A stretch of DNA of 64,000 nucleotides from Rhodosorus marinus CCMP1338. Taxonomy: Eukaryota; Plantae; Rhodophyta. Both the position numbers and the translations under genes were made by a program. Below, piece after piece: positions 1-64,000 of the stretch (positions are counted from its first letter, which is position 1; each line of letters opens with the position of its first letter). The stretch lies in assembly GCA_029953675.1 (NCBI GenBank), contig JAMWBK010000010.1, positions 1,240,001 to 1,304,000 of the forward strand. The letters are read 5' to 3'. The notes under the pieces were generated by a model. The model was not told the DNA's origin, made no database searches, and saw only the letters and a program-made list of their open reading frames with translations.

Positions 1-3000
1 ACGGTGCGTCAGAAACCACCAGAGGGATGTAGTACGCTAATGCTGAGTAAGCACCCGCGCCAAATTCTCGATAGAACGCGAGCCTGTCCTGGAGAATGTT
101 GCCAACAGCGCTGTTTATGCTGATCAGGGCAACATTGCCGGACAGGAAGGCCGCAGAAACAAGGGCGGTCTGTCCAGCTTGAGTGTTCGGTATCTGAAAG
201 AATGAAAGGCCGAGAATCAAAGCTTGGGTGACCGCAGTGATGAAGCGCATGAAGTGAAGCTCCGGGTTCCTCCAGTTCACAGTGCAGAACCGCTTCAGGT
301 TCGCAACGAACTGCACTCGAAAGTTTGCTGCGAAAGTATTGTCAAACTTGATATGGGGCGCCTTGTCTGGCACTATCGTAGGCTTGTCACATTTCGTATG
401 CTCTAGGCTCCCCATGAGTTCGTTGTTTTCAGGGCTTAGTAGCCAAATCTCGTGCCAGTCCTTCTGCCCCTTTAACCAGATCAGCGAGTCCAATAAAACT
501 AGATGAGCATTCCGCGTCTTCAGCAACACCTGGAGGGGGCTCTCTCCTTACCTGCTCTGTCGTCGCAGTACCAATTTGGTGGAGCATATAGTCCGCTGGG
601 TTCAACTTGGGATCCATGGGATCTCCTCCGTTCTTCTCAAAGTACGTAATCATTTGTGATCCCTCTTCTCCCAGATCTCCAAAGTAGGCCACTCTGCCGC
701 CGCTCTGCAGGAGCAGTACACTGTCAAAGAAGGAGAACACCTCTTTGGACGGCTGATGAATGGTGCACAAAACCGCGGCGCCGGTATCGGAGACCCTCCT
801 CAAAACTTTTGCCATCTGCTTCAAAACACGGTCAATCGTCGAGGGCTGTTAGGACCAGCTTCCAATTTCGTAAACGGGACGACCAAGAACTGCGCTCACC
901 TTCAACGCCGCCCTGGAATCCAATCCCGAAGTTGGCTCGTCCAGGAACAGAATAGACGGTCGAACTACGAGCTCCACAGCGATCGTGAGACGCTTTCGCT
1001 GCTCAGAAGAAAGACCAATTGCACCCTCGGGAGTACCGACAAGCTCATTTTGAATCTCACGCAGTTCCAGTATGTCTATGGTATTCTCTATCTGGTCTTC
1101 TCTCTCCTTGTCCGAGGTCCCCTCCGGCAGCCTCAACCGCGCAGAGAACTCGATCGCCTCCCGAACTGTCGTCTTAGAAACGTGAATATCGACCTGCTCC
1201 ACATACCTATGCACAAAGGAATGCACCAGCAAAAAAAATTGGAATATGGTAGTTATGAGGACGTGCGTCAGCGATAAGCATTGCTTCAAGTCGAAACAAC
1301 GAACGAAACGAGCTTCTGCCGACTCACTTACCCTGAAACTCTTCCGATAGGGTAATCCAGAGGATATCCGTTTACAAGGACTTCGCCAGTCATCGTACCC
1401 TTGGGCTTGCGCTGTGCAAGGACGTCCATGAGCGTCGTTTTGCCGGCTCCCGAAGATCCCATGAGCGCACACAGCCTTCCTGGTAGTGCGTACCCACACA
1501 CATCGTGCAGAAGTTCTTTCTTCTCATTCCCGCCAATCGGGACTGTGTATGACACGTCCTTCCATGTGAAGTAGGCCTCCCTAATGCCGACCTTCATTTC
1601 GTCCTCTGGCAAACTGAGGTCGATCACTTCGACACCCAAGTTTGCGGGTTTCGCTTTTTGCGATACGAGGGTCGTTCCGCAGTACCGCCTGCGTCTAGCG
1701 AAAAACATTACTGCGAGAAACATCACCAACGACAGGCCCCACAAAGCCAACAGTGAGTACATGCCCCAGGAGCTAGGTCAATACAAGTGTTTGGCGATCG
1801 AACGAGAGTCACGAAGCAAGCCGTCAGGAGCTATTCATCCGTTTCCCGTCACTTTTTATGCAACGCTTACACTCCAATTGGGTAGCCAAATTGAACCCAA
1901 AGGTACGCCTCTCCCGTCGAAATAGTGCATATCTTGTCGGGGTCAGGGACGTACTGGTTAAAAGGGAGCAGCTCTTGGGGAGCACATTCGAAGACAAGGC
2001 CGGCGAACTCGTTATAGACCAATCCACGGAATGCGTACTGAGCCGGTGAAATCCAGCCAATCCAGGCGAGCCAACGTGGGAGATCCTTGAGCGCAATGAA
2101 GTAGCCGCTGTAAAGCTGGAATATAGCGCCGAGAAAACCGACTAAGATGACAGCTGTAGTTGAGTTTGGGCAAGCAACAGTGAATAGTCGCCCAAGCATG
2201 TCCATGTTGAACCGGTACGTAACAACCATGAAATAGAAATAGGCGAAGTGGGAGCCCCTAGAAAAGAGCGAACAAGAGTTGCTTTCTCAGCTCAGGTCCA
2301 CTAATGCACATCCAGAGTCTGAGTACCTCACCTATCGTTCATGTTCAAGCCAACAAGCAGACAGAGAACAACCGAAAATAGCAGCGAGACAAGCAAGTTG
2401 AGAACCAGAGCGTCCACGATGCCCGCGATCTGGAAAGGAGCAGCGTGGTAAAAGTGGGCTGCCCTTTGTTTCAAGAAGATCTCGTTTTCTGCAAAAGCTT
2501 TCTTGATTCCCTGCATGGCAGCTACGGAGGACAACCGATGTCGAAGAGGATTAGCTTGCGCCTTACGCGGTTATGAGATTGGAGATGAGATAAGACTTAC
2601 ACCCAAGAAAGATACTAAGGACCAGAAATATTACCCCGGTCCTTTCATACGCTCCACGCATCGTAAGCGGAAGCATGTAAAACAGGGTCCCGGCGAGCAG
2701 TGCTATTATCAACTTGCTCACAAGTTCGACAACAACCGCGCTCTTGTCCCAGGATAGCCTCATGGCACGTTTCAGTAGGATTCCCAACTGACTAGTTCTT
2801 GTCCGCAAGCACTCCCGCCCAAAGAACTTCTTCGAAATTTCATCCGCGTCAGAGTGCCTTCCCGCAGTACCGCGGAAGCCCTCTTCGATCTTCTTGCGGA
2901 TGTCGGCGTACAGTTCACTGTTTTTAAAAGCCTCCTCAAATTCGTCGACGGTAGTCAGCTCCTTGCCTTCGAAGTCCTTCATCTTAACTGACTCAGAAGA

Positions 3001-4317
3001 ACTTGGGTCGGACACGGCCAGCAAAAAGTCAGCTATCGATTTCGCGGGAGGTCTCTTAAACCCCATTTCTCCAAAGTACCCCTCAACCTTCTCTCGGGGA
3101 CCGTAGTAGATGCATTTTCCGCTGTCAAGAACACAAATCTGTTTCCCATAGCACAATTTCCATCAGCAAATGCATGGCTCACAAAGGAGAGAGGAGCACG
3201 CCAGGCCGTGGTGTTCGGAACCAGAGCAGCTAACCTTGTCGAACTGTTCGAATACATCATTTCCAGGCTGCTGTAAGGCCATGAAAACTGTCAGATGTAA
3301 CGCGTCGGCCACCTGCCGGACGCCCTTTACGATGTCGAGGGTTGTGGTCGCATCCAGCCCTTTTGAAATACTATCGAAGAACACGAGTGAGCCCATGCTT
3401 CCGCACAGCATCTCTGCGATGGAAACACGCCTTCGCTCTCCTCCAGAAACTCCTCGCAATGATGCGTCGCCAACAGCAATATCGAGGGTATGGTTGATTC
3501 CTAATAAACGGGTGATCAGCTCAACACGGTTTCTCCGAATCACTTTCGCGAAGGGTAGAAAGTCAGGAATACCGCACTTCGCTGCGAACTCTAACGTCTC
3601 CCGTACTGTCAGTACCGGGTAGTGTGCGTCGTCCTGGCGAACTCTTAGCATGGAGTGGGCGTAGAGCTGTCGGTTGCTTTCTTCCCAGATATCATCACCA
3701 TTAATAAGCACCTCGCCGCGTACGGATTCGTACTGGTCCGTAACTCCGGAGAGGAGGTTCAACATTGTCGTTGTTCCCGCGCCAGGTGGGGCCTGAATGA
3801 GGACCATCTCATTCGGTTCGAGGTAACCCGACAGACCGGAGAGAATGATTTTCGACATTTTTTCATCTCTCGTACAGGTCACAATCTTCCCCGTCTTCAA
3901 GAACGGTGCTATCAGCCTCCCGCCAACTGTACTTTGCCCGAGTTTCTCAGCAAAAGGGACTGCAGCCCCAATCTGAACAAAAGGAAAGGTTCCGGGAGGC
4001 TCGTCTCAGATAAGATCCTGAAAATAGCAGCGGATAGACCACAACAAAAAAAACATGTGAAACATATGGCTTACGTCATTCCAAGTTACACTGTGTCCAC
4101 CCATTTCACGCCCAATGAACATGGTGAGGATATCGTAGAACAACTGGTGAGTTTTCTCAGAGTCAAACTGTGGGTTGCGCGGATCATACATCGGTTCCTC
4201 ATACCACGCCCCGAAATGATGTTCTACTTGCTCCCTTCGTTCACGAAGCACCTCGAAGCTCTTGCCCGCAACAAAGCGGGCAATCCAGCCGCACCGACCA
4301 CCAGTAAAGCAGTCCAT
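1..4317 (-). CDS. Full-size ABCG/PDR-type ABC transporter (NBD1-TMD1-NBD2-TMD2), multi-exon, 3' end runs off the left edge; apparently intact copy 1
   Basis: NBD1: APPGAGTTT, VSGGERRRVSIAE, FFDSISKGLD. NBD2: GSSGAGKTT, LSSEQRKRLTIAVEL, FLDEPTSGLDSRAA, CTIHQPS. Hydrophobic TMD exons present. ORF breaks coincide with GT..AG introns (e.g. after ...VTWND at ~4075, after ...GRVSG at ~1331). Confidence 0.9.
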
Positions 4318-4556
4318 AACAATAACCTCGCGATGTACCCCCTCAGCCCGGGTCCTCCTTCAATCCCTCTGTTGTCTCTCCCTTCCAAGAAAAAGAAAGA
4401 TGCTCCTCTCTCCCATGTCTTAAATCCTCTAGACAAAGCTCCCCAGGCCCTCCCACCCTTCCAACCTCTGGGTCAGCATCCCCTTCTCCCGCGCAGTGCT
4501 CACATGTATACCGTCCGCATCTACCAACATTTTCCGCCAGCATGAACCCGAGCAAT

Positions 4557-4665
4557 GTATGAACGCTGCTTTGATATTGGAGGCGCAATATCTTCGTCGC
4601 TTATGGTCTTTTTTACCCTTCGGGTTTTTTTCTTTCAGTCTTCGATAAAACGAATTCGTTCAACC
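4557..4665 (+). mobile_element. 3'-terminal fragment of CRE-like non-LTR element, subfamily B
   Basis: Matches the ...MNAALMLEAR.. coding end and 3' UTR of the longer B copies at 12229-12684 and 13822-14125. Duplicated at 22005-22112. Confidence 0.7.
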
Positions 4666-4671
4666 TAAGCC

Positions 4672-4687
4672 GAACGAACGAATGGTT
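4672..4687 (-). mobile_element. 16-bp tail-only insertion (AACCATTCGTTCGTTC) with 4-bp TSD AGCC
   Basis: Absent from the paralogous site near 22115 (ctaAGCCggcgc). The sequence equals the extreme 3' tail of subfamily B. Confidence 0.6.
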
Positions 4688-5895
4688 AGCCGGCGCTAAC
4701 GCTCCATAGTCTACGACCCATTTTTTTTTCTTTTCGGAGAACCCACCCCGCGCCCTCCCTCCAACAAAAAGACGCTGTCAGCGATAGACATGCGGACAAT
4801 CTCGATGGCAGCTAACATGTTCCGCATCACCTACTCCGAAATTCAACAAAAAAGGGATTGGACATTTTGTAAGAGCCCTTAACTGTCAGGCTGCTGAGTA
4901 TCTGGGCGCCCATAACGTTTTTGAGTATCGTTCTCTGGCGATATCCCGGCGGCATGCAACCACGTACATTGAACAATGATTTTTATATAATAATTAGATT
5001 AATCTGAGGTCCAATGGCTGATGCAGTTGTTGCTTGGAGACCATAAAATAAACGACGGAGCTTGTTGGGGTTTGAAAATATTGACTGAGTGCCCTGTCCC
5101 GAGCCGGCTAAACTAAGCGAGAGGGAAGTTAGGGGAGGTGGCGCAAACGCGAATTCCCCCATCGTCAGAAATTAAGCAGTCGACAGTCAGACAGAGGTGA
5201 TGTCATAGGAGTCAAGCGAGATTGACACACATAGCCGAAGACCCGACAACACTATTGACGGGTCTTCGACTTTTCGGATTGCACTTCTTGTTTTTCGCAA
5301 TGCTCCGAGCTGTCTCTGACTCTCCGGTGTTCGAACGCTGCTTTGTAGTTGGACGCGCGTCAACAGCGTCTCCAATTCCACGCATCAGGCAAGATAGGCG
5401 CCGAATGAACTGATCATCGACTACGGTAACTCTCATCCAAGTCGACGGGGAGCGGTCAGTCCACCCGAGGGTAGTATTAAAACAGTGCAATGGGAGAGTC
5501 TGCCACCCTCATGCATGCAGATGAGGAGCGGTAAGCCCAACCAGGTAAGCGTGTAAATTAGAGGGTGATATGAGAGTCTGTGGCAGGGCAACAGATGTCA
5601 GATCGAACATCCATGGCCAATCCATCGTCGGCATGAGCGTCAACGGCAAACTAATTACTACTAGAACTCGGACGCAATGATCCTACTGCGAGGGGGTTTA
5701 GGGCCTTTAGGGAATTACATTGTACGTAAAACAATATTTTGATGGAATCCATCCGGAAGCGTTGTGTCCATGGCGTGGACAAATACTATACAACCTAAAG
5801 TTTTGGAAGTAATCATATGCACTTTCAACTCTCATATGCTGACTTTTGCAACTCCCTTTCCGCAGCCTCCATCGGTTTGATTCGCCCATCAGCAT

Positions 5896-6003
5896 GGTGG
5901 TGGTTTTACTAACATAGCCTGATGCGCTACGCAAGACGTAAACGGAAACTAGGGACTAGGAAGAAGAGCATGAAAGCCCGGGCGACGGTGCCGCGCCACG
6001 GTG
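5896..6003 (-). mobile_element. 3'-terminal fragment of CRE-like element, subfamily A
   Basis: Encodes ARHRRPGFHALLPS (cf. EARHRRLGLHASLPS at ~19790) and is followed by the conserved 3' hairpin GCGTAGC-N7-GCTATGT. Confidence 0.75.
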
Positions 6004-6475
6004 AGCAAGTTGCTACATTGGAGGGTGCGGTCACCACGTTTGGACCTACGAAGACTTTTTCTTGGAGTCATCAAGGGTTAGCCTAAGATTCCAACACGGC
6101 AGGCCTTGTTTTTTCCGGGACGTGTTTTCTCAGTCCTCAAGTGTCGCCGACTGTTTTTGTTTTGTTTGAGTAGTCGTCAGGCCCTGTTTTTTTTACGGGA
6201 CGTGTTTTCTCAGCCCTCAAGACCTTTATTCACTGGCGAATAAAAATAGTGACGGGAAATTTCCACCAAGTTTTTTCACGATTGTGTCGTATAATTTTAT
6301 CAGAGACCCGGCGACTGTTTTTTTTGTTTTCCTTCAATGAATTCGTTAATCAGAGACCGAAAGAAGCAAGCCCGAGCGGAAAAAGGCAAAGCCGGAACCC
6401 CATGATGGTCCACCGCTGAGTCCAGGAAAAATGGTCTAGAAACATAAATATGCCGTTTTATCTATTGCATATGTT

Positions 6476-6871
6476 TGTTATGCTATAGCTCTTTCCCCGT
6501 TAATAGAGGCCCCGCTATTCCATTTACTTCCAGCTACCCTTCTACGACAAGGTGCAACTTTCTCTTAAGTACCGAAGCTAGTCATCGATACCCTAAGTCT
6601 AAATCCAAATCTAGGTTATCCTTCCGGTGTGCAGTTAAGAACACAACCGAAAATAGCTCCCACGATACCGTATACAATTTTGCACTACAATACGCGATAT
6701 AGAACATCCAACATCCCAAATAGTCCTACTTCAAGTCTGAACGTTCTAGATACGCCTAGATTCTACAAATCCATTCTGAAACCTTCCCACTTGAGGACCG
6801 TTCGACCCCCGGGTTTGTCCACAGCCATCAATTCACATGTCTCCCCTTCCCACTAAGGAAGATCTGCAACA
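6476..6871. mobile_element. Solo LTR (396 bp), TGTT...AACA termini, 4-bp TSD TGTT
   Basis: The empty site gcataTGTTtctat is seen at ~22715 and in the opposite arm (~7770). Here the site reads TGTT[TGTTA...GCAACA]TGTT (TSDs 6472-6475 and 6872-6875). Confidence 0.75.
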
Positions 6872-7250
6872 TGTTTCTATGATCTTCTGTGTAACTCCCT
6901 CTTCTCCCTATTATAGAAAATTTACAAGTAAATCCATCCACCAATCCAAATTTACTAGTATTTCAGTAAAAGACTGCGCCATATCATTTTAAAAATAGAA
7001 CCTGTCAATCTTTTTGGTAATTAATATAAAAAGCTATGAATTCATATATTTTCAGCACCGTACTTTTCTCAATTAGATGAAATAAATATATGAAACGTTT
7101 TCATACTTCCCGTACAACCTTGATCTTGTCCTCGAGAGGCCTTGGGTAGGACCCTTTTCGAGAAATATACACTCTTATATGTATATTTTTGCACTTATTA
7201 CACTTCGTCACCAAGGATTCCAGCACGGATATAATATATCTGAGCGAAAA

Positions 7251-7375
7251 AGGGTGCTCTGTCAAAGCGCTCAGGTAGCCCTGGGCACTCCTCTCAAAGC
7301 GCTCATGTCACCCAGGGTGCTCTGTCAAAGCGCTCATGTCGCTCAGGGTGATCTGTCAAAGCGCTCGTGTCAGCC
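7251..7375. repeat. Tandem array of four ~31-bp units (agggtgctctgtcaaagcgctcatgtc...) at the foldback centre
   Basis: The units are visible directly. The same array occurs at 23100-23305 (with a ~110-bp duplication) and as a single unit at ~12740. Confidence 0.85.
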
Positions 7376-7856
7376 TTTCTCGTGAATTGCGTCTACTTCT
7401 GCCTGAGCACTCTGGTTCGCTCAGATATTACATGCGGGTTAGAATCCTTGCGTACAAAGCAAAAAGGGGGTGTAAAATTCTCGAAAAGGGTCCTATCCAA
7501 GGCCTATCGAGGACAAGATCAAGATTGTATGGGAAACATGAAAACGTTTCATAAATTTATTTCATCTAATTGAGAAAAGCACGCAGCTGAAAATATATGA
7601 ATTCATAGCTTTTTATATTAATTACCAAAAAGATTGACAGGTTCTATTTTTAAAATGCTAAAGCGGCTGTCTTTTACTGAAATACTAGTAAACTTGGATT
7701 GGTGGATGGATTTACAAGTAAATTTTCTGTAATAGGGAGAAGAGAGAGTAGCTCAAAAGATCATAGAAACATATGCCATACGATAAAATGGCATATTTAC
7801 GTTTCTAGACCGTTTTTCCTGGACTCGGTAAAGTGGACATGGAGTTCCGGCTTTGC

Positions 7857-8501
7857 GAAGCTGGAAGGCATTCAGACGGTGACCCAGTGATGACGGCAGG
7901 GTCGTTAACCACAAATGCGATAGATGGCCTCCCATACCGCGGAGGCGAGCGGCGGTGGTATGCGGTGTGAGGGGAGAGTTGAGCAAGATTGCTTGAGCGG
8001 CGCTGTGTTGACCCCAGGTGAGGCTATGTTGAATCACATCAGTGCGCGAGCTCCACAATCGGCTCAGACCCGGGTAATCGGCAACCGGTGACCCGGGGCT
8101 AGCCCCCCCCCTCGTCGGCGAGTACTCTGTCGATGGGAGAGTCCTCGAGCGCCTCAACTCGTCCCCCATAACAACTCCTTCCAGGAGCGAAATCTGGATC
8201 GGCTCTCGTCCGGCACGGCGTTTCGCTTACTGAACGTCTGTTGCAGAGCATCATAGATACTCAAAAGCGGTGGCGGATGGATCACGGGGTCTTCCCAAGT
8301 GCTCTAGCCAAAAGGCAAGCACTTCGCATCCGAAAACTCACCAAGGTGCGAAGCGCGGTAGCCCAGGAGGCGACCGCCGCAGCCGAGCATACGAGTCCAC
8401 GGTCGGCCACTCCTAATCCGCCTAATCGTAAAGGTAGGGCAATCTGGCCACGAATTAGGTCCCTGTCAGGAGCCGCTTCCGCATCCGGGGGTTCATCCAA
8501 T
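7857..8501 (-). mobile_element. Internal fragment of CRE subfamily A (post-RT region)
   Basis: ORF fragments (APDRDLIRGQIALPLRLGGLGV; DYPGLSRLWSSRTDVIQHSLTWGQHSAA; RLRGMGGHLSHLWLTTLPSS) match 18515-19155. Confidence 0.9.
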
Positions 8502-8581
8502 GGTGGTTTACTAGCATAGCCTGATGCGCTACGCAAGACGTAAAAGGAAACTAGGAACTAGGGAGAAGGGCATGTAAGCCC
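8502..8581 (-). mobile_element. 3' UTR/tail of CRE subfamily A, abutting the 5' break of the next A fragment
   Basis: Hairpin at 8514-8534 and tail ...CTAGTAAACCACC joined directly to ATTGGATGAACCC (LDEP). Confidence 0.75.
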
Positions 8582-8589
8582 ATTCGTTA

Positions 8590-8805
8590 GTATGTTCAAT
8601 GAATTTGTTTAATGGGGGACTGATGGAAAAAACCCCGAGGGGCAAAAAGACTACGCGCGGGGAGATCGCGCGCCTCCAGCATCAAAGCAGCGTGAACGCT
8701 GGTTCACACGCCACAGCAAGAAACTAAAACTGGTAAACAACGAGGAGAGACGGTCAGGGCGTTGGCGGAACAACACTCCGGAAGCCAACGAGAACCGATG
8801 AACCC
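8590..8805 (-). mobile_element. 3' fragment of CRE subfamily B
   Basis: Encodes LFRQRPDRLSSLFTSFSFLLWR...; homologous to 13822-14125 and 20014-20235. Confidence 0.75.
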
Positions 8806-9239
8806 GATATGTCAGCTCCGAAATTACTTCGCTATTCAAGAAAGATGTTGATTCTTAGATTAAGATGTTTAAAAATCCGTGCAAAAGTAATCTCAAAATG
8901 AAGAATGATAACAGGATTCCGATGGCAGAATGGATAGCGGAAGCGGACAACAGAAGAGTGCACAACAGTGTTGTGTTGCGAATATACTTAATATTCACAA
9001 AAGCAACTCCGTTCAGCTCGGCGCAAGCCGATCGCAAATCCTCTCGAACACAAGTAATGCCTGCTCCTGCCCCATATTTTTCTTGTGGCACTGCCGTTGT
9101 ATGACTTGGCATACGGCCTCGACTGCCAAATCAGACTTCGATCTCGAAGAAAAATTGCCACGGGCAAGTAGTTTTACATTAGATAACTGAGCAGCTAAGC
9201 TCGTGAAGCTGGCCATATCAATCAATGCACAAACTTTTC

Positions 9240-11840
9240 CTAACGCTTCGTAAACCGGAGGTGCTTGAACCCGAGGTAACCAACTATTCATGAGAATAAC
9301 GTTAGTCCAGCCAGAGCTCCTGCGGAAACCCATTTGCTATAACCTGGTACTCCGTATATTTTCAACAGGTCGTCTTCGCTTGTAATTGGGCAGACCTGAC
9401 ATCCACTGTATGTGGCGTTAACTGTCACCGTCTGGTATTCACCTGGGGACGAAAAATAGGTCACATTCAGCAAGCAGTTTCCAGAGAGCACTAGCTTGAC
9501 CTGGGCTAGCTTGACCTTGAAAGGGTTCAGCGACATCTTCGTACTGTTAGACGGAATCGATTCATAATCTGGGAACGGAGGGGTAGCATTATCGTTTACA
9601 GGAAAAGGGAAAGTACTGAGCTCGTTGGCTGTACAGACCAACTCCACTCCAGTGACGACGGCTTTCAAAACGCCAGCAGAATAGTAGCCAATCGGATTAA
9701 TCCAGTAGATCCAGATATAGTACGCAGGTATTGAGTCTGCCGGGGCCATGAAACCGGCGAAGAGTTCGAATACGCTTTCATAAAGGGGGCCAAGGTCAGC
9801 CAAATATATTCAGTAGGGCTAATTGCGCCGTGCATAGATCCAAGGGCTACGGCCCACAGAGCCAGGAAGAATTGAATGACGAAGAAGTTTCCAAATGCAG
9901 ATGCTAAGAGCCAAACGAGAACAATAAAAAAAATCCGTCAGATCATTGTCGACTGGCGGTGCTCGGGCGGTGTCGCAAAGCGTTTGTATTGAGAGCTTCT
10001 CACTTACCCTGAAACCCGACCATGAAGAAGAACAATGCTAATGACAAAGTTGGATACCAGCGCGAACCGTGCGTCAGAAACCAACAGAGGGACGTAGTAC
10101 GCTAATGCTGAGTAAGCACCCGCGCCAAATTCTCGATAGAAAGCGAGCCTGTCCTGGAGAACGTTGCCAACAGCGCTGCTTATTGACCAGGGCAAGATTA
10201 GCAGGCAGGAAAGCCGCTGAAACTAGGGCGGTCTATCAAAATCTTGAGTGTCCGGTATCTGAAAGAATGAAAGTCCGAGAATTAAAGCTTGGGTGACCGC
10301 AGCCATGGAGCGCATGAGGTGAGGCTCCGGGTTCCTCTAGTTCACAGTGCAGAACCGCTTGAGGTTCGCAACGAACTGAACTCGAAAGTTTCTTGCGGAA
10401 GTATTGTCGAACTTGATGTGGGCGCCTTGTCTGGCACTATTGCAGGCTTGTCGCATTTCGTATGCTCTAGGCTCCCCATGAGTTCCTTGTTCTCAGGGCT
10501 TAGTAGCCAAATCTCGTGCCCGTCCTTCTGCCCCCCCTGCAACCAGATCAGCGAGTCCATTAAAACTAGGTGAGCATTCCACATCCTCAGCAACACCTGG
10601 ATGGGGTTCCCTCCTTACCCGCTCTGTCGTCGCAGTACCAATTTGGTGGAGCATATAGTCCGCTGGGTTCAACTTGGGATTCATTGGATCTCCTCCGTTC
10701 TTCTCAAAGTACGTAATCGTTTGTGATCCCTCTTCTCCCAGATCTCCAAAGTAGGCCACTCTGCCGCCGCTCTGCAGGAGCAGTACACTGTCAAAGAAGG
10801 AGAACACCTCCTTGGACGGCTGATGAATGGTGCACAAAACCGCGACGCCGGTATCGGAGACCCTCCTCAAAACTTTTGCCATCTACGTCAAAACACGGTC
10901 AATCGTGCGTGCACTGTTAAGGCCAGCCTCCAATTTCGTAAACGGAATGACCAAGAACTGCGCTCACCTTCAACGGCGCCCTGGATTCCAATCCCGAAGT
11001 TGGCTCGTCCAGGAACAGAATAGACGGTCGAGCTACGAGCTCCACAGCGATCGTGAGACGCTTTCGCTGCTCAGAAGAAAGGCCAGTTGCACCCTCAGGA
11101 ATACCGACAAGCTCATTTTGAATCTCACGCAGTTCCAGTATGTCATTGGTATTCTCCATCTGGTCTTCTCTCTCCTTGTCCGAGGTCTCCTCCGGCAGCC
11201 TCAACCGCGCAGAGAACTCGATCGCCTCCCGAACTGTCGTCTTAGAAACGTGAATATCGACCTGCTCCACATACCTATGCACAAAGGAATGCACCAGCAA
11301 AACATTTTGGAGTATGGTAGTTACGAGGACGTGCGTCAGCGATAAGCATTGCTTCAAGTCGAAGCAACGAACGAAACGAGCTTCTGCCGACTCACTTACC
11401 CTGAAACTCTTCCGATCGGGTAGTCCAGAGGATATCCGTTTACAAGGACTTCGCCAGTCATCGTACCCTTGGGCTTGCGCTGTGCAAGGACGTCCATGAG
11501 CGTCGTTTTGTCGGCTCCCGAAGATCCCATGAGCGCACACAGCCTTCCTGGTAGTGCGTACCTACACATCGTGCAGAAGTTCTTTCTTCTCATTCCCGCC
11601 AATCGGGACTGTGTATGACACGTCCTTCCATGTGAAGTGGACCTCCCTAATGCCGACCTTCATTTCGTCCTCTGGCAAACTGAGGTCGATCACTTTGACA
11701 CCCAAGTTTGCGGGTTTCGCTTTTTGCGATACGAGGGTCGTTCCGCAGTACCGCTTTCGTCTAGCGAAAAATATTACTGCGAGAAACATCGCCAACGACA
11801 GGCCCCACAGAGACAACAGTGAATACATGCCCAAAGAGCT
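9240..11840 (-). pseudogene. ABCG/PDR copy 2: 3' half only (NBD2-TMD2), disrupted
   Basis: Roughly 90% identical to copy 1 by eye. Lesions: 2-bp deletion at ~11562, Walker [10 protein letters not shown], 1-bp deletion at ~10420, frameshift at ~9805, and TGG>TGA at ~9288 (copy 3 reads W-V-V-G-Y-L here). Confidence 0.9.
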
Positions 11841-12039
11841 GGTTAGATATGACTGTTCTTCTTTCCCCCGCGGTAAAAGAACGGTGAGCCACAGAACAAG
11901 GGACTAAGGCATCTACCCCCTTAAGAAAGTAACTTTTCTTTCACAAAGCGATTGGTATATATCAATTTATGGCAACAGTGACTGTTTGATAGTACTATTT
12001 GATAGCTAATAAAGCTATTTGATATATATCTGTGGGTAT

Positions 12040-13572
12040 TCTGGTAGTTAATATAAAAGCTATGATTTTCATATATTTCAGCATCGTCATTGTCTCAATT
12101 AGATGAAATACATTCAAGAAAAGTTTCCATGGTTCTCATAGAATGTTGATCTTGTCATCGAGAGGCCTTGGGTTGGACTACCCCTTTCGAGAATTTTGCA
12201 TTTTTATATTTTTGCGCCTATTTCACTTAATGATGAACGCCGGGTGGCTGACAGCATGGTCACCTGTGACGATAGCCGCCGTACGACGTGCGTTGATCTT
12301 GCTGTTCTTAGTAATCCGCAGGCTAGTCGCTGTTGGCCGGCTGCGGAGAGGGCCGTGGGTTTGCCGCTGCCAGTATGGGACGTCGCAAAGAGTTGAAATA
12401 TGCGGGGGCCTGGACTTCCCCAGGCATTCGTGCTTCGGCTCTAGCTCATCGCCTGGTACCTCTGGTCATTGAGTTGCTTTATGGATTCTGTTGGTTCCCG
12501 TTGGCGTCGGGAATTGTTCGGCGAACGCCCTGACCGTCTGTCCTCGTTGTTACCCGTTTAAGTTTCTTGCTGTGGCGTATGAACGTTGCTTTGATGTTGG
12601 AGGCGCGCGATCTTCGCCGCGCTTAGCGCTGTTTTTACCCTCGGTTTTTTTTCTTTAAGTCTCCGGATGAAACAACTTCTTCTTCTACTACACTTTGCAC
12701 ACAAGGATTCCAACACGCCTATAATATGTGAGCGAAACAGAGTGCTTTGTCAAAGCGCTCATGTCACCCGTTCGCGTGAATTGCGTCTACTGTTGACAGA
12801 GCACCCTGTTTTCGCTCAGATATTATATGAGTGTTGGAATGCTTGGGATATCGTAATAAGGCAAAACATATAAAAAAAAGTGTAAAATTCTCGACAAGGG
12901 TAGTCCTACCCTACAGTCGTCGGCCTTGACGTGGGTTAATGTTAGTGGCTTTACTAGCATAATTAGCAATAGCCGTTTCTAGATTTGAATCGCTCTAAAG
13001 GCTACATAGAAGTTACTTAGAAGCAGCTGTTGCTATGCTAGCATCGCGCGGAAGCCTATATTAGACGGCTCTACGCCGAGCTTGGGGAAGGGAAAAAGAA
13101 GCGTAAAGCAACGAATTCTGGGTACAAGTGATATCAGACATGATTAAGTTTGTTCAGAGGGTCTTGCCTTTGGGAGTCTTTCGGGAAGTGGAGCCTAAAA
13201 TTGGTGTGAGTCCTTTAGTTTTGTTCGATTCTGCCTTTAGACTACTCTTGGTCCTCCTCACTGGCTGAAGTGAGACGCACTACTGTGCCTCTCGAGGACG
13301 AGATCAAGATTCTTTGGGAAACATGGAATGTTTTGTTAAATTTATTTCATCTACTTGAGACAATTACGGTGCTGAAAATATATGAATTCGTAGCTTTTTA
13401 TGTTAATAACGAAAAGATCAACGGGTTCTATTTTAAGATGATATGTGCTGAAGTCTTTTACTGAAATGCTAGAAAAATTGGATTGGTGGATGGAGTAAAT
13501 TTTCTCTTTCGATATAAGGAGAGCACAGCCTGTCACTTAAGATCATAGAAACATATGCAATACGATAAAATT
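12040..13572. mobile_element. Second, fragmented copy of the foldback element
   Basis: Left-arm piece 12040-12228, centre plus start of right arm 12696-12911, rest of right arm 13287-13572. Interrupted by a CRE-B fragment and a 375-bp insert. Confidence 0.7.
12229..12684 (+). mobile_element. 5'-truncated CRE subfamily B copy (RLE domain plus 3' UTR)
   Basis: Encodes RVADSMV..CVDLAV..RRKELKYAG..RLVPLVIE (PD..D..K-x2-KY..P..E RLE motifs). Flanked by diverged ~11-bp duplicates ctatttcactt (12218-12228) and ctactacactt (12685-12695). Confidence 0.8.
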
Positions 13573-13597
13573 TGGGTTGTCCCGAAGATAAGAATCC

Positions 13598-13614
13598 GAA
13601 CGAACGAATGGTTT
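13598..13614 (-). mobile_element. 17-bp tail-only insertion (AAACCATTCGTTCGTTC) flanked by AATCC duplicates
   Basis: AATCC at 13593-13597 and 13615-13619; the insert equals the subfamily B tail. No empty site is available in the window. Confidence 0.5.
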
Positions 13615-13821
13615 AATCCCACAGCACCAGTATAACAATTACCTTGCAATAAACCTCAAAACAAACACCACGAATACGAGCTGGAATCGAGGATTCTAAC
13701 CAGATAATACGGAGTCGGGAAAAAATGATTGTTTTATATAAAAGCGATATGTTTAGGCGGGTAATAAACGGTAATTGAATTCTGCGCTAGTGTAGCGGCA
13801 TCCTGGGTCTCACCCTTTTTA

Positions 13822-14125
13822 CGAACGAATGGTTTAATCGGAGGCTGAAAAAAAACCCCGAGGGGAAAAAAAGACTAAGCGCGGCGAAGTACTCGCGCCT
13901 CCAACATCAAAGCGGCATTCATGCGCCACAGCAGGAAACTTAAGCGGGTAAACAACGATTGAAGACGGTCAGGGCGTTCGCGGAACAACTCCCGAAGCCA
14001 GCGAGAACCAACAGAGTCCATGAACCCAAAGCACTCAATGATCAGGGGTACCAAGCGATGTGCGAGTGCCGAAGCACGAACACCAGGGGAAGACAAAGCC
14101 CCCGCGTATTTGATCTCTTTGCGGC
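13822..14125 (-). mobile_element. 5'-truncated CRE subfamily B copy with 15-bp TSD
   Basis: Encodes RRRKEIKYAGAL..RLVPLIIECFGFMDSVGSRWLRELFRERPDRLQSLFTRLSFLLWRMNAALMLEAR. TSD GTCTCACCCTTTTTA at 13807-13821 and 14126-14140. Confidence 0.85.
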
Positions 14126-14180
14126 GTCTCACCCTTTTTAGGGTTTTTACTGTGAAACTAAGAATCCCGGATGGCCTTTT

Positions 14181-14290
14181 TAGGGTTGTCGTCTCCGTCC
14201 GATAAAAGTTTATCGGACCTGTATTACGTAATAATAGAGAATATATTCTGTTGACCACGGTCCGATAACGACCGATTGCGTCCGATATTT
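14181..14290 (+). repeat. Possible hAT 5' terminus (TAGGGTTG...) with clustered TCCGATA subterminal motifs
   Basis: TCCGATA at 14198, 14261 and 14281, inverted at 14211; a perfect 10-bp inverted repeat starts at 14197. No matching right TIR was found. Confidence 0.35.
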
Positions 14291-15148
14291 TTTTCGATGC
14301 ATCTTTTTCAGTGCATGGTCGTTCGCTGTCGGCTTTCGGACTTTTGCTTGGCTAATCACCCGCAAAAAGCAGCAGGTTATTGACCCGCTCAGAATATATT
14401 GGAAAGTGCGAGTAGCCGTCGCGGAAGGAACGGGGCAAGGCGTAGAAAGTTGAGATAAGGCAGTGGCCAGCTATCTTGAGATAGGGTGTGAGAGTATGAG
14501 CTAGGCCAAGGAACTTGAACCGAGGGATTAAGTCCTGCGGAGTATCCAACTATTTCAGTGCCTGCCGACTCGACCTGGGCTGATGGCCTCTTCTTTGCTC
14601 CTCGCATGTTTAGGATATCGTTTTGGTTCCGGCGCTGTGTGGATGAAGGAAGTCTTCTTGTACCAGCCGGGCTACTGAAGCTGCTGGAGGAGCTCAGGGT
14701 TTGTTATCTGGAGCTGCATTGCTGCTCCTCTTTATGGAGATCCCCCCTCCCGGCTACCTTTAGCTCGGATTTCTTCTTTCTCAGAGTTTGCCGTCTCGAC
14801 TAAGGTTTGATTTTCATCAATATGCGAGGACTTATTACCTTGGAATTTGCTAGCCTTCGCATGTGGATAATCAAGCGTTAAGTCCTTGGAATCTGCCAAC
14901 CCTTGTATGTGGATTGGTACCGTTGGAAATGCAGACAGCAAAATGATCACATTGTCTATTCAACAACGGAAAAACCACCAGAGCGCAAGAAACCTAGCAA
15001 AACCCACCTTTACGATCCCACCGAAAAGCAACGTAGGAGTCATATTTTCTCGAGGTCCACAGGGTCCACTAGGGTGGTTTTACGAGCACTAGCGTAGCAG
15101 GAAAAGTCTTCGTTCAGGAATTATATTTGAAATTCCTAGTAGTGAAAG

Positions 15149-18100
15149 ATGGGGAAGAGGAAGAGTGTGGTCTGGGAGGGCTTCAGGGATTTCATAGACG
15201 AGTTCGGGGCGACAAACTGTCAATGTCTGCGATGCGGGCAGCCTGCTTCTCGGCATACAAGACCCCTGAACAAGCATCAGGCTGCTTGCCGTGCTAGAGT
15301 CCCCTTGTCGAGATTCTCGGAGTCAAGTGCTGCTTCTACTGCGCCTGGGCGTTCGGAATCTGGTGTAGAGAGTTTCTCTGCAGGAGGCTGTCCCCTCCCG
15401 AAAGAAGCAGAATGAGAGATTCCAGTTGGCCTTGACAATGAGGAATGTTTCGTTTAGGTAAGCTTGCTTCAATCCTCACAAATTCTTAGCTCATACTTGG
15501 CAAATTCCGATACAGAGGGGGATAGCGCGGGGTTTGATTGTTGCGTTCTATCGGCTGAACCGGCTGCGTCCATTTCTGGGTGTAGTTTCGCAAACTCCCC
15601 TTAATTTCGGGAGTACGTAGCGGGTTTTCAGCTCGACGCGACGATACCGGATAGGCGTACAATCGCGAGTAGTATACTGGACAACCTTTTCGAAGGTTCA
15701 ACAGGAGTTTGGAGGCTTCCTGAACGGCTTCAAGAAGTGCACCATCGTCATGGATCGTTGGACAACGGTTGCTGGTGAGCTCGTCTTAGCATGGCCAGTG
15801 GTGACGGAAGACGGGCAAGTCCGTCTGCTGGACTTGTATTCCTCTCCTGTTACTGCGACAGGAGAGCAACTGTCGCAGGATATTCTCGAGAGAATCAGGC
15901 AGGTAGAGGGGATGTGTGCGGAGAAGTCTCTTTTCGGCCTGACGACCGATAATGCACCAGTGTGTGCAAACGCGAGGCGACTGGTCGTGGAGCCCTACGG
16001 AAAAGGTCTAATCGCAGGAAGGCAATTTATGCGCCAGGGATAGCATAGCTCCGTGCGTTCGTGCTTTGGCGCTTGTTTAGTCTTCGATTAAATTATGTTT
16101 AGAAAAGTATTGTTTCCGGCTACGTACATGTCGGTGGTCAACCTCGTTCTTATGGTGCTGGCTTATTACATGATGGCTAGTTCGTCCCCTCTTTGAGACG
16201 CTGGTGATATGTTCGTTACGTACATTTTGGATTCAGAATTGAGGTATTGAATTTGGATTTGTGTTCACATAGGTACTTGTTTGGCTCACCAGACCAACCT
16301 GCTTGTCAGAGACGTCATGGTCAAGGTAGGAAAGTTCGGAGAGATTTCGGACTAAAGCATTTCGCGTGGCGAAGATGATCCGAAGAAGCAGCGCTCTCCG
16401 GACGGACATTGCCACAAACACGCGGAGACAAGATCTTGCAGTGTGGCTGCCAACAGTCACCAGGTGGTACTCGCTAGCGGTAGTATTCGGGCAGCTGCGA
16501 AAGATAGGGGAAGGTATTAAATGCTCCGTCCTGAAGCAGAAATTCTAGAAGATGAAGTCCATGGAGAAGCTGAAGACAAGTAGCTTGGATGAACAGTTCT
16601 GGCGGGCCATGGACACAATGTGCCAGCTGGGTCAATCTCTGACTCCAAGCTTGGACGGAGACAAGAACGACTCATCCAGGCCACATAACACTCGCGTGGG
16701 CCTGGCCCTTCAACATCGTTGAGTCTGGTTCATTGCGAATCACGGACGAACAGCGATCGGGGCTAGTAGCGGTCCTCGAGCACGAGGTGAACGAGGTCGT
16801 AGGTGACATTCACTACTTCGCCTGGTGTCTGGATCCTCGTTTGAAGGGGAGTGGGCTGACCAACAAAACTCTGCTCCTAGTGCAATTCGGGATTCCGCTG
16901 TTCTATATGCAGTACGTCAACGCTGACATTACGCCGAGCCAAGCAGAAAACTTTCGTCTACAGTTCGGGGACTATATCGATGGGAATGGCGAAATAGGCT
17001 TGTTAAATGACTGATTCTGGCCCCCATTCACACATCGGAGCGCAGATGGCGAGTACGAGACCGACTGGCCCTGTTCTTGAAGGGAGACTTCGAAGTACTA
17101 CAGCGCAGCTATTTGGATTCGTCAGCACCATCCGCCCGTCGGACTCGGCATGGCACAGTGTCGCCCGTGCCGGCTCGAGTACAGAAATTGGTAGCAGTGG
17201 GCGATTTAAGTCGAGCGGCGCGGGTTTTGGAGGGCCAGGCGCCTGTCCTCCCCTACGATGATAGTCTCGCCCAGACGGTGTCGTCTTTGTTCCCTGAGTC
17301 CGACGTGGATTTGTCCCCTGAATTCGAGGTATTCTTGGACCGTCCGGAGTTGGCCAGGTTTCGCATCGATCTGACGCTCAGTGAGTCTGACCCGGAGGAT
17401 TTGCTTCGTACCTCGCGTCGGGGACGCTGTCCCGGACCCTCCGGACTAAGAACAGAGCTATTGCAGGCCCTGAGCCAGCCTGGCCAGAGCGCGCTTCTGA
17501 GGATCCTTAACAAGTTGTTCCAGGGCGTATCGGGTGCGTCTGCGCCATGGGAACATCTCCGGCAGGCACAGCTGTGCTTGCTCACGAAACCTGACCACCA
17601 GCCGGCCCACCCGCGTCTGCGGCCGATCGGGATGGTGGAGAGCCTACGGAAGTTAGCCGGGAGGTGGCTATGCCAGCGCCTTCGCCAGCGCGTCACAGCT
17701 TTTATGGCGCCCTTGCAAGTAGGGGTGGGATTTTCTGGGGTTGCGAACTGATCACCCATGGGATCGAGCTAGAACGCGCCAGTAGGCCGGAGTAGGGAGT
17801 CTTGGTGGTTGATTTCCGGAACGCATTCAACAGCGTGTCGCGGACGCATGCGCTAGAGGTGCTCCGACGTGTGTTTCCGGAGGCGTGGCCGTTTCTATCG
17901 GGTATTTACGGAGGGGAGAGCCTCCCCTACTTGACAACGGAGGGCACTGTTTTTCAAGCACATACTGGCGTCCAACAAGGCGACCCTTGCGGACCTCTTC
18001 TTCATGCCTGTGCCCTACAGCTCGTACTTTTACGTCTTTCGACTGAGGTCTCGGATCTTCGAATCTGCGCGTACCACGATGACGTAACATTGCTGGGCAC

Positions 18101-19990
18101 CCCTGACACCCTGGCTAGGGGACTGACCGCGATCGAAGCGATTGCACGTCGCGTCGGTTTGACTGTGGAAACAGAAAAATGTCGCTTTCTCCCCGCGAGG
18201 GACGTGTCGCTGAACTCTCTGCCACCCACTCTGCGACTAATCAGCGAACGTGAAGGGTTCGAACACCACGGCGTCGGATTGGGGACTGACAACTTTGTCC
18301 AAGCATCCTGCGAGCGAGTTTTGGCACGGCACAAGCAACTCACCGACGCCATTGAGCACCTACCCGACAGCATGCTGCAATCGGCCTCCTTGCTTTCCCG
18401 CTTTTGTGCCGGTCCCAGACTCAACTACTGGTTGCGCAGCCTGCCTCCAGCTTGGAGCTCGTGGATCGCGGCTAAAGCCGACGAAATGACCCTGCAACAC
18501 TGGGGAACGCTCTTGGATGAGCCCCTCGATCTTGAAGCTGCTCCCGACAGGGACTTAATTCGTGCACAGATCGCTCTACCGTTGCGATTAGGGGGATTCG
18601 GCGTCGCAGGCCGTGGGCTGGTATGCTCGCCAGCGGCGGTTGCCTCCTGGGCTACCGCGCTGCGAACGTTGGTGACCTTCCAGATGCGAAGTGCCTGCCT
18701 CTTGGCTCGAGCTTTGACCAACGAGGATCCAGTGACCCTGCCGCCCCCGCTTTTGACAATTTATGATGGTCTTCAACACGCGTTCAGGAGGTGCAACGCC
18801 GTGCCGGACGCAAATCGGTCCCGCTTTCGTTCCTGGAGGGAGCTGTTATGGGGACGAGCTGAAGCGATTGAGGATTGTCCCCTCGACCGAGTTCTTGCCG
18901 ATGACGGAGAGGCTAGCCCCGGGTCCCCTGTTGCAGACTACCCGGGTTTGAGCCGATTGTGGAGCTCCCGCACTGATGTGATTCAACATAGCCTCACCTG
19001 GGGCCAACACAGTGCCGCTCACACAGTCATGCTCAATTCTCCTCTCACGCCGCCTACCACTGCCGCTCGTCTCCGCGGCATGGGAGGCCACCTCTCGCAC
19101 TTGTGGTTAACCACTCTACCGTCGTCATTGAGTCATCGTCTCGATGCTTTCCAGTTCCGTTCTGCCGCACGGATCTATCTCGGTTTGCCACAGGCTCCGT
19201 GGCACTCTAATCGGCCGTCTTTCTGTCAGGGATGTGAGAGCCGGATTGACGCTTGTGGCTACCACTTCCTGGGTTCCTGCGGACTGTTGCGAGGTCTCCG
19301 TACGAGGCGTCACACTCGCCTCAAGTACATCCTCAGCGAATTTTTGACTCGGATAGGGCATACGGTTGAGGTTGAGTCGGAACTGCCCAGATCCATCTCG
19401 GACTCTGCACCGCCCCGTTGTATAGCCGATCTCCTCGTCTCCGACGCTGCTGCCAGACGCTCAACATATGTGGACCTTGCGATTACCTGCCTCGTGGCCA
19501 GCGCCCACCTCACCGCAGCCGCCCGCCGCCGGGGGGCCGCGGCTTCGGTGAGGTAGCCCTTCGAAGAGTTAAGGAACGACGGTATGCTGAGAGCATGGCC
19601 AGTCTGCCTTGCGCTGAGGGTCGCTCTCACCGGTTCCAGCCATTCATTGTGGAAAGCTTTGGTCACGTCGATAAGTCGGGTTTAGAGTGGTTGCGGAAAT
19701 GTTTTGCTGAGCATCCTACTGAATATTTGGCGCTCTTGAGGCGTTGAAGTGTCTCCCTTTGGCGATATTCCAGCCACATGCTTTCCGAGGCGCGCCATCG
19801 GCGCCTGGGGTTGCATGCTTCCCTCCCTAGTTATTAGTTCATCTTCACGCCTTGCGTAGCGCTTCAGGCTATGCTAGTAAAGTCCAGTCCAAATGACTAC
19901 GCTGGCGAAATAAACTCATTCGAGTATTGGCGAAACGCAGAGAGGCTTGGATGCAAAGAGTTGACCCAAGTTGCTCGATTCGGTCCGAGA
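15149..19990 (+). mobile_element. Degenerate hAT (BED zinc finger, DUF659-like) transposase gene with introns, split by a CRE insertion
   Basis: BED finger (VWEGF..CQCLRC..LNKHQAAC), PDRRTIASSILD, IVMDRWT, TDNAP, CLAHQTNLL, PTVTRWYS, AWCLDPRLKG. The frame resumes after the CRE as NDYAGEINSFEYWRNAE..ELTQVARF (dimerisation domain). Several in-frame stops. Confidence 0.85.
17013..19890 (+). mobile_element. CRE-clade non-LTR retrotransposon (RT plus CCHC plus restriction-like endonuclease), subfamily A, 8-bp TSD, inactivated
   Basis: RT motifs PGPSGL, LRPIG, QVGVG, VDFRNAFN, GVQQGDP, YHDD; zinc knuckle CQGC..HFLGSC; RH..L; IADLLV..YVDLAI; KERRY..FQPFIVESFG. TSD AAATGACT at 17005-17012 and 19891-19898. 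Frameshifts at ~17740 and ~19550; stops at 17793 and 19745. Confidence 0.95.
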
Positions 19991-20013
19991 ACGGATCGAA
20001 ACCAATTCATTCA

Positions 20014-20280
20014 GTATGTTGAATGAATTGGTTTAATCGGAGACTGATGGAAAGACCTCAGAGGGGCAAAAAAACTACGCGCGGGGAGATCGCGCGCCTC
20101 CAGCATCAAAGCAGTGTTCACACTCCACAGAAAGAACGTAAAACCGGTAAACAACGAGGAGAGACGATCAGGGCCTTCGCGGAACAACACTCCTGGAGTC
20201 AACGAGAACCAAGAGTCCATGAATCCAAAGCACCCGTATGTTGAATGAATTGGCTTAATCGGAGATTGAAAGCACCCACC
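20014..20280 (-). mobile_element. 3' fragment of CRE subfamily B, containing a nested tail-only insertion
   Basis: Encodes LFREGPDRLSSLFTGFTFFLWSVNTALMLEAR; paralogous to 8590-8805. Confidence 0.75.
20236..20268 (-). mobile_element. 33-bp tail-only insertion of subfamily B with 9-bp TSD AAAGCACCC
   Basis: TSD at 20227-20235 and 20269-20277; the insert matches the B tail at 20014-20043. Confidence 0.7.
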
Positions 20281-20725
20281 ATGTCAGCGGGGAAATTACT
20301 CCTTATTCAAGAAAAATATTAATTCCTAGATTTGGATGTTTAAAAATCAAGCTAAAATAATCTCAAAATGAAGAATGATAACAGAATTCGGATACAGAAT
20401 GGATAACGTACAACAGAAGAGTGCACAAGTGTTGTCTTGCGAACATATTTTATAGACACAAAAGCAACTCCGTTCAGCTCGACGCAAGCCGAGCGCAAAC
20501 CCTCTCAAACACAAGCAAATGCCTGCTCATGCCCCATATTTTTCCAGTAGTACTGCCGTTGTATGGCTTGGCTTACGGCCTCGACTGCCAAATCAGACTT
20601 CGATCTCGAAGAAAAATTGCCACGGGCAAGTAGTTTTACATTAAATAACTGAGCAGCTAAGCTCGTGTGGCGCAGGTCCAGCGCAGCAAGCAAGCTGGCC
20701 ATATCAATCAATGCACAGACTTTTC

Positions 20726-21762
20726 CTAACGCTTCGTAAACCGGAGGTGCTTGAACCCGAGGTAACCAACTACCCATGAGAATAAAGTTAGTCCAGCCAG
20801 AGCTCCTACGGAAACCCATTTGCTATAATCTGGCACTCCGTATATTTTCAACAGTTCGTCTCCGCTTGTAATCGGGCAGAACTGACATTCACTGTAGGTG
20901 GCGTTAACTGTCACCGTCTGGTATTCGCCTGGGGACGAAAAATAGGTCACATTCAGCAAGCACTTTCCAGAGACCATACCACTAGCTTGACCTTGAAAGG
21001 GGTTCAGCGACATCTTCGTACTATTAGAGGGAATCGATTCACAATCTGGGACCGCATAGGTAGCATTGTCGTTTCGTCCTGGCGAACTCTTAGCATGGAG
21101 CGGGCGTAGAGCTGTCGGTTGCTTTCTTCCCAGATATCATCACCATTAATAAGCACCTCGCCGATTACGGATTCGTACCGGTCCGTAACTCCGGAGAGGA
21201 GGTTCAACATTGTCGTTGTTCCCGCGCCAGGTGGGGCCTGAATGAGGACCATCTCATTCGGTTCGAGGTAACCCGACAGACCGGAGAGAATGCTTTTTGA
21301 CATTTTTTCATCTCTCGTACAGGTCACAATCTTCCCCGTCTTCAAGAGCGGTGCTATCAGCCTCCCGCCAACTGTACTTTGCCCGAGTTTCTCAGCAAAA
21401 GGGACTGCAGCCACAATCTGAACAAAAGGAAAGGTTCCGGGAGGCTCGTCTCAGATAAGATCCTGAAAATAGCAGCGGATAGACCACAACAAAAAAAACA
21501 TGTGAAACATATGGCTTACGTCATTCCAAGTTACACTGTGTCCACCCATTTCACGCCCAATGAACATGGTGAGTATCTCGTAGAACAACTGGTGAGTTTT
21601 CTCAGAGTCAAACTGTGGGTTGCGCGGATCATACATCGGTTCCTCATACAAGGCCCCGAAATGATGTTCTACTTGCTCCCTTCGTTCACGAAGCACCTCG
21701 AAGCTCTTACCGGCAACAAAGCGGGCAATCCAGCCGCACCGACCACCAGTAAAGCAGTCCAT
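20726..21762 (-). pseudogene. ABCG/PDR copy 3: internally deleted, 5' exons fused out of frame to the last exons
   Basis: Start codon, exon 1, intron 1 and part of NBD1 match copy 1 up to ..RVRQD. At ~21073 the sequence jumps into the terminal TMD2 region matching copy 2 (~9590). Confidence 0.9.
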
Positions 21763-22004
21763 GACAATAACCTCGCGATGTACCGCCCCCCACCGCGGGT
21801 TCCTCCTTCAATCCCTCTGTTGTCTCTCCCTTCCAAGAAAAAGAAAGATGCTCCTCTCTCCCATGTCTTCAATCCTCTAGACAAACCTCCCCAGGCCCTC
21901 CCACCCTTCCAACCTCTGGGTCAGCATCCCCCTCTCCCGCGCAGTGCTCACATGTATACTGTCCGCATCTACCAACATTTTCCGCCAGCATGAACCCGAG
22001 CAAT

Positions 22005-22112
22005 GTATGAACGCTGCTTTGATATTGGAGGCGCTATATCTTCGTCGCTTATGGTCTTTTTTACCGTTCGGCTTTTTTTCTTTCAGTCTTCGATTAAACA
22101 AATTCGTTCAAC
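22005..22112 (+). mobile_element. 3' fragment of CRE subfamily B (duplicate of 4557-4665)
   Basis: Direct match to 4557-4665. Confidence 0.7.
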
Positions 22113-22639
22113 CTAAGCCGGCGCTAACGCTCCATAGCCTACGACCCATTTTTTTTTCTTTTCGGAGAACCCACCCACCCCCCTCCCTCCAACAAAAAGA
22201 CGCTGTCAGTGAAAGACATGCGGACATGGAAAGTTGATTCAATGGAAAACCAAGGAAAAAGAAAAACATTGGAGGGTGCGTTCACCACGTTTGGACCTAT
22301 GAAGACTTTTTCTTGGAGTCATCCAGGGTTAGCCTAAGATTTCAACACGTCAGGCCTTGTTTTTTCCGGGACAAGTTTGCTCAGTCCTCAAGTGCCGCCG
22401 ACTGTCTTTGTTTTGTTTGAGTAGTCGTCCGGCCCTTTTTTTTTGACGGGACGTGTTTTCTCAGCCCTCAACACCTTTATTCACTGGCGAATAAAATAGT
22501 GACGGGAAACTTTCACCAAGTTTTTTTTTCACGATTGTGTCGTACAATTTTGGCGACCCCGCGCCCGTTTTTTTGGTTTGCTTAAATGAATTCGTTAATT
22601 AGAGACCGAAAGAAGCAAGCCCGAGCGGCAAAAGGCAAA

Positions 22640-23306
22640 GCCGGAACCCAATGGTCCACCGCTGAGTCCAGGAAAAATGGTCTAGAAACATATATATGCC
22701 TTTTTATCGTATTGCATATGTTTCTATGATCTTCTGTGTCACTCCCTCTTCTCTCTATTATAGAAAATTTACAAGTAAATCCATCCACCACTCCAAATTT
22801 ACTAGTATTTGAGGAAAAGACTGCGGCGATATCATTTTAAAAATAGAACTGGTCAATCTTTTTTGGTAATTAATATAAAAAGCTAGAATTCATATATTTT
22901 CAGCTCCGTACTTTTCTCAATTAGATGAAATAAATTTATGAAACGCTTTCATATTTCCCATACAATCTTGATCTTGTCCTCGAGAGGCCTTGGGTAGGAG
23001 GACCCTTTTCGAGAAATTTACACTGTTATATATATTTTTGCGCTTATTACACTTCGTCACCAAGGATTCCAGCACGGATATAATATATCTGAGCGAAAAA
23101 GGGTGCTCTGTCAAAGCGCTCAGGTAGCCCTGGGCACTCCTCTCAAAGCGCTCATGTCACCCAGGGTGCACCAAGGATTCCAGCACGGATATAATATATC
23201 TGAGCGAAACAGGCTGCTCTGTCAAAGCGCTCGGGTAGCCCTGGGCACTCCTCTCCAAGCGCTCATGTCACCCAGGGTGCTCTGTCAAAGCGCTCATGTC
23301 GCTCAG
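22640..23306. mobile_element. Third foldback copy: uninterrupted left arm plus centre, right arm missing
   Basis: Matches 6387-7345 without the solo LTR; ~110-bp tandem duplication at 23060-23280. Confidence 0.75.
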
Positions 23307-23479
23307 AACCCCAGTTCGCCGCCACCCCCTCCACCTGGCGCGAGCGTCTTTCCTCGCGGTTTTCTTACTTTGATCCTTCCTACCAGGTGATGCCCTTCCC
23401 TCGTGCCGTCATAGCCCAGCTGTACGACTCCCTCGTCGTCTTCACAAGCCTCTCGCGTTGGTCTTGGACTTAGTATGGC

Positions 23480-25480
23480 AGGAAGTTTCAGATCACCCTC
23501 AATGCTCTCGTCGCTGGGATCTCCTTTTCTTTTTTTTCCTGGCCTCGTGCTCATCTCCTCTACTGTCCCAAGCCCTTTGCCTTCCCGCCGTATCCACACT
23601 AGGAGCAAGATGCATTTGTTCCTTTCCGGTGACTTTGCAGAGCTCGAACGACTCTACTGCTTCCCTCTCTTCTTCTCTTCATGTCCCTTTTCAGATTTCG
23701 GGTGTACTCGCCAACAACGGGCGCGTCACGTTGTGGCAGGCGGTGATATCCGCAGGGCTGACGGTGTTCTCCGGCAACGGCAATCTGTGGTCGAGTATTT
23801 CGACGCTCTTGCTTCTCCGCTACCCTCGCTCTTTCCAGAAGCGGGCTCTGGGTGGGAGCCGTCTCTTGACGCGGTGCTGGAGGCGTTCCAAGCACAGCGC
23901 CCAATGAGGGTGAGCGGCTGGTGGTCACCTCGGAGGAGGTGCATGAGCTGGTCCAGTCTGCTCCAAAGGGTCGTTCTCCTGGGCCCTCGGGTTTGCGCGT
24001 GGAAGGCCTCCGTTTTTTGAGTAACGACGGTATGAGGGCGTGAATGTCCGTGTTGGAGGGAATCTTCAATGACGATCCATTTTGTGGTCGGGGTATGGTT
24101 TTTACTTGGACGGACGCGGCTATGTTTGCTTTCCAAGCCGGGTCACACTGCTTTGACTCCTGCCATTCACCCTATTGGCGTGGTGGAAGTGGTCCGAAAA
24201 TTGGCAACTCGGTGGCTAGTCAAGGTTTTGGCCCCGAACCCGTCATTTCTTTGGCACGCGCAGTAGGGCGTGGGTTATCGTGGTGGATGTGAACTGTTGT
24301 CAGTACTTCTTCGCTCGGATCTGGCCTACTCGTATTACGGGTTATCACTCCGTAGACTTAGGAATGCCTTTAATCGTCTCTCTCGACCGGCCATCACGCA
24401 TGTGGCGCGTCAGGCCTTCCCGTAGCTTTTCCTTTTGATAGTCGTGTTTTTGATGGTGGTCCAAGGGTCGACTTATGACACCCTCGGCCTATCCTCGCAC
24501 TACTTTGAGGCGCGGACGGGGGTTCAACAGGGTGACCCCTTGGCGCCTTTCTTGCACACCTGTGGGCTCCAGGTCGTTTTACTTTGGGGGAGAGGACATT
24601 CAAGAGCAGCATATCCTCGCACGTTTCCGGGATACTTTTCGTCGCGCGGGGTTTGTCCACCTGGACATCCCCTATGGGTCCGCGCCGTGGAGGGTGAGTT
24701 ATCGAAGGTTCTGAGCAAGCACCGGCAACTGGTCTCGGAGCTCAGTCGGCTGCCTCGTGGCTTCCTCAATGCTCGTTGTGCTTTATCGATATTGTTGTAT
24801 TCAGCGGCTCACACTGTTTCCGCTCGCTCCCGACTCACTGGGGCCGGTGGCTGGCAACCCATGCCGACGCGAGAGCATTGGTGAGCTGGGATATTTCTTA
24901 GATGAGGAGCTGGTTATCTTCCGCGCCCGACCCGTGATGTGGTTCGGGCCCAAGTGGGCCTTGACCTACTTCTGGGCGGTCTAGGCCTCTGTAACCGAGG
25001 TGTTATTCAACCAGCGGCCGTGGTCGGGTCTTGGGGCACGGCGAAATAACGGCTCCGCAGCCAGCCAGGCGTGAGTTCAGGTCGGCCGGGAGACTGGTAC
25101 AGGATGAGATCGCCGATTGGAGCTCCAGGAATAAACCACGCGCACTTTCAGGGACACTAGAAAGTAGACCATCACTGGAAAGACTGAACTCTGCCCCGAT
25201 CAAGAATGCGATAACTCGAACGCTGGGTAACTGGGCCCGTACCCACAACAGCACCAGTTGCTGGGCAAGTGCGTGCAGGAATGCGGAGAACTTCGTTAGT
25301 CAGCAGACGTGGGGTCTCTGCTTGTTCTAGTTTCCTCTATACACTCGTGCCCATATGCCGTCAGCCGTCTCGTGGCTCGGTGGGTCATATCTTTCTCGGA
25401 GCGCTCTCCAATTCTCGTCCAAGGAAGGAGCTCTGTTCGAAGGGGCTCTGTTCCGAGGTACTCCGTTTGCGTTCAATTCT
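23480..25480 (+). mobile_element. Heavily degenerate CRE-clade RT body, divergent from subfamily A
   Basis: Remnants FLSGDF, GDIRRA..L, SPGPSGL (~23980), PIGVVEVVRKLA, VDLRNAFNR (~24352), TGVQQGDPLAP (~24525), LGGLGL, C..C..H zinc knuckle near 25350-25400. Many frameshifts. Confidence 0.85.
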
Positions 25481-25589
25481 ACTTCCTGATTCTTGGTATG
25501 AACTCGTATTCAAAGTTTTAGTGTTTTTCTTCTCACGAAAATGGAGAAGTAGATAAGTTTTACATGTGGATATTTCGGCAAGGCAGGGT

Positions 25590-25760
25590 ATGTAGGTGCA
25601 TCATTATTTCAGTCGGAAACTAAAGACCCCGAATGAGGTAGTCTAGGAAGGCCGTAGAGAGCGCGCCTCCAAACCTAAGGCAGCATTGCAGCGCCAGAAA
25701 GTCAGACTCAAAGAAACATTCTGCCGGGAAAGAGCATCAGGGCGGTCACGATAACCCTCC
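25590..25760 (-). mobile_element. 3' end of a further B-related CRE variant (subfamily C)
   Basis: The minus frame reads RDRPDALSRQNVSLSLTFWRCNAALGLEARSLRPS*, homologous to the B terminus RPDRL..LSFLLWRMNAALMLEAR. Confidence 0.6.
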
Positions 25761-26483
25761 CGGGTTGAGTTAACTGTTTCTGAGTTGTTGATGGATTTTG
25801 ATTCCCAATCGCGTCCTAGGGAAGCTCTCGTCGAGAAGTTTCATCCTATTTGTCAATGAAAAAATCAATGGTCTCCGTATTCTCAATCGCAACGTGGTGG
25901 AAAGGCTTTGGTAACTGCACCCATAGCTTCGGCCTGAAATCTTGTTTTTTCGCGGAGACTCCATCCTTCAACCTCCGATCAATGCTAGATTCGTGTTAGG
26001 TTTTGACCAGTTGTTTGAGAATGGCTTCAGATAGCCATGTTGAGCCCCTGCACTCTGGTGGTTTTATTTTCAGTACAGCATGGAACTGGAAGACATCACG
26101 GTTACAAAATATCTGTTAGCCATTATTTATCAGTGACCACAGTAACAACATATTGTTATTGATCGGTCCTCGATGTGGAGTTCCAGCAGCGAACTGCCGT
26201 CGCATCGCCTTTGTTATTTTTGTTGAACTCCGTTGAAGTAAACAATGAAAAAAAAAAATAGCTTTATGCTAGCACCCGTCGCGTCTCAGAGCGGTGAACG
26301 CTGTCCGGCTGGAGGTGTCTCCCTGAAAGTCTGCGTTAGTTTGATCTACCCCGATGCGTGCAGAAAACAGCAACCTCTTCTAGTGATACGGCCGCGCCGG
26401 CCGTAGACACAGAAAAAAACGGGCAAGGACAGGGTGTCGACCATCAAAGTTCCAAGGTTGATACAACACGGCAGGAGGACTTG

Positions 26484-26831
26484 TGGTTTACTGGCTTTAT
26501 TAGCATAGCCTACAGCGCTACGCAAACCGTGAAAAGGAACTAAGAACTAGGTAGGGAAGCGTGCAAACCCAGGCGCCGATGGCGCGCCTCGGCAGGCATG
26601 CTGCTCGAATATCGCCACAGAGAGACACTTAAGCGCCGCAAAAGTTCCAAGTATTCAACAGGATGCTCAGTGAAACATTTCCGCAACCACGCCAAACCCG
26701 ACTTCTCCACGTGACCAAAGCTTTCCACAATGAAAGGCTGGAACCGGTGGGAGCACCCTCAGCGCGAGGCAGGCTGGCCATACTCTCAGCATACCGTCGT
26801 TCCTTCACTAACATAGCCGCATGCGCTACCC
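26484..26831 (-). mobile_element. 5'-truncated CRE subfamily A copy, preceded by a second 3' hairpin/tail
   Basis: Encodes KERRYAESMASLP..ESFGHVEKSGLAWLRKCFTEH..EARHRRLGLHASLPSS*. Hairpins at 26503-26523 and 26811-26831. Confidence 0.85.
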
Positions 26832-27223
26832 AGGGCGGAAAGTGAACTGTGTATTAGGGACAAAAGCATGCAAAGGACCAGTATCTCGGATAAGCAGATT
26901 CGTTTCTACTAGCTTAAGACAGGGCTTGAAAACTATGCTTGGCAGTAACCGTGAACGCTTTGCTGTATTGGAGCCCGTAAAGAGTGGAAAGGGGATCTAT
27001 CAATAGATTAGGAAACCTCTGGTAGGTCCTGAGAAACCCCGTAACCTCATTCGGCAGCTACATACCGCAACGGACCAATAACACTCTGAGTGCACTCTAA
27101 CCAAACCAAAACCTCCCGTTCAGGGGTCTGATTCTACTTTAGAAACTAGCCAACGGAATTTCGGGCGATCCGCTCGAGATGGATACGTTCAGTTGCCTGC
27201 CATTGAATCCGGTTGAACCCTGA

Positions 27224-27613
27224 CTAAGATCCCACAGACTTGCGCCAGCCCTTCCCATCAAGAGTGAAGAATATGGCGCCCGTATCTGTTAATACTTTGT
27301 TGCCCTTCAGAATCTCCATGTCCGCAGCTGTAGCATGAACCTCGAACCTAACCAAATCACATAGCTCCAGCAGTTTCCCCAAGGAGTCCAGGACGTTTTG
27401 CAAATGGTCCGACACAGCTTGGCTGTTTGCATACGATTCAATACACGCGAAATGTATTCCGTCGTCTGCAAATGAAAAGGCGTAGTGGACGCTCCCAGGC
27501 TCGTCCTTGGAAAGCTCGTAAAACTGGGGCAAAAACCTCATGACCTCTTCCTTCTTCCCCTCGTGGATTTTGAAATAGGGACGCAAAGACACCACCGTAT
27601 CACCGCTCGACAT
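27224..27613 (-). CDS. Dimeric alpha+beta barrel (ABM/LsrG-like) protein, 129 aa, intronless
   Basis: Clean ATG-stop ORF. The pattern PYFKIHEGK..EPG..YAFSF..ESY..A...HL resembles the ABM-like fold; the assignment is from motif recall. Confidence 0.7.
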   Translation of the reverse strand: MSSGDTVVSLRPYFKIHEGKKEEVMRFLPQFYELSKDEPGSVHYAFSFADDGIHFACIESYANSQAVSDHLQNVLDSLGKLLELCDLVRFEVHATAADMEILKGNKVLTDTGAIFFTLDGKGWRKSVGS

Positions 27614-28543
27614 TATGCTGAATTTCAGCGGCCTAGAAGAAAACAGTGTCTTCCAATTAGTCTCTCAGCCCAGTCCACTCCTCCCAACAAAAAAAAAAAC
27701 AGACGAATCCTACGCAGACGGATCCTATGCGTAATGGCAAAGTAAAAACCTGATGACGACCTTGCCGCTTTTATACCTAGCGAACTTTGCCCGCGCTCTT
27801 CACCTCCTACGAACGCAGTCAAAGATTAAGTAGATCAGTTCAACGCCCAGGTAAAAAGAAAATTTTTATGCATCTCACACCTCGCAGATACATCTCATCG
27901 ATGGTCATGGGGATATATCGGGTGCCATGTACACACATTCTTTTTCCCGGCAGAGGAGGGTAGTAGGGCGACCGGCAAATACTTGTTGCTCTCACATCAA
28001 ATCAAAATGGATGCTCTCTAACAAAGAGAAGGCTGCTGATCACCACAAGCCATATCGCTACAGCAGACCAGTGACCCCTTCAAAACTCCCCGAAAATCGA
28101 TGATTTTCAAGTTGGCAATAGAGTGCCCATTTTAGGGTTTGGGATGGGATCGGAATTGTTTTCTCGACAGCTCAGAATTTTCTTCGCGATTGGGACGATA
28201 GCCGGCTATATCACTAGGAACCATGCTAGCAACCCAACAGTTAAACCCAAGAGCAATTAACAGTGCGGGAACATCAACCAAAAGCTGTCTTCCCGTCCTG
28301 CACGCGTAAACCTGCTCGATTCTAAAATGAGGTCATTGGGGCATGCGCTATTTGTCGCTTGCTTATTGGGGCATGCCTTATCGCCCTATGCGCTCGTACC
28401 ACCCTAGTATTGTACTAATGAATAGTCTTCTTAGTGTCAGTCACCGTCGCGCAGGCGATGGCTCGGGGATGGCGAAAGATTCAAAAAGAGCAGACAGCTA
28501 GCTAAGGAGCTTTTATATTGACTTTGAAAAGATTTTATGCCAT

Positions 28544-30037
28544 GTGAAGAACTTAATGAGTGCTAAGAAGGCGTTCGAAGGAGTCTTGAAGCTTCTACCT
28601 GAACCGTCTTCTGGTCGAAGTAATGTTCTGTTGGGGCTGTCGGGTGGCGTAGATTCTGCGGTGGCTGGGAAGCTTCTTGTGGAGAAGGGTTACCAGGTGA
28701 ATGCCGCGTTTCTGAAAGTATGGAATGAAGACAAGGATGGTGCACCTTGTGACGAGGAAGAGGAACGACGAGCCAGACAAGTCGCGATAGAGCTCAAACT
28801 GCACGACTTCTCAGTCTACAATCGTGTCACGGAGTATTGGAACTCGGTCTTTACTCCTTTCCTGGATGACTATAGAACGGGTAAAACACCTAATGCAGAT
28901 CTTGCCTGCAACCGTGACATTAAGTTTACTCTGCTATCGGACGAATCTGTAAAGAAGAAGAACGATCTATTTGCAACTGGCCACTACGCGAGAATCCTCA
29001 CAAGACGGGATGGCATTGTAAGCGAAAAATTATTCTGAAAATGCGTCAACACACGTTTCTAGTGGCTCTAATATTTCTCATACGCTCAATAGCATCTGGC
29101 GAGAGGGTCAGACCCGGTCAAGGACCAGTCCTACTTTCTGAGCTCAGTGAGAAAGTCAGCTCTGGAGAAGGTACTGTTTCCCCTCGGAACCCTGCACAAG
29201 GAACAGACAAGAAAAATCTCCAAATGGTTGGGCCTTCCAAATTGGAAGTCGTCTCGAGGGATGTGCTTCGTCGGAAAACGTCCGATGCTTTCGTTCCTAT
29301 CGCAGTGAGCATAATCTCTTCTCAAACTGAATTGACGCTTGCTTTGCATCCCGACGACTGAACTTTTACCCAATCGGACTCTTTTTCCAGGTACCTTGTA
29401 CCTGCCCCGGGTTCGGTTTTGTATTATGATGATGGCCGCGTCCTCTCGACTCATCAGGGTGAGTTTCACTTCCACACCGTCGGTCAGCGCATTGGACTTG
29501 CTGGTCCTGGAGTCAATGAGCGAACATTTATCGTTGAGAAAAGGCTCTATGTGGAGCCGGGCACAAAGCAAACTGTGTGTGACGTTGTTGTCTGCCAGGG
29601 CGGGAACCATCCTGCTCTGTTTTGCAAGCAAATGGTTTGTGACAGAATTTTCGAATCAACCCCGCAATCACTCCTTGAGAGTTCGATGACGCTTACCGTG
29701 CAGACAGGCCACGGTGCAGAACCGCAGACGTAAGATTCTCTCAAAAGTGACGGGAGGTAGTCCTTCCTCTTCAAAGCAACTCGATTTTCTCAGAGCGTGA
29801 AAACGTTCTTCATCTGTGACAACTTTCCTGTGTCTTAGAGCGAGGGTGGAATTGTTCCATGAGGATGGAGAAGCTCGGCTTAAGCTGCGCTTCCAAAAAC
29901 CGATAAGAAGGTCTGCGCCAGGCCAAGCAATAGTCTTATATGGAGCAGACTTATGTGTAGGAGGTGGTTACCTGCTCTCAGACGACTATGAGCGGAAGAC
30001 TGAAAGCGTTGGCTTGTTGCAACAAGGGGAAAGCTGA
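28544..30037 (+). CDS. mnmA: tRNA-specific 2-thiouridylase MnmA/TRMU, 4 exons visible (5' end uncertain; in-frame ATG at 28556)
   Basis: SGGVDS PP-loop, TPNADLACN, ATGHYAR, KDQSYFL, GMCFVG, HTVGQR, APGQAIVLY..CVGGG. Introns at ~29020-29090, ~29305-29390 and ~29730-29835. Confidence 0.93.
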
Positions 30038-30401
30038 GGTTGTGCTTGGCATTCTACAGGAATACCAGCTCGGTATTCCTGTGCTTTCGGTGTAGATAGT
30101 TCGGCGCATAGCGGCTTTCAGAGTGCTGCAACTTGTATTTGTAGAACTTGACTTTAAGAAACGCTGAATTTGTTCTCCTTTTTACTGGATCGGCGACATA
30201 CTTCAAAGGGTGCTGGAGTAGGAAACGCTTTTTGTTTCTTCTCCTCCGTCCGAGAGGTTGAGAGCAGGAGGGGAGGTCTCTAAAGAATATCACCAGAGTG
30301 GTTAAGTCTGCGCAAAGCCTCGTTCTGTACTGCCTAGCTGCTCCTCCGACCTCCTGATGTTCAACTTTTCGCAAGGTATACAAACGTCCATTACATTTTG
30401 T

Positions 30402-31169
30402 TCATTCAGAAGTACTTGAGCTACCCGACGCAATCATTTCACGCAACCTACCCTCCGCTTTATCGTTAACAGCTAAGATCTGTTAACGATGGGGATACAG
30501 AACGCTTTGTTAGCTTGTCTATTTCCAAACGCATTGATGTCCACTGAAGGGCATGAATAATAAGTTCGCACCTGCCTAACTGAAAAGTAGTTCACGGGAA
30601 ACTCCGCCACGGGAACCATCCCCTCTGTATTTGTCAGGTCCTGCTTAATCTCCTACAATAAATGTGATGGATCCAGAAGTTATGGCAGTGCCTTCTTGTT
30701 CTGAAAAAGATCCGGTAAGGGAAACTTACGCCGAAGAAGTCAAACACGTATTTTACCATTGTTGGTTCGTCCACCATTTGGCCAGTACCTTCACATATCT
30801 TATTGATGATCTCTTTCCCTACGATAACCGTGTGTCTGAGAGGGGGCCAAGGATAAGCGCATGCATACATCAAGAGATTCAAGGTGACATCGTCCGAATA
30901 CAGACGTACTGTGTTTTCTTCGAACCCTTCGTCACTTCGCAAGTCACCCTCGCCCCTCCGTTCGTTGGCGTTACACCCAAAATATCAGTGCTTAATAGAG
31001 GACCCTCTGTGAAATTTCGAATCGCAGAAACATGAAAACATTAGCTCCGAATCCCATGATTCCTTCAGAAAATATCGTCGATCTAACCTGTGCACATCCT
31101 CAGCCGGGCGCTTCTTCCTCGACCTCTTGGGCCAGCGCCTAATCCAACAAACGCAAATCGCGAATCCAT
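30402..31169 (-). CDS. Small hypothetical protein with plastid transit peptide (~150 aa, 5 exons), missed by the ORF track
   Basis: Four GT..AG introns splice in frame to MDSRFAFVGLGAGPRGRGRSARLRMCT-EGPLLSTDILGVTPTNGGARVTCEVTKGSKKTQ-HTVIVGKEII..VKYVFDFFG-EIKQDLT..EFPVNYFSVRQ-ILAVNDKAEGRLREMIASGSSSTSE*. Confidence 0.6.
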
Positions 31170-32874
31170 TTTGATCAAAATACTCTGCTCTTTGTTTCCC
31201 CTCACGTTCCCTCAAGTACTTTCTTTCAGGCCTACGAGAAGTCCCCACACAGAAGCAATGGGTCACCGCTCCGTGGAGATTCTCAAAAAATATCTCATCG
31301 GCCGCGGATGGCATCATGGACGCTATCAAGGCGGGGCATGGATCTCAACATTGGAGTTTGTCATTCCATGGGTGTTTCTTCATAGAGATTACCAGCGATT
31401 TAATCCTCGACATTTTCTAAATCTGTGCAGTAGCGTGCAGCTTTTCGCGCTGAACCGTCGAGGCATGAAGAGATCCATCGTCGAATGGAAGTAGCAGGAA
31501 ACCGACTGTCATAGCTGTGTGACCGGCGCGAACGGGGCTTTCAGAAATTCAGACAGATTTCTGTGCCACAGGGAGATTGTGCGGGAGTGCATTTTCATCG
31601 CTACATCCAGGACCAGCAATCTAGAACAGCAGGACTGTCCCCTCTACGACGCCACTCTGCCAATCCACACCACTGACTCCAAAACAGTCAAAACCCTCGA
31701 ATTTCGGCTCCAAGCCAGAAAAAACCCTAGCAAAAAGGTTAGGACGCCATTCCCCCCCCCCCCCTTCGGCAATCACCCAAACATCTCCTCCGAATCTTTC
31801 ATTAATATTTATGGAACAAAATCCGCCTTTACGAGTTTCACAGCTACAGGGTAAAATTTCAACCAAATCAGACAGTGAGAGTTTTAGTGGAGACTACCAG
31901 ACAGCAAGTCCTCCTCCGTCAATCATCCTAGACCATACATGGATTGAATAAATACTGTAATTTTGAAGATATTTTAATATATTGATTGATTTTTCCCGAG
32001 AGTACTTGTTTTGAAGGGTGAACCCGCAAGGGCTGAGCGAAGGCCGCGCAAAATGGCAAAAAAGACTGGACAACCATTAGTTGTACAGACTATCCCCTAG
32101 TCATGCAAAATTTCCGTTTAATGTACAGCTGAAGAACATTCTTTTTTCCCAATGAATTTTAGAGTCGCATGGAGTAGAGGGGGGGGGGGCTGGAAAATGG
32201 GAACCATTTTCCATCTCCCGGGGGCGAAATTTACGCCTTGGAGGACTAGGTAGAAGAGAGACATATATATGGAATAATGGAAATAAATTGGACTGAATAC
32301 GTTTTACTTCAGAATCTTGAAAGGGTGGACTTTCATGCTAGCTTGTGTTTTGAAGGTAGTTGAAGGGGGAGCGATGCTGTGTCAAAATTTATCTGGATTG
32401 TTTTTCTTACAATGCAAATTTTTTGATATATCGTGGTTTTTTCTTCTTTATTTTTAAGTTTGGAGGAGGTGGGTGCTGTGGAAAAAGGAGAGGGTATTCG
32501 GGACAGGTTTTCTCTTTTCCCCTTTAATGTCTGGGTAAGATGGGTGAGCGGGTGCGTCGGGAGATTGGGAGGGTGGGGAGGGGACTTGGGAAGTGTATCA
32601 GGTGATTGATGAGCAGGATGTTCTGGACATACATTGGGTCCTAATACTTGGAGAAGAACTATAATCTTTTTGGGTTGTGGTTGTTTTTTTTTGTTTTGGA
32701 CTTTGATTGTTTTAGATTTCTCGTAGAGCGCTTGGCAAGTTTTTGCGCATGTTTCTGGAATTGTCTCGCTCACACACAGCTAGAATCTCCTTGGGGAGTG
32801 GGACGGGGACCGTGGTCCTGAAAGATCCGTTTTAGTTTCGTGTTGGGCTTGGCCTCCTTGGAACAGACGAGAAA

Positions 32875-35800
32875 ATGACTGCCGATGTAATGGATTTGGG
32901 ACCTGATTGGGAACCAGGTGATCACCGGTAGGTTTTTGCATATCTGTTTCTTTTTTTGGGATGGGTTTAGTTGTTCTGAAGCATTGGAGTCGCTCGTGTG
33001 GTTGCGTTTTCTCGTCGGATTAGCTTCATAGCTCTGCTACCGGACTCTTATAGAGAGCTGATTCGCGACGAAGCACGAGAGCAACTGGTGGCCCTCAGAG
33101 CTCTTGCGAACCGTGTAGGAGAAAGCGAAGCTGAGAATCCTGCCTGCAATGACAGCTACACACGGCAGCCAGAGGTGGATCTCGCTGCGTTCGAGAAGGG
33201 CCTGAGCAGATACTTGGATGTCAAGTACAGGCTTGGTCGGAGCGATATAGAACTCTTCGTCAAGACCTGCTTTCGCGGTATACTCGCGGATGACCTCGAC
33301 TTGGTGTTGAGAGCAAAACTGTCTAGGACTGTTGTAAGTGTCAATGCATTCACCATTTTCCCCTCCGAATTTTGACTGTTTTGGCTAAAAAAATTCCCCA
33401 TGGGTATGCCTCGACCAGTCTCGAATGCTTGGCAAAAGAGACTGTTGTTTACCTGACGGATTGCCATGGCGGAAAGTCCGAGATTTGATAGTCCGAGTTC
33501 ACATCGACTGTGCTGACGGGGGGGCATACATTGGCAAGGACATACGCGATGCGCATTGCAGGAACCTCGTTCCCCTTCTCCGGAAATGCAGAAACTTTCT
33601 GCAACCGGATGATAGTACCGAACGAATTTGGAATGAATTGGGTTCGTTATGCTCCAGAGTTTGTACTTGTGTAGTTCGAGAAAGTCCTACCCACTTCACC
33701 GGAGTACTCGAAGTAGTCTCCGAGAATGGAGATTGCTCGGCTAACCCTTTCTGCGGCAATTTTTACTGGCTCTTCGAAAAAATGGCAGGGGTTGATATCG
33801 ATCCCACACGATCGATGAACTGCTTTGAGCCACTGCTTCTCATGTGTCAGGTTCTTCCAACGCGAGGAGATTCTTGGACTGGATGGCTGCCCCAGGCAGC
33901 GAGAACTTGGCAGATGTTGGAAACCTCCAGTGACTGGGACAGTGTCTGGTATGGAAAAACAACTATTGGAGTTGGTCCTTTTGGACAATGTTTTCGTTCT
34001 AGGTTGATCAATTTTTTCCGCGCTAACTGTGTAAGCGCCTGTTGTTCCTTTGCTACGAAGGCTCGGGATGTTCGCAAGATTGGCCAAGAACCAACCGCTT
34101 GCTGTAGATTGGACTCCGTACCTTAGTATCGTTTACGAAAGGATTCCAGGTTCCTTCAGGCTTCCGCTGGGTTCTGCTGCTCCGCAGGTAAGTCTTCCGG
34201 GAGGGTCAAGGGATGTGTTGTTGTGTGGCTTTCTCACCAAGCATTTCAATGGCCCTAATTTCACAGTCTCCTGTCGAGCGCCGATGTCCTGCTCACTGCG
34301 TCTTTCTTCTGACGGAAAAGTTGAACGTTTCCGCGGCGGCATTTTGTGTCCATACTCTGACGCCTAGGAATCCAGAAAGCTTCAATTACTTTGAGAGGCT
34401 GATTGCTTTGGTGACAAACTTTTTCCACCCCAGCAACGGAGGGCGTTGGAGCTCGTATCTTGCTTGCTTTCTTGGCCAGTTTACTTCCAACCTCACTGCG
34501 AGAGTAGCCCGAGAAAGGTACGAAAATGGCCAACTCGTTTACCTTATATCAGTAGGGGGATGAGGAGCTAACGCTTTGTCTACTCGACAACCTGTAGATC
34601 TGCAACCAAGGCTGGAGTCAACGAGCGCGTTGTGGGATCCCATTCAGTCAAGCCTGTGGCACCTCTGGAGGATCGTCTAACGGATGAACTCCTGTCTGAA
34701 ATAGTGGACCTCTTGCTTCCACTGGTTCAACTGGGACTTCATGCGAAGCAAGGGTATATGAGTCTCCAGTCGGCGTCTGCGGCGCGTGACCTTGCCGTAG
34801 TTGCCCCGCAACTTGTTATTGAAAAGCTTTTGGACGCCGCAGCCTCAGGCTTAGGTACGTGAACAGCCGATCAGTTCGCTAGGAAGCACATTTGTACAGT
34901 AGCAACGCGGAGAACTCTCGATTGAGTCTGAATTAAGAGTAATGACTGTTCTGGGGCGGGGGGTACAGGTTCCATCTCGTCTCCTCACCGGACTTCCGCG
35001 GCCCTGAAAATGCTCGCGACGCTCACGCCAGTCTTCCTGGATTCCGATTTGTGGCCCACTGGAGTTGATTTTCTGCCACAGGCTCTGGAGTTGACGCTGC
35101 CAGGAATAGACCCCAACGATCCCAGCAAAACTGAGGTTCGCATCGGCTAAACCAATTCGGACCTTCCTGGGCGCCGTTCGTTTACTTAGTACTTTCATCC
35201 ATGAATGTCATTAGGCCACTTTTCGTTTCATCGCTGGAGCTTCTGCTAGGTTGCAGTCTTTGCTGGCGAACGGAAAGGGAAAAGAGCTCTCCCTTTTTCT
35301 CGAGGACTACTCACATCAACTGCTGATTTGCGTTTTCGCACTTCTGGAGGCGTTGGAGGCACCTCCAAAGAAAACAAAGTCGGGTTCTTCTGCGCCGGCC
35401 CCAGTCTTGAGGTGAGAAGCCTGCTTAATCAGAAGGAATGACCTTTGGATCACACTTCGTTCGTGTGCACTTGGGTTGCTGACTTGTTTACGGCTCAATC
35501 CGGTATCACTTGGCTTGGTATTTCAGCCCGTACATATTTTCGGTCGCCATGGAGAACTTTTTCGAGGCGATTCCACCTGCAGTAGCAATATCTGCTGCTC
35601 ATACGATTGCAAGACAAATATCAGGAGCCGCATCGAAGAATGCAATGAAGTTCTACGGCATTCTTGTGCGAATATCTGCCGCGGCCGCTGCGGCTGCGTC
35701 AGGATCGTCCTCCGCCGGAATTTTCCTTCCGCTTCTACTCAATCAGGTGTGCATTTGTTTCGGGTTTCTAGGCTTCGTGGTCAATTGCTGAAGATTTTTG

Positions 35801-38800
35801 TCGCCATTTGTACTCGATTCTCTCATCTCAACAGGTACTTGAAGAAGACGAGAAAGGAGAACCGGTCCTCGCGTCGTTGAGTGACGAGGAATTGCTGTGG
35901 CGGCTGAGAATGTTGGCGCAGGCATGTAGGTCCTGCGGAGATGTCAAGCCGTACTGCGATCGGCTAGTTTGCGCTTCGTTCTTGGCCATGCAAAAACCGT
36001 CGCGGTCCGTGTACAAAGCAGGAGGGCGTCTCCTACGAGGACTGTTGGAGGGTTTGACGGCTGGAAAGGTGGCATTTGGATCCGGCACTGGTGGAGAGGT
36101 AGAGGAGGGGAACGTGTACAATTTGGAGTGGCGAAAGCCGAGGGATGAAGAATGGGAGGCTGCTGAGGTAGTGCTGAGGAGGGCTCTCAACCTAGCAAAG
36201 GAGACGGTGACTGCCAACGGCAAAGTTGATCTGACCGACCGAGAGAAGGTTTTCAAGGCGTTGCGCATGCTGCACGCGACACAGCGTGGAGGCCGCTGGG
36301 TGTTGAGCGGGGCGCTCACAGAGAAGGCCAAAAATACTCGATGCAGAGAGGGCGAGCTTCTTTCGAAGAAGGACGCGAGGTATATTTTGACAAAGCCTCT
36401 CGCTGCTGGGCTCGGCGGAGAACTCGGAGGCAAGAGAGAGTCTGTCGCGAAGGAATTGTGGGCAGATATCTACTCGTTCATACTGGAGATCCTCGTGTGC
36501 GTGGAAGAGGAGAGGCCAAATGATAGTCTGCTTTTGTATAGGTGCTTGGAGCCTATAGAGTTGGCGCACGATCCGTTTAAGCGCTCCACTTCTGGTCGTA
36601 TGATAGCTCACTCCGCACGAGGCTACAAGAATGCGTATAAACCAGTTATGGAAATGAAGCGTAGTTTCCGCGCAGAGGGTGGTGCGGGACGTATGGTCCC
36701 TGGATTCATCATGAAGCTTCGTGTGGAGGCACTTCATGAGCTCCGCCTCAGCCTTGGCGCGCAGGGAGGCTACGACTGCGAAGAGGTATATGTCGATGTC
36801 CTCGAAGGGCTGAAAAGACTGGCGGTGAACGATTTCCCAAAAGTTCGGGACGAGGCACGAGGAGCCCTCACGAGGGCACTTCGGGTATGCAAACCACAAC
36901 AGCGGAAAGTGACAATGACGAAGTTCATCGAGGTGCTCGACAAGTCAGCAGTGCGGGGTCCGAACGGAACCTGTGACTATGAGCGGATGATGGGTTCCGC
37001 AGATGTGCTGAGGGCGTCTATGGTGAACCAGCATATAATGCGAGATTGGAGTTTGCTGCGTCCAGTTGCTCTTGCAAGTCTGCGTGCTCTGATGGTTTCG
37101 GAGAGACCTGATGCCGCGATGGAAGTCAATGCCTTATACGCCAAATTGGCCGCGTGTCTACGTCCAATTGGGATCGAACCTCTGCAGATTTTAAACTCGA
37201 AACTGGACGGAGTGGATGAGAGTTCGAGCAATGACTTGTCGACTGCGCAACTGCACGAGTTTCTCGAGTTGAACAAGTCGCTTTTGACTATGGTGAATAC
37301 GTCGAATGGGAATGGGGTCGACCCAGGTCCAGCGCCAGGAATAGAAGGGCATTGGAAGCTCAAAAGCCTCGTAGCCACGACGTTGTATACCAACCTTCGA
37401 TTTGCACATCCTCCCGCTTCGGAAGTGGCGAAATTCTTTGCTGAGAGCATGGGATCGGATCTGATGGCTCTGAGGCAGGTTTCTAAGAAGGCGATGTCCT
37501 TGCTACTTGCATTCCAAAAGCGCAGGATAGAGAAGGATGAGGGTGATCGCGAAGTTTTGTCCGCTATTGAAGGCGTGCTTTCTGAAGATTTCATAGACCG
37601 TCTGTTGCGCGTACTTGCACTTGACGAAGGACTGGATATTTCCGAGAGCGGTGATACCGATGGCTTTTTCGGAGCCTTGTCACTCACGTCGTTGTCAAAG
37701 CATTGTGACGGAGATGCGTGTTGGGCTCTCGTTGGTGGTCGTCCGTGGCCTTCGTCCTGGGTCGCTAGATCGCGAGACACGTTGAGCTTAACCAGAGTGC
37801 GGTTGATGGAAATCATTTTTTCTACGTTTGGTTCTCCTATGCTCCGAAACTTCAGCGCCGCTGTGAGCGCGTTAATCAGCAGCGAAGACCCGATTCCCGG
37901 TGTCACGAAGGAAAACTCCCGGGTTTTTGCAGCAGAAGTAGTAGCAGGAATCGCTAGGGGAATGCGGATGGAGCATTCCGAAAAGGAACGGAACGCGACG
38001 GAAAGCGATATCAATGCCGTGAGCTCCTGGGCTAAGGAACTGCTTGGAGCGTTCTCCGGGCACGAGGGAATGGTGAATGGAGGTACCTTGATCCGTTTCT
38101 TTGTGTCGGGAGAGGAAGGCACAGTTGCAAGAAGCGTCGCGAAGCTTGTTAGGTCGGAACTTTTCGAATCGCCAATTGTTGATCTTGAGGCTCCTGCACA
38201 TTCTCAAGCGCGACGACTTCGATATCTTCACGCCAGTATTGCTGATGAGGAACCATCGTTTTCTGACGTAAGCACTTCTTTCCGTACGTGAAACGGCAAT
38301 GACGATACCCTAACCCCGCCTTTTCCTCTGCTTCACAGGCCCCGCTTGATAAGGCGATATCGGAGCTGACGGAGCCCCACGTTTTCTCTCATCCACTGAA
38401 GCACGTACGAGAGGAGATTGCTCGCTGTATGGCACTTCTTTCCTCATTCACTTCAGAGTCCATCGGAGAGACCTACGGGCAAAAGATTGAACAAGTTGCT
38501 GGAAGGCTTAAAGTTCAGACCAAGGAGGACGAGCTCGAGATATCTGAGGAAGACAAAAAACAGAGGTACGTCCAATCGTCATGAGTCGGTGGTTTGCATG
38601 GACCTCTTCTCACTGATTCTCGTACGTCAAAACGGTAGGTCAAGGGAGAATGATACTTTGTCAAGATGGGTATCTGTGGTACACTGGAACGGGGATACTC
38701 ATTCTTTTGGGGAGTTCTTGACAAAGCTTCTTCCAAGCTTGTTCGCCTGCCTGGATGACAGTGACCCGGAAAGGGTGAGTCGCCTATATCCTTTTTTTAG

Positions 38801-39717
38801 CAGAGCCTGTTACTCTCGTCGTTCGCATATCTTGAAAGTTACCCTGTTGCTCTCGTTGGTCACATGTCTTGTACGCTAAGTGCTGAAGCCTTGGATTGTC
38901 TTGATTGCAGGCATCTCATGCAAGACTAGCCTTGTCCCTCGCAGCCCAAGCGAAGCTCAATCAGGGCCAGATTGATCGGATCTTGATTGACTGTGAGGAC
39001 GCTTCGAAGAATAGGAAGGGCCGAATTCGAGGAGCAGTTTTGCCGTTCTTGCAGGTGCTTGGCTTCTCAAGGCTGTTCGTGATGGATTCTGATCGGCGCT
39101 CGAAAATCAGAAACATCGTCATCACCCTCCTCGGCGACGAACAGCTCGAAGTACGAGAGGCTGCCACCCACACTCTGGTGCCGTTGATAAGGGACGCCCC
39201 AGCTGAGGCCATAACCGAGACCCGAACATTGTTAAATTTGCGGTTGCAAAAGACCAAGCCCAAAACCAGGAAGAAGACGAAGAGCGGCATCAGTTTAACG
39301 GTAAGTCTATTGCCTATAGACGATCATTGCTGTTTCTATTGCTTCCTACTAAGGTTTGGGCTTTGTTCAACTGCAATAATAGACCCTCGTCGAGCGCCAT
39401 AGTGCTGTGCTTGGGCTCTCCAGCATGGTCATGTCCAGCCCGTACTCAGTGCCGACATGGATGCCACAAGTGCTTGTTGCCCTTACGAGCTGCATAGATG
39501 ATCCTCCGCCGATATCAAGCAGTGCGAGGAAACTATTCACAGAGTACGTATTGCGTCTTTTCAACAAAGTTACGATAGTTTCTAAAGAATTGGCGTTGTT
39601 CCCTGCAGATTTTGGAGAACCCACCGGGATGAATGGGACGACCTCAAGCACTCGTTCAACGAGGAGGAGCTGGAAACAGTTTCTGAGCTGCTTATATCCC
39701 CTTCATACTATGCCTGA
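32875..39717 (+). CDS. PSME4: Proteasome activator PA200/Blm10 (PSME4), multi-exon
   Basis: LPWR, FARLAK...VDWTPY...FRLPLG, FFHPSNGGRW, LPGIDPNDPSKT, PYSVPTWMP..FWRTHRDEW..., and a C-terminal SPSYYA* HbYX motif. Confidence 0.93.
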
Positions 39718-40942
39718 TCGGGCACGTGAAGCCCCTTGTCATCACTCTCTCAGCGAGATTGATGAATTTGTGTAGAATGTATAACTAACACCATCCATAA
39801 TGGACCGGAGGCCTTGGCTGTTTGTTTAGCAACCCTATGCTCGAGCTGTTGAGGGAACGCGTTCCGGGCCCATCGATTGTGTAGCTGCCATATCTGGATG
39901 ATTGCAATTGTTGAAAGTAAACAAATATTTTAGACTATAGCCATACCGTGCTTCAATCGCAGACGGTTATCGCGTCCATAGTCTCGTACTACCACAAATC
40001 AACTGCCCCAGATTAACCAGAGCCCGGCAGCCAAAAGACTTATGGGGTTAGTAAAGTTTACGGTTGCGTTGCTGCTGCTCATAATGGAACCCGAACCGGT
40101 GCAACAGGATCGTTATCGCGCCTTCCATTTCTTTAACGAGCGAGTGCGAGCCCAAGCTCCTAGCATCAAGTTGGCTGGAGCCGAGATGGTCAGAAAACTG
40201 AACGATGAACCACCTATAAGACAACCGACAACCGAGGATACCACTTCTACTGAAGCGCCTTTCTGGAACTCACTGATCGATCCGATTCTGATCTTAGCAG
40301 TCCGGTGACTATTTTCAACACACACATCTTGAATATCAGGCTTGGTGAGGACACGCGTCATTAACCGCATTGTCTCAGGCCTTCAGTCCCAAAAGATGCA
40401 TTGACTGAATCGATCACAATACGCAATCAACTTCGTCCCACTGCAGTCACTACCTCACCATTCAAGCTCTCCATTGGTTGACAAAGACTGATATTCAATC
40501 AATACACAAATTTAGTCAACATACGCGGAGTGTCAGGCAAGCTTCTAATTGCCTCAACGCCCAAAATCCTCCGGGGGGTTACCGTAAATGGATATTATGA
40601 TTTAATATATATGCCAATAATAATTAATATTAATATCAATTTTTCAAACATAAAAGGATAAATATATCTATTTATAATGACAATAAGTAGTTTATAATGA
40701 CGCATATTATATGGATACTGCGCTAGGAGGGGTTATGTTGGGTTGCTTCGGGTGGGATGGGGTGGTGCATGGGTGGAGAGTTTTTGATGGTGTATTGGGG
40801 AGTAAGTATTGGCATGGATCAGTTCGACATAGTGGATTAAGCCCCTTTGTTTTTGTGTTTTTGGTATTGTGGAAGGGTATTCGAGGAAAGAATTCAACTT
40901 GGACTTTGTTTTTCGTCTGCCTGGCTGAAGCATAGATTGAGG

Positions 40943-42582
40943 ATGGGACCGTCTAAATGGGCGGTATCGATACTGCTGGTCGCGGTAGTGTTTATTCATT
41001 GGTGTCCGGTGGCGGTGGCGAAGGATAAGGACTACTACGACTTGCTTGGAGTGGCGAAGGATGCTGATCAGGGTACGATCAAGCGGGCGTATCGAAAACT
41101 GAGTCTCAAGCACCATCCGGACGCAAACCCCGACGATAAATCCTCTGTGGATGTGTTCACGAAGATAGCATCGGCGTATGAGGTATGTACTAGGAGCGAA
41201 ACGAACTGATTGGATTCTGTACTCTTCACTCGTAATCCGCTTGCTTTTCTGCGTCGACCCATTTCTGTAAGGGCTTTCGTAGCTTTTTGACAACAACCTT
41301 CATAGAGAGAGCATCAGTGCACCGTTCGAGAAGACAGCAGCGCATCAACGATCCAAGCTGATAACTCGATTTATTTTGATTCATTGATAGGTGCTCTCTG
41401 ATCCCGATAAGCGCAGAAAGTACGATCTATACGGAGAGGAAGGCCTGCAGAATAACGGCGGTGGGCATCACGATAGCGATTGGGGTGATTTCGGCTTTTT
41501 CAACGACTTTTTCGATGATTTTGGTGGAGGTCATAGGCAAAGAGGAAACCGAGGTCAGAAACGAGCTGGAGCCAGTATTCTTGTACCACTATTTGTTTCA
41601 CTTGAGCAGCTGTACAGTGGCGACGTGATTGAGGCAGCCCACAGAAAGCAAGTGATTTGTGCACAATGGGAAGAATGCGAGAAACCCTGCAATAAGTGTG
41701 GAGGATCCGGAATGGTGATAACAACGAGAAAACTCGGTCCTGGATTCGTCCAAAGAGTAAGACGAGGGATGCCATCTCATCGGGAAGAGAAGAGTTTCTC
41801 CAAGTGTTCGATATTACTCTCTGGAGCCTAAGAACTTCATTTTTTGGTTTCCTGGTCAGGTCCAGCAGCAGTGTACTCAGTGCGGAGGACGCGGTAAGAT
41901 CCCATCTGGAGATTGTAGTGGATGTCCAAACGGCCAGTTCGAAGAGGTGGAGAGGATGCTGTTGATTGATGTTGAGAAGGGCATGCCAGATGGCGAGAAG
42001 ATTCTCTTCGCCGAAGAAGCAGACGAGGAAGCCGACAAGGTTCCGGGAGACCTCGAATTTCAGATTCGGACGACTGCTTCCGATCGCTTCGAAAGGAGAG
42101 GAGATGACCTGTACCATAAGATGAACATATCTTTGGTTGAGGCGTTGGTGGGGATTGATAGATTGGTGAAGCAACTGGATGGTAGGCAGGTGAAGGTGTC
42201 TAAGGACACGGTGACTATTCCTCACGAAATTTTGAACCTACCGAAGGAAGGAATGCCGTTGTTTGGACGCAGCGGTTTTGGGAAAATGATTGTTGAATTC
42301 TGGGTTGAGTTTCCTCCTCTCCTTTCGGACGAACAAAAGAAGACTGTAATGAGTTTGTTCAGTACGAATCAACCGAATCTCAAAGGTGACGCGGAAAAGA
42401 GAAACGAGACTGCGTCGTGCGGCGAGGAAGAAAAGGATCAACCGAATCCCAAAGGTGACGCGGAAAAGGAAAACGAGACCGCGTCGAGCTGCGAGGAAGA
42501 AAAGGATGAACCGAATCTCAAAGGTGATACGGAAAGGAAAAACGAGACTGCGTCGAGCGACGATGAAGAAATGGATTTGTAG
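40943..42582 (+). CDS. ER-luminal DnaJ/Hsp40 co-chaperone (signal peptide, J domain, Cys-rich region, C-terminal domain, repeat tail), 3 exons
   Basis: Signal peptide MGPSKWAVSILLVAVVF..; DYYDLLGV..HHPD; YDLYGEEGL; CNKCGGSG and CTQCGGRG; GDLEF, ISLVEALVG, EGMP, GKMIVEFWVEFP. Confidence 0.92.
42370..42576 (+). repeat. Three tandem 69-bp (23-aa) coding repeats at the DnaJ C-terminus
   Basis: QPNLKGDAEKRNETASCGEEEKD / QPNPKGDAEKENETASSCEEEKD / EPNLKGDTERKNETASSDDEEMD. Confidence 0.9.
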
Positions 42583-44124
42583 CAGCGACCAAATCTTTGT
42601 TGCTGGTAAACAGCATCACGACGAAGACAGTATTCGTTGAGATCGTCCACTGACTTCTACAGAATTTGCTGGAAAGCGGTGACAGCAATTGGCTACTGCT
42701 GTACGAATAGGATCACATAACCTGTGCATAGCCTATACGTTTATTGACGGATTCTGCCATAGCTTCGCTTCGGCGTCGTTTGCAGGTCGCCAATGAGCCC
42801 GTCCCAATGGGGATGGGAGACGAGCACGCCAGCAGAGAAGGATATTTGATTCGACCCTGCGGAAGATTGTCAAAGTCGGAAGACTAATCGAATCGAAGAA
42901 GGACTCACCGAGTTATAATATGGATACCGCTGGAATCTTCCTGGGCAGAGATTTTACATCCTATCCTCTACTATCTCAACCACCAGAAACCAACCTCTGT
43001 CGCGTCCGATCGAGATGTCAAGATTCCAGAATCAACTGTGTATGGGGGCGGGGGGGGAGGTTCGATCAGTGCGTATCGACAGTAGTAGACTGTGAACTTC
43101 CTCCAAGGCCAGCTCCAGAACCAAGTGGTTCATCCCAAACCCAATCCAATCGGGGTATCTTCATTTTCGATTTTCAATAAAATATAACCCTAAAACATAT
43201 ACGAAAAACAGCTCCATTTTTAATGAATCATTCCCCCCCTTAATCGTATTATGAAATAAATTTAAATGATCAAGATCTCCAACAAAGCAAATATCACCTC
43301 CATGACATAGATTCATAAACATTAGTCCAAACAAATTATCCTAACCAGGGGATTGGTAATATTGCGCTTTTATATTCAAAACAAATGAATCTGATCACAG
43401 GAGGACTTTCGGGTTTGTTTGGACGAGGCCAAGGCCCTAAGGGGTTTGGTTCCGATGATGTAGTCTTCTCGGTGTTATCACGATGCTGCCAAGATCTACA
43501 GATGATTTTGCCAGTCAATCACACCCGCATGTAGTGATCAAGTCTGATTTTTCTTACCAGAATCGGTACTCTAGGCCTTGCGTAGGAAACGCCGTCTACT
43601 TGAGTATCTCATCCCCGTACGGATGGGCTGCCCACACTGCCTACTGTCGGTCTTCAAGGTGATATACGAACAAATGCAAGTCGGCTTATCCATCGGCTTG
43701 AAAAAGCTCTTAAGACAGGGAGCCGCTCACGAGCACAGCTGGATGGCCCATCCACATCCAGCTGATCGGGAGACCATCAGTCGATTCCAGATCGTCTCAA
43801 AGGATCGCGCTGAGCTGATCGATCCCGCGGACGCAAGTTCGTCCTCCGCAGGATCTGTTGGATTCCAAAGCTTCGTAATTGGCGATGTCTTACATTCCCC
43901 GAAGGCATCAATCTGTCTTACTGACTTCCAGTCTTCCTTCGCGATCACAGAACAAATCCGGTTGCCCCTGTGAGGATCACGTGTCAGCAGATACTTGAAC
44001 GAGCGGTGACGATCGGGTCAACCGGATCAAGGCCGAGGTTTAGTAGAGCTGGTTCGATCTGGTATTTGTGGACCTATCGAGATTTAAAGATTTTGGATTG
44101 TAGTAGTTTCCAGAGACAGAAGAA

Positions 44125-45640
44125 ATGGTTGCTTTCGTGAGCTCCGGTGCGGTGAGCCGCGGACTGTACGAAGCGAGGCGTGTCTGCAACGGGAGATCGA
44201 GAGTTCGGATAAGCTGCTCGGCATCGCCCTCTTCCCATAGTGATATAAAGAGATTTGTTGAGGGTCCCAAGTTCAACCAGGTCGTAAGTATGAGTTGATT
44301 TAGGGGTCCAGGTTTGAGCGATTCGCGATCGATCGCTTTTCTTGCTGACGAGAATTGCGGTCTTTGTTTGGTTATGGAAGAATGTTCATAACGGTATGGT
44401 GTACCTTTCTGGTCAAGTAGCTGCGGATACTTCGGACGCGACTGTACTGGGACAGTCTAAACAGATTTTCGGTGCCATCGATGAGCTCCTGGCAATTGCA
44501 GGTAGGGCACCACTCACCTCCACAGCCATTCTTGAGTACAGTCTCGAGATGATCCTGAACTTGTTCGCGACAATCTCTTCTTGTAGGAACCGATAAGTCG
44601 CGTGTTCTCAGTGTGTCAACATGGCTAACGGACATGGGCGAGTTTGCTGACTTCAACAGCGCTTGGGACGACTGGGTGGACATGGAGAACAAGCCCACCA
44701 GGGCCTGCGTGGAATCCAAGCTAGTGAGTTCCCCGTGCTTCGAAGACGAGGCTGGCACGAATCCTCTACTGAACAAGGCGAGTTCCTTCCTTTCGCGTTC
44801 GCAAGGCTAAACCGGAGTTTCTTGTAGAAGTTGCAGTTACCGCGGCGCTCCCTTCAAAGGCAGGGATTATAAGTACAGACAAAGCCGCCGCAGCTGTTGG
44901 CCCTTACAACCAGGTAGGCAATTGACACTACCCGAAACTGCAAGGAAACCCAACTGGCTGTCTCAATGCACCACTCTCGTTGACACTTTAGGCAATCAGG
45001 TTGGCTGATGGTATGGTTTTCGTGAGCGGATGCATCGGTAGGACAAATCTCCTATCCACATTTGAACTTTTGGGGCAAAGTATCTGAACGGGAATCGTCT
45101 GCACTTTGTAAGGCTTGAAACCTGGATCCGGAGAAATGGCTGGAGATACACTCGAGGTTCAAACCGCCCAGGTAAAGATTCCAAACTGGTTTGTGTTGCG
45201 GCTCTTTCCTGGTAGTGGGAGCCCAGCTTCCTTCCAGGCAGCAACCCAAAATCTGCGCCAGGTTTTGCTCGTTTTCAAAACTGATGGAACTCTTGTGTTT
45301 GTTTGCACAACAGGCGCTCAGCAACATGAGAGAAATCCTGGCAGCTGCTGGAGCAGCTCCGTCAGATGTTGTGAAGACTATGATCCTCTTGGAGGATATT
45401 TCTGACTTCGCTGAGGTGAATTCGATGTACAAGGACTTCTTCGGTGAGGGTCGGGTTCCTGCTAGGTAAGTGTGTGGAATCATTTGCAGCTTTTCTCGTC
45501 GATATCATGTTGCTGAAAGACTCTATTCAATCGCCTTTGCCTTTTTTTTTCTTCTCTCTTGAGCAAGATCCACGTTCGCAGTCAAGTCTCTTCCGAAGGG
45601 TGCAAAGGTCGAAATTGAATGTATGGCAGTTGCTCCTTGA
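44125..45640 (+). CDS. ridA: Plastid-targeted two-domain Rid protein: YoaB/Rid2-like domain fused to a RidA-like domain, 7 exons
   Basis: MVAFVSSG.. transit peptide. Domain 1: VHNGMVYLSGQV..FNSAWDDWV..KPTRACVESKL..VEVAVTAA. Domain 2: IISTDKAAAAVGPYNQA..VFVSGCIG..N..Y..FF..PARSTFAV..LPKGAKVEIE. Both lie in one open frame across exon 44806-44913. Confidence 0.88.
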
Positions 45641-45928
45641 CGGCCTTGCTTGCAGGTATGATGAGGAGCAGCCTCACTAATCGGGTCGGAATCAGAAAGC
45701 AGTCGGGTTTGACGTAGAGTCTTGGTGAATCAGACTGGCCAGAAACGAGAGCTGATCTATGGTTCTTTTCAGGCCTTCAGATGTCTACAACGATGTTACA
45801 TTTTCATTATGTTGAATGATGATAGCCTTGACATGATGACCCTATGTCTTCTGTTCTTGTTTACCCCCTCCGTTTGTTACTAGTCTCCTCTAAAAGTTCC
45901 ATAAAACGCGGTCTCTTTGCAAATTTGT

Positions 45929-46572
45929 TCAAGATTCCTCCTTCTTCGTCTCCTTCTTTGTCTCAGTCGTTGCCGCTTCGGCTGCGGGTGTCTTAGTCTC
46001 CTCTTCGGACAATTCCTTCTTGGAATCAGAGTCCTTCTGCTCTGCAATTTCTTTGTCGGCCTGTTCAAGGGACTCCTGCATTGCATCCTGGAACTCGGAG
46101 CTCGCCTTCTTCACACTCCCAGCGACAGAACCAAGATTTTTACCCAGCTCGCTTATCTGCAATCATCAATGAATCAGCAGCGCTCGTGTTAGAATTCAGA
46201 TCTGCTTTCAAAACTGGTAAGTAAGAAATCACAGACACTGCCTACTGCCACGATCGCGAGTCGCTCAATCGGCAGATGGAAGACCATTGCACCGGACAGA
46301 GGACAAGAGCATAGGTAGATCGATCAAGCATTTCTGAGATATTTTACCTTGTTAGGCCCAAAAATCAAGGCAGTCACACCACCGATCACCAAGAGTTCAG
46401 GAAATCCAAGGCCGAACAGGCCCATGCTGGGCACCGTTGCCAGACGCGCTCGGGGCTGCTGCTTTAAAGCCGGAACGTTTCCGGCAACAAACACACTCCT
46501 CGAGCTCCCATAGCTCACAGAACTAACTCCTACCCTTCCATACCCAGTCACTAATCCTCCAACAAACGCCAT
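45929..46572 (-). CDS. tatA: Plastid twin-arginine translocase TatA/Tha4, 2 exons
   Basis: MAFVGG.. transit peptide; MGLFGLGFPELLVIGGVTALIFGPNK|ISELGKNLGSVAGSVKKASSEF; acidic tail. Confidence 0.9.
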
Positions 46573-48067
46573 GACTCCCCTCCACAACCCTCAGGAAATA
46601 CCACCCGCAAAAAACAAACCCTTCCCTCCCCCCCCCCCCACACCACCAAAAAAAACACAATATATTACTCCCAAAATCCCAACAAATTCAGATACAACTA
46701 AGATCTTAGTCTGTAAAATTTATACACTCTCTTCTCACTCTCTTCTCACTCTCTTCCCCAGCGTCACCCTCAAAGCCCCCCTTCCTCAAAACTAATCCAT
46801 TCCCCTTCAAGTAGGTTTTCGATTTCACATCATCATCAAAAAGCAATCTAAGCAAAAAGAACCAAAACCATCCCAACTGTTCCCTCCTCTTCCCACCCTC
46901 CCCCTTCCCCTCTCTCTCTTTCTTCGTTTAGAACTGACCATTTCAACTCAAAATCTACTCCCCTAAAGTAATTCACGAGTTACAATTATCTATATCTAAA
47001 ACCCCCTACATATATATTAGTTTATTGTAGTTTTTTAATTTATATATGAAGAATCAAGATGAATAAGCTATTTTATTAAATAATTCATTTCTAATAAAAG
47101 GTTTAATCTAAATTAAAATGATATACGATTTAATTATTGTATTTAATATGATATTTTATTATGTTTATATATAATAATTTTGTATGTATATTTTAGAGGG
47201 GTTGTTGTCTACGTGTGTTTAGGAAGATGGCGAAAGTTGAAGGGGTGGGTTGTATTTTTCGAAATGGACGCGGTTGGTCGTGGAGTGGAAGATAATTGAG
47301 AGAGGGGGTGGGGGAGGAGGGGGCAAAGGAGCGCTGTGGAATTGAAACAGTGGAATGGGTAGAATGGGATACTGGATGGAGGAGGGACACCGATCCCCTT
47401 CCTTCCAGAGCTGATGAGGAATGGAAACATGAAGATGATCGTGCAGACCACCGGCGAGGTTTTTCTTTTTCTTTCCCTCGTGATATACATATTTTTTGTT
47501 CTGTTTTAATGAGAAGATCGATCTTCACATCCTATGCAGTCTTCAGGTGGACGGCGATTACCTCGGATTCGGGAGAACCGCTTTTGGATAGAACGCATTT
47601 GTATTTGAGTCGGGTTTTTTAGAAGTAGATGTATAGGTAGTTTTAGTTGTTGAGTTATCGTATCGACTACGGTCTGACGTGTTTTGAAGAAGGGCTTACC
47701 TGATTCCTATCGCTTCCATGTAGATTGTCGCGAGATACGGCTCGGTTCGGAGTTGCCCAATGCAGCTTTTCTCTTCTCGATTCAAATGGGAATAAGATCT
47801 CCTGACCGATCGACTCAGAAGTTTCTGCTTGATAGTCACGTTTCAGTCATGCCCGTAAGTTCCATGTTGGGTCGATGCCCGACGTCCTTGAACACCAACC
47901 GTCTCGTTAGTATCAGTCGTACAGAGGATGCATTGGTTTTCACTGAGGGAGGTGCTGGTGGATCGCAGCTCTATGAAGCTGAGCTTGAGAGTTTTTGGCC
48001 TTGAAAAGGTGTTAATCTGGTCATCTGTGAAGGTCTTGTTGAGTGTATTGGTATGAGGAGGACGACA

Positions 48068-50860
48068 ATGATCGCTGGGTTTCTAAATTCAGCTGTTGTC
48101 GATCGGCAATCGCGACATGGAATCCACAGTTGCACGCGTAGGGTGCGTTCCAAGTCAACTTCCGCGCAGGGTTATCGTCGCCGCTCAGAGGTTGTGATGC
48201 TCGCTGGCTCTGAAGCGGCTGTACTTGAGCCAGATGGCTTAGCAACTGGTGAGGCCGAGCCGGATGAGCCGAAGCGACCGCGAGCATGGAAGAATGTCCT
48301 GCTTGGATTATGCTTCGGTTTTATCGCGGGCATGATGGGTGCTTTAGCAGGTCTAGGAGGTGGTGTGATACTCATCCCTCTTATGACCGGCGTGCTTGGT
48401 ATAAGCCAACATGTCGCTCATGGTGCATCGCTCGTTGCCGTTGCATTCACTGCATCTGTTGGTGCAGCTTCTTACGCACTGAAAGGGGGCATTGTCAGAG
48501 TATCTACTGCGCTATTGATCAGTACTCTTGCAGTGGTAACAGCGAGAATTTCTTCCCAATTCGCCCAAGCAGTGAAGTCTGAAAACCTGAAATGGTGGGC
48601 GGCGCAGGGCCTAGCTAACATTCCTTGCTGGACATGGAAGCATAAGACCTTTCGCATGCTCACGAGTACATCCGCTCTGTAATTTAGGTACTTTGCGCAA
48701 TACTTGGTGTTCGCTTCGCTTCTACTCCTGGTTCAACCACTTTTTCAGCAGCTGCAGTTGTTCGGCGGCGTTCAAATGGAAGGGATGGATCTAAAAGTTC
48801 AAAATGGTTTCATCACCACCCTGCTTGGACTTGTCACTGGAACCGTCACAGGTCTCGTAGGCGTAGGTGAGAGTTGTGCATCAACAGAAGCCTTTCGAAA
48901 TCCTGAAAGATTTCAGATCATTGTTATCGAGCCAAGCCTGACCATCGCTTCCTGTACTGACGTTTGCCTGAAGGCGGAGGCACGATCATGGTGCCGGGAA
49001 TGACGATATTATTGGGTTTTGCACAGAAAACGGCGCAAGGAACAGCTCTTCTGGCCTCCATCGCTCCATCCATAGTATCGGCCACCACGTACATGGCATC
49101 CGGAAACGTCGTGCCTTCCCTGCTTTATGGAATCCTCCCTGGTGTTTCTGTTGGGTCGCTCGTTGGAGGTGAGGATCTTCAGCGGTGATCATCTTGTAGT
49201 TCTCTCATTTGTGGCTCAAACGTGTTCCGATTTCTTTTTTGGTTATGCCCCAAACCAGCGAACATCGCTGTCCGGTCCCAGGATGGTTTCTTACGGCTGT
49301 TCTGCGCTTCCTTGCTTCTCCTCTCGGGTAGGTGTAAAAAGCTCATCACAACCCCCAACCAAAAGCATGTCAAACCCGCTCGTCTCATAGATCACAACTT
49401 TCCTGTTCCGCTTTTGACAGGCTTGCGCACGCTACTTTCCACGAAAAGACCTGTTCAGACAGCCGAGGAAGAAGAGGGTAAGCGGATGGGGTTGCATTAG
49501 TCTCGTCCAGCTTTTCTGCCTTAAGAAAGTGCATGATTTGCTTACTTCATATTCGTTCGGTTATTGCAGATAACGAGATCCTGAAACCTAGCAAGAAGGT
49601 ACCAGAAGAGGGTTTCGTGACTAGCTCAAGATGTAAACTTCACTACAAGTACCTCAACCAAGGGGTCAAGGGAAAAAATCCACTGGTATTGCTGCACATG
49701 GCCCCCAGGAGCATGGACGAATTCAAAGAGTTCGTTGAGGAGATGGCAAATAATCGCGCCTGGAAGAGGTGCGGTGAGGGACCAGCAAGAGTATTTCTAT
49801 GAGTGTGAGTCTCACAATCACGTTTGTATCGACGCCATATGTTGTTGTGTTTCAGGCCGGTGATCCTCTTCGATCTACCAGGGTATGGGATTTCTGATCG
49901 GTTGAAAGATATTCCAATGAAGCGCTTAGCGGATGAAATCCTGCGCGGTTTACGAAGCCTGGGCATCAGGAGCAAAGTTGATGTTTTCGGTCATCTGCTT
50001 GGGTATGCACTTGCTGCGCGACAACGTTGTTTTGGATTTGCCACTCACTACCTATGGGCTTACAATGTTCCGTTATCGTCGCTGTGAATGCTTCAGAGCA
50101 CATGTGGCTATGTCCATGGCTAGTAGGAAGCCAAAACGGGTGAGAAGACTTGCTCTGGCTGATCCTATTTATCTCACTCCAGAGACCAGAGAGATGGTTG
50201 CGGGTTGGGCAAAAGGAGTGCCGAAGCCAAAGGTAATCAGCACAGATATGTTGCAGTAGGTCTTACGCGAGGATACCAACTCACACGACGATTCCTTCTC
50301 AATCGAATTAGATCGATGAGAATGGACAATTCCTCGCAGACGTTTGGAACAAGAGGTCCCACTTTGTGTCTCCGGATCTCAACTACAGGTGTGTTATGGA
50401 TGAACTGCGGGCCGCTGATACAGAAGAGAGTTCTTCCTTTTCGGTAGGTTTCATATCTTGGAGTTTTCGATACTCGTACTGCAGTGACTAGCCATACTTG
50501 TATTGAGCAGTGCTTCTGGCTCGTGATGTGTACAGGTTTCGAAGACTCCTATTGAGGACGTCTTGCCCAAAGTTAAAGCTCCAAGCCTAGTACTTTGGTC
50601 TTTAGGAGTGGTTGGATTATTTGACAGCTTCGGTTGGAAGATCGGAGAACACCGAGCGTTGGTAGGCACACACAGCTACTCCGTACGCGCTTTGCCTCAG
50701 TGGTCGCTGGTGATTCACTCTTCGTTTGTCTTCGAACTGATAGGTCGAAACAGGGCTACCTAAAGCTGACGTCATAGAGATAGCCGACGCGAATATTGAC
50801 GGCTTGTGCACTCAAACCAGCGCCTACTCGGATCCAGTGTTTGAGTACCTCGAATCCTGA
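48068..50860 (+). CDS. Plastid-targeted TauE/SafE (DUF81) permease, probably fused in frame to a C-terminal alpha/beta-hydrolase-fold domain
   Basis: Two TauE half-repeats (GALAGLGGGVILIP..AHGASL; GLVGVGGGTIMVP..AQGTAL). A phase-1 GTAAGC..TTGCAG intron (49478-49569) joins EEEE-G|AT-NEIL to LLHMAPRS..FDLPGYGISD..GHLLG..LALADP..KAPSLVLW..EYLES*. Confidence 0.8.
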
Positions 50861-51078
50861 GCCTCGGCGAACCTGTGAAAAATGCCCTGCGTCTAGTTTA
50901 TCGCTTTCCTCAAAACGATAAGCCCAAGACAGTCAATACCTAACGCCCCGCTAATACATCTGTGCAGAATAAAAAATTACTACTAGTGTCATAGATTTTC
51001 CGTTCAACGTGGTGTCCGGGTGTCTGCTACCTCATGCGGAAAAACAATTATGTTGAGAGTCAGCCTATAACCTGACTC

Positions 51079-53038
51079 TCACGGATTTGTCGTTGCCTGC
51101 CTCTTTTTTGCAAGTTGCTTCCACATCTCAGCTTCACTCAGCTCCTCCACCTCCTCCGCTTCCAGGTCTACGCGGATAGTTTTCAGCTTCTTACTTAAGG
51201 CTGTTGGAACTGCGGCAGCGATATAGGTTCCTTCAGCCAAGTACTGTTCGTATTCTATTGCTCCTTGGGTGTAGATTTCGTTCATAATGTCTCCCCGATC
51301 ATACGGAACAATTACTTCCACGTCGGTCATGAGCTCCGTAAGGACGAGACCAATCTCCGCTACGAGGTTTTCCAATCCTGAGGATTCGGGAAGGTTTGCT
51401 AAGGTTCAAACTGAAATACCTGAAAACCAATTTCATCAGTATTCACGAACCTTGTTTTTCCTTCGCCGACACTGCGATAGTATGCTCTCTTTCCACGGCA
51501 GCCAGCGATACATCTTCAAGTGACTCCTCCACCAGATCAAGCTTGTTCCACACGGTGATTGTTGGTTTATGTCCAGCGCCTAAGTCCTCAAGCACGGAAT
51601 CGACAGTCTCCTCGTGGGCTTCTCTCATAGGGTTCGAATAGTCGACGACATGGATGACGACATCCGCCTCCACGACCTCCTCCAAAGTGGCTCGGAATGC
51701 CGCGATCAGCTGCGTTGGCAGTTTTTGAATGAATCCCACAGTATCTGTACTTCGCACGGAACAAATCGTAGTTAGTACAATAAAGTAGCGCCGAAAAACT
51801 GCGGATTCGTCGAAAATCAACGCACCCGTTATAAGAACCTCTGGGTGAACGGCCATCTCCGGTAACTGTGCACGACGAGTGGTTGGATCCAACGTCGCAA
51901 AAAGCATGTCTTCTGCGAAAATTGTGGACGTTGTGAGCGCATTCACCAATGTGCTTTTTCCGGCATTCGTATATCCAACAACACTGACAGTTGGTATATC
52001 CATCTTCTTTCTAGAGTTACGTTGCCTCTTCCGATGAGCCCTGTGCGTTAGAAAGGTGGTCCCAACGTAACACTTTAGAACATCGGAAGGAAATCGGAAA
52101 TGCAATAGCCAATGAGGACCATGGACAATTCTGTTTGCATACCGAACGGATTCCAATGTTCTTCTAAGTGCCGAAATCTTCTCATTAATTATTCGCCTGC
52201 GAAAGCACAAAAAAATTGAGCTTGAGCGTCGTTACCCATCTTCAGATGTCCGACAAACTCCTGTCACCTCACCTGTCTGATTCAAGCTGGGTTTCTCCCG
52301 GCCCTCGCAACCCCACACCACCCTGCCCAGATTGTCTTTCCAGATGGGTCCACAGCCTGGTCAACCGCGGCAATCTGTATTGGTACAGGGCCAGCTCCAC
52401 CTGCAGCTGACCCTCGCGTGTCCGTGCGTGCTGAGCGAAAATATCGAGAATGAGGGCGGTTCTGTCCAACACTTTGATGCCTGGAAAAAGTCCGAATTTA
52501 GCCCCCGTCATTGGTACGTGGCACTGAAAGCTACGAAAAATGCCTTTTTCCTATCCTTCGCCTTACCTGCTTGTTCTCCTCCGAACGCTCTTTCCAGAGT
52601 GCGTTGCTGCGCGGGGGAAAGCTCATCGTCCAGCACGCACGTTTTCGCTCCAGTCGCAGCCATCGCCGTTTTCACTTCTCTGACTTTTCCGGAACCGATA
52701 TAAGTTGAAGTAACCGGAGCGCTCAACTTTTGAGTGTTAGACCCAACCACCTCCATCCCAGCGGTTTCCGCCAACTGTCCCAACTCCTCAAGAGACTCAT
52801 CAATCGAGAACATGGACCGATCTCTTGGAAAGTCGACCCCTACCAAATAACACTTCTCCGTGGGCTGAGTTTCCCGTCTCATATCCTCTTCTTCCTTGGT
52901 ACCATAGCCCATCAGAACACACCTCCTTCTCTCCCATTTTACGACCCGGCATTCCGCAGAATCAACATCCAACGAAGTCGAAGACCCTCGTCTGACTGGG
53001 CACCAACCCAGACCACCAACAAAACAAACACCAGACAT
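51079..53038 (-). CDS. hflX: Plastid GTPase HflX, multi-exon
   Basis: [94 protein letters not shown]; transit-like N-terminus. Confidence 0.95.
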
Positions 53039-54362
53039 TCTAACCAAGCAAGACAGAACTAAACAAAACAAGCACTCTCTACAATTCCAAATCACCTCCA
53101 CAATCCCTTCGCTCCGTGCAACAGAAAACTCATTCTGTTCAACCCCCGAAGTATACAGATAACCTAACCCCCAACCAAAACGACTACCGAACAACCTCTT
53201 CGCACTCAGAACGATTATGTAGGAAGATATTCTTATCTAATACAGCTCCGTTTCCTTACAAACCCCTAGAACTTCGCTCGCTTTACCTTCCAACGCAACC
53301 CATCCCAACGCTAGGTCCTCACCATCCCCATTAATGGTAAGCAATCGAGGATTTCAGAAAGGTATCTCATGTGATCGGACTATTTGTGAATATGAATCAG
53401 GGAGTATAAAAACTTCAAATTCATATTCATAAAATATCCGATCTTACTTATTTCATAAAACTTAGAGCAGTTTCTTGTGTTAATGTGAATTATATATTTT
53501 CTTGTGGGAGCTATCGGAGATGACTGAGAGTTGTACGTCTTGACGTCCGACAATGGATGGATGAGACAAGCGCGTTTGCCGTCTTGACGTTTTTCAGGAA
53601 TGTAGTTTCCACGTCATGATGTATGACGCCTTTTGACATGATAGGTGTTGGGATGTTTGAACTTTTTGCGTCGAGACGTATCACAGAGACGGGGTTCGCA
53701 GCGGATCGTATTTTTGCGTTTGCTGTCCTGATGTTTGAAGTGGTGCAGGCGGTTGGAAGGAGTTTCCATGCCATGATTGATGACTCTTAGAAACGGTATG
53801 GGATTCTTCTGCTGGAGTTGGAGGTGTAGAAGAGCTGACAAGGAGAACCTTGGACTCCTTGCGCACATCGCAGCGGGCTGGATGTCGAGCTCAGCAGATA
53901 TTGTCATGTGACGGTGGGGATTCCTGCCTAGTCGTTTTACAACTTGAGGACGCGCTCTGTGGGCGAGCGTACGAAACATAAGAGTCAGAGACAGATATGC
54001 AGTGACGGGAGGACGGATCTACATACGGAAGGTTTGCGGTGGGGGCCGCTAGTCGTCTGGGAAATCCTGATACGCCAGCTGGGCGCAATGGGCCATACTT
54101 GCTCCGCGATTACCGCAAGTCATCTGGGACAAAACAAACCTACAGAAACTGTCAGCGAATTCGATCCCATTACTAACCGCTACAGAACGTAATGGATACC
54201 GAGTGGAACTTCGCTAGCCGGCTCTGTATACTTGTTTTGCCTCCAAACGACTTGGAGTTCACTGATCGCCGAGCCAGCGCTTGCCGTCCTAGAAAAGAGG
54301 GAAAGCCTCCCTCCTCTGAAAGCCTAGTTGTCTCTTGAGGACAAACCGGAACCACGCTCGAA

Positions 54363-57300
54363 ATGCCTCAGAAATCAAACCGTCCGTGGTTTTACATCGT
54401 GACGTGTGACTCTTTCGGAAACAAGCAGGATATGTTTCACGTCGTGAAATTTGATGTGACGCCGGATTCTGATGAAGTTCCACGTCAAGATGCACAGCAT
54501 CTTCTAGAGAATTGGGGATTAAAACGGGTTTCCAAGCTCTCAAGTTGAAGGACGAACGGTTTGATATTTGCTCCAAATCAAGCTGTATGATTCGAGCAAG
54601 GAGACCGCGGTTTTTGTATTCAACTTGGGAATTCCTTTGCAGTCGGGTCCCGGAACCAAGGCATATCAGTTTGTTCGTATAGACTGGACTAGTTACTGGG
54701 AGTCTACTCACAGGGCAGCTCTTGAGAATGGATCACTGCAAACTGAAGCATCCGAACGAAGAAGCCGTCACTTTGGAAGGCCCCGCCGGCGTGTTTTGCG
54801 TAACATGCTCAAGAAACATGCTCACCGACGAGTATGCGCTTTCATCAATAAAGGTTGGTACGGCGACGAAATTGAAGCTGGTGAGTTGTGAAACATCGGT
54901 CAGGGAGTAGACTCCATTCTTGTCCATCGGGCTCGGCTGCAGCTGAACAAGAATGTTTTGAAAGGGAATATCTAGGAACGCCGAGAAGCTTCGAGGTTTC
55001 CTGGAAGGAAATCCCGAGGCTCTGCGACGTTTGTTTTGCTCGCTAACCACAGCGCAGATCCAGGCTGCAGGAAACTTGGACCAGGAACTGTCCACTTTGA
55101 CAACTGACATACAGGTACGGCCACCCGAACCCTCTTTCAACCGAAACATTCGTCCCGCTGAAGTAGGTGCTGGGAAGGTGTGGTTGGCGTTTTCCAGTAC
55201 TGGGTCATGGGTAGCTGAATGCTGTCAGCTGCTGTTGGTTTCACTACGGGACATAGGCGTAGATGCGACAGGCTTCGCTCAGATTCTCCTAGTTCTTGTC
55301 AGCATCGTGGACGAGGCAGAAAATTTGACCGTTGACCTGAGTGAAATTCTGTCCCTCATTGCTTCAGAGGTTGGCGCCCCTCTGCGAGATGCGATGTCGA
55401 AGCGGTTAGCTAGAAAATCCTCTGAGCTGGTTTCAAGATGTTTCATTCTGCTGTCAAAAGTGTTTGACAAACTTGCTCAAGCCGAAAAGGATCAGGTCAT
55501 TCTGGTGCTTTGCGAGTTGATCAAGCCCAGTTGCCCGGGTTTGTTGCCTTTCCGTTTGGTTGTTTTCATATTACAAGTCGTTTCGTATGGATCGCGACTG
55601 AAGCGACTCCTGATGCTTATATGCATGTTCAGATCATATCCGAATCGATGTTCTCTCCGCGCTCCTCGAAGGCCTACAGAGGCAAAGTTTGGTTCCGAGC
55701 AAGCACCATACCGAGCTCCTGGAGTCCTTCAAGCTCAGCCTAATGGCTGAAGACAGGACTGTTCGCAACCTCACCTGTGCTTCTTTAGAGGTCCTCGTCC
55801 TTCTTGACGAATACGCGCTTAAAACTTTGGAGTGCGGCCTGATCGACTACTTGTATGAGGTCATCAGGCAATCTGGAGAGCTTAAGGATGGACGGGACAG
55901 TGACTGTCTCTCCTGGTTGCTGAACATTCTGTATTCACTGGCCCATCATTTGCCTTTCAAGACTACTCTAGCCTATGGAATGCGCATCCTCCTGCAACAG
56001 ATGAGCCAAGTGGGTGCAGTGCACGCTGGACCTCTGTTGCGGTTGCTGGACCAGTGTCTTTCTTTTCCGGCATCCGAAACTTTCGAAGACCGAGACGCGA
56101 AATTTTACTTGGAATCTCTTCGAAGGATTTCCGATGAGCACTCGATCGTCGTCGATTGTGCTGGGTTGAGCGGACTGGTGGAGTGGTTTCGCCTCTCTCC
56201 AGAACTTATTGAGAACGTCGTACACGTTGTAGCAGATTCTGCCGCGCATGCGAAGGAATTCCCGAGCTTTTTGCACCCGATGCACACGATGAGATTGATT
56301 CTCTCGAAGCAGCTTCAAGAAGCTGAGCGAATGGACGAGAGGCTCAGGTCCAAGTTGCTTTCCTGCACTCTGGAGAGTTTGCTCCCTGTGAGCGCTTGCG
56401 TGACGTATCCACAGGATCTGTCATCTGCGGGCGACGTTTGGATAGAGGTGTTTGGCCTTGCAGCATTGGCAATGGACCCGGACATTCATGATGACGAGGC
56501 TTCTCTGCACCGTACTGGTGTTCATTGTCAACGTACGATATCGTTGACCAAAGTATTTGAGGTGCTTGAGAGAAACTCGAAAAACCTCTCGCTGGTGGGA
56601 ACGGGTCGGGAATTCTTGAGAAGCGTTGCAGTTGCCGTTCATCCGCTGTCCAAAGGGATCAAGCTCCTTAACTCGGAAATTCCCGGAACGAAATTGGAGT
56701 TGATCACCGGCGTAGAGTGCGGTTCAGCCGAGTGTTGTCTCGTTTTCTTGCTAAGCGAATATGAATCCGGTCAAGACTTCCCCGACGTCGAGGACGTCTT
56801 TTGCCGCGTGGCCAAATGCCTTAGCGTCAGGTCCGTATCCACTGCGCGGGAGCGATTCTGGCAGCTGCGAGTGCTCTGCCTTTGTCAGCAGAAAATGAGG
56901 TGCACTGCAGATACCCTTGCCAGCGGAGGTGACAGGCTACCCCGAGCGTTGTTTCTCGACATGTTGTCCTATGTTCCTACATCAGATGACGTCAATCCAG
57001 AGGTGGACACGGGGGTTTTGAGCTGGTTTCTTGCACAAGTGGAAAAACTGGAAGAACTCTACGTTATTGTTAATCTTTTCTGCAGACATAAGTTCTCGCA
57101 AATCAGCCGGCGCACGTTGCTTCTGGATTCACTGTGTAGCCGAACCGCGGCTGACTTGGGACTTGTAGAGGGTTTGTTGAAAACTGTTGCGAACAACAAG
57201 CCCTCCGAGATTGTCCCCGTCGCACTGGAAATGGCAACGCGATCAGTTGACTTCTCGGCAGCCGTCTTGAAGGTTGATGTGAACGTGACCTTCCTTTCTA

Positions 57301-58058
57301 CAGAGCGGTTCGTCAACTTTTACCTCCGTGCTTGGCTTCGTAGCGGTGTGGAAGATCTGGATGAATTCCCTCCGCGGCAAGCGCTCGGTTTCCTATTAGG
57401 AACCATGCAGAGGGACGGTGTACATGAGGGTGGAGTAAAGTTTTTGAGGGAATTCTGCAGACAGGCAAATATTCCGGGCAAAGTTTCTCCAGGGACCTCA
57501 GCGTCGATCAAGTTCTTGAGGACTCATGAGTTCATCTTGAGCTTGATCAGACAAGTACGAACGGATGCGCAGCAAAATCACTACCCACGCTTAGGACCAC
57601 ATGAGATGACTGGAAACATTCAGGCGGAGGTGTTACGTCTATTCTCGCATATACCAGAACTCGACCGAGAATTGTTCAGCTCCCCTGCCGAATGGGCTGA
57701 TAGAATAATGATTGAGTTTGAAAGGGGTCAGTACACAACTCTTGAGGCCGTTTTGGAGCTCATGTCTGCATCGACAAGCTTCCACAGCGAATTCAATCCA
57801 ACATCCAGGATGTTGGTTCTCATGGTGGCCAATTTATGCGCATCCGGTAAGCGACATCCAGCAAGCTATCGCTGTTTTGCCCGTCGGATACCAATTCTCA
57901 CGACGGCCACGTAAACAGACAATTTCAGGCTGAGCGCAGCAGCCAAATTCGCGATGGACAGGCTCACATCCTACTGGCCAGAAGCAAACCTTCTGACCTC
58001 GTGCACCACCGCAGCTCGCTTCTACATCCCGTACGAGACCTCGACGATATCTGAGTAG
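54363..58058 (+). CDS. Large hypothetical protein: possible ubiquitin-like segment followed by a long leucine-rich alpha-helical (ARM/HEAT-like) region; 5' exons unresolved (may begin ~53.5 kb)
   Basis: Long ORFs of 239 and 741 aa join in frame through an intron at ~55540-55632. The last exon after a GTAAG..AAACAG intron ends ..YETSTISE* at 58058. No family is recognised. Confidence 0.7.
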
Positions 58059-59232
58059 CGCAATCCCAGTTGAAGACTACCGACCTCTGTACAATCGATG
58101 ACAGCAACGGTCCAGATACCTGCGCTCAGCTCATTCCAACCGAAACTCTCACGGAGAGCAAGGGTCTTTATTGGTAGATCAGGATACACAAGCACTCTTG
58201 GGCTTATGAAAGAAAGCTCTTACGTCCAGTTAGGATCATAGGCAGAGCAACTTTGTCCATACCACATTCCAGTCAACAGTCAGAACAATACTAACCCTCC
58301 CACGATGATCAATCAATGAATCCTGCCATAGTATTTTCAAAAAAAAGAGCTATCTTCGATATCGACAATTAAGTAATAATAAAAAGAGACCAAGTCTCTA
58401 AAACCCTCATCAACAGTAAAAAAAAGCTAAAGTTTTGCGTACATCTTTCCCCCCCCCCCTCCTCCCCCTGGTTCATTTTCTTTTGATCTGTCAGAAACCC
58501 AAAACCCGGCCTCAAAAATTCGCAAATATAATAAAAGTTGTGAAGATATGGGTTTGTTGATAGTGAAGATTAGATTTCTGGTCGTTGCATAGAGAGGGGA
58601 AAACGATGGGGATCGGAAAAAGAAAAAAAAACACGGGGTTTTTGATAGGTGACGTCATTGTTGACCGAAACGGGAAAAAGTGATCACTAACATCTTTTTT
58701 TGGCCGATGTTGTTGTTGTTGTTGTTCGCCATCCTTGTTTTTCTTTTTTTTTGGTATTGTTTTGTTGGCCAAAAACGTTCCAAAGGAAACCTTCCTGAAT
58801 TTTGTTTTAGGCGGAGGTGGTCTACGTCTTTTAGAGGGATTTTCTAGTATCTAAACTGTTTGAGAATAGGGGGGGAAATTGTGATCTTATGTTTGGGGTA
58901 CAAAGCTGGGCATCAACGTGTTGAAGGTGAGCTTGAAGCTGTTTGGGAGAGTTTACTGAAGGGATTTGGGAGGAGGAGTTAGTTGATGCGCTCAGAGGAG
59001 GAGGAATAGGAGAATTCTCTCGTCCTTCTTTGTCTTGAAGTTTTCGTAGTGAGTTTTGCGGGAGTGTGTTTTGTGTTTTTTGTTGGCGTTTGCCTATGCT
59101 GTGATTTTTGTTCTCTCCGACCCTTTAAGAAGGAAGGTCTTTCCATTTTGGAGGGTGAGTGGTTGGAATCCGATTTAATTCCCGACTTTGTTGGGAAGTA
59201 GCCTTAAGTATCTCACCTTATTTCGCCTCAAG

Positions 59233-61681
59233 ATGGGAAACAAGGCAAGTGGTGTCAGGAAGGGTAGGACCAGCACATTCTCCGTGAACTTGTCTGTTCT
59301 TTGCTGTAGTTTTTTGGATCTGTTCGACGCTTCCTGGGCGTATTTGCTGACCATGTGGTCTGTATTCCTTCGTTACAGTTTTTAAGAAGAAAACGCCCGA
59401 GAAGGAGGATACAAACGCAAGTACGACAAGGGCGACCCCAGCACCCTCGAAACCCGCTCAGACAGCTGGTACGGCCGGAGCGAGTGCCAGTGCTACAGTA
59501 AAGAACAAATTAAAGCCTATTTTCAAAGAAGAGAAGCCGGAAAAGCCGCCGACTGAAGATGAGAAACTTGGACTGCGACATATTGACTTTATCAATGTAC
59601 ATCGGAAGGACTATACGGGGAGAATTGAACTGCTTCAGGGCAGAGTGGAGAAACTATCAAAGGCTGATGAAACGGACCTACTTATCGTGTACCTATCTGA
59701 GAGGGGATCATACAAAGGGAATCGGGATTCGGCTCTTGCAGGGCTGAACAGGTGTGGTATTTCGCTTGAGCAGCTGGAGAAAGAGACAAAACCTCAGCCG
59801 AGCTACAGAAAACATTATCACTGTTGGTTGTCTCGGCAGATCAGTAGACCACGGCCACCAGGGTTCGAATACAAAAGACTGCTTGTGTACGAGGACCCCG
59901 GCGAGGAACTCACGCAGGATGACAACATCGTCCTCGACATTATGAACTGCATGACAACAGTTATTGGAGGTGACATTCAGATTGCTTCGGTCATGCTCCC
60001 ACTGTCGGGAGCACTGCTCTCTCCTTCGTTGAGGAAGCATTTTGTGCAAGCTGCAATCAAAGTCACGTACGCGTGGATGATGATGGGTTTACCGCTAAGG
60101 ATTGTGAAGATTCTGCTTCCTGATTCCGACATTTCTCGTGACATAGAAGTTTTCCAGCATACAAAGGAAAAGCTCTTACGTTCCAGCTCGCTGCCTGCCT
60201 CGCTGAACGAGTATGACGTCTTCATGAGTTATTCAGCCGCCGAGAAAGCGGCTGCAGAGCGGATGATAAGCACGCTGAGGTCGAAAGCTCCTGGTATTCG
60301 AATCTACGATGCTGAGGCCAGGGACGTCAAGGTACGAGACAGGGGTATTGTTCACCAGCCAGTAATGGAGGCAATTAGCAAGTCGAGGTTCTTCCTACCG
60401 CTTCTCTCGGACAGCTTCTTTAATGCAGTTGAATGCACGGAGGCATTTTCTTTGGCCTATTGTCGTGATTTTGACTTGCAAGGGAACTTTATCATTCCGC
60501 TGTACTGGAGGAACTGTGACCTGACGCCTATGGCGAGAAGATTGGTGGCAACGGAAGGAGTGGATTGTCGAGAGGCGTCGTTTGAAGCTGCCTACCCAAT
60601 TTTGGAAGAAATCCTGCGCGCAGTGAAGCAAGCCGATCGCCATGGCCCCACAGAGATAACACATGACGCTATTGAGGGAACGCAGCCCGCAGAGATGCAG
60701 CTCGCGGATGCACTTCTCATGAAACGGAAGAAGATGGAGGAACACAGCATGATTTTTGAGCCGACCGACCGGGACAACAAGACCTATGGATTTTTGGACA
60801 AGAGTTGGATAGATGAGTGGTCCATTGACTTTAAGGCTCTCATTTTCGGGGCGCGGATCGGTGCAGGAGGATTCGGTGAGGTGTACAAGGGCAAGTTTAA
60901 GGACGACATGGTTGCGGTGAAGACGCTACAGAGAGTTGAAGATGATGAACCCAAGGATGTTGTTAAGGAATTCATGGTAGAAATGAAGTTGATGTCGGGG
61001 CTTGTTCACTCGAACATCGTTAAGTTTATTGGAGCAGCTGTAGAACCTCCAAATCTTGCCATTGTTCTAGAGTTTATGCAGGGCGGTTCGCTCTACCGTG
61101 CTATTCACCGTCGAAGAAGGAACATGATGGGCGCGTTTCCTTTGCTGAAAGCGACGTGGATTGCTTATGGTGTGGCTAAGGGAATGGAATACTTGCACTC
61201 GCAGTACCCGGTTATAATTCATCGAGATTTGAAATCACCAAATATTCTTCTCGGCAGTAACGTACACCAGGTGAAGGTTTCAGATTTCGGCTTGTCGCGA
61301 CTGCGAGTTTCTACGTACGTTAAGACGGGCCCTGGTGGAACTCCAGAGTGGATGGCACCGGAACTCCTTCGCCAAGAGAAATTTGACGAATCGTCGGACG
61401 TCTTTTCTTTTGGTGTCGTCTTGTGGGAGTTACTAACATGTGAAAAACCGTGGAAAGATGAACACCCAATGCAAATTGTATTTAAGGTTGGTTCTCGCGG
61501 CGAGAAACTAGTTCTTCCGCCCACCGTGCAAGCGCCTCCGGAGTTCAAGGATATGATAAACTCGTGCTTCAACGATAAGCCCGCTCGAAGGCCCCAATTT
61601 TCTAGCCTGGTCAAGTCGCTTGAGTTCATCCTGCGCAAGATTGAGGCCCAGCGAGCCGCCGCCGAGAATGCTGACAAATAG
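59233..61681 (+). CDS. N-myristoylated (macro-like)-TIR-Raf/TKL protein kinase, 2 exons
   Basis: MGNKAS start; a phase-1 intron joins into the 678-aa ORF frame. TIR: YDVFMSYS..IYD..AISKSRFFLPLLS..FIIPLYW. Kinase: IGAGGFGEVYKG, VAVK, HRDLKSPNILL, DFGLSR, GTPEWMAPE, DVFSFGVVLWEL. Confidence 0.93.
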
Positions 61682-62130
61682 GAAACGTGCCAAGCCGTAT
61701 GCTCTGCCCCCTAATATGTGACATAGTGTTTGGTAGCCGAGAATAAGGAGATTTTTTTTGGCTGAAAGCGTCTCCTTGAGGTAAAAGGTGAGACTTTGCC
61801 CGACCAATGACGATCTCGAAGTAATGCTACTATCCTGGTCCTCAAATGCTCGCGCACACGACAAAGCCAACCGCACTGCCTTGGCCGTCTCGCTGCTTGA
61901 CGAACAAAAACGATGAAGTCAGGGTGCCTATACGAATGGAGTCTAGGGCGGAACTGGATCCCTCGAAATCGTCTCCTTCCCGGGACGTGGGTAAAGTCCA
62001 ATTGCTTACCGAGTCGAAAATAAATGTACTTTGGTTTTTACAGAAAGCACAATCTCATTTTGAAGAAAATTGTGCTAGCTCTCTACCGAGATGTTATAAT
62101 GCATAAATTGGTTCAATATGTGGCAGCCTG

Positions 62131-64000
62131 TCACAGCACCTTCAGTATCCTCCGCATATCTTGATTCACGGAAAATCCTCTGTCCTTGAAAGCCTTGGAT
62201 GACAAAAACTCTCCGGTGTTCGTAATTCCCATCTCACGGGCTCGCGCGTTGAAGTCGGCTAGATCAATTTCTACGTTCACTTCGCCGCTGTCGTGCGTGA
62301 CTGTACCGTGAGAAGTCAAGTAGTCTCTGACCAATCTACTGACAAGATAGAACAGTAGCTCGAAATCATTCCGATAGTACGTTAAGTACTTGAAGAATTT
62401 ACGCTTGAGGCCTCTCATGACAGAGAATTTCTGGCTCTGGAAGAAGGACTCCAGCATCACGCTAATCGCAACGTTCACGTCATCGTCTCTGACGTAGCTG
62501 CGCAGATGCATCCTCGCTCGGGCTTCCGACATACGGACGATAGACTCCAGGTGCCTTAACGCGATCGGCATTCCTCCACTGCTCAGTGACTCACGCCGAA
62601 GATCGATGTACAGGCGGCTGATTTTCTCGTGGTCTACGTTCCCGAATCGGGGGGACGCGGTGCGGCGGGCAAAGATGAGATACTTCCTCAGCAGGTCCTG
62701 CGGAATCAACTCGACGTTGGTCTCAGACATGACCTAAGGGAGGAACGCATTACAAACTGGCTTAGAGACTCACAAGTTCCACGAAAGATAAAAATCGAAG
62801 GTTCTATGAAATCACGCACCGGCGCCTCGTTTGCTTCAGCGAGCTTGGATGTTCTAGACTCCGACGGATGAGACGAACTGTGCGAATTGACAACGAATCG
62901 TGCGAGGTTCTCATCAACCAGGGGATCAACTGCATCTCGGACTACGCAAAGGACGTCGAATCTCGACAGAATCGGCTCGGTCAAGTCCACGTTCTCGGAG
63001 AAGCTTACGCTGGAGTCGTACCGTCCTTTCACAGGGTTTGCCGCGGCAATAACGGAGCACCTTGCCTGTAGCGTTGTGACAATGCCAGCTTTGGAAATGG
63101 AGATCGTTTGCTGTTCCATTGCCTCATGGATTGAAGTTCGATCTTGATCATTCATCTTATCGAACTCATCGATCAAGCAGGTTCCCCTGTCCGCCAAGAC
63201 AAGCGCACCACCTTCAAGAACCCACTCCCCTGAAACCGCATCTTTGCGAACCGCAGCTGTCAACCCCACGGCAGAAGCTCCCTTGCCGGTGGTATAGACC
63301 GCTCTGTTTGCAGTCTTCTCAACGTACTTGAGGAACTGGGATTTGGCAGTTCCTGGATCACCCAGCAGCAGAACGTTGATGTCTCCTCGAATGCGATGCT
63401 TCTCTCCGACTTCCTTCGCTTGTCCACCGAACAAACTCAACGCAATAGCTGTCTTGATGTCCTTGTGGCCATAGATTGAAGGTGCCATGGACGCAATGAT
63501 CCTGTCCGCAATCTTCGGGTCCTGGGACAGTTTCCTCAGCTCAAAGATCTCATCATCAGTCAAATCTTCCGTAACGTCCGACTCATCCATCTTTCGGACG
63601 TAGTTTGCTCGAATAACCGTCGAGAAAACGGGGAAACCATTCTTGATGTTGAGGCTGATATCTGGGCAATGGGTATAGACCCCGGTGACTTCGACTGCAT
63701 CACCCGGACGAGCACAATCAATCAAGTCGGCTGTGATCATGACGTCCTTCTGCCTGGGCAATCGACCGGCTGGCACACTTCCGGGGCTCTCTTGTATCGT
63801 CATTCTCTGGAAGTTATCGAAGACCGTTTGCTCGGCGTTGACCTTGAAGGGCCCACGAGATCCACACTCGCTGCACTGTGAAACTGCCTTCTCCGGTCTC
63901 GCTCCTGCGACTCCTGTTGGGACTTGAACAGCTCCGCATCTTTGGCAATCCAACTTGACGATCTTCATATGCGGAAACACTCCAGTTCTTCTCGTAACCA
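62131..64000 (-). CDS. MCM2: DNA replication licensing factor MCM2 (3' part; 5' end outside window)
   Basis: [106 protein letters not shown]; intron at ~62735-62815. Confidence 0.97.

Follow-up and report, generated by a model that had tools for sequence, protein, structure and literature searches.

In the red alga Rhodosorus marinus, a nuclear gene with introns joins a TauE/SafE permease to an alpha/beta-hydrolase-fold domain without the canonical catalytic triad

In Rhodosorus marinus, one nuclear gene is transcribed and spliced to a single mRNA that encodes a 627-aa protein of four parts: an N-terminal extension, a TauE/SafE permease core, a short acidic linker, and a C-terminal alpha/beta-hydrolase-fold domain. 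On balance, the product is most likely an anion permease of the TSUP/TauE family in a plastid membrane, whose C-terminal domain would act in binding, regulation, or docking rather than in catalysis. The gene (NDN08_004112) lies at positions 48068-50860 (+) of the window, the term used here for the whole 64,000-nt stretch of DNA that was analysed, and comprises 11 exons separated by 10 introns of 79-107 nt, each bounded by GT..AG; after splicing the coding sequence is open throughout (1884 nt, 627 aa). The original prediction, made from the DNA letters, had specified the ATG, the stop codon, a donor and an acceptor at the junction of the two domains, and an intronic TAG and ATG, and all of these were found at the positions given. 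At every residue the spliced product agrees with GenBank KAJ8901908.1, a Rhodosorus marinus entry labelled "hypothetical protein"; the window therefore comes from a red-algal nuclear genome, and public annotation already includes the fused model. The features of the gene are listed below.

48068..50860, + strand: whole coding sequence, ATG at 48068, TGA at 50858-50860
48068-48594, 48688-48866, 48974-49168, 49259-49327, + strand: exons 1-4
49421-49477, 49570-49768, 49856-50002, 50097-50232, + strand: exons 5-8
50312-50443, 50536-50661, 50744-50860, + strand: exons 9-11
48068..48283, + strand: N-terminal extension, residues 1-72, probable plastid transit peptide
48284..49443, + strand: TauE/SafE (TSUP) permease core, residues 73-331, exons 1-5
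49444..49607, + strand: linker, residues 332-355, sequence KRPVQTAEEEEDNEILKPSKKVPE, acidic, with the junction intron inside
49478..49569, + strand: intron 5 (junction intron), 92 nt, phase 1, GTAAGC...TTGCAG
49608..50857, + strand: alpha/beta-hydrolase-fold domain, residues 356-627, exons 6-11, without catalytic triad
49995..49997, + strand: Leu456, nucleophile elbow, codon CTG
50623..50625, + strand: Asp577, catalytic-acid position, codon GAC
50792..50794, + strand: Asn606, catalytic-histidine position, codon AAT

The two domains meet across intron 5, which is entered at 49478 (exonic G followed by GTAAGC) and left at 49569 (TTGCAG followed by A). If this intron is kept, the frame runs into a TAG at 49498-49500 and reads ..EEEGKRMGLH before the stop. 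As had been proposed, the hydrolase part has no start of its own, the sole candidate being the ATG at 49533, which lies within intron 5, 33 nt past the TAG and in frame with the hydrolase exons. Twelve different GT..AG pairs near the junction give a stop-free, in-frame join of both parts, and an in-frame join on its own is weak evidence for a fusion; it is independent transcript evidence, in the form of cDNA-derived proteins from other Rhodosorus strains, that places the junction beyond chance. In these orthologues intron 5 is removed and the junction reads ..AEEEDDNEILK.. or ..AEEVDDNEILK.., with the exact junction present in P0001 (..TAEEEDDNEILKPSKK..) and P0025 (..TAEEVDDNEILKPSKK..), and complete spliced ORFs of 627/628 aa occur in two other strains. 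A second genus of Stylonematophyceae, Purpureofilum/Bangiopsis CCMP1999, has an orthologue (P0003, 668 aa, 40% identical) that is a single uninterrupted ORF on an intronless cDNA contig (L001). The gene model, the Pfam domains, the identity with KAJ8901908.1, the cDNA orthologues, and the second genus all bear out the predicted fusion of a TauE/SafE permease with an alpha/beta-hydrolase domain through splicing.

It is exceedingly improbable that the locus instead yields two separate products, a TauE protein ending ..KRMGLH at the 49500 stop and a hydrolase initiated at its own start, with the fused model an artefact of annotation or assembly. The case for two products comes from Trinity isoforms of a sister strain that contain intron 5: P0021 and P0015 terminate with ..AEEVDGKWLGVP and a stop, P0024 and P0026 begin at the ATG within the intron (MCIMNVLMFVRSCGYADNEILK..), and the TauE tail, if left unspliced, has roughly the same length as in the stand-alone Cyanidioschyzon orthologue. 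However, the intron-5-retaining isoforms continue into the hydrolase exons, and P0021 (the TauE ORF) and P0026 (the hydrolase ORF) lie on one and the same transcript (Transcript_35638), leaving no separate 5' end for the hydrolase; the pattern named in advance as fatal to the fusion, namely a TauE transcript ending at 49500 and a hydrolase with its own transcription start, is thus not what the transcripts display. Introns 1, 2, 8, and 10 are also retained elsewhere (isoforms P0017, P0029, P0002, and P0019/P0016), so retention resembles ordinary partial splicing and does not indicate a separate transcription start. The fully spliced ORFs in two other strains, the same fused ORF in a genus at just 40% identity, and the lack of a start codon for the hydrolase part outside intron 5 also argue against two products. 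Retention could alternatively be read as a regulated switch that delivers either a plain TauE permease or the fused form according to condition, since isoforms that keep intron 5 have been assembled and their product is an entire TauE whose tail looks natural. We regard this as quite unlikely, because retention is not confined to intron 5 and later exon junctions follow the 49500 stop at a distance of >50 nt, an arrangement that marks transcripts for decay in most eukaryotes.

The permease part belongs to the TauE/SafE or TSUP family (PF01925, TC 2.A.102), exemplified by TauE of Cupriavidus necator, typical members of which are 240-340 aa long and have no soluble domain; relative to these, the Rhodosorus protein has an extra C-terminal alpha/beta-fold domain of ~270 aa. 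The PF01925 match covers residues 82-326 (E 5.9e-36, 124.8 bits against a cut-off of 32.6) and spans positions 3-236 of the 237 in the model, or near its full length. Ten helices are predicted, arranged as 5+5 in two homologous halves (AlphaFold pLDDT mostly >90), and each half carries a G-x-G-G-G..P motif (GLGGGVILIP at residues 95-104 and GVGGGTIMVP at 234-243), both invariant between genera, so that the permease displays both the internal duplication and the PF01925 score of the family. A stand-alone homologue is known from Cyanidioschyzon merolae (BAM80456.1), whose cluster is 33-39% identical to the Rhodosorus permease part, and a sequence search of the PDB found no TauE structure. By analogy with the family, we infer that the substrate is a small anion, possibly sulfite or a small organosulfonate, with the sulfur taken solely from the family name. 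TSUP substrates are diverse and poorly known, and the family as a whole is poorly characterised (PMC5840216). The closest prokaryotic TauE relatives sampled come from Thermus, Nitrospirota, Deltaproteobacteria, and Peptococcaceae, and not visibly from cyanobacteria, so a plastid ancestry cannot be argued from them. Prokaryotic TauE loci were collected with the bacterial representative P0053 as query, and the ORFs in 3 kb on each side of the closest TauE genes (80 bacterial loci) include no member of the hydrolase-fold clade. The suggestion that bacterial homologues of the two parts might be operon neighbours thus failed at these loci, and the fusion has no bacterial operon precedent, at least in that TauE subgroup.

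The C-terminal region is matched by PF00561 (Abhydrolase_1) at residues 379-500 (E 5.9e-13, 49.5 bits against a cut-off of 25.8). Its half of the full-length AlphaFold model is poor (Foldseek rmsd 14-27 Å) because the mixed alignment misplaced rows containing the hydrolase alone, and the pTM of that model (0.50) makes the relative placement of the two domains unreliable; a domain-only model was used instead. This model (pLDDT 82.6, pTM 0.85) retrieves esterases, haloperoxidases, and lactonases from the PDB with Foldseek (probability 1.00, TM 0.59-0.74, most 0.6-0.7) at sequence identities of <=19%. With its PF00561 score and a canonical core with lid, the domain falls within the alpha/beta-hydrolase fold superfamily. 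The slot for the nucleophile, between strand beta5 and helix C, is occupied by Leu456 in the elbow motif G-H-L-L-G-A; this residue aligns with the Ser of 6i8w (GNSMG), the Ser of 7dq9 (GHSMG), and the Asp of 3qyj (GHDRG), is placed at the elbow by the domain model (between E113-118 and H120-131), and is kept in all four of the fused sequences (including P0001, P0025, and P0003). The histidine position, in the loop that follows the final core strand (..IEIADAN..), is Asn606, an Asn in all Rhodosorus strains and a His at the equivalent position in Purpureofilum. At the position of the catalytic acid, the conserved Asp577 lines up with the acidic residue of relatives, but a 5-residue insertion precedes it and the model puts it at a helix end. 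Judged from the alignment and the predicted structure, the domain has no Ser, Asp, or Cys nucleophile at the elbow and, in Rhodosorus, no triad His, and does not qualify as a catalytically competent serine, aspartate, or cysteine member of the superfamily. The original prediction of a "binding or processing domain" can consequently be kept in its first half, as a proposal, whereas the replacement of both nucleophile and triad histidine speaks against processing.

Between the two genera, identity is 40% in the hydrolase-fold domain, 45% in the permease core, 24% in the N-terminal extension, and 4% in the linker, which has ~25 residues and is acidic and disordered (pLDDT <50 at residues 334-350); the fusion appears to have been kept under selection. 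The residues conserved between genera in the hydrolase-fold domain include Asp577, His385, His455, Arg389, and Ser390, and loss of the canonical triad may be compatible with non-canonical chemistry given that Asp577 and His385/His455 are among them. The domain could then be an active enzyme that processes, at one face of the membrane, the metabolite carried by the permease, for example through general-base, lyase-like, or cofactor-independent chemistry. In favour of such an enzyme are the conserved residues, the high conservation of the domain, and the retention of fold, lid, and probable pocket, and the bacterial relatives have a conserved elbow (G-x-H-T-G) with a possibly functional His. That His is nevertheless replaced within the algal clade, Leu is incapable of serving as a nucleophile, the triad His has become Asn in every Rhodosorus strain, and matches to curated enzyme families all fall far short of the respective cut-offs (61.7 bits against 307 for the highest-scoring NCBIfam model, and the relatives fare no better); an active enzyme is accordingly an unlikely reading, and a non-catalytic domain is preferred.

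The original prediction had set the protein in the plastid. The gene itself is nuclear, with spliceosomal introns, and what can be upheld is a plastid-targeted product, which we infer from an N-terminal extension with a Phe motif. Transit peptides of rhodophytes carry an F-based motif, in which Phe or some other bulky aromatic stands at the extreme N-terminus (PMC7038456). The extension begins MIAGFLNS.., has 9 K/R, 2 D/E, and 9 S/T in its first 45 residues, is modelled with low confidence (pLDDT <50), and is without a hydrophobic signal-peptide core; despite the low identity between genera, G4, F5, and S8 are invariant. Its Phe stands at position 5 instead of 3, and the protein would be five residues longer if translation began at the in-frame ATG at 48053. 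Lineage controls begin MAFVGG (TatA/Tha4 in the window) and MAFLPL (Purpureofilum HflX), and relatives consisting of TauE alone with N-extensions begin MLAFTL, MTFVSV, and MHLAAFV. The imperfect motif, together with prokaryotic relatives that are not visibly cyanobacterial, leaves some room for a mitochondrial or endomembrane protein whose extension is another kind of signal. A destination outside the plastid is nonetheless unlikely, given the composition resembling a transit peptide, the conserved Gly, Phe, and Ser, the F-type N-termini on other algal TauE relatives, and, as a weak hint, a plastid-type HflX gene that adjoins the fused gene in both genera.

In the proposed working of the protein, the transit peptide would place the fused protein in a plastid membrane, where the permease would move a small anion. 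An even number of passes and basic flanks at both ends would put the soluble domain on the side of the mature N-terminus, most likely the stroma, although the loop charge count, in which both termini have basic flanks, is weakly informative on topology because charges are few. The hydrolase-fold domain would hydrolyse nothing and would instead be a tethered module for ligand binding, regulation, or partner docking, for which MamO, with its dead protease domain, and the SulP transporters, with their STAS domain, offer analogues. SulP/SLC26 sulfate transporters carry a C-terminal STAS domain that is reportedly regulatory or involved in biogenesis; they resemble the Rhodosorus protein as anion permeases with a soluble C-terminal domain, a functional analogy with no claim of homology, and differ from it in that neither their membrane fold nor their soluble fold is related to its own. 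Non-catalytic proteins of the alpha/beta-hydrolase fold that bind ligands or other proteins include GID1 (the gibberellin receptor), the NDRG proteins, and the neuroligins, in which, as here, the canonical fold is kept and triad residues are replaced; the Rhodosorus domain may likewise bind a ligand or a protein. No specific sequence relationship to those proteins was found, and the Foldseek and PDB matches are generic enzymes at <=19% identity.

In MamO of magnetotactic bacteria, a catalytically inactive trypsin-like protease domain is fused to a TauE domain (PMC4794232). Both proteins combine TauE with a disabled hydrolase-type domain in one polypeptide, which in MamO is put to non-catalytic use, but they differ in domain order (the protease of MamO is N-terminal), in fold (trypsin versus alpha/beta), and in organism and compartment. 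The MamO model (NF040961) matches the Rhodosorus protein in the TauE part only (E 1.9e-9), and searches with Pfam and NCBIfam found no trypsin-like domain; with 36.4 bits against a cut-off of 800, identification of the protein as MamO was rejected. Alongside MamO, the fusion would make a second case, independent of the first, in which a TauE permease has taken on a hydrolase-type domain that is disabled. It ties one TSUP permease to a specific clade of apparently dead alpha/beta-fold proteins, and thereby provides a testable lead on the control or ligands of these permeases, although its practical scope is modest since it is so far confined to one small red-algal class. To our knowledge, TSUP/TauE permeases are near-ubiquitous, including in plants and algae, with almost no assigned substrates and no regulators. 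A more specific and speculative idea, to which we give little credence, is that the nucleophile-less domain works as a receptor for a small molecule and in this way gates or tunes the plastid anion permease, the whole forming a 'transceptor'. If it were true, the fusion would be a Rosetta stone from which stand-alone Leu-type algal relatives could be read as soluble partners of TauE/TSUP permeases, revealing an unrecognised regulator-transporter pair and a first regulatory handle on a large orphan family.

The combination of TauE with a hydrolase-fold domain was found in only two red-algal genera among the representatives searched. When the full protein was compared with 1.84 billion representative proteins using phmmer, only two clusters (Rhodosorus and Purpureofilum/Bangiopsis) covered both domains, the next-best matches being single-domain proteins at <=171 bits. 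Five candidates for further fusions (P0091, P0099, P0112, P0172, and P0178) were rejected as tandem alpha/beta-fold proteins without TauE. A scan of metagenome contigs with the hydrolase-domain alignment gave 232 pattern matches and no relative, and a survey of literature on TauE with chloroplast, Rhodophyta, or fusion found no description of the architecture. The fusion probably arose in Stylonematophyceae, where a TauE gene would have joined a downstream gene of the nucleophile-less hydrolase-fold clade and the old TauE stop codon and spacer would have become intron 5 (the second genus being known from cDNA alone). The closest stand-alone or tandem relatives of the C-terminal domain (P0113, P0119, P0128, P0138, P0140, P0170, P0099, and P0112) are 27-31% identical to it in a domain-only alignment and 31-38% over the stretches matched by phmmer. 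None of this unnamed LH[MQ]xPRS / G-x-[HL]-x-G clade is fused to TauE, in contrast to the Rhodosorus protein, and no curated NCBIfam model covers it. Like the C-terminal domain, its members have an altered oxyanion motif, the nearest stand-alone relatives sharing LH[MQ]xPRSx[DE]E and filling the nucleophile slot with Leu or His and in no case with Ser, Asp, or Cys, and those of the Leu type also share with it the ..FDxFG.. insertion.

Reading frames around the fused gene NDN08_004112 occur as short pieces with GT..AG intervals between them, in the style of eukaryotic nuclear genes (G+C of the window ~49%). The spliced coding sequence is open over 11 exons and 1884 nt (627 aa), with ten GT..AG introns of uniform size (79-107 nt) between the exons. 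Two Pfam models match above their gathering cut-offs, TauE at residues 82-326 (E 5.9e-36) and Abhydrolase_1 at residues 379-500 (E 5.9e-13).

Features of the fused gene and its neighbours in the window
45929-46571, minus strand: TatA/Tha4-type gene, two exons, ~1.5 kb upstream of the fused gene
48068-48594, plus strand: fused gene, exon 1
48688-48866, plus strand: exon 2
48974-49168, plus strand: exon 3
49259-49327, plus strand: exon 4
49421-49477, plus strand: exon 5
49570-49768, plus strand: exon 6
49856-50002, plus strand: exon 7
49995-49997, plus strand: codon CTG of Leu456, at the nucleophile position
50097-50232, plus strand: exon 8
50312-50443, plus strand: exon 9
50536-50661, plus strand: exon 10
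50744-50860, plus strand: exon 11
51097-53194, minus strand: HflX GTPase gene of plastid type (NDN08_004113), in tail-to-tail orientation to the fused gene

Another in-frame ATG (48053-48055, plus strand) precedes the annotated one by 15 nt (MRRTTMIAGF..); in the sister strains, every transcript-derived ORF begins at MIAGF.

The original prediction joined the permease and hydrolase-fold regions across intron 5 (49478-49569), and the sequence features that it named are present: the GTAAGC donor at 49478, the TTGCAG acceptor ending at 49569, the read-through stop TAG at 49498-49500 (after ..EEEGKRMGLH) and, 33 nt past this stop, an ATG at 49533 in frame with exon 6. Because 12 GT..AG combinations near the junction also give an in-frame, stop-free join of both halves, the in-frame join alone is not beyond chance, and the decisive support lies beyond the window. 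The translated splice product matches GenBank KAJ8901908.1 ('hypothetical protein NDN08_004112 [Rhodosorus marinus]', UniRef A0AAV8UHC5) at every residue, an accession under which the fused model is already public; its gene sits on a 1.69-Mb contig, and the R. marinus CCMP1338 nuclear assembly is described in PMC10250338. In MMETSP transcriptomes of other Rhodosorus strains, two predicted orthologues (P0001, 628 aa, and P0025, 627 aa) are 89-91% identical and uninterrupted across the junction (..TKRPVQTAEEEDDNEILKPSKK.. and ..AEEVDDNEILKPSKK.., respectively). A third orthologue, P0003 (668 aa, 40% identical), has the same architecture in a single uninterrupted ORF on an intronless 3778-nt contig, L001. 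The HflX protein beside it on L001 is 100% identical to that of EukProt EP00190 'Bangiopsis sp. CCMP1999' (MMETSP1475), which carries a second label, Purpureofilum apyrenoidigerum, and shares its family, though not its genus, with Rhodosorus. The public protein, the shared junction and the architecture of P0003 together bear out the predicted fusion as one spliced gene.

Isoforms keeping intron 5 do exist in a sister strain, as would be expected if the TauE and hydrolase-fold regions were two separate genes, the latter with its own start: P0021 and P0015 end in ..AEEVDGKWLGVP and a stop, and P0024 and P0026 start at an ATG inside the intron (MCIMNVLMFVRSCGYADNEILK..). However, both P0021 and P0026 were called as ORFs on a single transcript (35638), and the hydrolase exons therefore lie downstream on the same RNA without their own start, rather than transcripts stopping at KRMGLH beside a separate hydrolase start. 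Other isoforms keep intron 1 (P0017), 2 (P0029), 8 (P0002) or 10 (P0019, P0016), a pattern that is the usual partly spliced background of a Trinity assembly and marks no specific two-gene boundary, and two separate products are thus highly improbable. At least 13 isoforms of this one gene (P0002, P0015-P0029) occur in the Trinity assembly of a sister strain, with introns 1, 2, 5, 8 or 10 kept in various combinations, suggesting abundant unspliced RNA, or carried-over genomic DNA, in those data.

The 627-aa protein was compared by full phmmer search with 1.84 billion representative sequences (standing for ~15 billion proteins), among which both domains were covered only by the Rhodosorus cluster and P0003; the next-best matches had one domain alone, either TauE (whole proteins or fragments, 171 bits or less) or the hydrolase fold. 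Five long multi-stretch matches were rejected as further fusions because they are tandem alpha/beta-fold proteins that lack TauE. In the red alga Cyanidioschyzon merolae, a TauE homologue stands alone (BAM80456.1, P0004 cluster). Within the reach of these data, the fusion is confined to Stylonematophyceae, where it is old enough for the two genera to have drifted apart to 40% identity. The CCMP1999 HflX gene (L001 2155-3627, minus strand) has the same convergent arrangement as that in the window, so microsynteny has persisted while protein identity fell to 40% for the TauE fusion and 74% for HflX. The suggestion that bacterial homologues of the two parts might be operon neighbours found no precedent, since the hydrolase-fold clade was absent within 3 kb of 80 bacterial genes of the closest prokaryotic TauE subgroup (Thermus, Nitrospirota, Deltaproteobacteria, Peptococcaceae). 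The fusion may have arisen from two neighbouring genes whose old stop codon and spacer became intron 5, an origin that fits the position of this intron in an unconserved linker and the normal length of the TauE that read-through would produce. Each domain by itself is ordinary. The novelty lies in the architecture, which is very rare and of which no description was found in the literature searched, and in recognising the soluble domain as a conserved pseudo-enzyme from an unnamed clade that lacks the nucleophile.

The processing role proposed for the soluble domain is disfavoured by the loss of catalytic residues. In phmmer alignments to PDB sequences, its F-G-H-L-L-G-A-H aligns with the nucleophile elbows of three solved enzymes (6i8w, G-N-S-M-G-G-H; 7dq9, G-H-S-M-G-G-Y; 3qyj, G-H-D-R-G-A-R), which places Leu456 at the nucleophile position. 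AlphaFold modelling of the domain alone, from a cleaned alignment of 16 sequences, gave a confident structure (pLDDT 82.6, pTM 0.85) in which strand beta5 (450-455) ends directly before Leu456 and helix C (457-468) begins directly after it; Foldseek matches this model to canonical esterases, haloperoxidases, lactonases and dehalogenases (TM 0.59-0.74, most 0.6-0.7; identity 19% or less). The catalytic His position holds Asn606 in every Rhodosorus strain and His in Purpureofilum, the acid position (Asp577) is conserved, and H-M-A-P-R-S replaces the oxyanion 'HG' motif. Sequence and model thus indicate a catalytically dead domain that is not a hydrolase. Identity between the genera is 40% in this domain, 45% in the permease, 24% in the N-terminal extension and 4% in the linker, and the domain is under constraint despite its lost triad residues.

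The closest relatives of the domain are stand-alone proteins (P0119, P0128, P0138 and P0170; 27-29% identity in the domain-only alignment, 33-36% over matched stretches), which share with it LHM[AS]PRSx[DE]E, Leu at the nucleophile position (GSLMG, GNLFG in the relatives) and a ..FDxFG.. insertion after strand beta7. Bacterial-looking and tandem relatives have G-x-H-T-G in place of the Leu-type elbow, and no NCBIfam model came near its cut-off for the domain or any relative. By sequence, the domain belongs to an unnamed superfamily clade without a Ser, Asp or Cys nucleophile, in whose algal branch even the elbow His has been lost. The G-x-H-T-G proteins P0113, P0140, P0091, P0099, P0112 and P0172, with LH[QA]SPxS replacing HGxP, include tandem di- or tri-domain forms, and none falls within a curated NCBIfam family; His at the nucleophile position is unusual. 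The Leu-type P0119 has a ~115-aa N-terminal extension with a weak chromo-like match (PF23327, below cut-off) and a W-rich C-terminal tail.

The fused gene is nuclear, so the predicted location 'in the plastid' can mean imported only. Residues 1-72 are absent in bacterial homologues and predicted to be disordered as a whole, the first 45 are basic and Ser/Thr-rich (9 K/R, 2 D/E, 9 S/T), and Gly4, Phe5 and Ser8 are kept in both genera. Rhodophyte transit peptides carry a Phe-based motif at the extreme N-terminus (PMC7038456). Lineage controls fit this: the TatA/Tha4-type protein opens with MAFVGG, a classic red-algal transit peptide of the Phe type, and Purpureofilum HflX with MAFLPL. The N-termini of several algal TauE-only relatives read MLAFTL, MTFVSV or MHLAAFV. 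A plastid location is thereby rather likely.

No TauE structure in the PDB was detectable by sequence search. In the full-length AlphaFold model the TauE core (pLDDT mostly >90) has 5+5 helices, with a short second helix behind the GxGGG motif in each half.

Helices of the TauE core in the model
Residues 73-94, 99-110, 114-140, 145-168, 171-200: first half
Residues 211-233, 238-249, 253-277, 283-306, 309-331: second half

The best membrane fold match of the core (residues 73-331 of the full-length model m180396299a98) is undecaprenyl-pyrophosphate phosphatase BacA/UppP (6fmt, TM 0.57; a second structure, 5oon, TM 0.44; both target-normalised). BacA is an interdigitated inverted-repeat membrane protein. 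The modelled membrane passes would be even in number whether the short helices cross or are re-entrant, and basic flanks occur at both ends (KRPRAWK before helix 1; R326, K332 and R333 after helix 10); we therefore infer that the soluble domain lies on the side of the mature N-terminus, and it would face the stroma if the protein resides in the inner envelope or the thylakoids of the plastid. The full-length model does not place the two domains reliably relative to each other (pTM 0.50, linker pLDDT <50).

The fused protein most likely acts as a TSUP/TauE secondary anion permease in a plastid membrane, with the catalytically dead domain tethered to the last permease helix by a flexible acidic linker. 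Most plausibly, this domain would bind a partner protein or accommodate a small ligand in the pocket of its former active site, and such binding would regulate or localise transport. SulP transporters use a STAS domain for regulating or localising transport. In MamO, a TauE domain is joined to a protease domain whose role has become metal binding (PMC4794232). 'Sulfite or sulfonate' as the permease substrate is a family label, and the TSUP/TauE family is diverse and poorly characterised (PMC5840216).

The neighbouring TatA/Tha4-type protein begins MAFVGGLVTGYG..; further on it reads ..GLFGLGFPELLVIGGVTALIFGPNK.., after which comes an amphipathic tail rich in K and E. The GenBank HflX model (P0195) is without a targeting extension, the Purpureofilum orthologue begins MAFLPLASPP.., and the HflX frame is open upstream of the P0195 start (about 52900-53050, minus strand); the public model probably lacks part of its 5' end.

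Follow-up and report, generated by a model that had tools for sequence, protein, structure and literature searches.

Analysis of a 64,000-nt stretch of the Rhodosorus marinus genome (the window) reveals a gene, at positions 59233–61681 on the forward strand, that encodes a single 777-aa protein comprising an N-terminal segment with a predicted membrane anchor, a divergent macro-fold domain, a TIR domain, and a CTR1/Raf-like (TKL) protein kinase domain. The first-pass annotation, made from the letters alone, had read the same gene as a myristoylation motif with a basic patch, an alpha/beta domain, a bacterial-type TIR domain, and a CTR1-like kinase in an apparent red alga; Pfam, motif, and PDB matches bear out this architecture, and the identical protein KAJ8901911.1 from Rhodosorus marinus bears out the source. 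In our preferred reading, to which we assign a probability of about one half, the protein is a Raf-like MAPKKK that is tethered to the membrane and governed by a self-associating macro-TIR module, which has no enzymatic activity but may bind a ligand.

No immune signalling module is shared more widely across life than TIR, yet few of its outputs are known: in animals, death-domain adaptors lead to IRAK; in plants, NAD-derived messengers act on EDS1; and bacteria use ThsA-type effectors. The pan-red-algal family of macro+TIR proteins with a Raf-like MAPKKK domain would be a natural coupling of TIR to an output within one chain, in a group in which, to our knowledge, signalling and immunity have hardly been studied. 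In cultivated red algae (Pyropia/Neopyropia, Gracilaria, and Chondrus), the family is also a candidate stress or disease signalling hub.

Gene model and predicted membrane anchor

The gene comprises two exons separated by one GT–AG intron, and the coordinates given in the first-pass annotation are exact. Reading of the sequence places the ATG at 59233 and the TAG stop at 61679–61681. Unspliced translation from the ATG reaches a stop after 50 codons, and therefore one intron is required. Specifically, exon 1 (59233..59263, +; 31 nt), again by reading of the sequence, contains the start codon, MGNKASGVRK, and the first base of codon 11; the intron (59264..59378, +; 115 nt; GTAGGA...TTACAG; phase 1) links this MGNKAS exon to the long ORF; and exon 2 (59379..61681, +) contains the remaining coding sequence, including the TAG stop. 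Alternative donors at 59249 and 59252 were rejected, as the donor at 59264 gives the annotated and transcript-derived protein. The spliced product is identical to P0045 (KAJ8901911.1, which carries the database annotation "hypothetical protein"), and transcriptome-derived orthologues are collinear with the spliced model and read MGNKASG[VI]RKVF[KR]KK over the exon junction. Although exon 1 is just 31 nt and many automatic orthologue models begin elsewhere, the possibility that two or three adjacent genes were misread as a single polypeptide through an annotation or assembly error is effectively refuted, because macro, TIR, and kinase lie inside a single unbroken 2.3-kb ORF, the same full-length protein comes from independent transcriptome assemblies, and identical architecture is present in >30 orthologues.

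The protein starts with MGNKASGVRKVFKKK. MGNKASG matches the N-myristoylation pattern G-{EDRKHPFYW}-x(2)-[STAGCN]-{P}, with Gly2 and Ser6 both encoded in exon 1, and is followed by KVFKKK; the basic patch FKKKTP (59381..59398, +; aa 12–17) adjoins the motif. Members of the N-myristoylated basic-patch class begin with Met-Gly, have residues at position 3 and positions 6–7 that are small or uncharged (Ser6 preferred), and carry a basic cluster close by. The Met-Gly start, Ser6, and nearby basic cluster of the red-algal protein make it a predicted member of this class. The Rhodosorus paralogues keep the motif, as do orthologues from Gracilaria, Porphyra, and elsewhere; MG[NT]xx[ST] starts are present in 17 family gene models, including those of Gracilaria and Porphyra and every transcript-derived ORF; and basic clusters after the MG start are also present in orthologues (e.g. 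P0027, P0038, P0039, and P0012). The spacer that follows (59399..59560, +; aa 18–71) is low-complexity and poorly conserved, with a mean pairwise identity of 16% among orthologues and 0 invariant columns. The protein is probably held at the membrane by its N-terminal myristate and basic patch.

A divergent macro fold and a TIR domain, probably inherited as a unit

The ~190-aa alpha/beta domain of the first-pass annotation (59561..60133, +; aa 72–262) is real; what had been missed is that this previously unnamed domain is, by structure prediction, a divergent macro fold, an identification new here, and that it belongs to an inherited macro+TIR cassette. AF2, Foldseek, and profile searches together support this assignment, which shifts the mechanistic picture to an NAD/ADP-ribose-type signalling ancestry. 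The AF2 model of the domain (pLDDT 74, pTM 0.77) has the predicted three-layer alpha/beta/alpha architecture of a macro fold. The informative matches in a Foldseek search of the PDB were all macrodomains (probability 1.00, E ~1e-7, TM 0.6–0.69), with partners including macroH2A, PARP9, PARP14, Af1521, and YmdB, ruling out a SLOG, Sir2, or second-TIR identity.

At the level of sequence, the relationship is faint. A Pfam scan of the full protein at E ≤ 1 gave no match in aa 1–286 and no match to Macro (PF01661). A red-algal-only macro profile searched against PDB sequences gave noise only (DUF6832 at E 1.7), and a broader cassette profile was therefore required; the best match of the latter was Af1521 (E 0.008), ahead of PARP14, YmdB, and MacroD2. 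Among relatives, Pfam Macro matches weakly in 2 of 28, NCBIfam PRK00431 matches weakly (E 0.002) in one, and one carries the JGI name 'O-acetyl-ADP-ribose deacetylase'. We flag this macro-domain family, which lacks annotation, for databases.

The macro domain is the most conserved region of the protein, with a mean pairwise identity of 79% and 65 of 191 columns invariant. In particular, no variation is seen in the loops equivalent to the macro cleft, which contain many Arg, His, and Tyr residues (SYRRHYHCWLS). The macro fold usually binds ADP-ribose; in canonical macrodomains, the Asp of GD[IL]T contacts adenine, and the diphosphate loop is Gly-rich (N-x6-GGG). In the red-algal protein, the Asp of the GD[LI]T motif is replaced (QGRVEKL here, QG[SAR]VE in red-algal orthologues), whereas prokaryote-type and animal relatives retain it. 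The Gly-rich diphosphate loop is absent throughout the cassette family, where the corresponding sequences read VSAFP.DY.P...SLIGAL / VYL..RG.YK.N.DSALAALNR. The absence of both hallmarks, Asp and Gly-rich loop, sets the domain apart, by sequence, from ADP-ribose-binding or -hydrolysing macrodomains; the strong conservation of the cleft loops would also be consistent with nucleotide binding having been kept, or with catalysis of another kind.

The TIR domain (60206..60622, +; aa 287–425) was recovered by the Pfam scan, in line with the first-pass annotation. TIR_2 (PF13676) matches aa 287–410 with 38.5 bits (gathering cut-off 28; E 1.9e-9) and is present in all orthologues, and a family TIR profile matches the TIRs of Cat1, TLR2, RUN1, and MyD88 in the PDB. 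The top 46 PDB matches in a Foldseek search with the TIR model (mean pLDDT 62) are all TIRs (E 7e-5 to 8e-3, TM up to 0.68), consistent with a predicted flavodoxin-like TIR fold. The C-terminal half of the model is poorly predicted (pLDDT 41–52 per 10-residue block across residues 71–130), and this low-confidence TIR-only model was left out of residue-level arguments. PADLOC, run on the macro+TIR half, gave just one weak PDC-S66 TIR match.

The canonical TIR catalytic Glu lies at the start of alphaC, three residues past a conserved Cys (RUN1 E100, SARM1 E642). Gap-free alignments to RUN1, AT1G72930, Cat1, and TLR2 place Ala366, in the motif ECTEAF, at this position (Glu365-Ala366 codons, 60440..60445, +). 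An E-to-A change at the same position abolishes NADase activity in SARM1 and plant TIRs; PDB entry 7s2z is RUN1 E100A. Glu is present at this position in 0/49 red-algal kinase-family proteins vs 92/104 macro-TIR-only proteins, and all 49 kinase-family proteins have Ala, Leu, Ser, or Thr. Judged by its catalytic position, the TIR domain is therefore predicted to lack NADase activity.

The neighbouring Glu365 is conserved in 45/49 of the kinase-family TIRs aligned, and its position is acidic (Glu/Asp) in 91/104 other cassette members. The acid is absent from divergent, presumably cyanidialean, metagenome versions, which are long, kinase-fused, and without an acid at either TIR position; the Galdieria TIR, which lies outside that alignment, has, by eye, Met at the Glu365 position and seemingly lacks both acids. 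An acid at this position is thus ancestral to the cassette, occurs beside the true Glu, and is missing in cyanidialean-type versions, which argues against a compensatory shift and disfavours Glu365 as a relocated catalytic residue. Given the low-confidence TIR model, a locally shifted active site built on the conserved Glu365 is conceivable and, like the conserved macro cleft loops, tells against our preferred reading.

The macro profile recovered 242 representatives, with a TIR domain immediately C-terminal in nearly all. In bacteria and archaea, macro+TIR proteins of ~340 aa are common; the pair is also found in marine invertebrates and, in prokaryotes, has been separately fused to kinases, Hsp70, or NUDIX. 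The motifs [FY][SH]CWLS and DCRE are common to red-algal and prokaryote-type proteins. Comparison of these sequences indicates that macro and TIR form an old cassette of two domains that have been passed on together, and the best reading of its ancestry is an ancient, mainly prokaryotic NAD/ADP-ribose-type conflict module.

The prokaryote-type proteins (e.g. those of Coleofasciculus, Pyrinomonadaceae, Zoogloea, and Methanocrinis), for which we found no characterisation in the literature, are true homologues of the regulatory half, with the same domain order. They keep both hallmark residues, the catalytic Glu (in the 92 of 104 noted above) and the macro GD[LI]T, include a NUDIX fusion, and, unlike the red-algal protein, have no C-terminal kinase; in prokaryote-type kinase fusions (P0076, P0078, and P0092), the kinase lies at the N-terminus and belongs to another Pkinase type. 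The invertebrate proteins (Antedon, Lingula, and Pecten) have a macro-like domain followed by TIR, as in the red-algal protein, and the canonical Glu is likewise missing from the TIR next to the macro-like domain (EQ/EK); they differ in keeping the macro GDIT and in having no kinase, and those of Antedon and Pecten have additional TIR copies. An evolutionary series comprising an enzyme-competent prokaryotic cassette, independent kinase, Hsp70, and NUDIX fusions, and a catalytically stripped, strongly constrained red-algal version could reveal how enzymes of conflict systems become domesticated as signalling scaffolds in eukaryotes.

Kinase domain and red-algal family

A variable linker (60623..60832, +; aa 426–495), with a mean pairwise identity of 31% over aa 426–494, connects the TIR domain to the kinase domain and ends in a conserved pre-kinase segment, W..W..DF (conserved residues F482, F483, D484, W487, W491, and F495). 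The kinase domain (60833..61609, +; aa 496–754; Pfam PK_Tyr_Ser-Thr, E 1e-60) has the full catalytic motif set: GAGGFG, VAVK, K525, E545, HRDLKSPN (residues 625–632), DFG (residues 646–648), and GTPEWMAPE. The closest kinase of solved structure is CTR1 (231 bits, E 2e-67; next match 170 bits), followed in the PDB ranking by MLK1, DLK, ZAK, RAF, and TAK1. The motifs and the closest similarity together point to a kinase core of the Raf-like/CTR1-EDR1 MAPKKK class. A Pfam scan of the protein detected no EDR1/CTR1-type N-terminal regulatory domain (PF14381), indicating that a CTR1-like kinase domain is here set within a different protein family.

Dimerisation activates kinases of the Raf/CTR1 class. 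At the position of the Raf dimer-interface Arg (BRAF R509; CTR1 'RLRH'), this protein has, by eye, Val and its paralogue Ser, while most orthologues have Arg. The canonical side-to-side mode of Raf dimerisation can therefore not be taken for granted in this protein, and this residue, being Val here and variable across the family, was dropped as support for dimerisation.

The family is present in Stylonematophyceae, Florideophyceae, and Bangiophyceae, and Cyanidiophyceae have a divergent form of it; genomes carry one to three copies. Mean pairwise identities are 79% for the macro domain, 74% for the TIR domain, and 75% for the kinase domain, compared with 16–40% for the linkers; this sequence conservation indicates that all three domains are under strong purifying selection. 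Public orthologues from Chondrus, Gracilaria, Porphyra, and Galdieria are annotated as Ser/Thr kinases, and Tang et al. 2019 list two 'TIR+Pkinase' genes in Pyropia yezoensis, py01330.t1 and py08661.t1, one of which is induced 1.5–1.6-fold by Pythium porphyrae (PMC6928737). The Pyropia genes are presumably orthologues; they appear solely in a table of R-protein candidates, with the macro domain unrecognised and with no residue analysis or functional work (PMC6928737). The first-pass annotation knew of no such fusion and suggested that it could be an undescribed signalling system. These public entries and the Pyropia table, the sole description of the family that we found, show that the fusion had been seen before; our search of the literature found no functional study of the family.

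Proposed mechanism and comparison with known systems

TIR domains signal via self-association. In the mechanism we propose, a Raf-like (CTR1-type) MAPKKK would be held at the membrane through its myristate and basic patch, and the red-algal cassette, without the canonical TIR Glu and the macro GD Asp, would serve as a regulatory or assembly module. Having lost these two residues, the cassette has most likely ceased to produce or cleave nucleotides. Its TIR domain would associate with itself or with another TIR protein, the highly conserved macro cleft would bind some ligand or partner, and kinase domains would be brought close to one another in the resulting membrane clusters, leading to trans-autophosphorylation and to a MAPK cascade. 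Control of the kinase by TIR self-association rather than by TIR enzymology, in keeping with the TIR oligomerisation suggested in the first-pass annotation, fits the loss of the canonical Glu, and the input could be biotic or abiotic stress.

Unlikely as we consider it, the most serious competitor is a housekeeping or abiotic-stress MAPKKK without an immune link, in which macro-TIR is a lineage-specific docking domain comparable to the EDR1-type N-terminal region of CTR1. The low copy number, the very high conservation across the whole red-algal radiation, unlike that of fast-evolving immune receptors, and the lack of LRR, WD40, or NB-ARC sensor domains in Pfam searches are all consistent with this reading, as is an infection response of only 1.5-fold in one of two Pyropia genes (PMC6928737). 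The same observations bear on the innate immune role put forward in the first-pass annotation, which keeps weak support, the induced Pyropia gene being the one piece of expression evidence for it, and sits poorly with a low-copy, strongly conserved family that does not resemble arms-race receptors. However, TIR domains and the prokaryotic cassette relatives are overwhelmingly tied to conflict systems, and MyD88 and IRAK, which are conserved immune hubs, are slow-evolving too, so that conservation does not exclude an immune role.

We regard as rather improbable a receptor kinase whose catalytically inactive macro-TIR module would detect NAD+ status or ADP-ribose-type molecules made elsewhere and relay the signal to a MAPK cascade. 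Sources named for such molecules are algal stand-alone TIR/NB-ARC proteins, PARPs, and microbes. The macro fold and its strongly conserved cleft would suit a sensor, further TIR proteins occur in red algae, among them the TIR-NBARC-WD40 protein of Chondrus (PMC9806590), and inactive TIR-class members have been proposed as nucleotide sensors (PMC9503650); against these points, the Gly-rich diphosphate loop is missing family-wide, and the adenine-contacting Asp is missing in the red-algal branch. In a specific form of this idea, which we hold to be equally doubtful, a messenger derived from NAD+ would be bound by the conserved macro cleft, with the dead TIR assisting in sensing and in oligomerisation, and binding would directly activate MAPK signalling at the membrane; other TIR/NADase enzymes or invading microbes are the messenger sources named here. 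If true, this would be a third independent decoding of TIR small-molecule signals, besides plant EDS1 heterodimers and bacterial ThsA-type effectors.

Less probable still is a self-contained nucleotide-signalling kinase, in which the TIR remains enzymatic through Glu365 or a non-canonical site and its product is bound by the macro domain, in cis or in trans, to switch on the kinase. The retention of Glu365 in most family TIRs, the invariant Arg/His/Tyr-rich cleft loops, the sensing of TIR products by macro in type II Thoeris (PMC11204291; bioRxiv 10.1101/2024.01.03.573942), and the presence of both hallmarks in prokaryote-type relatives, including the NUDIX fusion, speak for it. However, the canonical Glu is gone in 49/49 family members; the neighbouring acid coexists with the catalytic Glu in active-looking relatives and hence is no replacement for it; kinase-fused metagenome versions, and by eye Galdieria, have no acid at either position; and the adenine-contacting macro Asp is lost as well.

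The non-enzymatic, self-associating module of our preferred reading has partial parallels in known systems. The Pyropia 'TIR+Pkinase' genes provide the same Pfam architecture in another red alga (PMC6928737). The CTR1/EDR1 MAPKKKs share with the red-algal protein HRDLKSPN, GTPEWMAPE, and a CTR1-like activation-loop Ser/Thr pattern in the kinase, a large N-terminal regulatory region, and action at the membrane, the last being predicted for the red-algal protein. They differ in that the red-algal regulatory half is macro+TIR, with no EDR1/CTR1-type N-domain detected, and in that CTR1 contacts the membrane through receptor binding, whereas the red-algal protein is predicted to do so via myristate and basic patch.

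Type II Thoeris (ThsB TIR plus ThsA macro-TM) pairs TIR with macro, as does the red-algal protein, and its macro domain is the receptor of the TIR-made signal (PMC11204291; bioRxiv 10.1101/2024.01.03.573942). Thoeris comprises two operon proteins, with an active TIR and a membrane effector, whereas the red-algal protein is a single chain, with a TIR that lacks the Glu and a eukaryotic kinase output. Matches of NCBIfam/PADLOC Thoeris models to the prokaryotic relatives are confined to the generic TIR portion and fall far short of the cut-off (41 bits vs 220), and the red-algal protein, encoded by a single eukaryotic gene rather than by separate ThsB and ThsA operon genes with above-cut-off matches, is not a Thoeris member.

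The TLR/MyD88–IRAK (Pelle) axis resembles the mode proposed for the red-algal protein in that induced proximity connects a TIR without enzymatic activity to a kinase of the TKL group. Specifically, the alphaC region of the red-algal TIR, SDDY..S.EC, resembles SDDYLQSKEC of MyD88, and the catalytic Glu is missing in both. In animals, TIR and kinase are located on separate proteins and bridged by death domains, whereas in the red-algal protein they are fused, with no death domain, and the kinase is Raf/CTR1-like, not IRAK-like. The resemblance to MyD88–IRAK is analogy, not orthology.

Gene model, expression and neighbouring features

Our analysis of the kinase gene (59233–61681, + strand) yields a two-exon model. 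Translated directly, the interval reaches a stop after 50 codons; mechanical ORF finding starts the long ORF at 59645, with the same frame open upstream to 59351, and several phase-1 GT donors lie near the ATG at 59233. Exon 1 (59233–59263, +, starting at that ATG) is followed by a 115-nt intron (59264–59378, +; donor AAGG/GTAGGA after 59263, acceptor TTACAG/TT at 59378/59379) and by exon 2 (59379–61681, +), comprising the remainder of the coding sequence. The donor after 59263 was chosen because it is the sole phase-1 donor yielding database proteins. The spliced product (777 aa) matches the database protein P0045 residue for residue (KAJ8901911.1, 'hypothetical protein NDN08_004115 [Rhodosorus marinus]'), confirming the interval proposed in the first-pass annotation, and the source, the stylonematophycean Rhodosorus marinus, is indeed a red alga. 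The product is 94–97% identical to transcriptome-derived proteins from other Rhodosorus strains, which read MGNKASG[VI]RKVF[KR]KK across the exon junction; the gene is expressed in these related strains. A second full-length R. marinus paralogue, P0047 (KAJ8907411.1, NDN08_007523; 815 aa, 59% identical, MGNRGS start), lies outside the window, and P0035, a partial transcript labelled Rhodosorus marinus, is a more distant third paralogue (55% identical); both keep the TIR motif ECTEAF.

Tail-to-tail with the kinase gene lies an MCM2-type replication helicase gene (62131–63980, − strand, running past the window end), present as two overlapping ORFs in different frames (MCM_OB and P-loop, 62706–63980; lid and winged-helix, 62131–62730), which implies a short intron or frameshift near 62706–62730. 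Directly upstream of the kinase gene is a 741-aa ORF (55689–57914, +) that, like an 827-aa ORF at 35808–38291 (+), has no Pfam match at E ≤ 1e-3. A (TTG)n/T-rich simple repeat (58700–58760) lies ~500 bp before the start codon of that gene, within its putative promoter or 5′ UTR; its minus strand reads as a poly-Gln ORF, probably meaningless. Elsewhere, a 255-aa ORF (51443–52210, −) matches an MMR_HSR1-type GTPase domain, and a 584-aa ORF (17802–19556, +), probably left over from a retroelement, partly matches reverse transcriptase (RVT_1); around it, at 16–20 kb of the window, G+C is raised to 0.55–0.58.

Domains of the kinase gene product

The product begins with MGNKASG, which fits the N-myristoylation pattern, followed by KVFKKK, consistent with the predicted myristoylation signal and basic patch of the first-pass annotation. 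MG[NT]xx[ST] starts recur in 17 gene models of the kinase-fused red-algal family (macro-like domain, TIR, C-terminal CTR1-like kinase), mostly with Arg/Lys-rich stretches after them (e.g. MGNRGS in the second Rhodosorus paralogue, MGNGISS in Gracilaria domingensis, and MGTVLST in Porphyra umbilicalis), and are present in all transcript-derived complete ORFs of the family; in the models without such a start, a tiny first exon has probably been missed.

The C-terminal domain matches PK_Tyr_Ser-Thr (Pfam; aa 496–754, E 1e-60) with complete catalytic motifs (GAGGFG, K525, E545, HRDLKSPN, DFG, and TPEWMAPE). The nearest solved kinase structure is Arabidopsis CTR1 (231 bits), followed by MLK, DLK, ZAK, RAF, and TAK1 (140–165 bits), in agreement with the intact CTR1/EDR1-like TKL kinase called previously. 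The PADLOC model for mad6, the kinase of a bacterial methylation-associated defence system, matches window 60716–61654 (aa 457–769, the kinase region plus ~40 preceding residues) at 277 bits, a score that exceeds the 206 bits of the Pfam kinase models and resembles the 231 bits that phmmer gives for CTR1, which suggests that some bacterial defence kinases may be TKL/Raf-like.

The segment aa 72–262, the ~190-aa alpha/beta domain that the first-pass annotation left unnamed, has no Pfam match and is predicted to be a macro domain by fold, with departures at the canonical ligand residues. In particular, its AF2 model, from 15 orthologues (pLDDT 74, pTM 0.77), retrieves macroH2A, PARP9, PARP14, Af1521, and YmdB in Foldseek (probability 1.00, E ~1e-7, TM 0.6–0.69), the only non-macrodomain matches being macro-carrier fusion crystals and a few weak, lower-ranked fold neighbours. 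A red-algal-only macro profile finds no match in the PDB; widened with distant relatives, the profile finds Af1521 first (E 0.008), then PARP14, YmdB, MacroD2, and alphavirus nsP3 macrodomains, aligning GDLT with GDIT and AMPLLATG.QG with AFPAVSAGIYG of Af1521. Two weaker signals point the same way: Pfam Macro and NCBIfam PRK00431 matches in relatives, and the name 'O-acetyl-ADP-ribose deacetylase' that JGI gives to one relative. Canonical macrodomains contact adenine through the Asp of GD[LI]T; the motif is kept outside the kinase-fused red-algal family and is QG[SAR]VE within it. Invariant residues cluster in VYL..RG.YK.N.DS.LA.LNR, KPQPSYRRHYHCWLS, YEDPG, and PLSGALLSP, stretches that by alignment would correspond to the ligand-cleft loops.

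The middle region does score as a TIR: TIR_2 matches aa 287–410 at 38.5 bits (Pfam curated cut-off 28; E 1.9e-9), the family profile of this region matches TIR structures (Cat1, TLR2, RUN1, AT1G72930, MyD88, L6, and others), and the top 46 Foldseek matches of a low-confidence AF2 model (pLDDT 62, weak in the second half) are all TIR domains. Every cassette TIR (a cassette being a macro-like domain with a TIR directly C-terminal) was aligned to one HMM for residue comparison. The catalytic Glu of RUN1 (E100, WCLDEL) corresponds to Ala366 of ECTEAF in gap-free alignments with RUN1, AT1G72930, Cat1, and TLR2. This position is Glu in 92 of 104 macro-TIR proteins outside the family and in 0 of 49 within it (Ala 41, Leu 4, Ser 3, Thr 1). 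Judged by its residues, the domain is thus a TIR without the signature of an enzymatic one. SARM1 and plant TIRs lose their NADase activity when the Glu at this position is changed to Ala, and TIRs without the catalytic Glu, such as MyD88, serve as assembly scaffolds; SDDYFHSVEC of the family resembles SDDYLQSKEC of MyD88. Despite the hallmark-residue losses, all three domains are strongly constrained, with mean pairwise identities among 32 orthologues of 79% (macro), 74% (TIR), and 75% (kinase), and of 16–40% in the linkers and N-terminal spacer.

Distribution of the macro-TIR cassette

A search of 1.84 billion representative proteins with the macro-like domain HMM (E ≤ 1e-3) gave 242 matches, and nearly all non-fragments carry TIR_2 immediately C-terminal, usually as a ~340-aa protein. 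Homologues come mostly from unlabelled metagenome or SRA assemblies; named prokaryotic carriers are Pyrinomonadaceae, Coleofasciculus, Prochloraceae, Alphaproteobacteria, Zoogloea, and the archaeon Methanocrinis, and the gene neighbourhoods of prokaryote-type cassettes are prokaryotic. Because red-algal and prokaryote-type proteins have motifs in common in both domains ([FY][SH]CWLS in the macro domain and, by eye rather than by tabulation, DCRE near the TIR C-terminus), we infer that macro and TIR were inherited together.

Metagenomic proteins of presumably prokaryotic origin carry the cassette as a mobile unit with varied N-terminal partners: a Ser/Thr kinase (P0076, P0078, P0092), an Hsp70-type ATPase (P0071, P0093, P0143), NUDIX (P0087, a partner that fits ADP-ribose-type chemistry), a second TIR (TIR-macro-TIR; P0065, P0067, P0075), and patatin (P0227). 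The kinase fusions, one of which (P0076) adjoins an IS-type transposase, have the reverse of the red-algal order and look like an independent fusion of the same cassette; like the Hsp70 and NUDIX fusions, they retain both catalytic Glu and GD[LI]T. Marine invertebrate cassettes (P0074, Antedon mediterranea; P0096/P0330, Lingula anatina; P0107, Pecten maximus) have 1–3 TIRs after the macro-like domain, with extra copies in the two proteins scanned; in the TIR next to their macro-like domain, Gln or Lys occupies the position of the catalytic Glu, and the Lingula protein is listed in UniRef as 'ADP-ribosyl cyclase/cyclic ADP-ribose hydrolase'. In this macro-profile search, to which TIR-kinases without this macro domain are invisible, a C-terminal CTR1-like kinase is confined to the red-algal family and to divergent long versions, which come from Galdieria sulphuraria (XP_005703471.1) and from intron-less, probably cyanidialean, metagenomic contigs.

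Proposed mechanism, possible immune role and known systems

The product reads best as a Raf-like MAPKKK tethered to the membrane, with a macro-TIR module, domesticated and probably non-enzymatic, as its regulatory half. Raf/CTR1-class kinases are activated when they come close together and trans-phosphorylate; here the kinase domains would be clustered by TIRs associating with one another at the membrane, perhaps once a ligand or partner occupies the macro cleft. One rival reading retains an active TIR, with the macro domain as a cis sensor. An acid does precede the lost catalytic position (Glu365; Glu in 45 of 49 family members, absent from the divergent, presumably cyanidialean versions); this acid is ancestral rather than a compensating shift, because the non-family proteins already combine Glu or Asp there (91 of 104) with the catalytic Glu. 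In a second rival, a receptor kinase for nucleotides produced elsewhere, the constrained cleft loops would be set against the replacement of GD[LI]T. A third is a non-immune stress MAPKKK. The TIR ancestry of the family points towards conflict systems, and one of two 'TIR+Pkinase' genes of Pyropia yezoensis rises 1.5–1.6-fold on Pythium infection (PMC6928737); these are slight grounds for an immune role. The Rhodosorus genome carries two paralogues and Pyropia two 'TIR+Pkinase' genes, and copy numbers this low, together with very high sequence conservation, are what one would expect of a signalling hub rather than of an arms-race receptor. An artefactual gene model is effectively excluded by the database and transcriptome matches.

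Of the one-protein immune or stress module first envisaged, the TIR, kinase, N-terminal motif, and red-algal source stand; its novelty as a fusion does not, since members are already in databases (as 'Ser/Thr protein kinase', 'EDR1' or 'hypothetical protein'), and the immune part is slender. Angiosperm R-gene censuses likewise mention 'TIR-Pkinase' combinations, as a rare class (PMC4234491). Our literature search found neither a functional test of the family nor a paper in which its macro domain, cassette or lost residues are recognised, and no description of the Hsp70, NUDIX, patatin or TIR-macro-TIR architectures. As a tractable fusion that occurs in nature, the family could help to show how TIR modules are connected to kinase cascades and how enzymes of conflict systems turn into scaffolds.

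Compared with known systems, the kinase domain groups with CTR1/EDR1-type Raf-like kinases, but the product lacks their N-terminal domain. It is no Thoeris system, although type II Thoeris demonstrates that TIR products can be sensed by macro domains, and its likeness to TLR/MyD88-IRAK signalling is functional, not evolutionary.

Follow-up and report, generated by a model that had tools for sequence, protein, structure and literature searches.

A divergent macro-like domain and TIR cassette of prokaryotic type fused to a kinase in red algae

Within the 64,000-nucleotide stretch of Rhodosorus marinus CCMP1338 DNA analyzed here (the window), a spliced gene encodes a 777-amino-acid protein, starting MGNKAS, in which a disordered tail is followed by a macro-like domain, a TIR domain, and a TKL kinase (Table 1). 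Structure modeling indicates that the macro-like domain is a real, highly divergent macro fold of the three-layer alpha/beta/alpha kind, and the derivation of the macro-like and TIR cassette from prokaryotes is well supported. Sensing of ADP-ribose by the protein is not supported by the residues at its pocket. From the residues lost, we consider it probable that the algal cassette has given up the canonical making and reading of ADP-ribose and, by exaptation, now serves the intact kinase as a module for regulation or assembly.

Inspection of the reading frame found no in-frame ATG between the stop codon at 59351 and the macro-like domain, so that exon 1 and the spliceosomal intron are required. 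Removal of the intron puts the frame back in register, into KKKTPEKEDTNAS, and yields the MGN start common to the orthologues, whose N-termini are comparable (MGNGISS, MGNITSS, MGNGLSS, MGNAPSN, and MGNTLGK); Gly2 and Ser6 of the window protein presumably match the N-myristoylation consensus. The kinase motifs are intact (GAGGFGEV at residues 505-512, VAVK at 522-525, HRDLKSPN at 625-632, DFG at 646-648, and APE at 670-672); the kinase is placed in the TKL group by its Pfam family and by the EDR1-like names given in databases. MCM2 is a neighbor of the gene, and no second copy was found in the window. Five motifs that a sequence-only reading had quoted as macro-like are all present, in one plus-strand frame directly upstream of the TIR domain; the region it had delimited, 59575-60125, covers most of the domain, although the actual bounds are about 59567-60187.

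Table 1. Gene, domain, and motif coordinates, given as positions of the window
Feature	Position	Strand	Residues	Remarks
Exon 1	59233..59263	+		31 nt; ATG + 10 codons, MGNKASGVRK; sequence read, splice model checked
Spliceosomal intron	59264..59378	+		115 nt, GTAGGA...TTACAG (GT..AG)
Exon 2 to stop codon	59379..61681	+		Completes the 777-aa protein
Macro-like domain	59567..60187	+	74-280	About 205 residues; bounds by homology and structure model
IELLQG(R)	59624-59644	+	93-99	
Gly98-Arg99	59639..59644	+	98-99	Site of the macro 'G-D' motif; Arg for the adenine-anchoring Asp
(T)DLLIV	59672-59698	+	109-117	
HCWLS	59819..59833	+	158-162	Family signature C-W-x-S, retained in the alga
SVMLPLSG(AL)	59987..60016	+	214-223	Counterpart of the macro diphosphate-binding loop 2 (S-I-A-F-P-x-I-S-T-G)
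LRIVKILL	within 60071-60118	+	inside 242-257	
TIR domain	60212..60637	+	289-430	Pfam TIR_2 and two-domain AF2 model
Ala366	60443..60445	+	366	TIR catalytic-Glu position; C-T-E-A-F vs prokaryotic C-x-[ED]-E-F
TKL-type kinase domain	60845..61621	+	500-758	Pfam PK_Tyr_Ser-Thr, E 1e-60

The macro fold proposed by the sequence-only reading was borne out by family profiles, by a full-length alignment to a known macro domain, and by structure prediction. In single-sequence scans the domain has no match at E≤10 in Pfam, PDB sequences, PADLOC, or NCBIfam, and a word-indexed search with the one sequence returned four red-algal fragments only, whereas an exhaustive HMMER search reached the family: phmmer against 1.84 billion proteins gave 192 matches at E≤1e-3 and 23 at E≤1e-10, with best E-values of 1e-24 (Galdieria) and 1e-14 (prokaryotic proteins). 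An HMM built from bacterial members alone gives the window protein 86.9 bits. Family profiles searched against the PDB retrieved macro domains only (E 1e-4 to 7e-4), the one exception being a designed enzyme on the Af1521 macro scaffold, and hhalign to E. coli YmdB gave a full-length register of 158 columns (E 5.7e-4, at a probability of only 29.5%). The divergence is such that the Pfam Macro HMM (PF01661) leaves the window domain unmatched at E≤10 and matches one of 12 bacterial members, at E 0.16. The AlphaFold2 model of the domain has a pLDDT of 91.6 and a pTM of 0.89, and a Foldseek comparison with the PDB, the check that the sequence-only reading had suggested, gave 102 matches at E≤1e-3; macro domains fill all of the best 50 places (lowest E 5e-9), with target TM-scores of 0.58-0.73 for stand-alone macro chains; a model of the macro-like and TIR domains together reproduces this result.

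The best Foldseek matches, at target TM-scores of 0.70-0.73, are non-catalytic macroH2A-like domains and the macro domains of PARP9 and PARP14, members of the PF01661 clan in which the 'x-I-x-L-x-x-G' strand-loop and the 'S-x-x-x-P-x-x-x-G' loop 2 are equivalently placed; the motif analogies drawn earlier from the letters (I-x-L-x-x-GD and S-I-A-x-P-x-I-G) were recovered by the alignments. Identity to these domains is just 12-17%, however, and the window domain lacks their Gly-rich loop 1, while its family has signatures of its own (C-W-x-S and F-E-P / Y-E-D) and a fixed TIR partner. Some macroH2A-type macro domains, such as macroH2A1.2 and macroH2A2, are not known to bind ADPR.

As the sequence-only reading had stated of macro-like domains in bacterial proteins, a domain of this type stands directly ahead of a TIR domain in hundreds of bacterial and archaeal proteins of about 340 amino acids. 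Clustered at 90% identity, these proteins define a large macro-like and TIR family of 392 clusters, found in several archaea and in bacteria of more than 12 phyla and annotated just as TIR; scans of the bacterial members with Pfam, NCBIfam, and PADLOC gave TIR matches only and left the N-terminal domain unlabeled. Among small relatives, TIR_2 follows right after the domain in all six that have any Pfam match, and three shorter ones have none. Representative "TIR domain-containing proteins" come from Longimicrobiaceae (HEU0076118.1), Coleofasciculus chthonoplastes, Nitrobacter vulgaris DSM 10236 (L024), and Ca. Uabimicrobium amorphum (L038); homologues are also present in the cultured bacteria Nitrosomonas sp. 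Nm34 and Agriterribacter humi YJ03. They share with the window protein the order of macro-like then TIR_2-type domain and a similar linker, but they are stand-alone, without the C-terminal kinase or the lipid-anchor tail, and they still have what is missing from the algal protein, namely the adenine Asp, the S-A pair, the loop-2 Gly, and the catalytic Glu of the TIR domain. Cassette variants fused to a kinase, HSP70, or a T6SS-sheath domain also occur, all of them metagenome-derived. A literature search found no paper on Macro-TIR or TIR-Macro proteins.

In red algae, a TKL kinase is joined to the C-terminal side of the cassette, and the N-terminus of the protein is of the myristoylation type. 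Among the source-traceable matches, which were few, the eukaryotes are red algae only (Gracilaria domingensis, Agarophyton chilense, and Galdieria sulphuraria), and it is because of this restriction, together with the position of the domain ahead of TIR in hundreds of prokaryotic proteins, that we regard the cassette as prokaryote-derived. Ranking by score singled out no donor lineage, the best matches being scattered over Thermoanaerobaculia, Ca. Uabimicrobium, Methanocrinis, and cyanobacteria. We envisage a single capture by red algae, followed by fusion to the kinase and retention from Galdieria to the Florideophyceae, with both the catalytic residue and the presumed ligand-binding residues decaying after the capture. 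The sequence-only reading had suggested a horizontally acquired nucleotide-signal sensor; the prokaryote-type macro and TIR cassette on a eukaryotic kinase stands, but the sensing is not supported.

The pocket was examined by residue conservation, with columns counted over 211 prokaryotic members and compared with the red-algal copies. The Asp of the macro G-D motif contacts the adenine of the ADPR ligand through a hydrogen bond to N6, and it is by this Asp-adenine contact that the macro domain of type II Thoeris recognizes an ADPR conjugate made by the TIR enzyme (PMC11204291). The corresponding Gly98-Arg99 of the window protein aligns with the GDIT of Af1521 and with G10-D11 of YmdB, and where 97% of the prokaryotic members have Asp, every red-algal copy carries Arg or Ser. 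The 'GD' of the earlier motif analogy is actually 'GR' in the window protein. From prokaryotes to red algae, the family columns change from Asp24 (97%) to Arg or Ser, from Ser40 (99%) to Tyr or Ala, from Asp74 (98%) to Ser, Glu, or Ala, and from Gly142 (97%) to Leu, and the S-A pair ending strand 3 is lost in the alga; conservation in the prokaryotic family is 91-99% for the adenine Asp, the S-A pair, and the loop-2 Gly. Loop 2 of the window protein retains its Pro, has Leu in the conserved-Gly column (97% Gly in prokaryotes), and carries a Gly two residues earlier; Galdieria alone among the red-algal copies keeps the Gly of this column, the others having Leu. Also kept in red algae are the fold core, the loop-2 Pro, the last-helix Trp/Gly, C-W-x-S (Cys 99%, Trp 100%, and Ser 99% in prokaryotes), and the 'YED' Glu, which all prokaryotic members have (100%).

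The adjacent TIR domain matches Pfam TIR_2 over residues 291-414 (E 1.9e-9, 38.5 bits against a gathering cut-off of 28) and shows a parallel loss. The register was verified against the WCWDEL of Cat1. Of the 174 prokaryotic cassette TIRs, 157 (90%) have Glu in the catalytic column, whereas Florideophyceae have Ala, and Galdieria and P0013/14/26 have Leu. Florideophyceae, and also the window protein (C-T-E-A-F), have a Glu one residue ahead of the canonical catalytic position, and this offset residue could conceivably stand in for the catalytic one. The AF2 model of the macro-like and TIR domains (358 residues, pLDDT 88.3, pTM 0.88) predicts a rigid two-domain unit, in which the TIR part matches the MAL TIR domain (5uzb) at a target TM-score of 0.70; a Foldseek search of the PDB for a solved macro and TIR two-domain structure found none (best query TM 0.41).

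These observations bear on whether the algal macro-like domain is a working sensor of ADP-ribose or of a TIR-made derivative that switches the TIR domain, the kinase, or both, a possibility that we judge unlikely. The predicted macro fold, the Asp and loop-2 Gly kept by prokaryotic relatives, the reading of TIR products by the macro domains of type II Thoeris (PMC11204291), the conservation of cleft-edge residues in the alga (the YED Glu, C-W-x-S, and loop-2 Pro), and the strong constraint on the domain, at 72-81% identity among Florideophyceae, are all consistent with it. However, every red-algal copy has replaced the adenine Asp, with residues that differ from one red alga to another; the S-A pair and, outside Galdieria, the loop-2 Gly have gone as well, and loop 1 offers no Gly-rich phosphate cradle, bacteria included. 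Because the adjacent TIR domain lacks its catalytic Glu, there is moreover no obvious signal source in cis. The cleft geometry is read from the alignments; the YED Glu and C-W-x-S may nevertheless line a still-functional pocket, and the residual cleft of the algal domain may hold a non-canonical ligand. Ligand binding without the canonical Asp occurs in some macro-fold proteins.

Also unlikely, in our estimation, is the proposal that the red-algal protein is a single-chain receptor kinase of innate-immune type, in which the macro-like domain has been retuned to a ligand other than ADP-ribose and binding makes the TIR domains assemble and switches on the kinase at the membrane, turning a prokaryotic macro-TIR defense cassette into a eukaryotic phospho-signaling sensor. 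The retuning would have proceeded through the change of Asp to Arg or Ser and the remodeled loops, and the ligand could be a modified protein or some other signal derived from nucleotides. If this proposal were true, the widespread prokaryotic macro-like-TIR proteins would constitute a previously unrecognized one-protein TIR defense or signaling system.

It is highly improbable that the domain acts as a catalytic ADP-ribosyl hydrolase of MacroD type, removing ADP-ribosylation or breaking down a signal, even though the Foldseek matches include the MacroD-type enzymes YmdB, OiMacroD, and Af1521, as the best structural matches are the non-catalytic domains of macroH2A and PARP9/14 and the catalytic machinery is missing. 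In the hhalign register, the catalytic N25 of YmdB corresponds to Phe42 in the bacterial family, to Ser in the window protein, and to Ser, Arg, or Ala across the algae, and the Gly-rich loop 1 with its catalytic Asp (GGGG-V-D) is absent, with P-T-x-x-S-L-I-G in its place. The prokaryotic cassette has neither the catalytic Asn of MacroD nor a Gly-rich loop 1, and so resembles a binder more than a hydrolase. A chance resemblance, or a gene that is bacterial contamination or misassembly, has next to no probability: the empty searches of Pfam, NCBIfam, PADLOC, and single-sequence PDB would fit it, but it is refuted, in favor of a nuclear gene of the alga, by the homology to Galdieria and prokaryotic proteins, the confident structure model, the GT..AG intron, the eukaryotic TKL kinase in the same exon, the neighboring MCM2, and the orthologues in three named red algae.

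The sequence-only reading had also invoked Thoeris, and as a parallel in arrangement this did not survive. The window protein and type II Thoeris (the TIR enzyme ThsB and the TM-macro effector ThsA) each combine TIR and macro domains in one functional unit. In Thoeris, however, the two domains lie on separate operon-encoded proteins with the macro domain attached to transmembrane helices, whereas the window protein is a single chain in macro-TIR order, without a transmembrane segment and with both the Asp and the TIR Glu gone. Across 80 prokaryotic cassette loci from more than 12 bacterial phyla and archaea (genes of 340-400 amino acids, retrieved with the bacterial-only family alignment), no partner or effector gene is conserved beside the cassette, and none of the SIR2, SLOG, or TM-macro type was found. 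A Thoeris-like operon was rejected on these grounds and for want of a PADLOC match to ThsA. The 120 immediate neighbors include 11 other TIR proteins and six TPR-S proteins, the remainder being diverse, and the recurrent ones (patatin, TPR-S, and a second TIR protein) are mainly limited to related Chitinophagaceae genomes.

Under the reading that we favor, exaptation as a kinase-regulating module, the lipid anchor would tether the rigid macro-like and TIR unit to the membrane, where the unit would control the intact kinase. Self-association of the TIR type would plausibly gather kinase domains for trans-activation, and an oligomerization-driven activation of this kind is plausible by analogy with animal TLR/MyD88-IRAK signaling, in which a TIR domain without the NADase glutamate is likewise linked to activation of a TKL-group kinase. 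The likeness is functional: the animal TIR and kinase reside on different proteins joined through death domains, whereas the window protein is one chain with an extra macro-like domain and independent ancestry. Among red algae, the 'TIR+Pkinase' genes of Pyropia yezoensis (py01330.t1 and py08661.t1), one of which rises mildly, about 1.5-fold, on infection with the oomycete Pythium (PMC6928737), have the same TIR-plus-kinase architecture; that paper gives Pfam domains only and did not recognize an N-terminal macro-like domain.

With these findings, roughly 200 residues can be given a fold in these algal "Ser/Thr kinases", and likewise in many "TIR proteins" of bacteria. In sequence, the prokaryotic cassette bears the hallmarks of an NAD+/ADP-ribose module, and its conserved Asp, loop-2 Gly, and TIR Glu make the family a candidate for a self-contained NAD+/ADP-ribose signaling or defense protein. 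As TIR domains are an immunity currency common to bacteria, plants, and animals, the case bears on how prokaryotic TIR domains are transferred to eukaryotes and rewired there. By analogy with animal TLR signaling, the red-algal protein looks like an independent conversion of a TIR domain from enzyme to scaffold, wired to a kinase.

The TIR-kinase gene encodes a divergent macro-fold domain directly ahead of its TIR domain. The five motifs that had led the sequence-only reading to propose a macro-like fold all lie in one plus-strand frame (59624-60118), and the frame of the gene is open from 59351, reaches a stop at 61681 and contains no ATG 5' of the macro-like domain. Joining an upstream exon across an intron restores the frame and yields a 777-aa protein of five parts, whose MGN... 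N-terminus matches that of its closest relatives and whose Gly2 and Ser6 fit the N-myristoylation consensus. The surrounding genes, MCM2 (minus strand), an HflX-like GTPase and a TauE family protein, are ordinary eukaryotic ones; the TIR-kinase is a genuine nuclear gene, and bacterial contamination is effectively excluded as its origin. The MCM2 gene is split over ORFs, so that the frame must change, or an intron lie, near 62706-62730. Elsewhere in the window, a 584-aa plus-strand ORF (17802-19553) matching a reverse transcriptase (RVT_1, E 1e-11) is probably a retroelement remnant, and two plus-strand ORFs lack a Pfam match at E<=1e-3, one of 827 aa (35808-38291) and one of 741 aa (55689-57914) just upstream of the TIR-kinase on the same strand.

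Features of the TIR-kinase gene, its neighbours in the window and examples of the Chitinophagaceae island (L-coordinates: prokaryotic loci)
Feature	Position	Strand	Details
Exon 1	ATG at 59233	+	MGNKASGVRK
Intron	59264-59378	+	GT..AG
Low-complexity tail	aa 1-73	+	first part of the protein
Macro-like domain	aa 74-280; window 59567-60187	+	
TIR domain	aa 291-414	+	Pfam TIR_2, E 1.9e-9
Linker	between TIR and kinase domains	+	
Kinase domain	aa 500-758	+	PK_Tyr_Ser-Thr, E 1e-60; every catalytic motif intact
TauE/SafE-type membrane protein fragment	48053-48679	+	housekeeping-type neighbour
HflX-like GTPase	51446-53194	-	GTP-bdg_N + MMR_HSR1, over two ORFs; housekeeping-type neighbour
MCM2-type replication helicase	62131-63980, past window end	-	at least two ORFs: MCM_OB + MCM P-loop; MCM lid + MCM2 winged helix
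Chitinophagaceae island examples	L075:4644-5885; L063:2770-4212; L052:9113-10405		

Single-sequence scans of the macro-like domain against PDB sequences, Pfam, NCBIfam and PADLOC returned no match with the threshold relaxed to E<=10, and the three domain libraries (Pfam in its 2025 copy, NCBIfam of 2026, PADLOC of 2023) contain no model for it. A profile of 49 family members matched 30 PDB sequences at E<=10 (best E 7e-4), every one of which contains a macro domain; they include PARP14, Af1521, YmdB/MacroD, macroH2A, viral nsP3 and carrier fusions, and one of them is an enzyme designed de novo on the macro scaffold of Af1521. A bacterial-only profile likewise found only macro domains (best E 1e-4), and hhalign aligned it end to end with E. 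coli YmdB (sequence 100% identical to 5cb3_A) over 158 columns at E 5.7e-4 but only 29.5% probability. The window domain, confidently modelled by AlphaFold2 (pLDDT 91.6, pTM 0.89), gave 102 Foldseek matches in the PDB at E<=1e-3, led by macroH2A (E 5e-9, TM 0.70) and PARP9 macro 2 (TM 0.73); all of the best 50 carry a macro domain, and the "SPX" entries are, by their molecule names, macroH2A carrier fusions. As these four results agree, the fold guessed from sequence is correct, and the alignments also bear out its two motif analogies, placing IELLQG at strand 2 and the G-D loop and SVMLPLSG at loop 2.

A word-indexed homologue search with the window domain recovered only four fragments, and HMMER, run exhaustively over 1.84 billion representatives, yielded 192 matches at E<=1e-3. 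The closest share 72-81% identity and an identical architecture, those with a traced source belonging to two red algae, Gracilaria domingensis and Agarophyton chilense; Galdieria sulphuraria has a 1008-aa TIR-kinase that is 34% identical. Three further, distant TIR-kinases (P0013, P0014 and P0026; 1236-1559 aa), in which very long inserts rich in Ala, Gly and Ser interrupt the macro-like as well as the TIR region, are probably red-algal; their composition hints at a GC-rich member of the group, for example one of the Bangiales. Most remaining homologues are proteins of ~340 aa with the macro-like domain at residues ~4-190 and TIR_2 directly after it wherever Pfam gave any match; a local HMM recovered the macro-like domain in 150 of 152 retrieved proteins. 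Scanning one genome per prokaryotic species located 80 loci with this two-domain cassette, spanning more than a dozen bacterial phyla as well as Methanotrichaceae and Loki- and Heimdall-archaeal bins, and a profile search of a 5.8-billion-protein collection returned 392 clusters, whose annotations go no further than "TIR domain-containing" or "hypothetical". The statement in the sequence-only reading that such domains precede TIRs in bacterial proteins was thus sound, as was its proposal of a macro-TIR cassette joined to a eukaryotic kinase: the cassette is prokaryote-wide, and red algae, from Cyanidiophyceae through to Florideophyceae, carry it joined to a TKL kinase. These family matches, together with a score of 86.9 bits for the window protein against an HMM of the bacterial members only, effectively exclude chance resemblance. 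No donor lineage stands out among the scored prokaryotic matches; two tandem macro-like-TIR genes of Candidatus Uabimicrobium (Planctomycetota; L038:8001-10421 and L042:6731-9212) are among the top-scoring ones to both the window and Galdieria cassettes. In the cultured Nitrobacter vulgaris DSM 10236 the gene apparently occupies two ORFs of 86 and 257 aa (L024:7986-9032), a split that may be a frameshift or pseudogene.

With residue register taken from the PDB profile alignments and hhalign (family alignment numbering), the G-D-I/L-T motif (Gly 99%, Asp 97%) and loop 2 (Pro 94%, Gly 97%) are retained across 211 prokaryotic members. The Asp of this motif hydrogen-bonds adenine N6 in macro domains, including that of Thoeris ThsA (PMC11204291). 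In the hhalign register, the family has Phe in place of the MacroD catalytic Asn and lacks the Gly-rich loop 1; Ser40-Ala41, Tyr46, Asp74, Arg76, Cys81-Trp82-x-Ser84, Glu103, Trp162 and Gly166 are near-invariant. Taken together, these residues make the prokaryotic domain look like a nucleotide-binding, non-hydrolytic macro variant. In red algae, the adenine-contacting Asp is replaced by Arg (window, Galdieria) or Ser (other Florideophyceae), the loop-2 Gly by Leu except in Galdieria, Ser40-Ala41 by Tyr-Leu or Ala-Arg, and Asp74 by Ser, Glu or Ala; Asp35, Tyr46, Arg76, C-W-x-S, Glu103, Pro137, Trp162 and Gly166 are kept. Columns 97-99% fixed over prokaryotic phyla are thus both altered and variable among red algae, which is evidence that the constraint on the ancestral ligand site has changed. 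The Asp and Gly replacements speak against the ADP-ribose sensing first proposed for the algal domain. The kept Glu103 and C-W-x-S could be ligand contacts, and a less likely rival reading is that the algal domain, its cleft remodelled, continues to sense ADPR or some related ligand. A hydrolase role is effectively excluded.

The TIR partner has changed as well. Prokaryotic cassette TIRs carry C-x-[E/D]-E-F in the alpha-C helix, and the second Glu, present in 157 of 174 (90%), occupies the canonical catalytic position (Cys plus three residues, directly before a hydrophobic residue; compare Cat1 WCWDEL). The motif is C-T-E-A-F in the window protein and its Florideophyceae orthologues, with Ala (Ala366 in the window protein) at this position and Glu one residue before; it is C-Q-M-L-F in Galdieria and C-x-x-L-F in P0013, P0014 and P0026. 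By the usual criterion the algal TIR would not be an NADase, the shifted Glu leaving some doubt. For the window protein, a two-domain AlphaFold2 model built on 65 aligned sequences (pLDDT 88.3, pTM 0.88 over 358 residues) suggests from its confidence that the macro-like and TIR domains hold a fixed mutual orientation; a structure search with it found no PDB entry matching both domains at once (best query-normalised TM 0.41).

In the prokaryotic loci examined, the cassette has no conserved partner gene and does not form a Thoeris operon, which we therefore reject. Its 120 immediate neighbours include 11 other TIR proteins and 6 TPR-S proteins, mostly from related Chitinophagaceae genomes in which a patatin gene is also present; the others belong to over 100 unrelated families, among which defence-model matches are only scattered. 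Chitinophagaceae loci (Agriterribacter, Terrimonas; L052, L054, L062, L063, L071-L079) share a recurrent island in which the macro-like-TIR gene is accompanied by a gene for a patatin-like phospholipase, by TPR-S / MAP3K_TRAF_bd genes (one to several) and by another TIR gene whose product carries a CarboxypepD_reg domain; it looks like a conflict/defence island. Metagenomic proteins (P0025, P0043, P0044, P0129, P0052, P0083, P0124, P0140) fuse the cassette to other modules. It follows an N-terminal Hanks-type Ser/Thr kinase, HSP70-like ATPase, T6SS sheath VipA/VipB (in one case with kinase and FHA as well), FHA or second TIR, and in one protein it precedes CHAT protease and NB-ARC. Kinase fusion thus arose more than once, here in a domain order opposite to that of the algal protein.

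We propose that red algae acquired, in their stem lineage, a prokaryotic cassette in which a TIR that cleaves NAD+ is coupled to a nucleotide-binding macro-like domain, and that it was there exapted as a non-enzymatic regulatory or assembly module, whose target would be the active, membrane-tethered kinase of the same protein. Such a role would resemble animal TLR signalling, in which scaffold TIRs feed kinases. A Pyropia study reported "TIR+Pkinase" genes, of which an oomycete mildly induced one, and their N-terminal domain went unnoticed (PMC6928737). The literature library searched gave no paper that names a macro-TIR fusion; an earlier description may exist, for instance in subscription journals or among InterPro structural assignments. 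We class the family as a branch of the macro superfamily with a fixed TIR partnership, of which the red-algal form is degenerate and kinase-fused.
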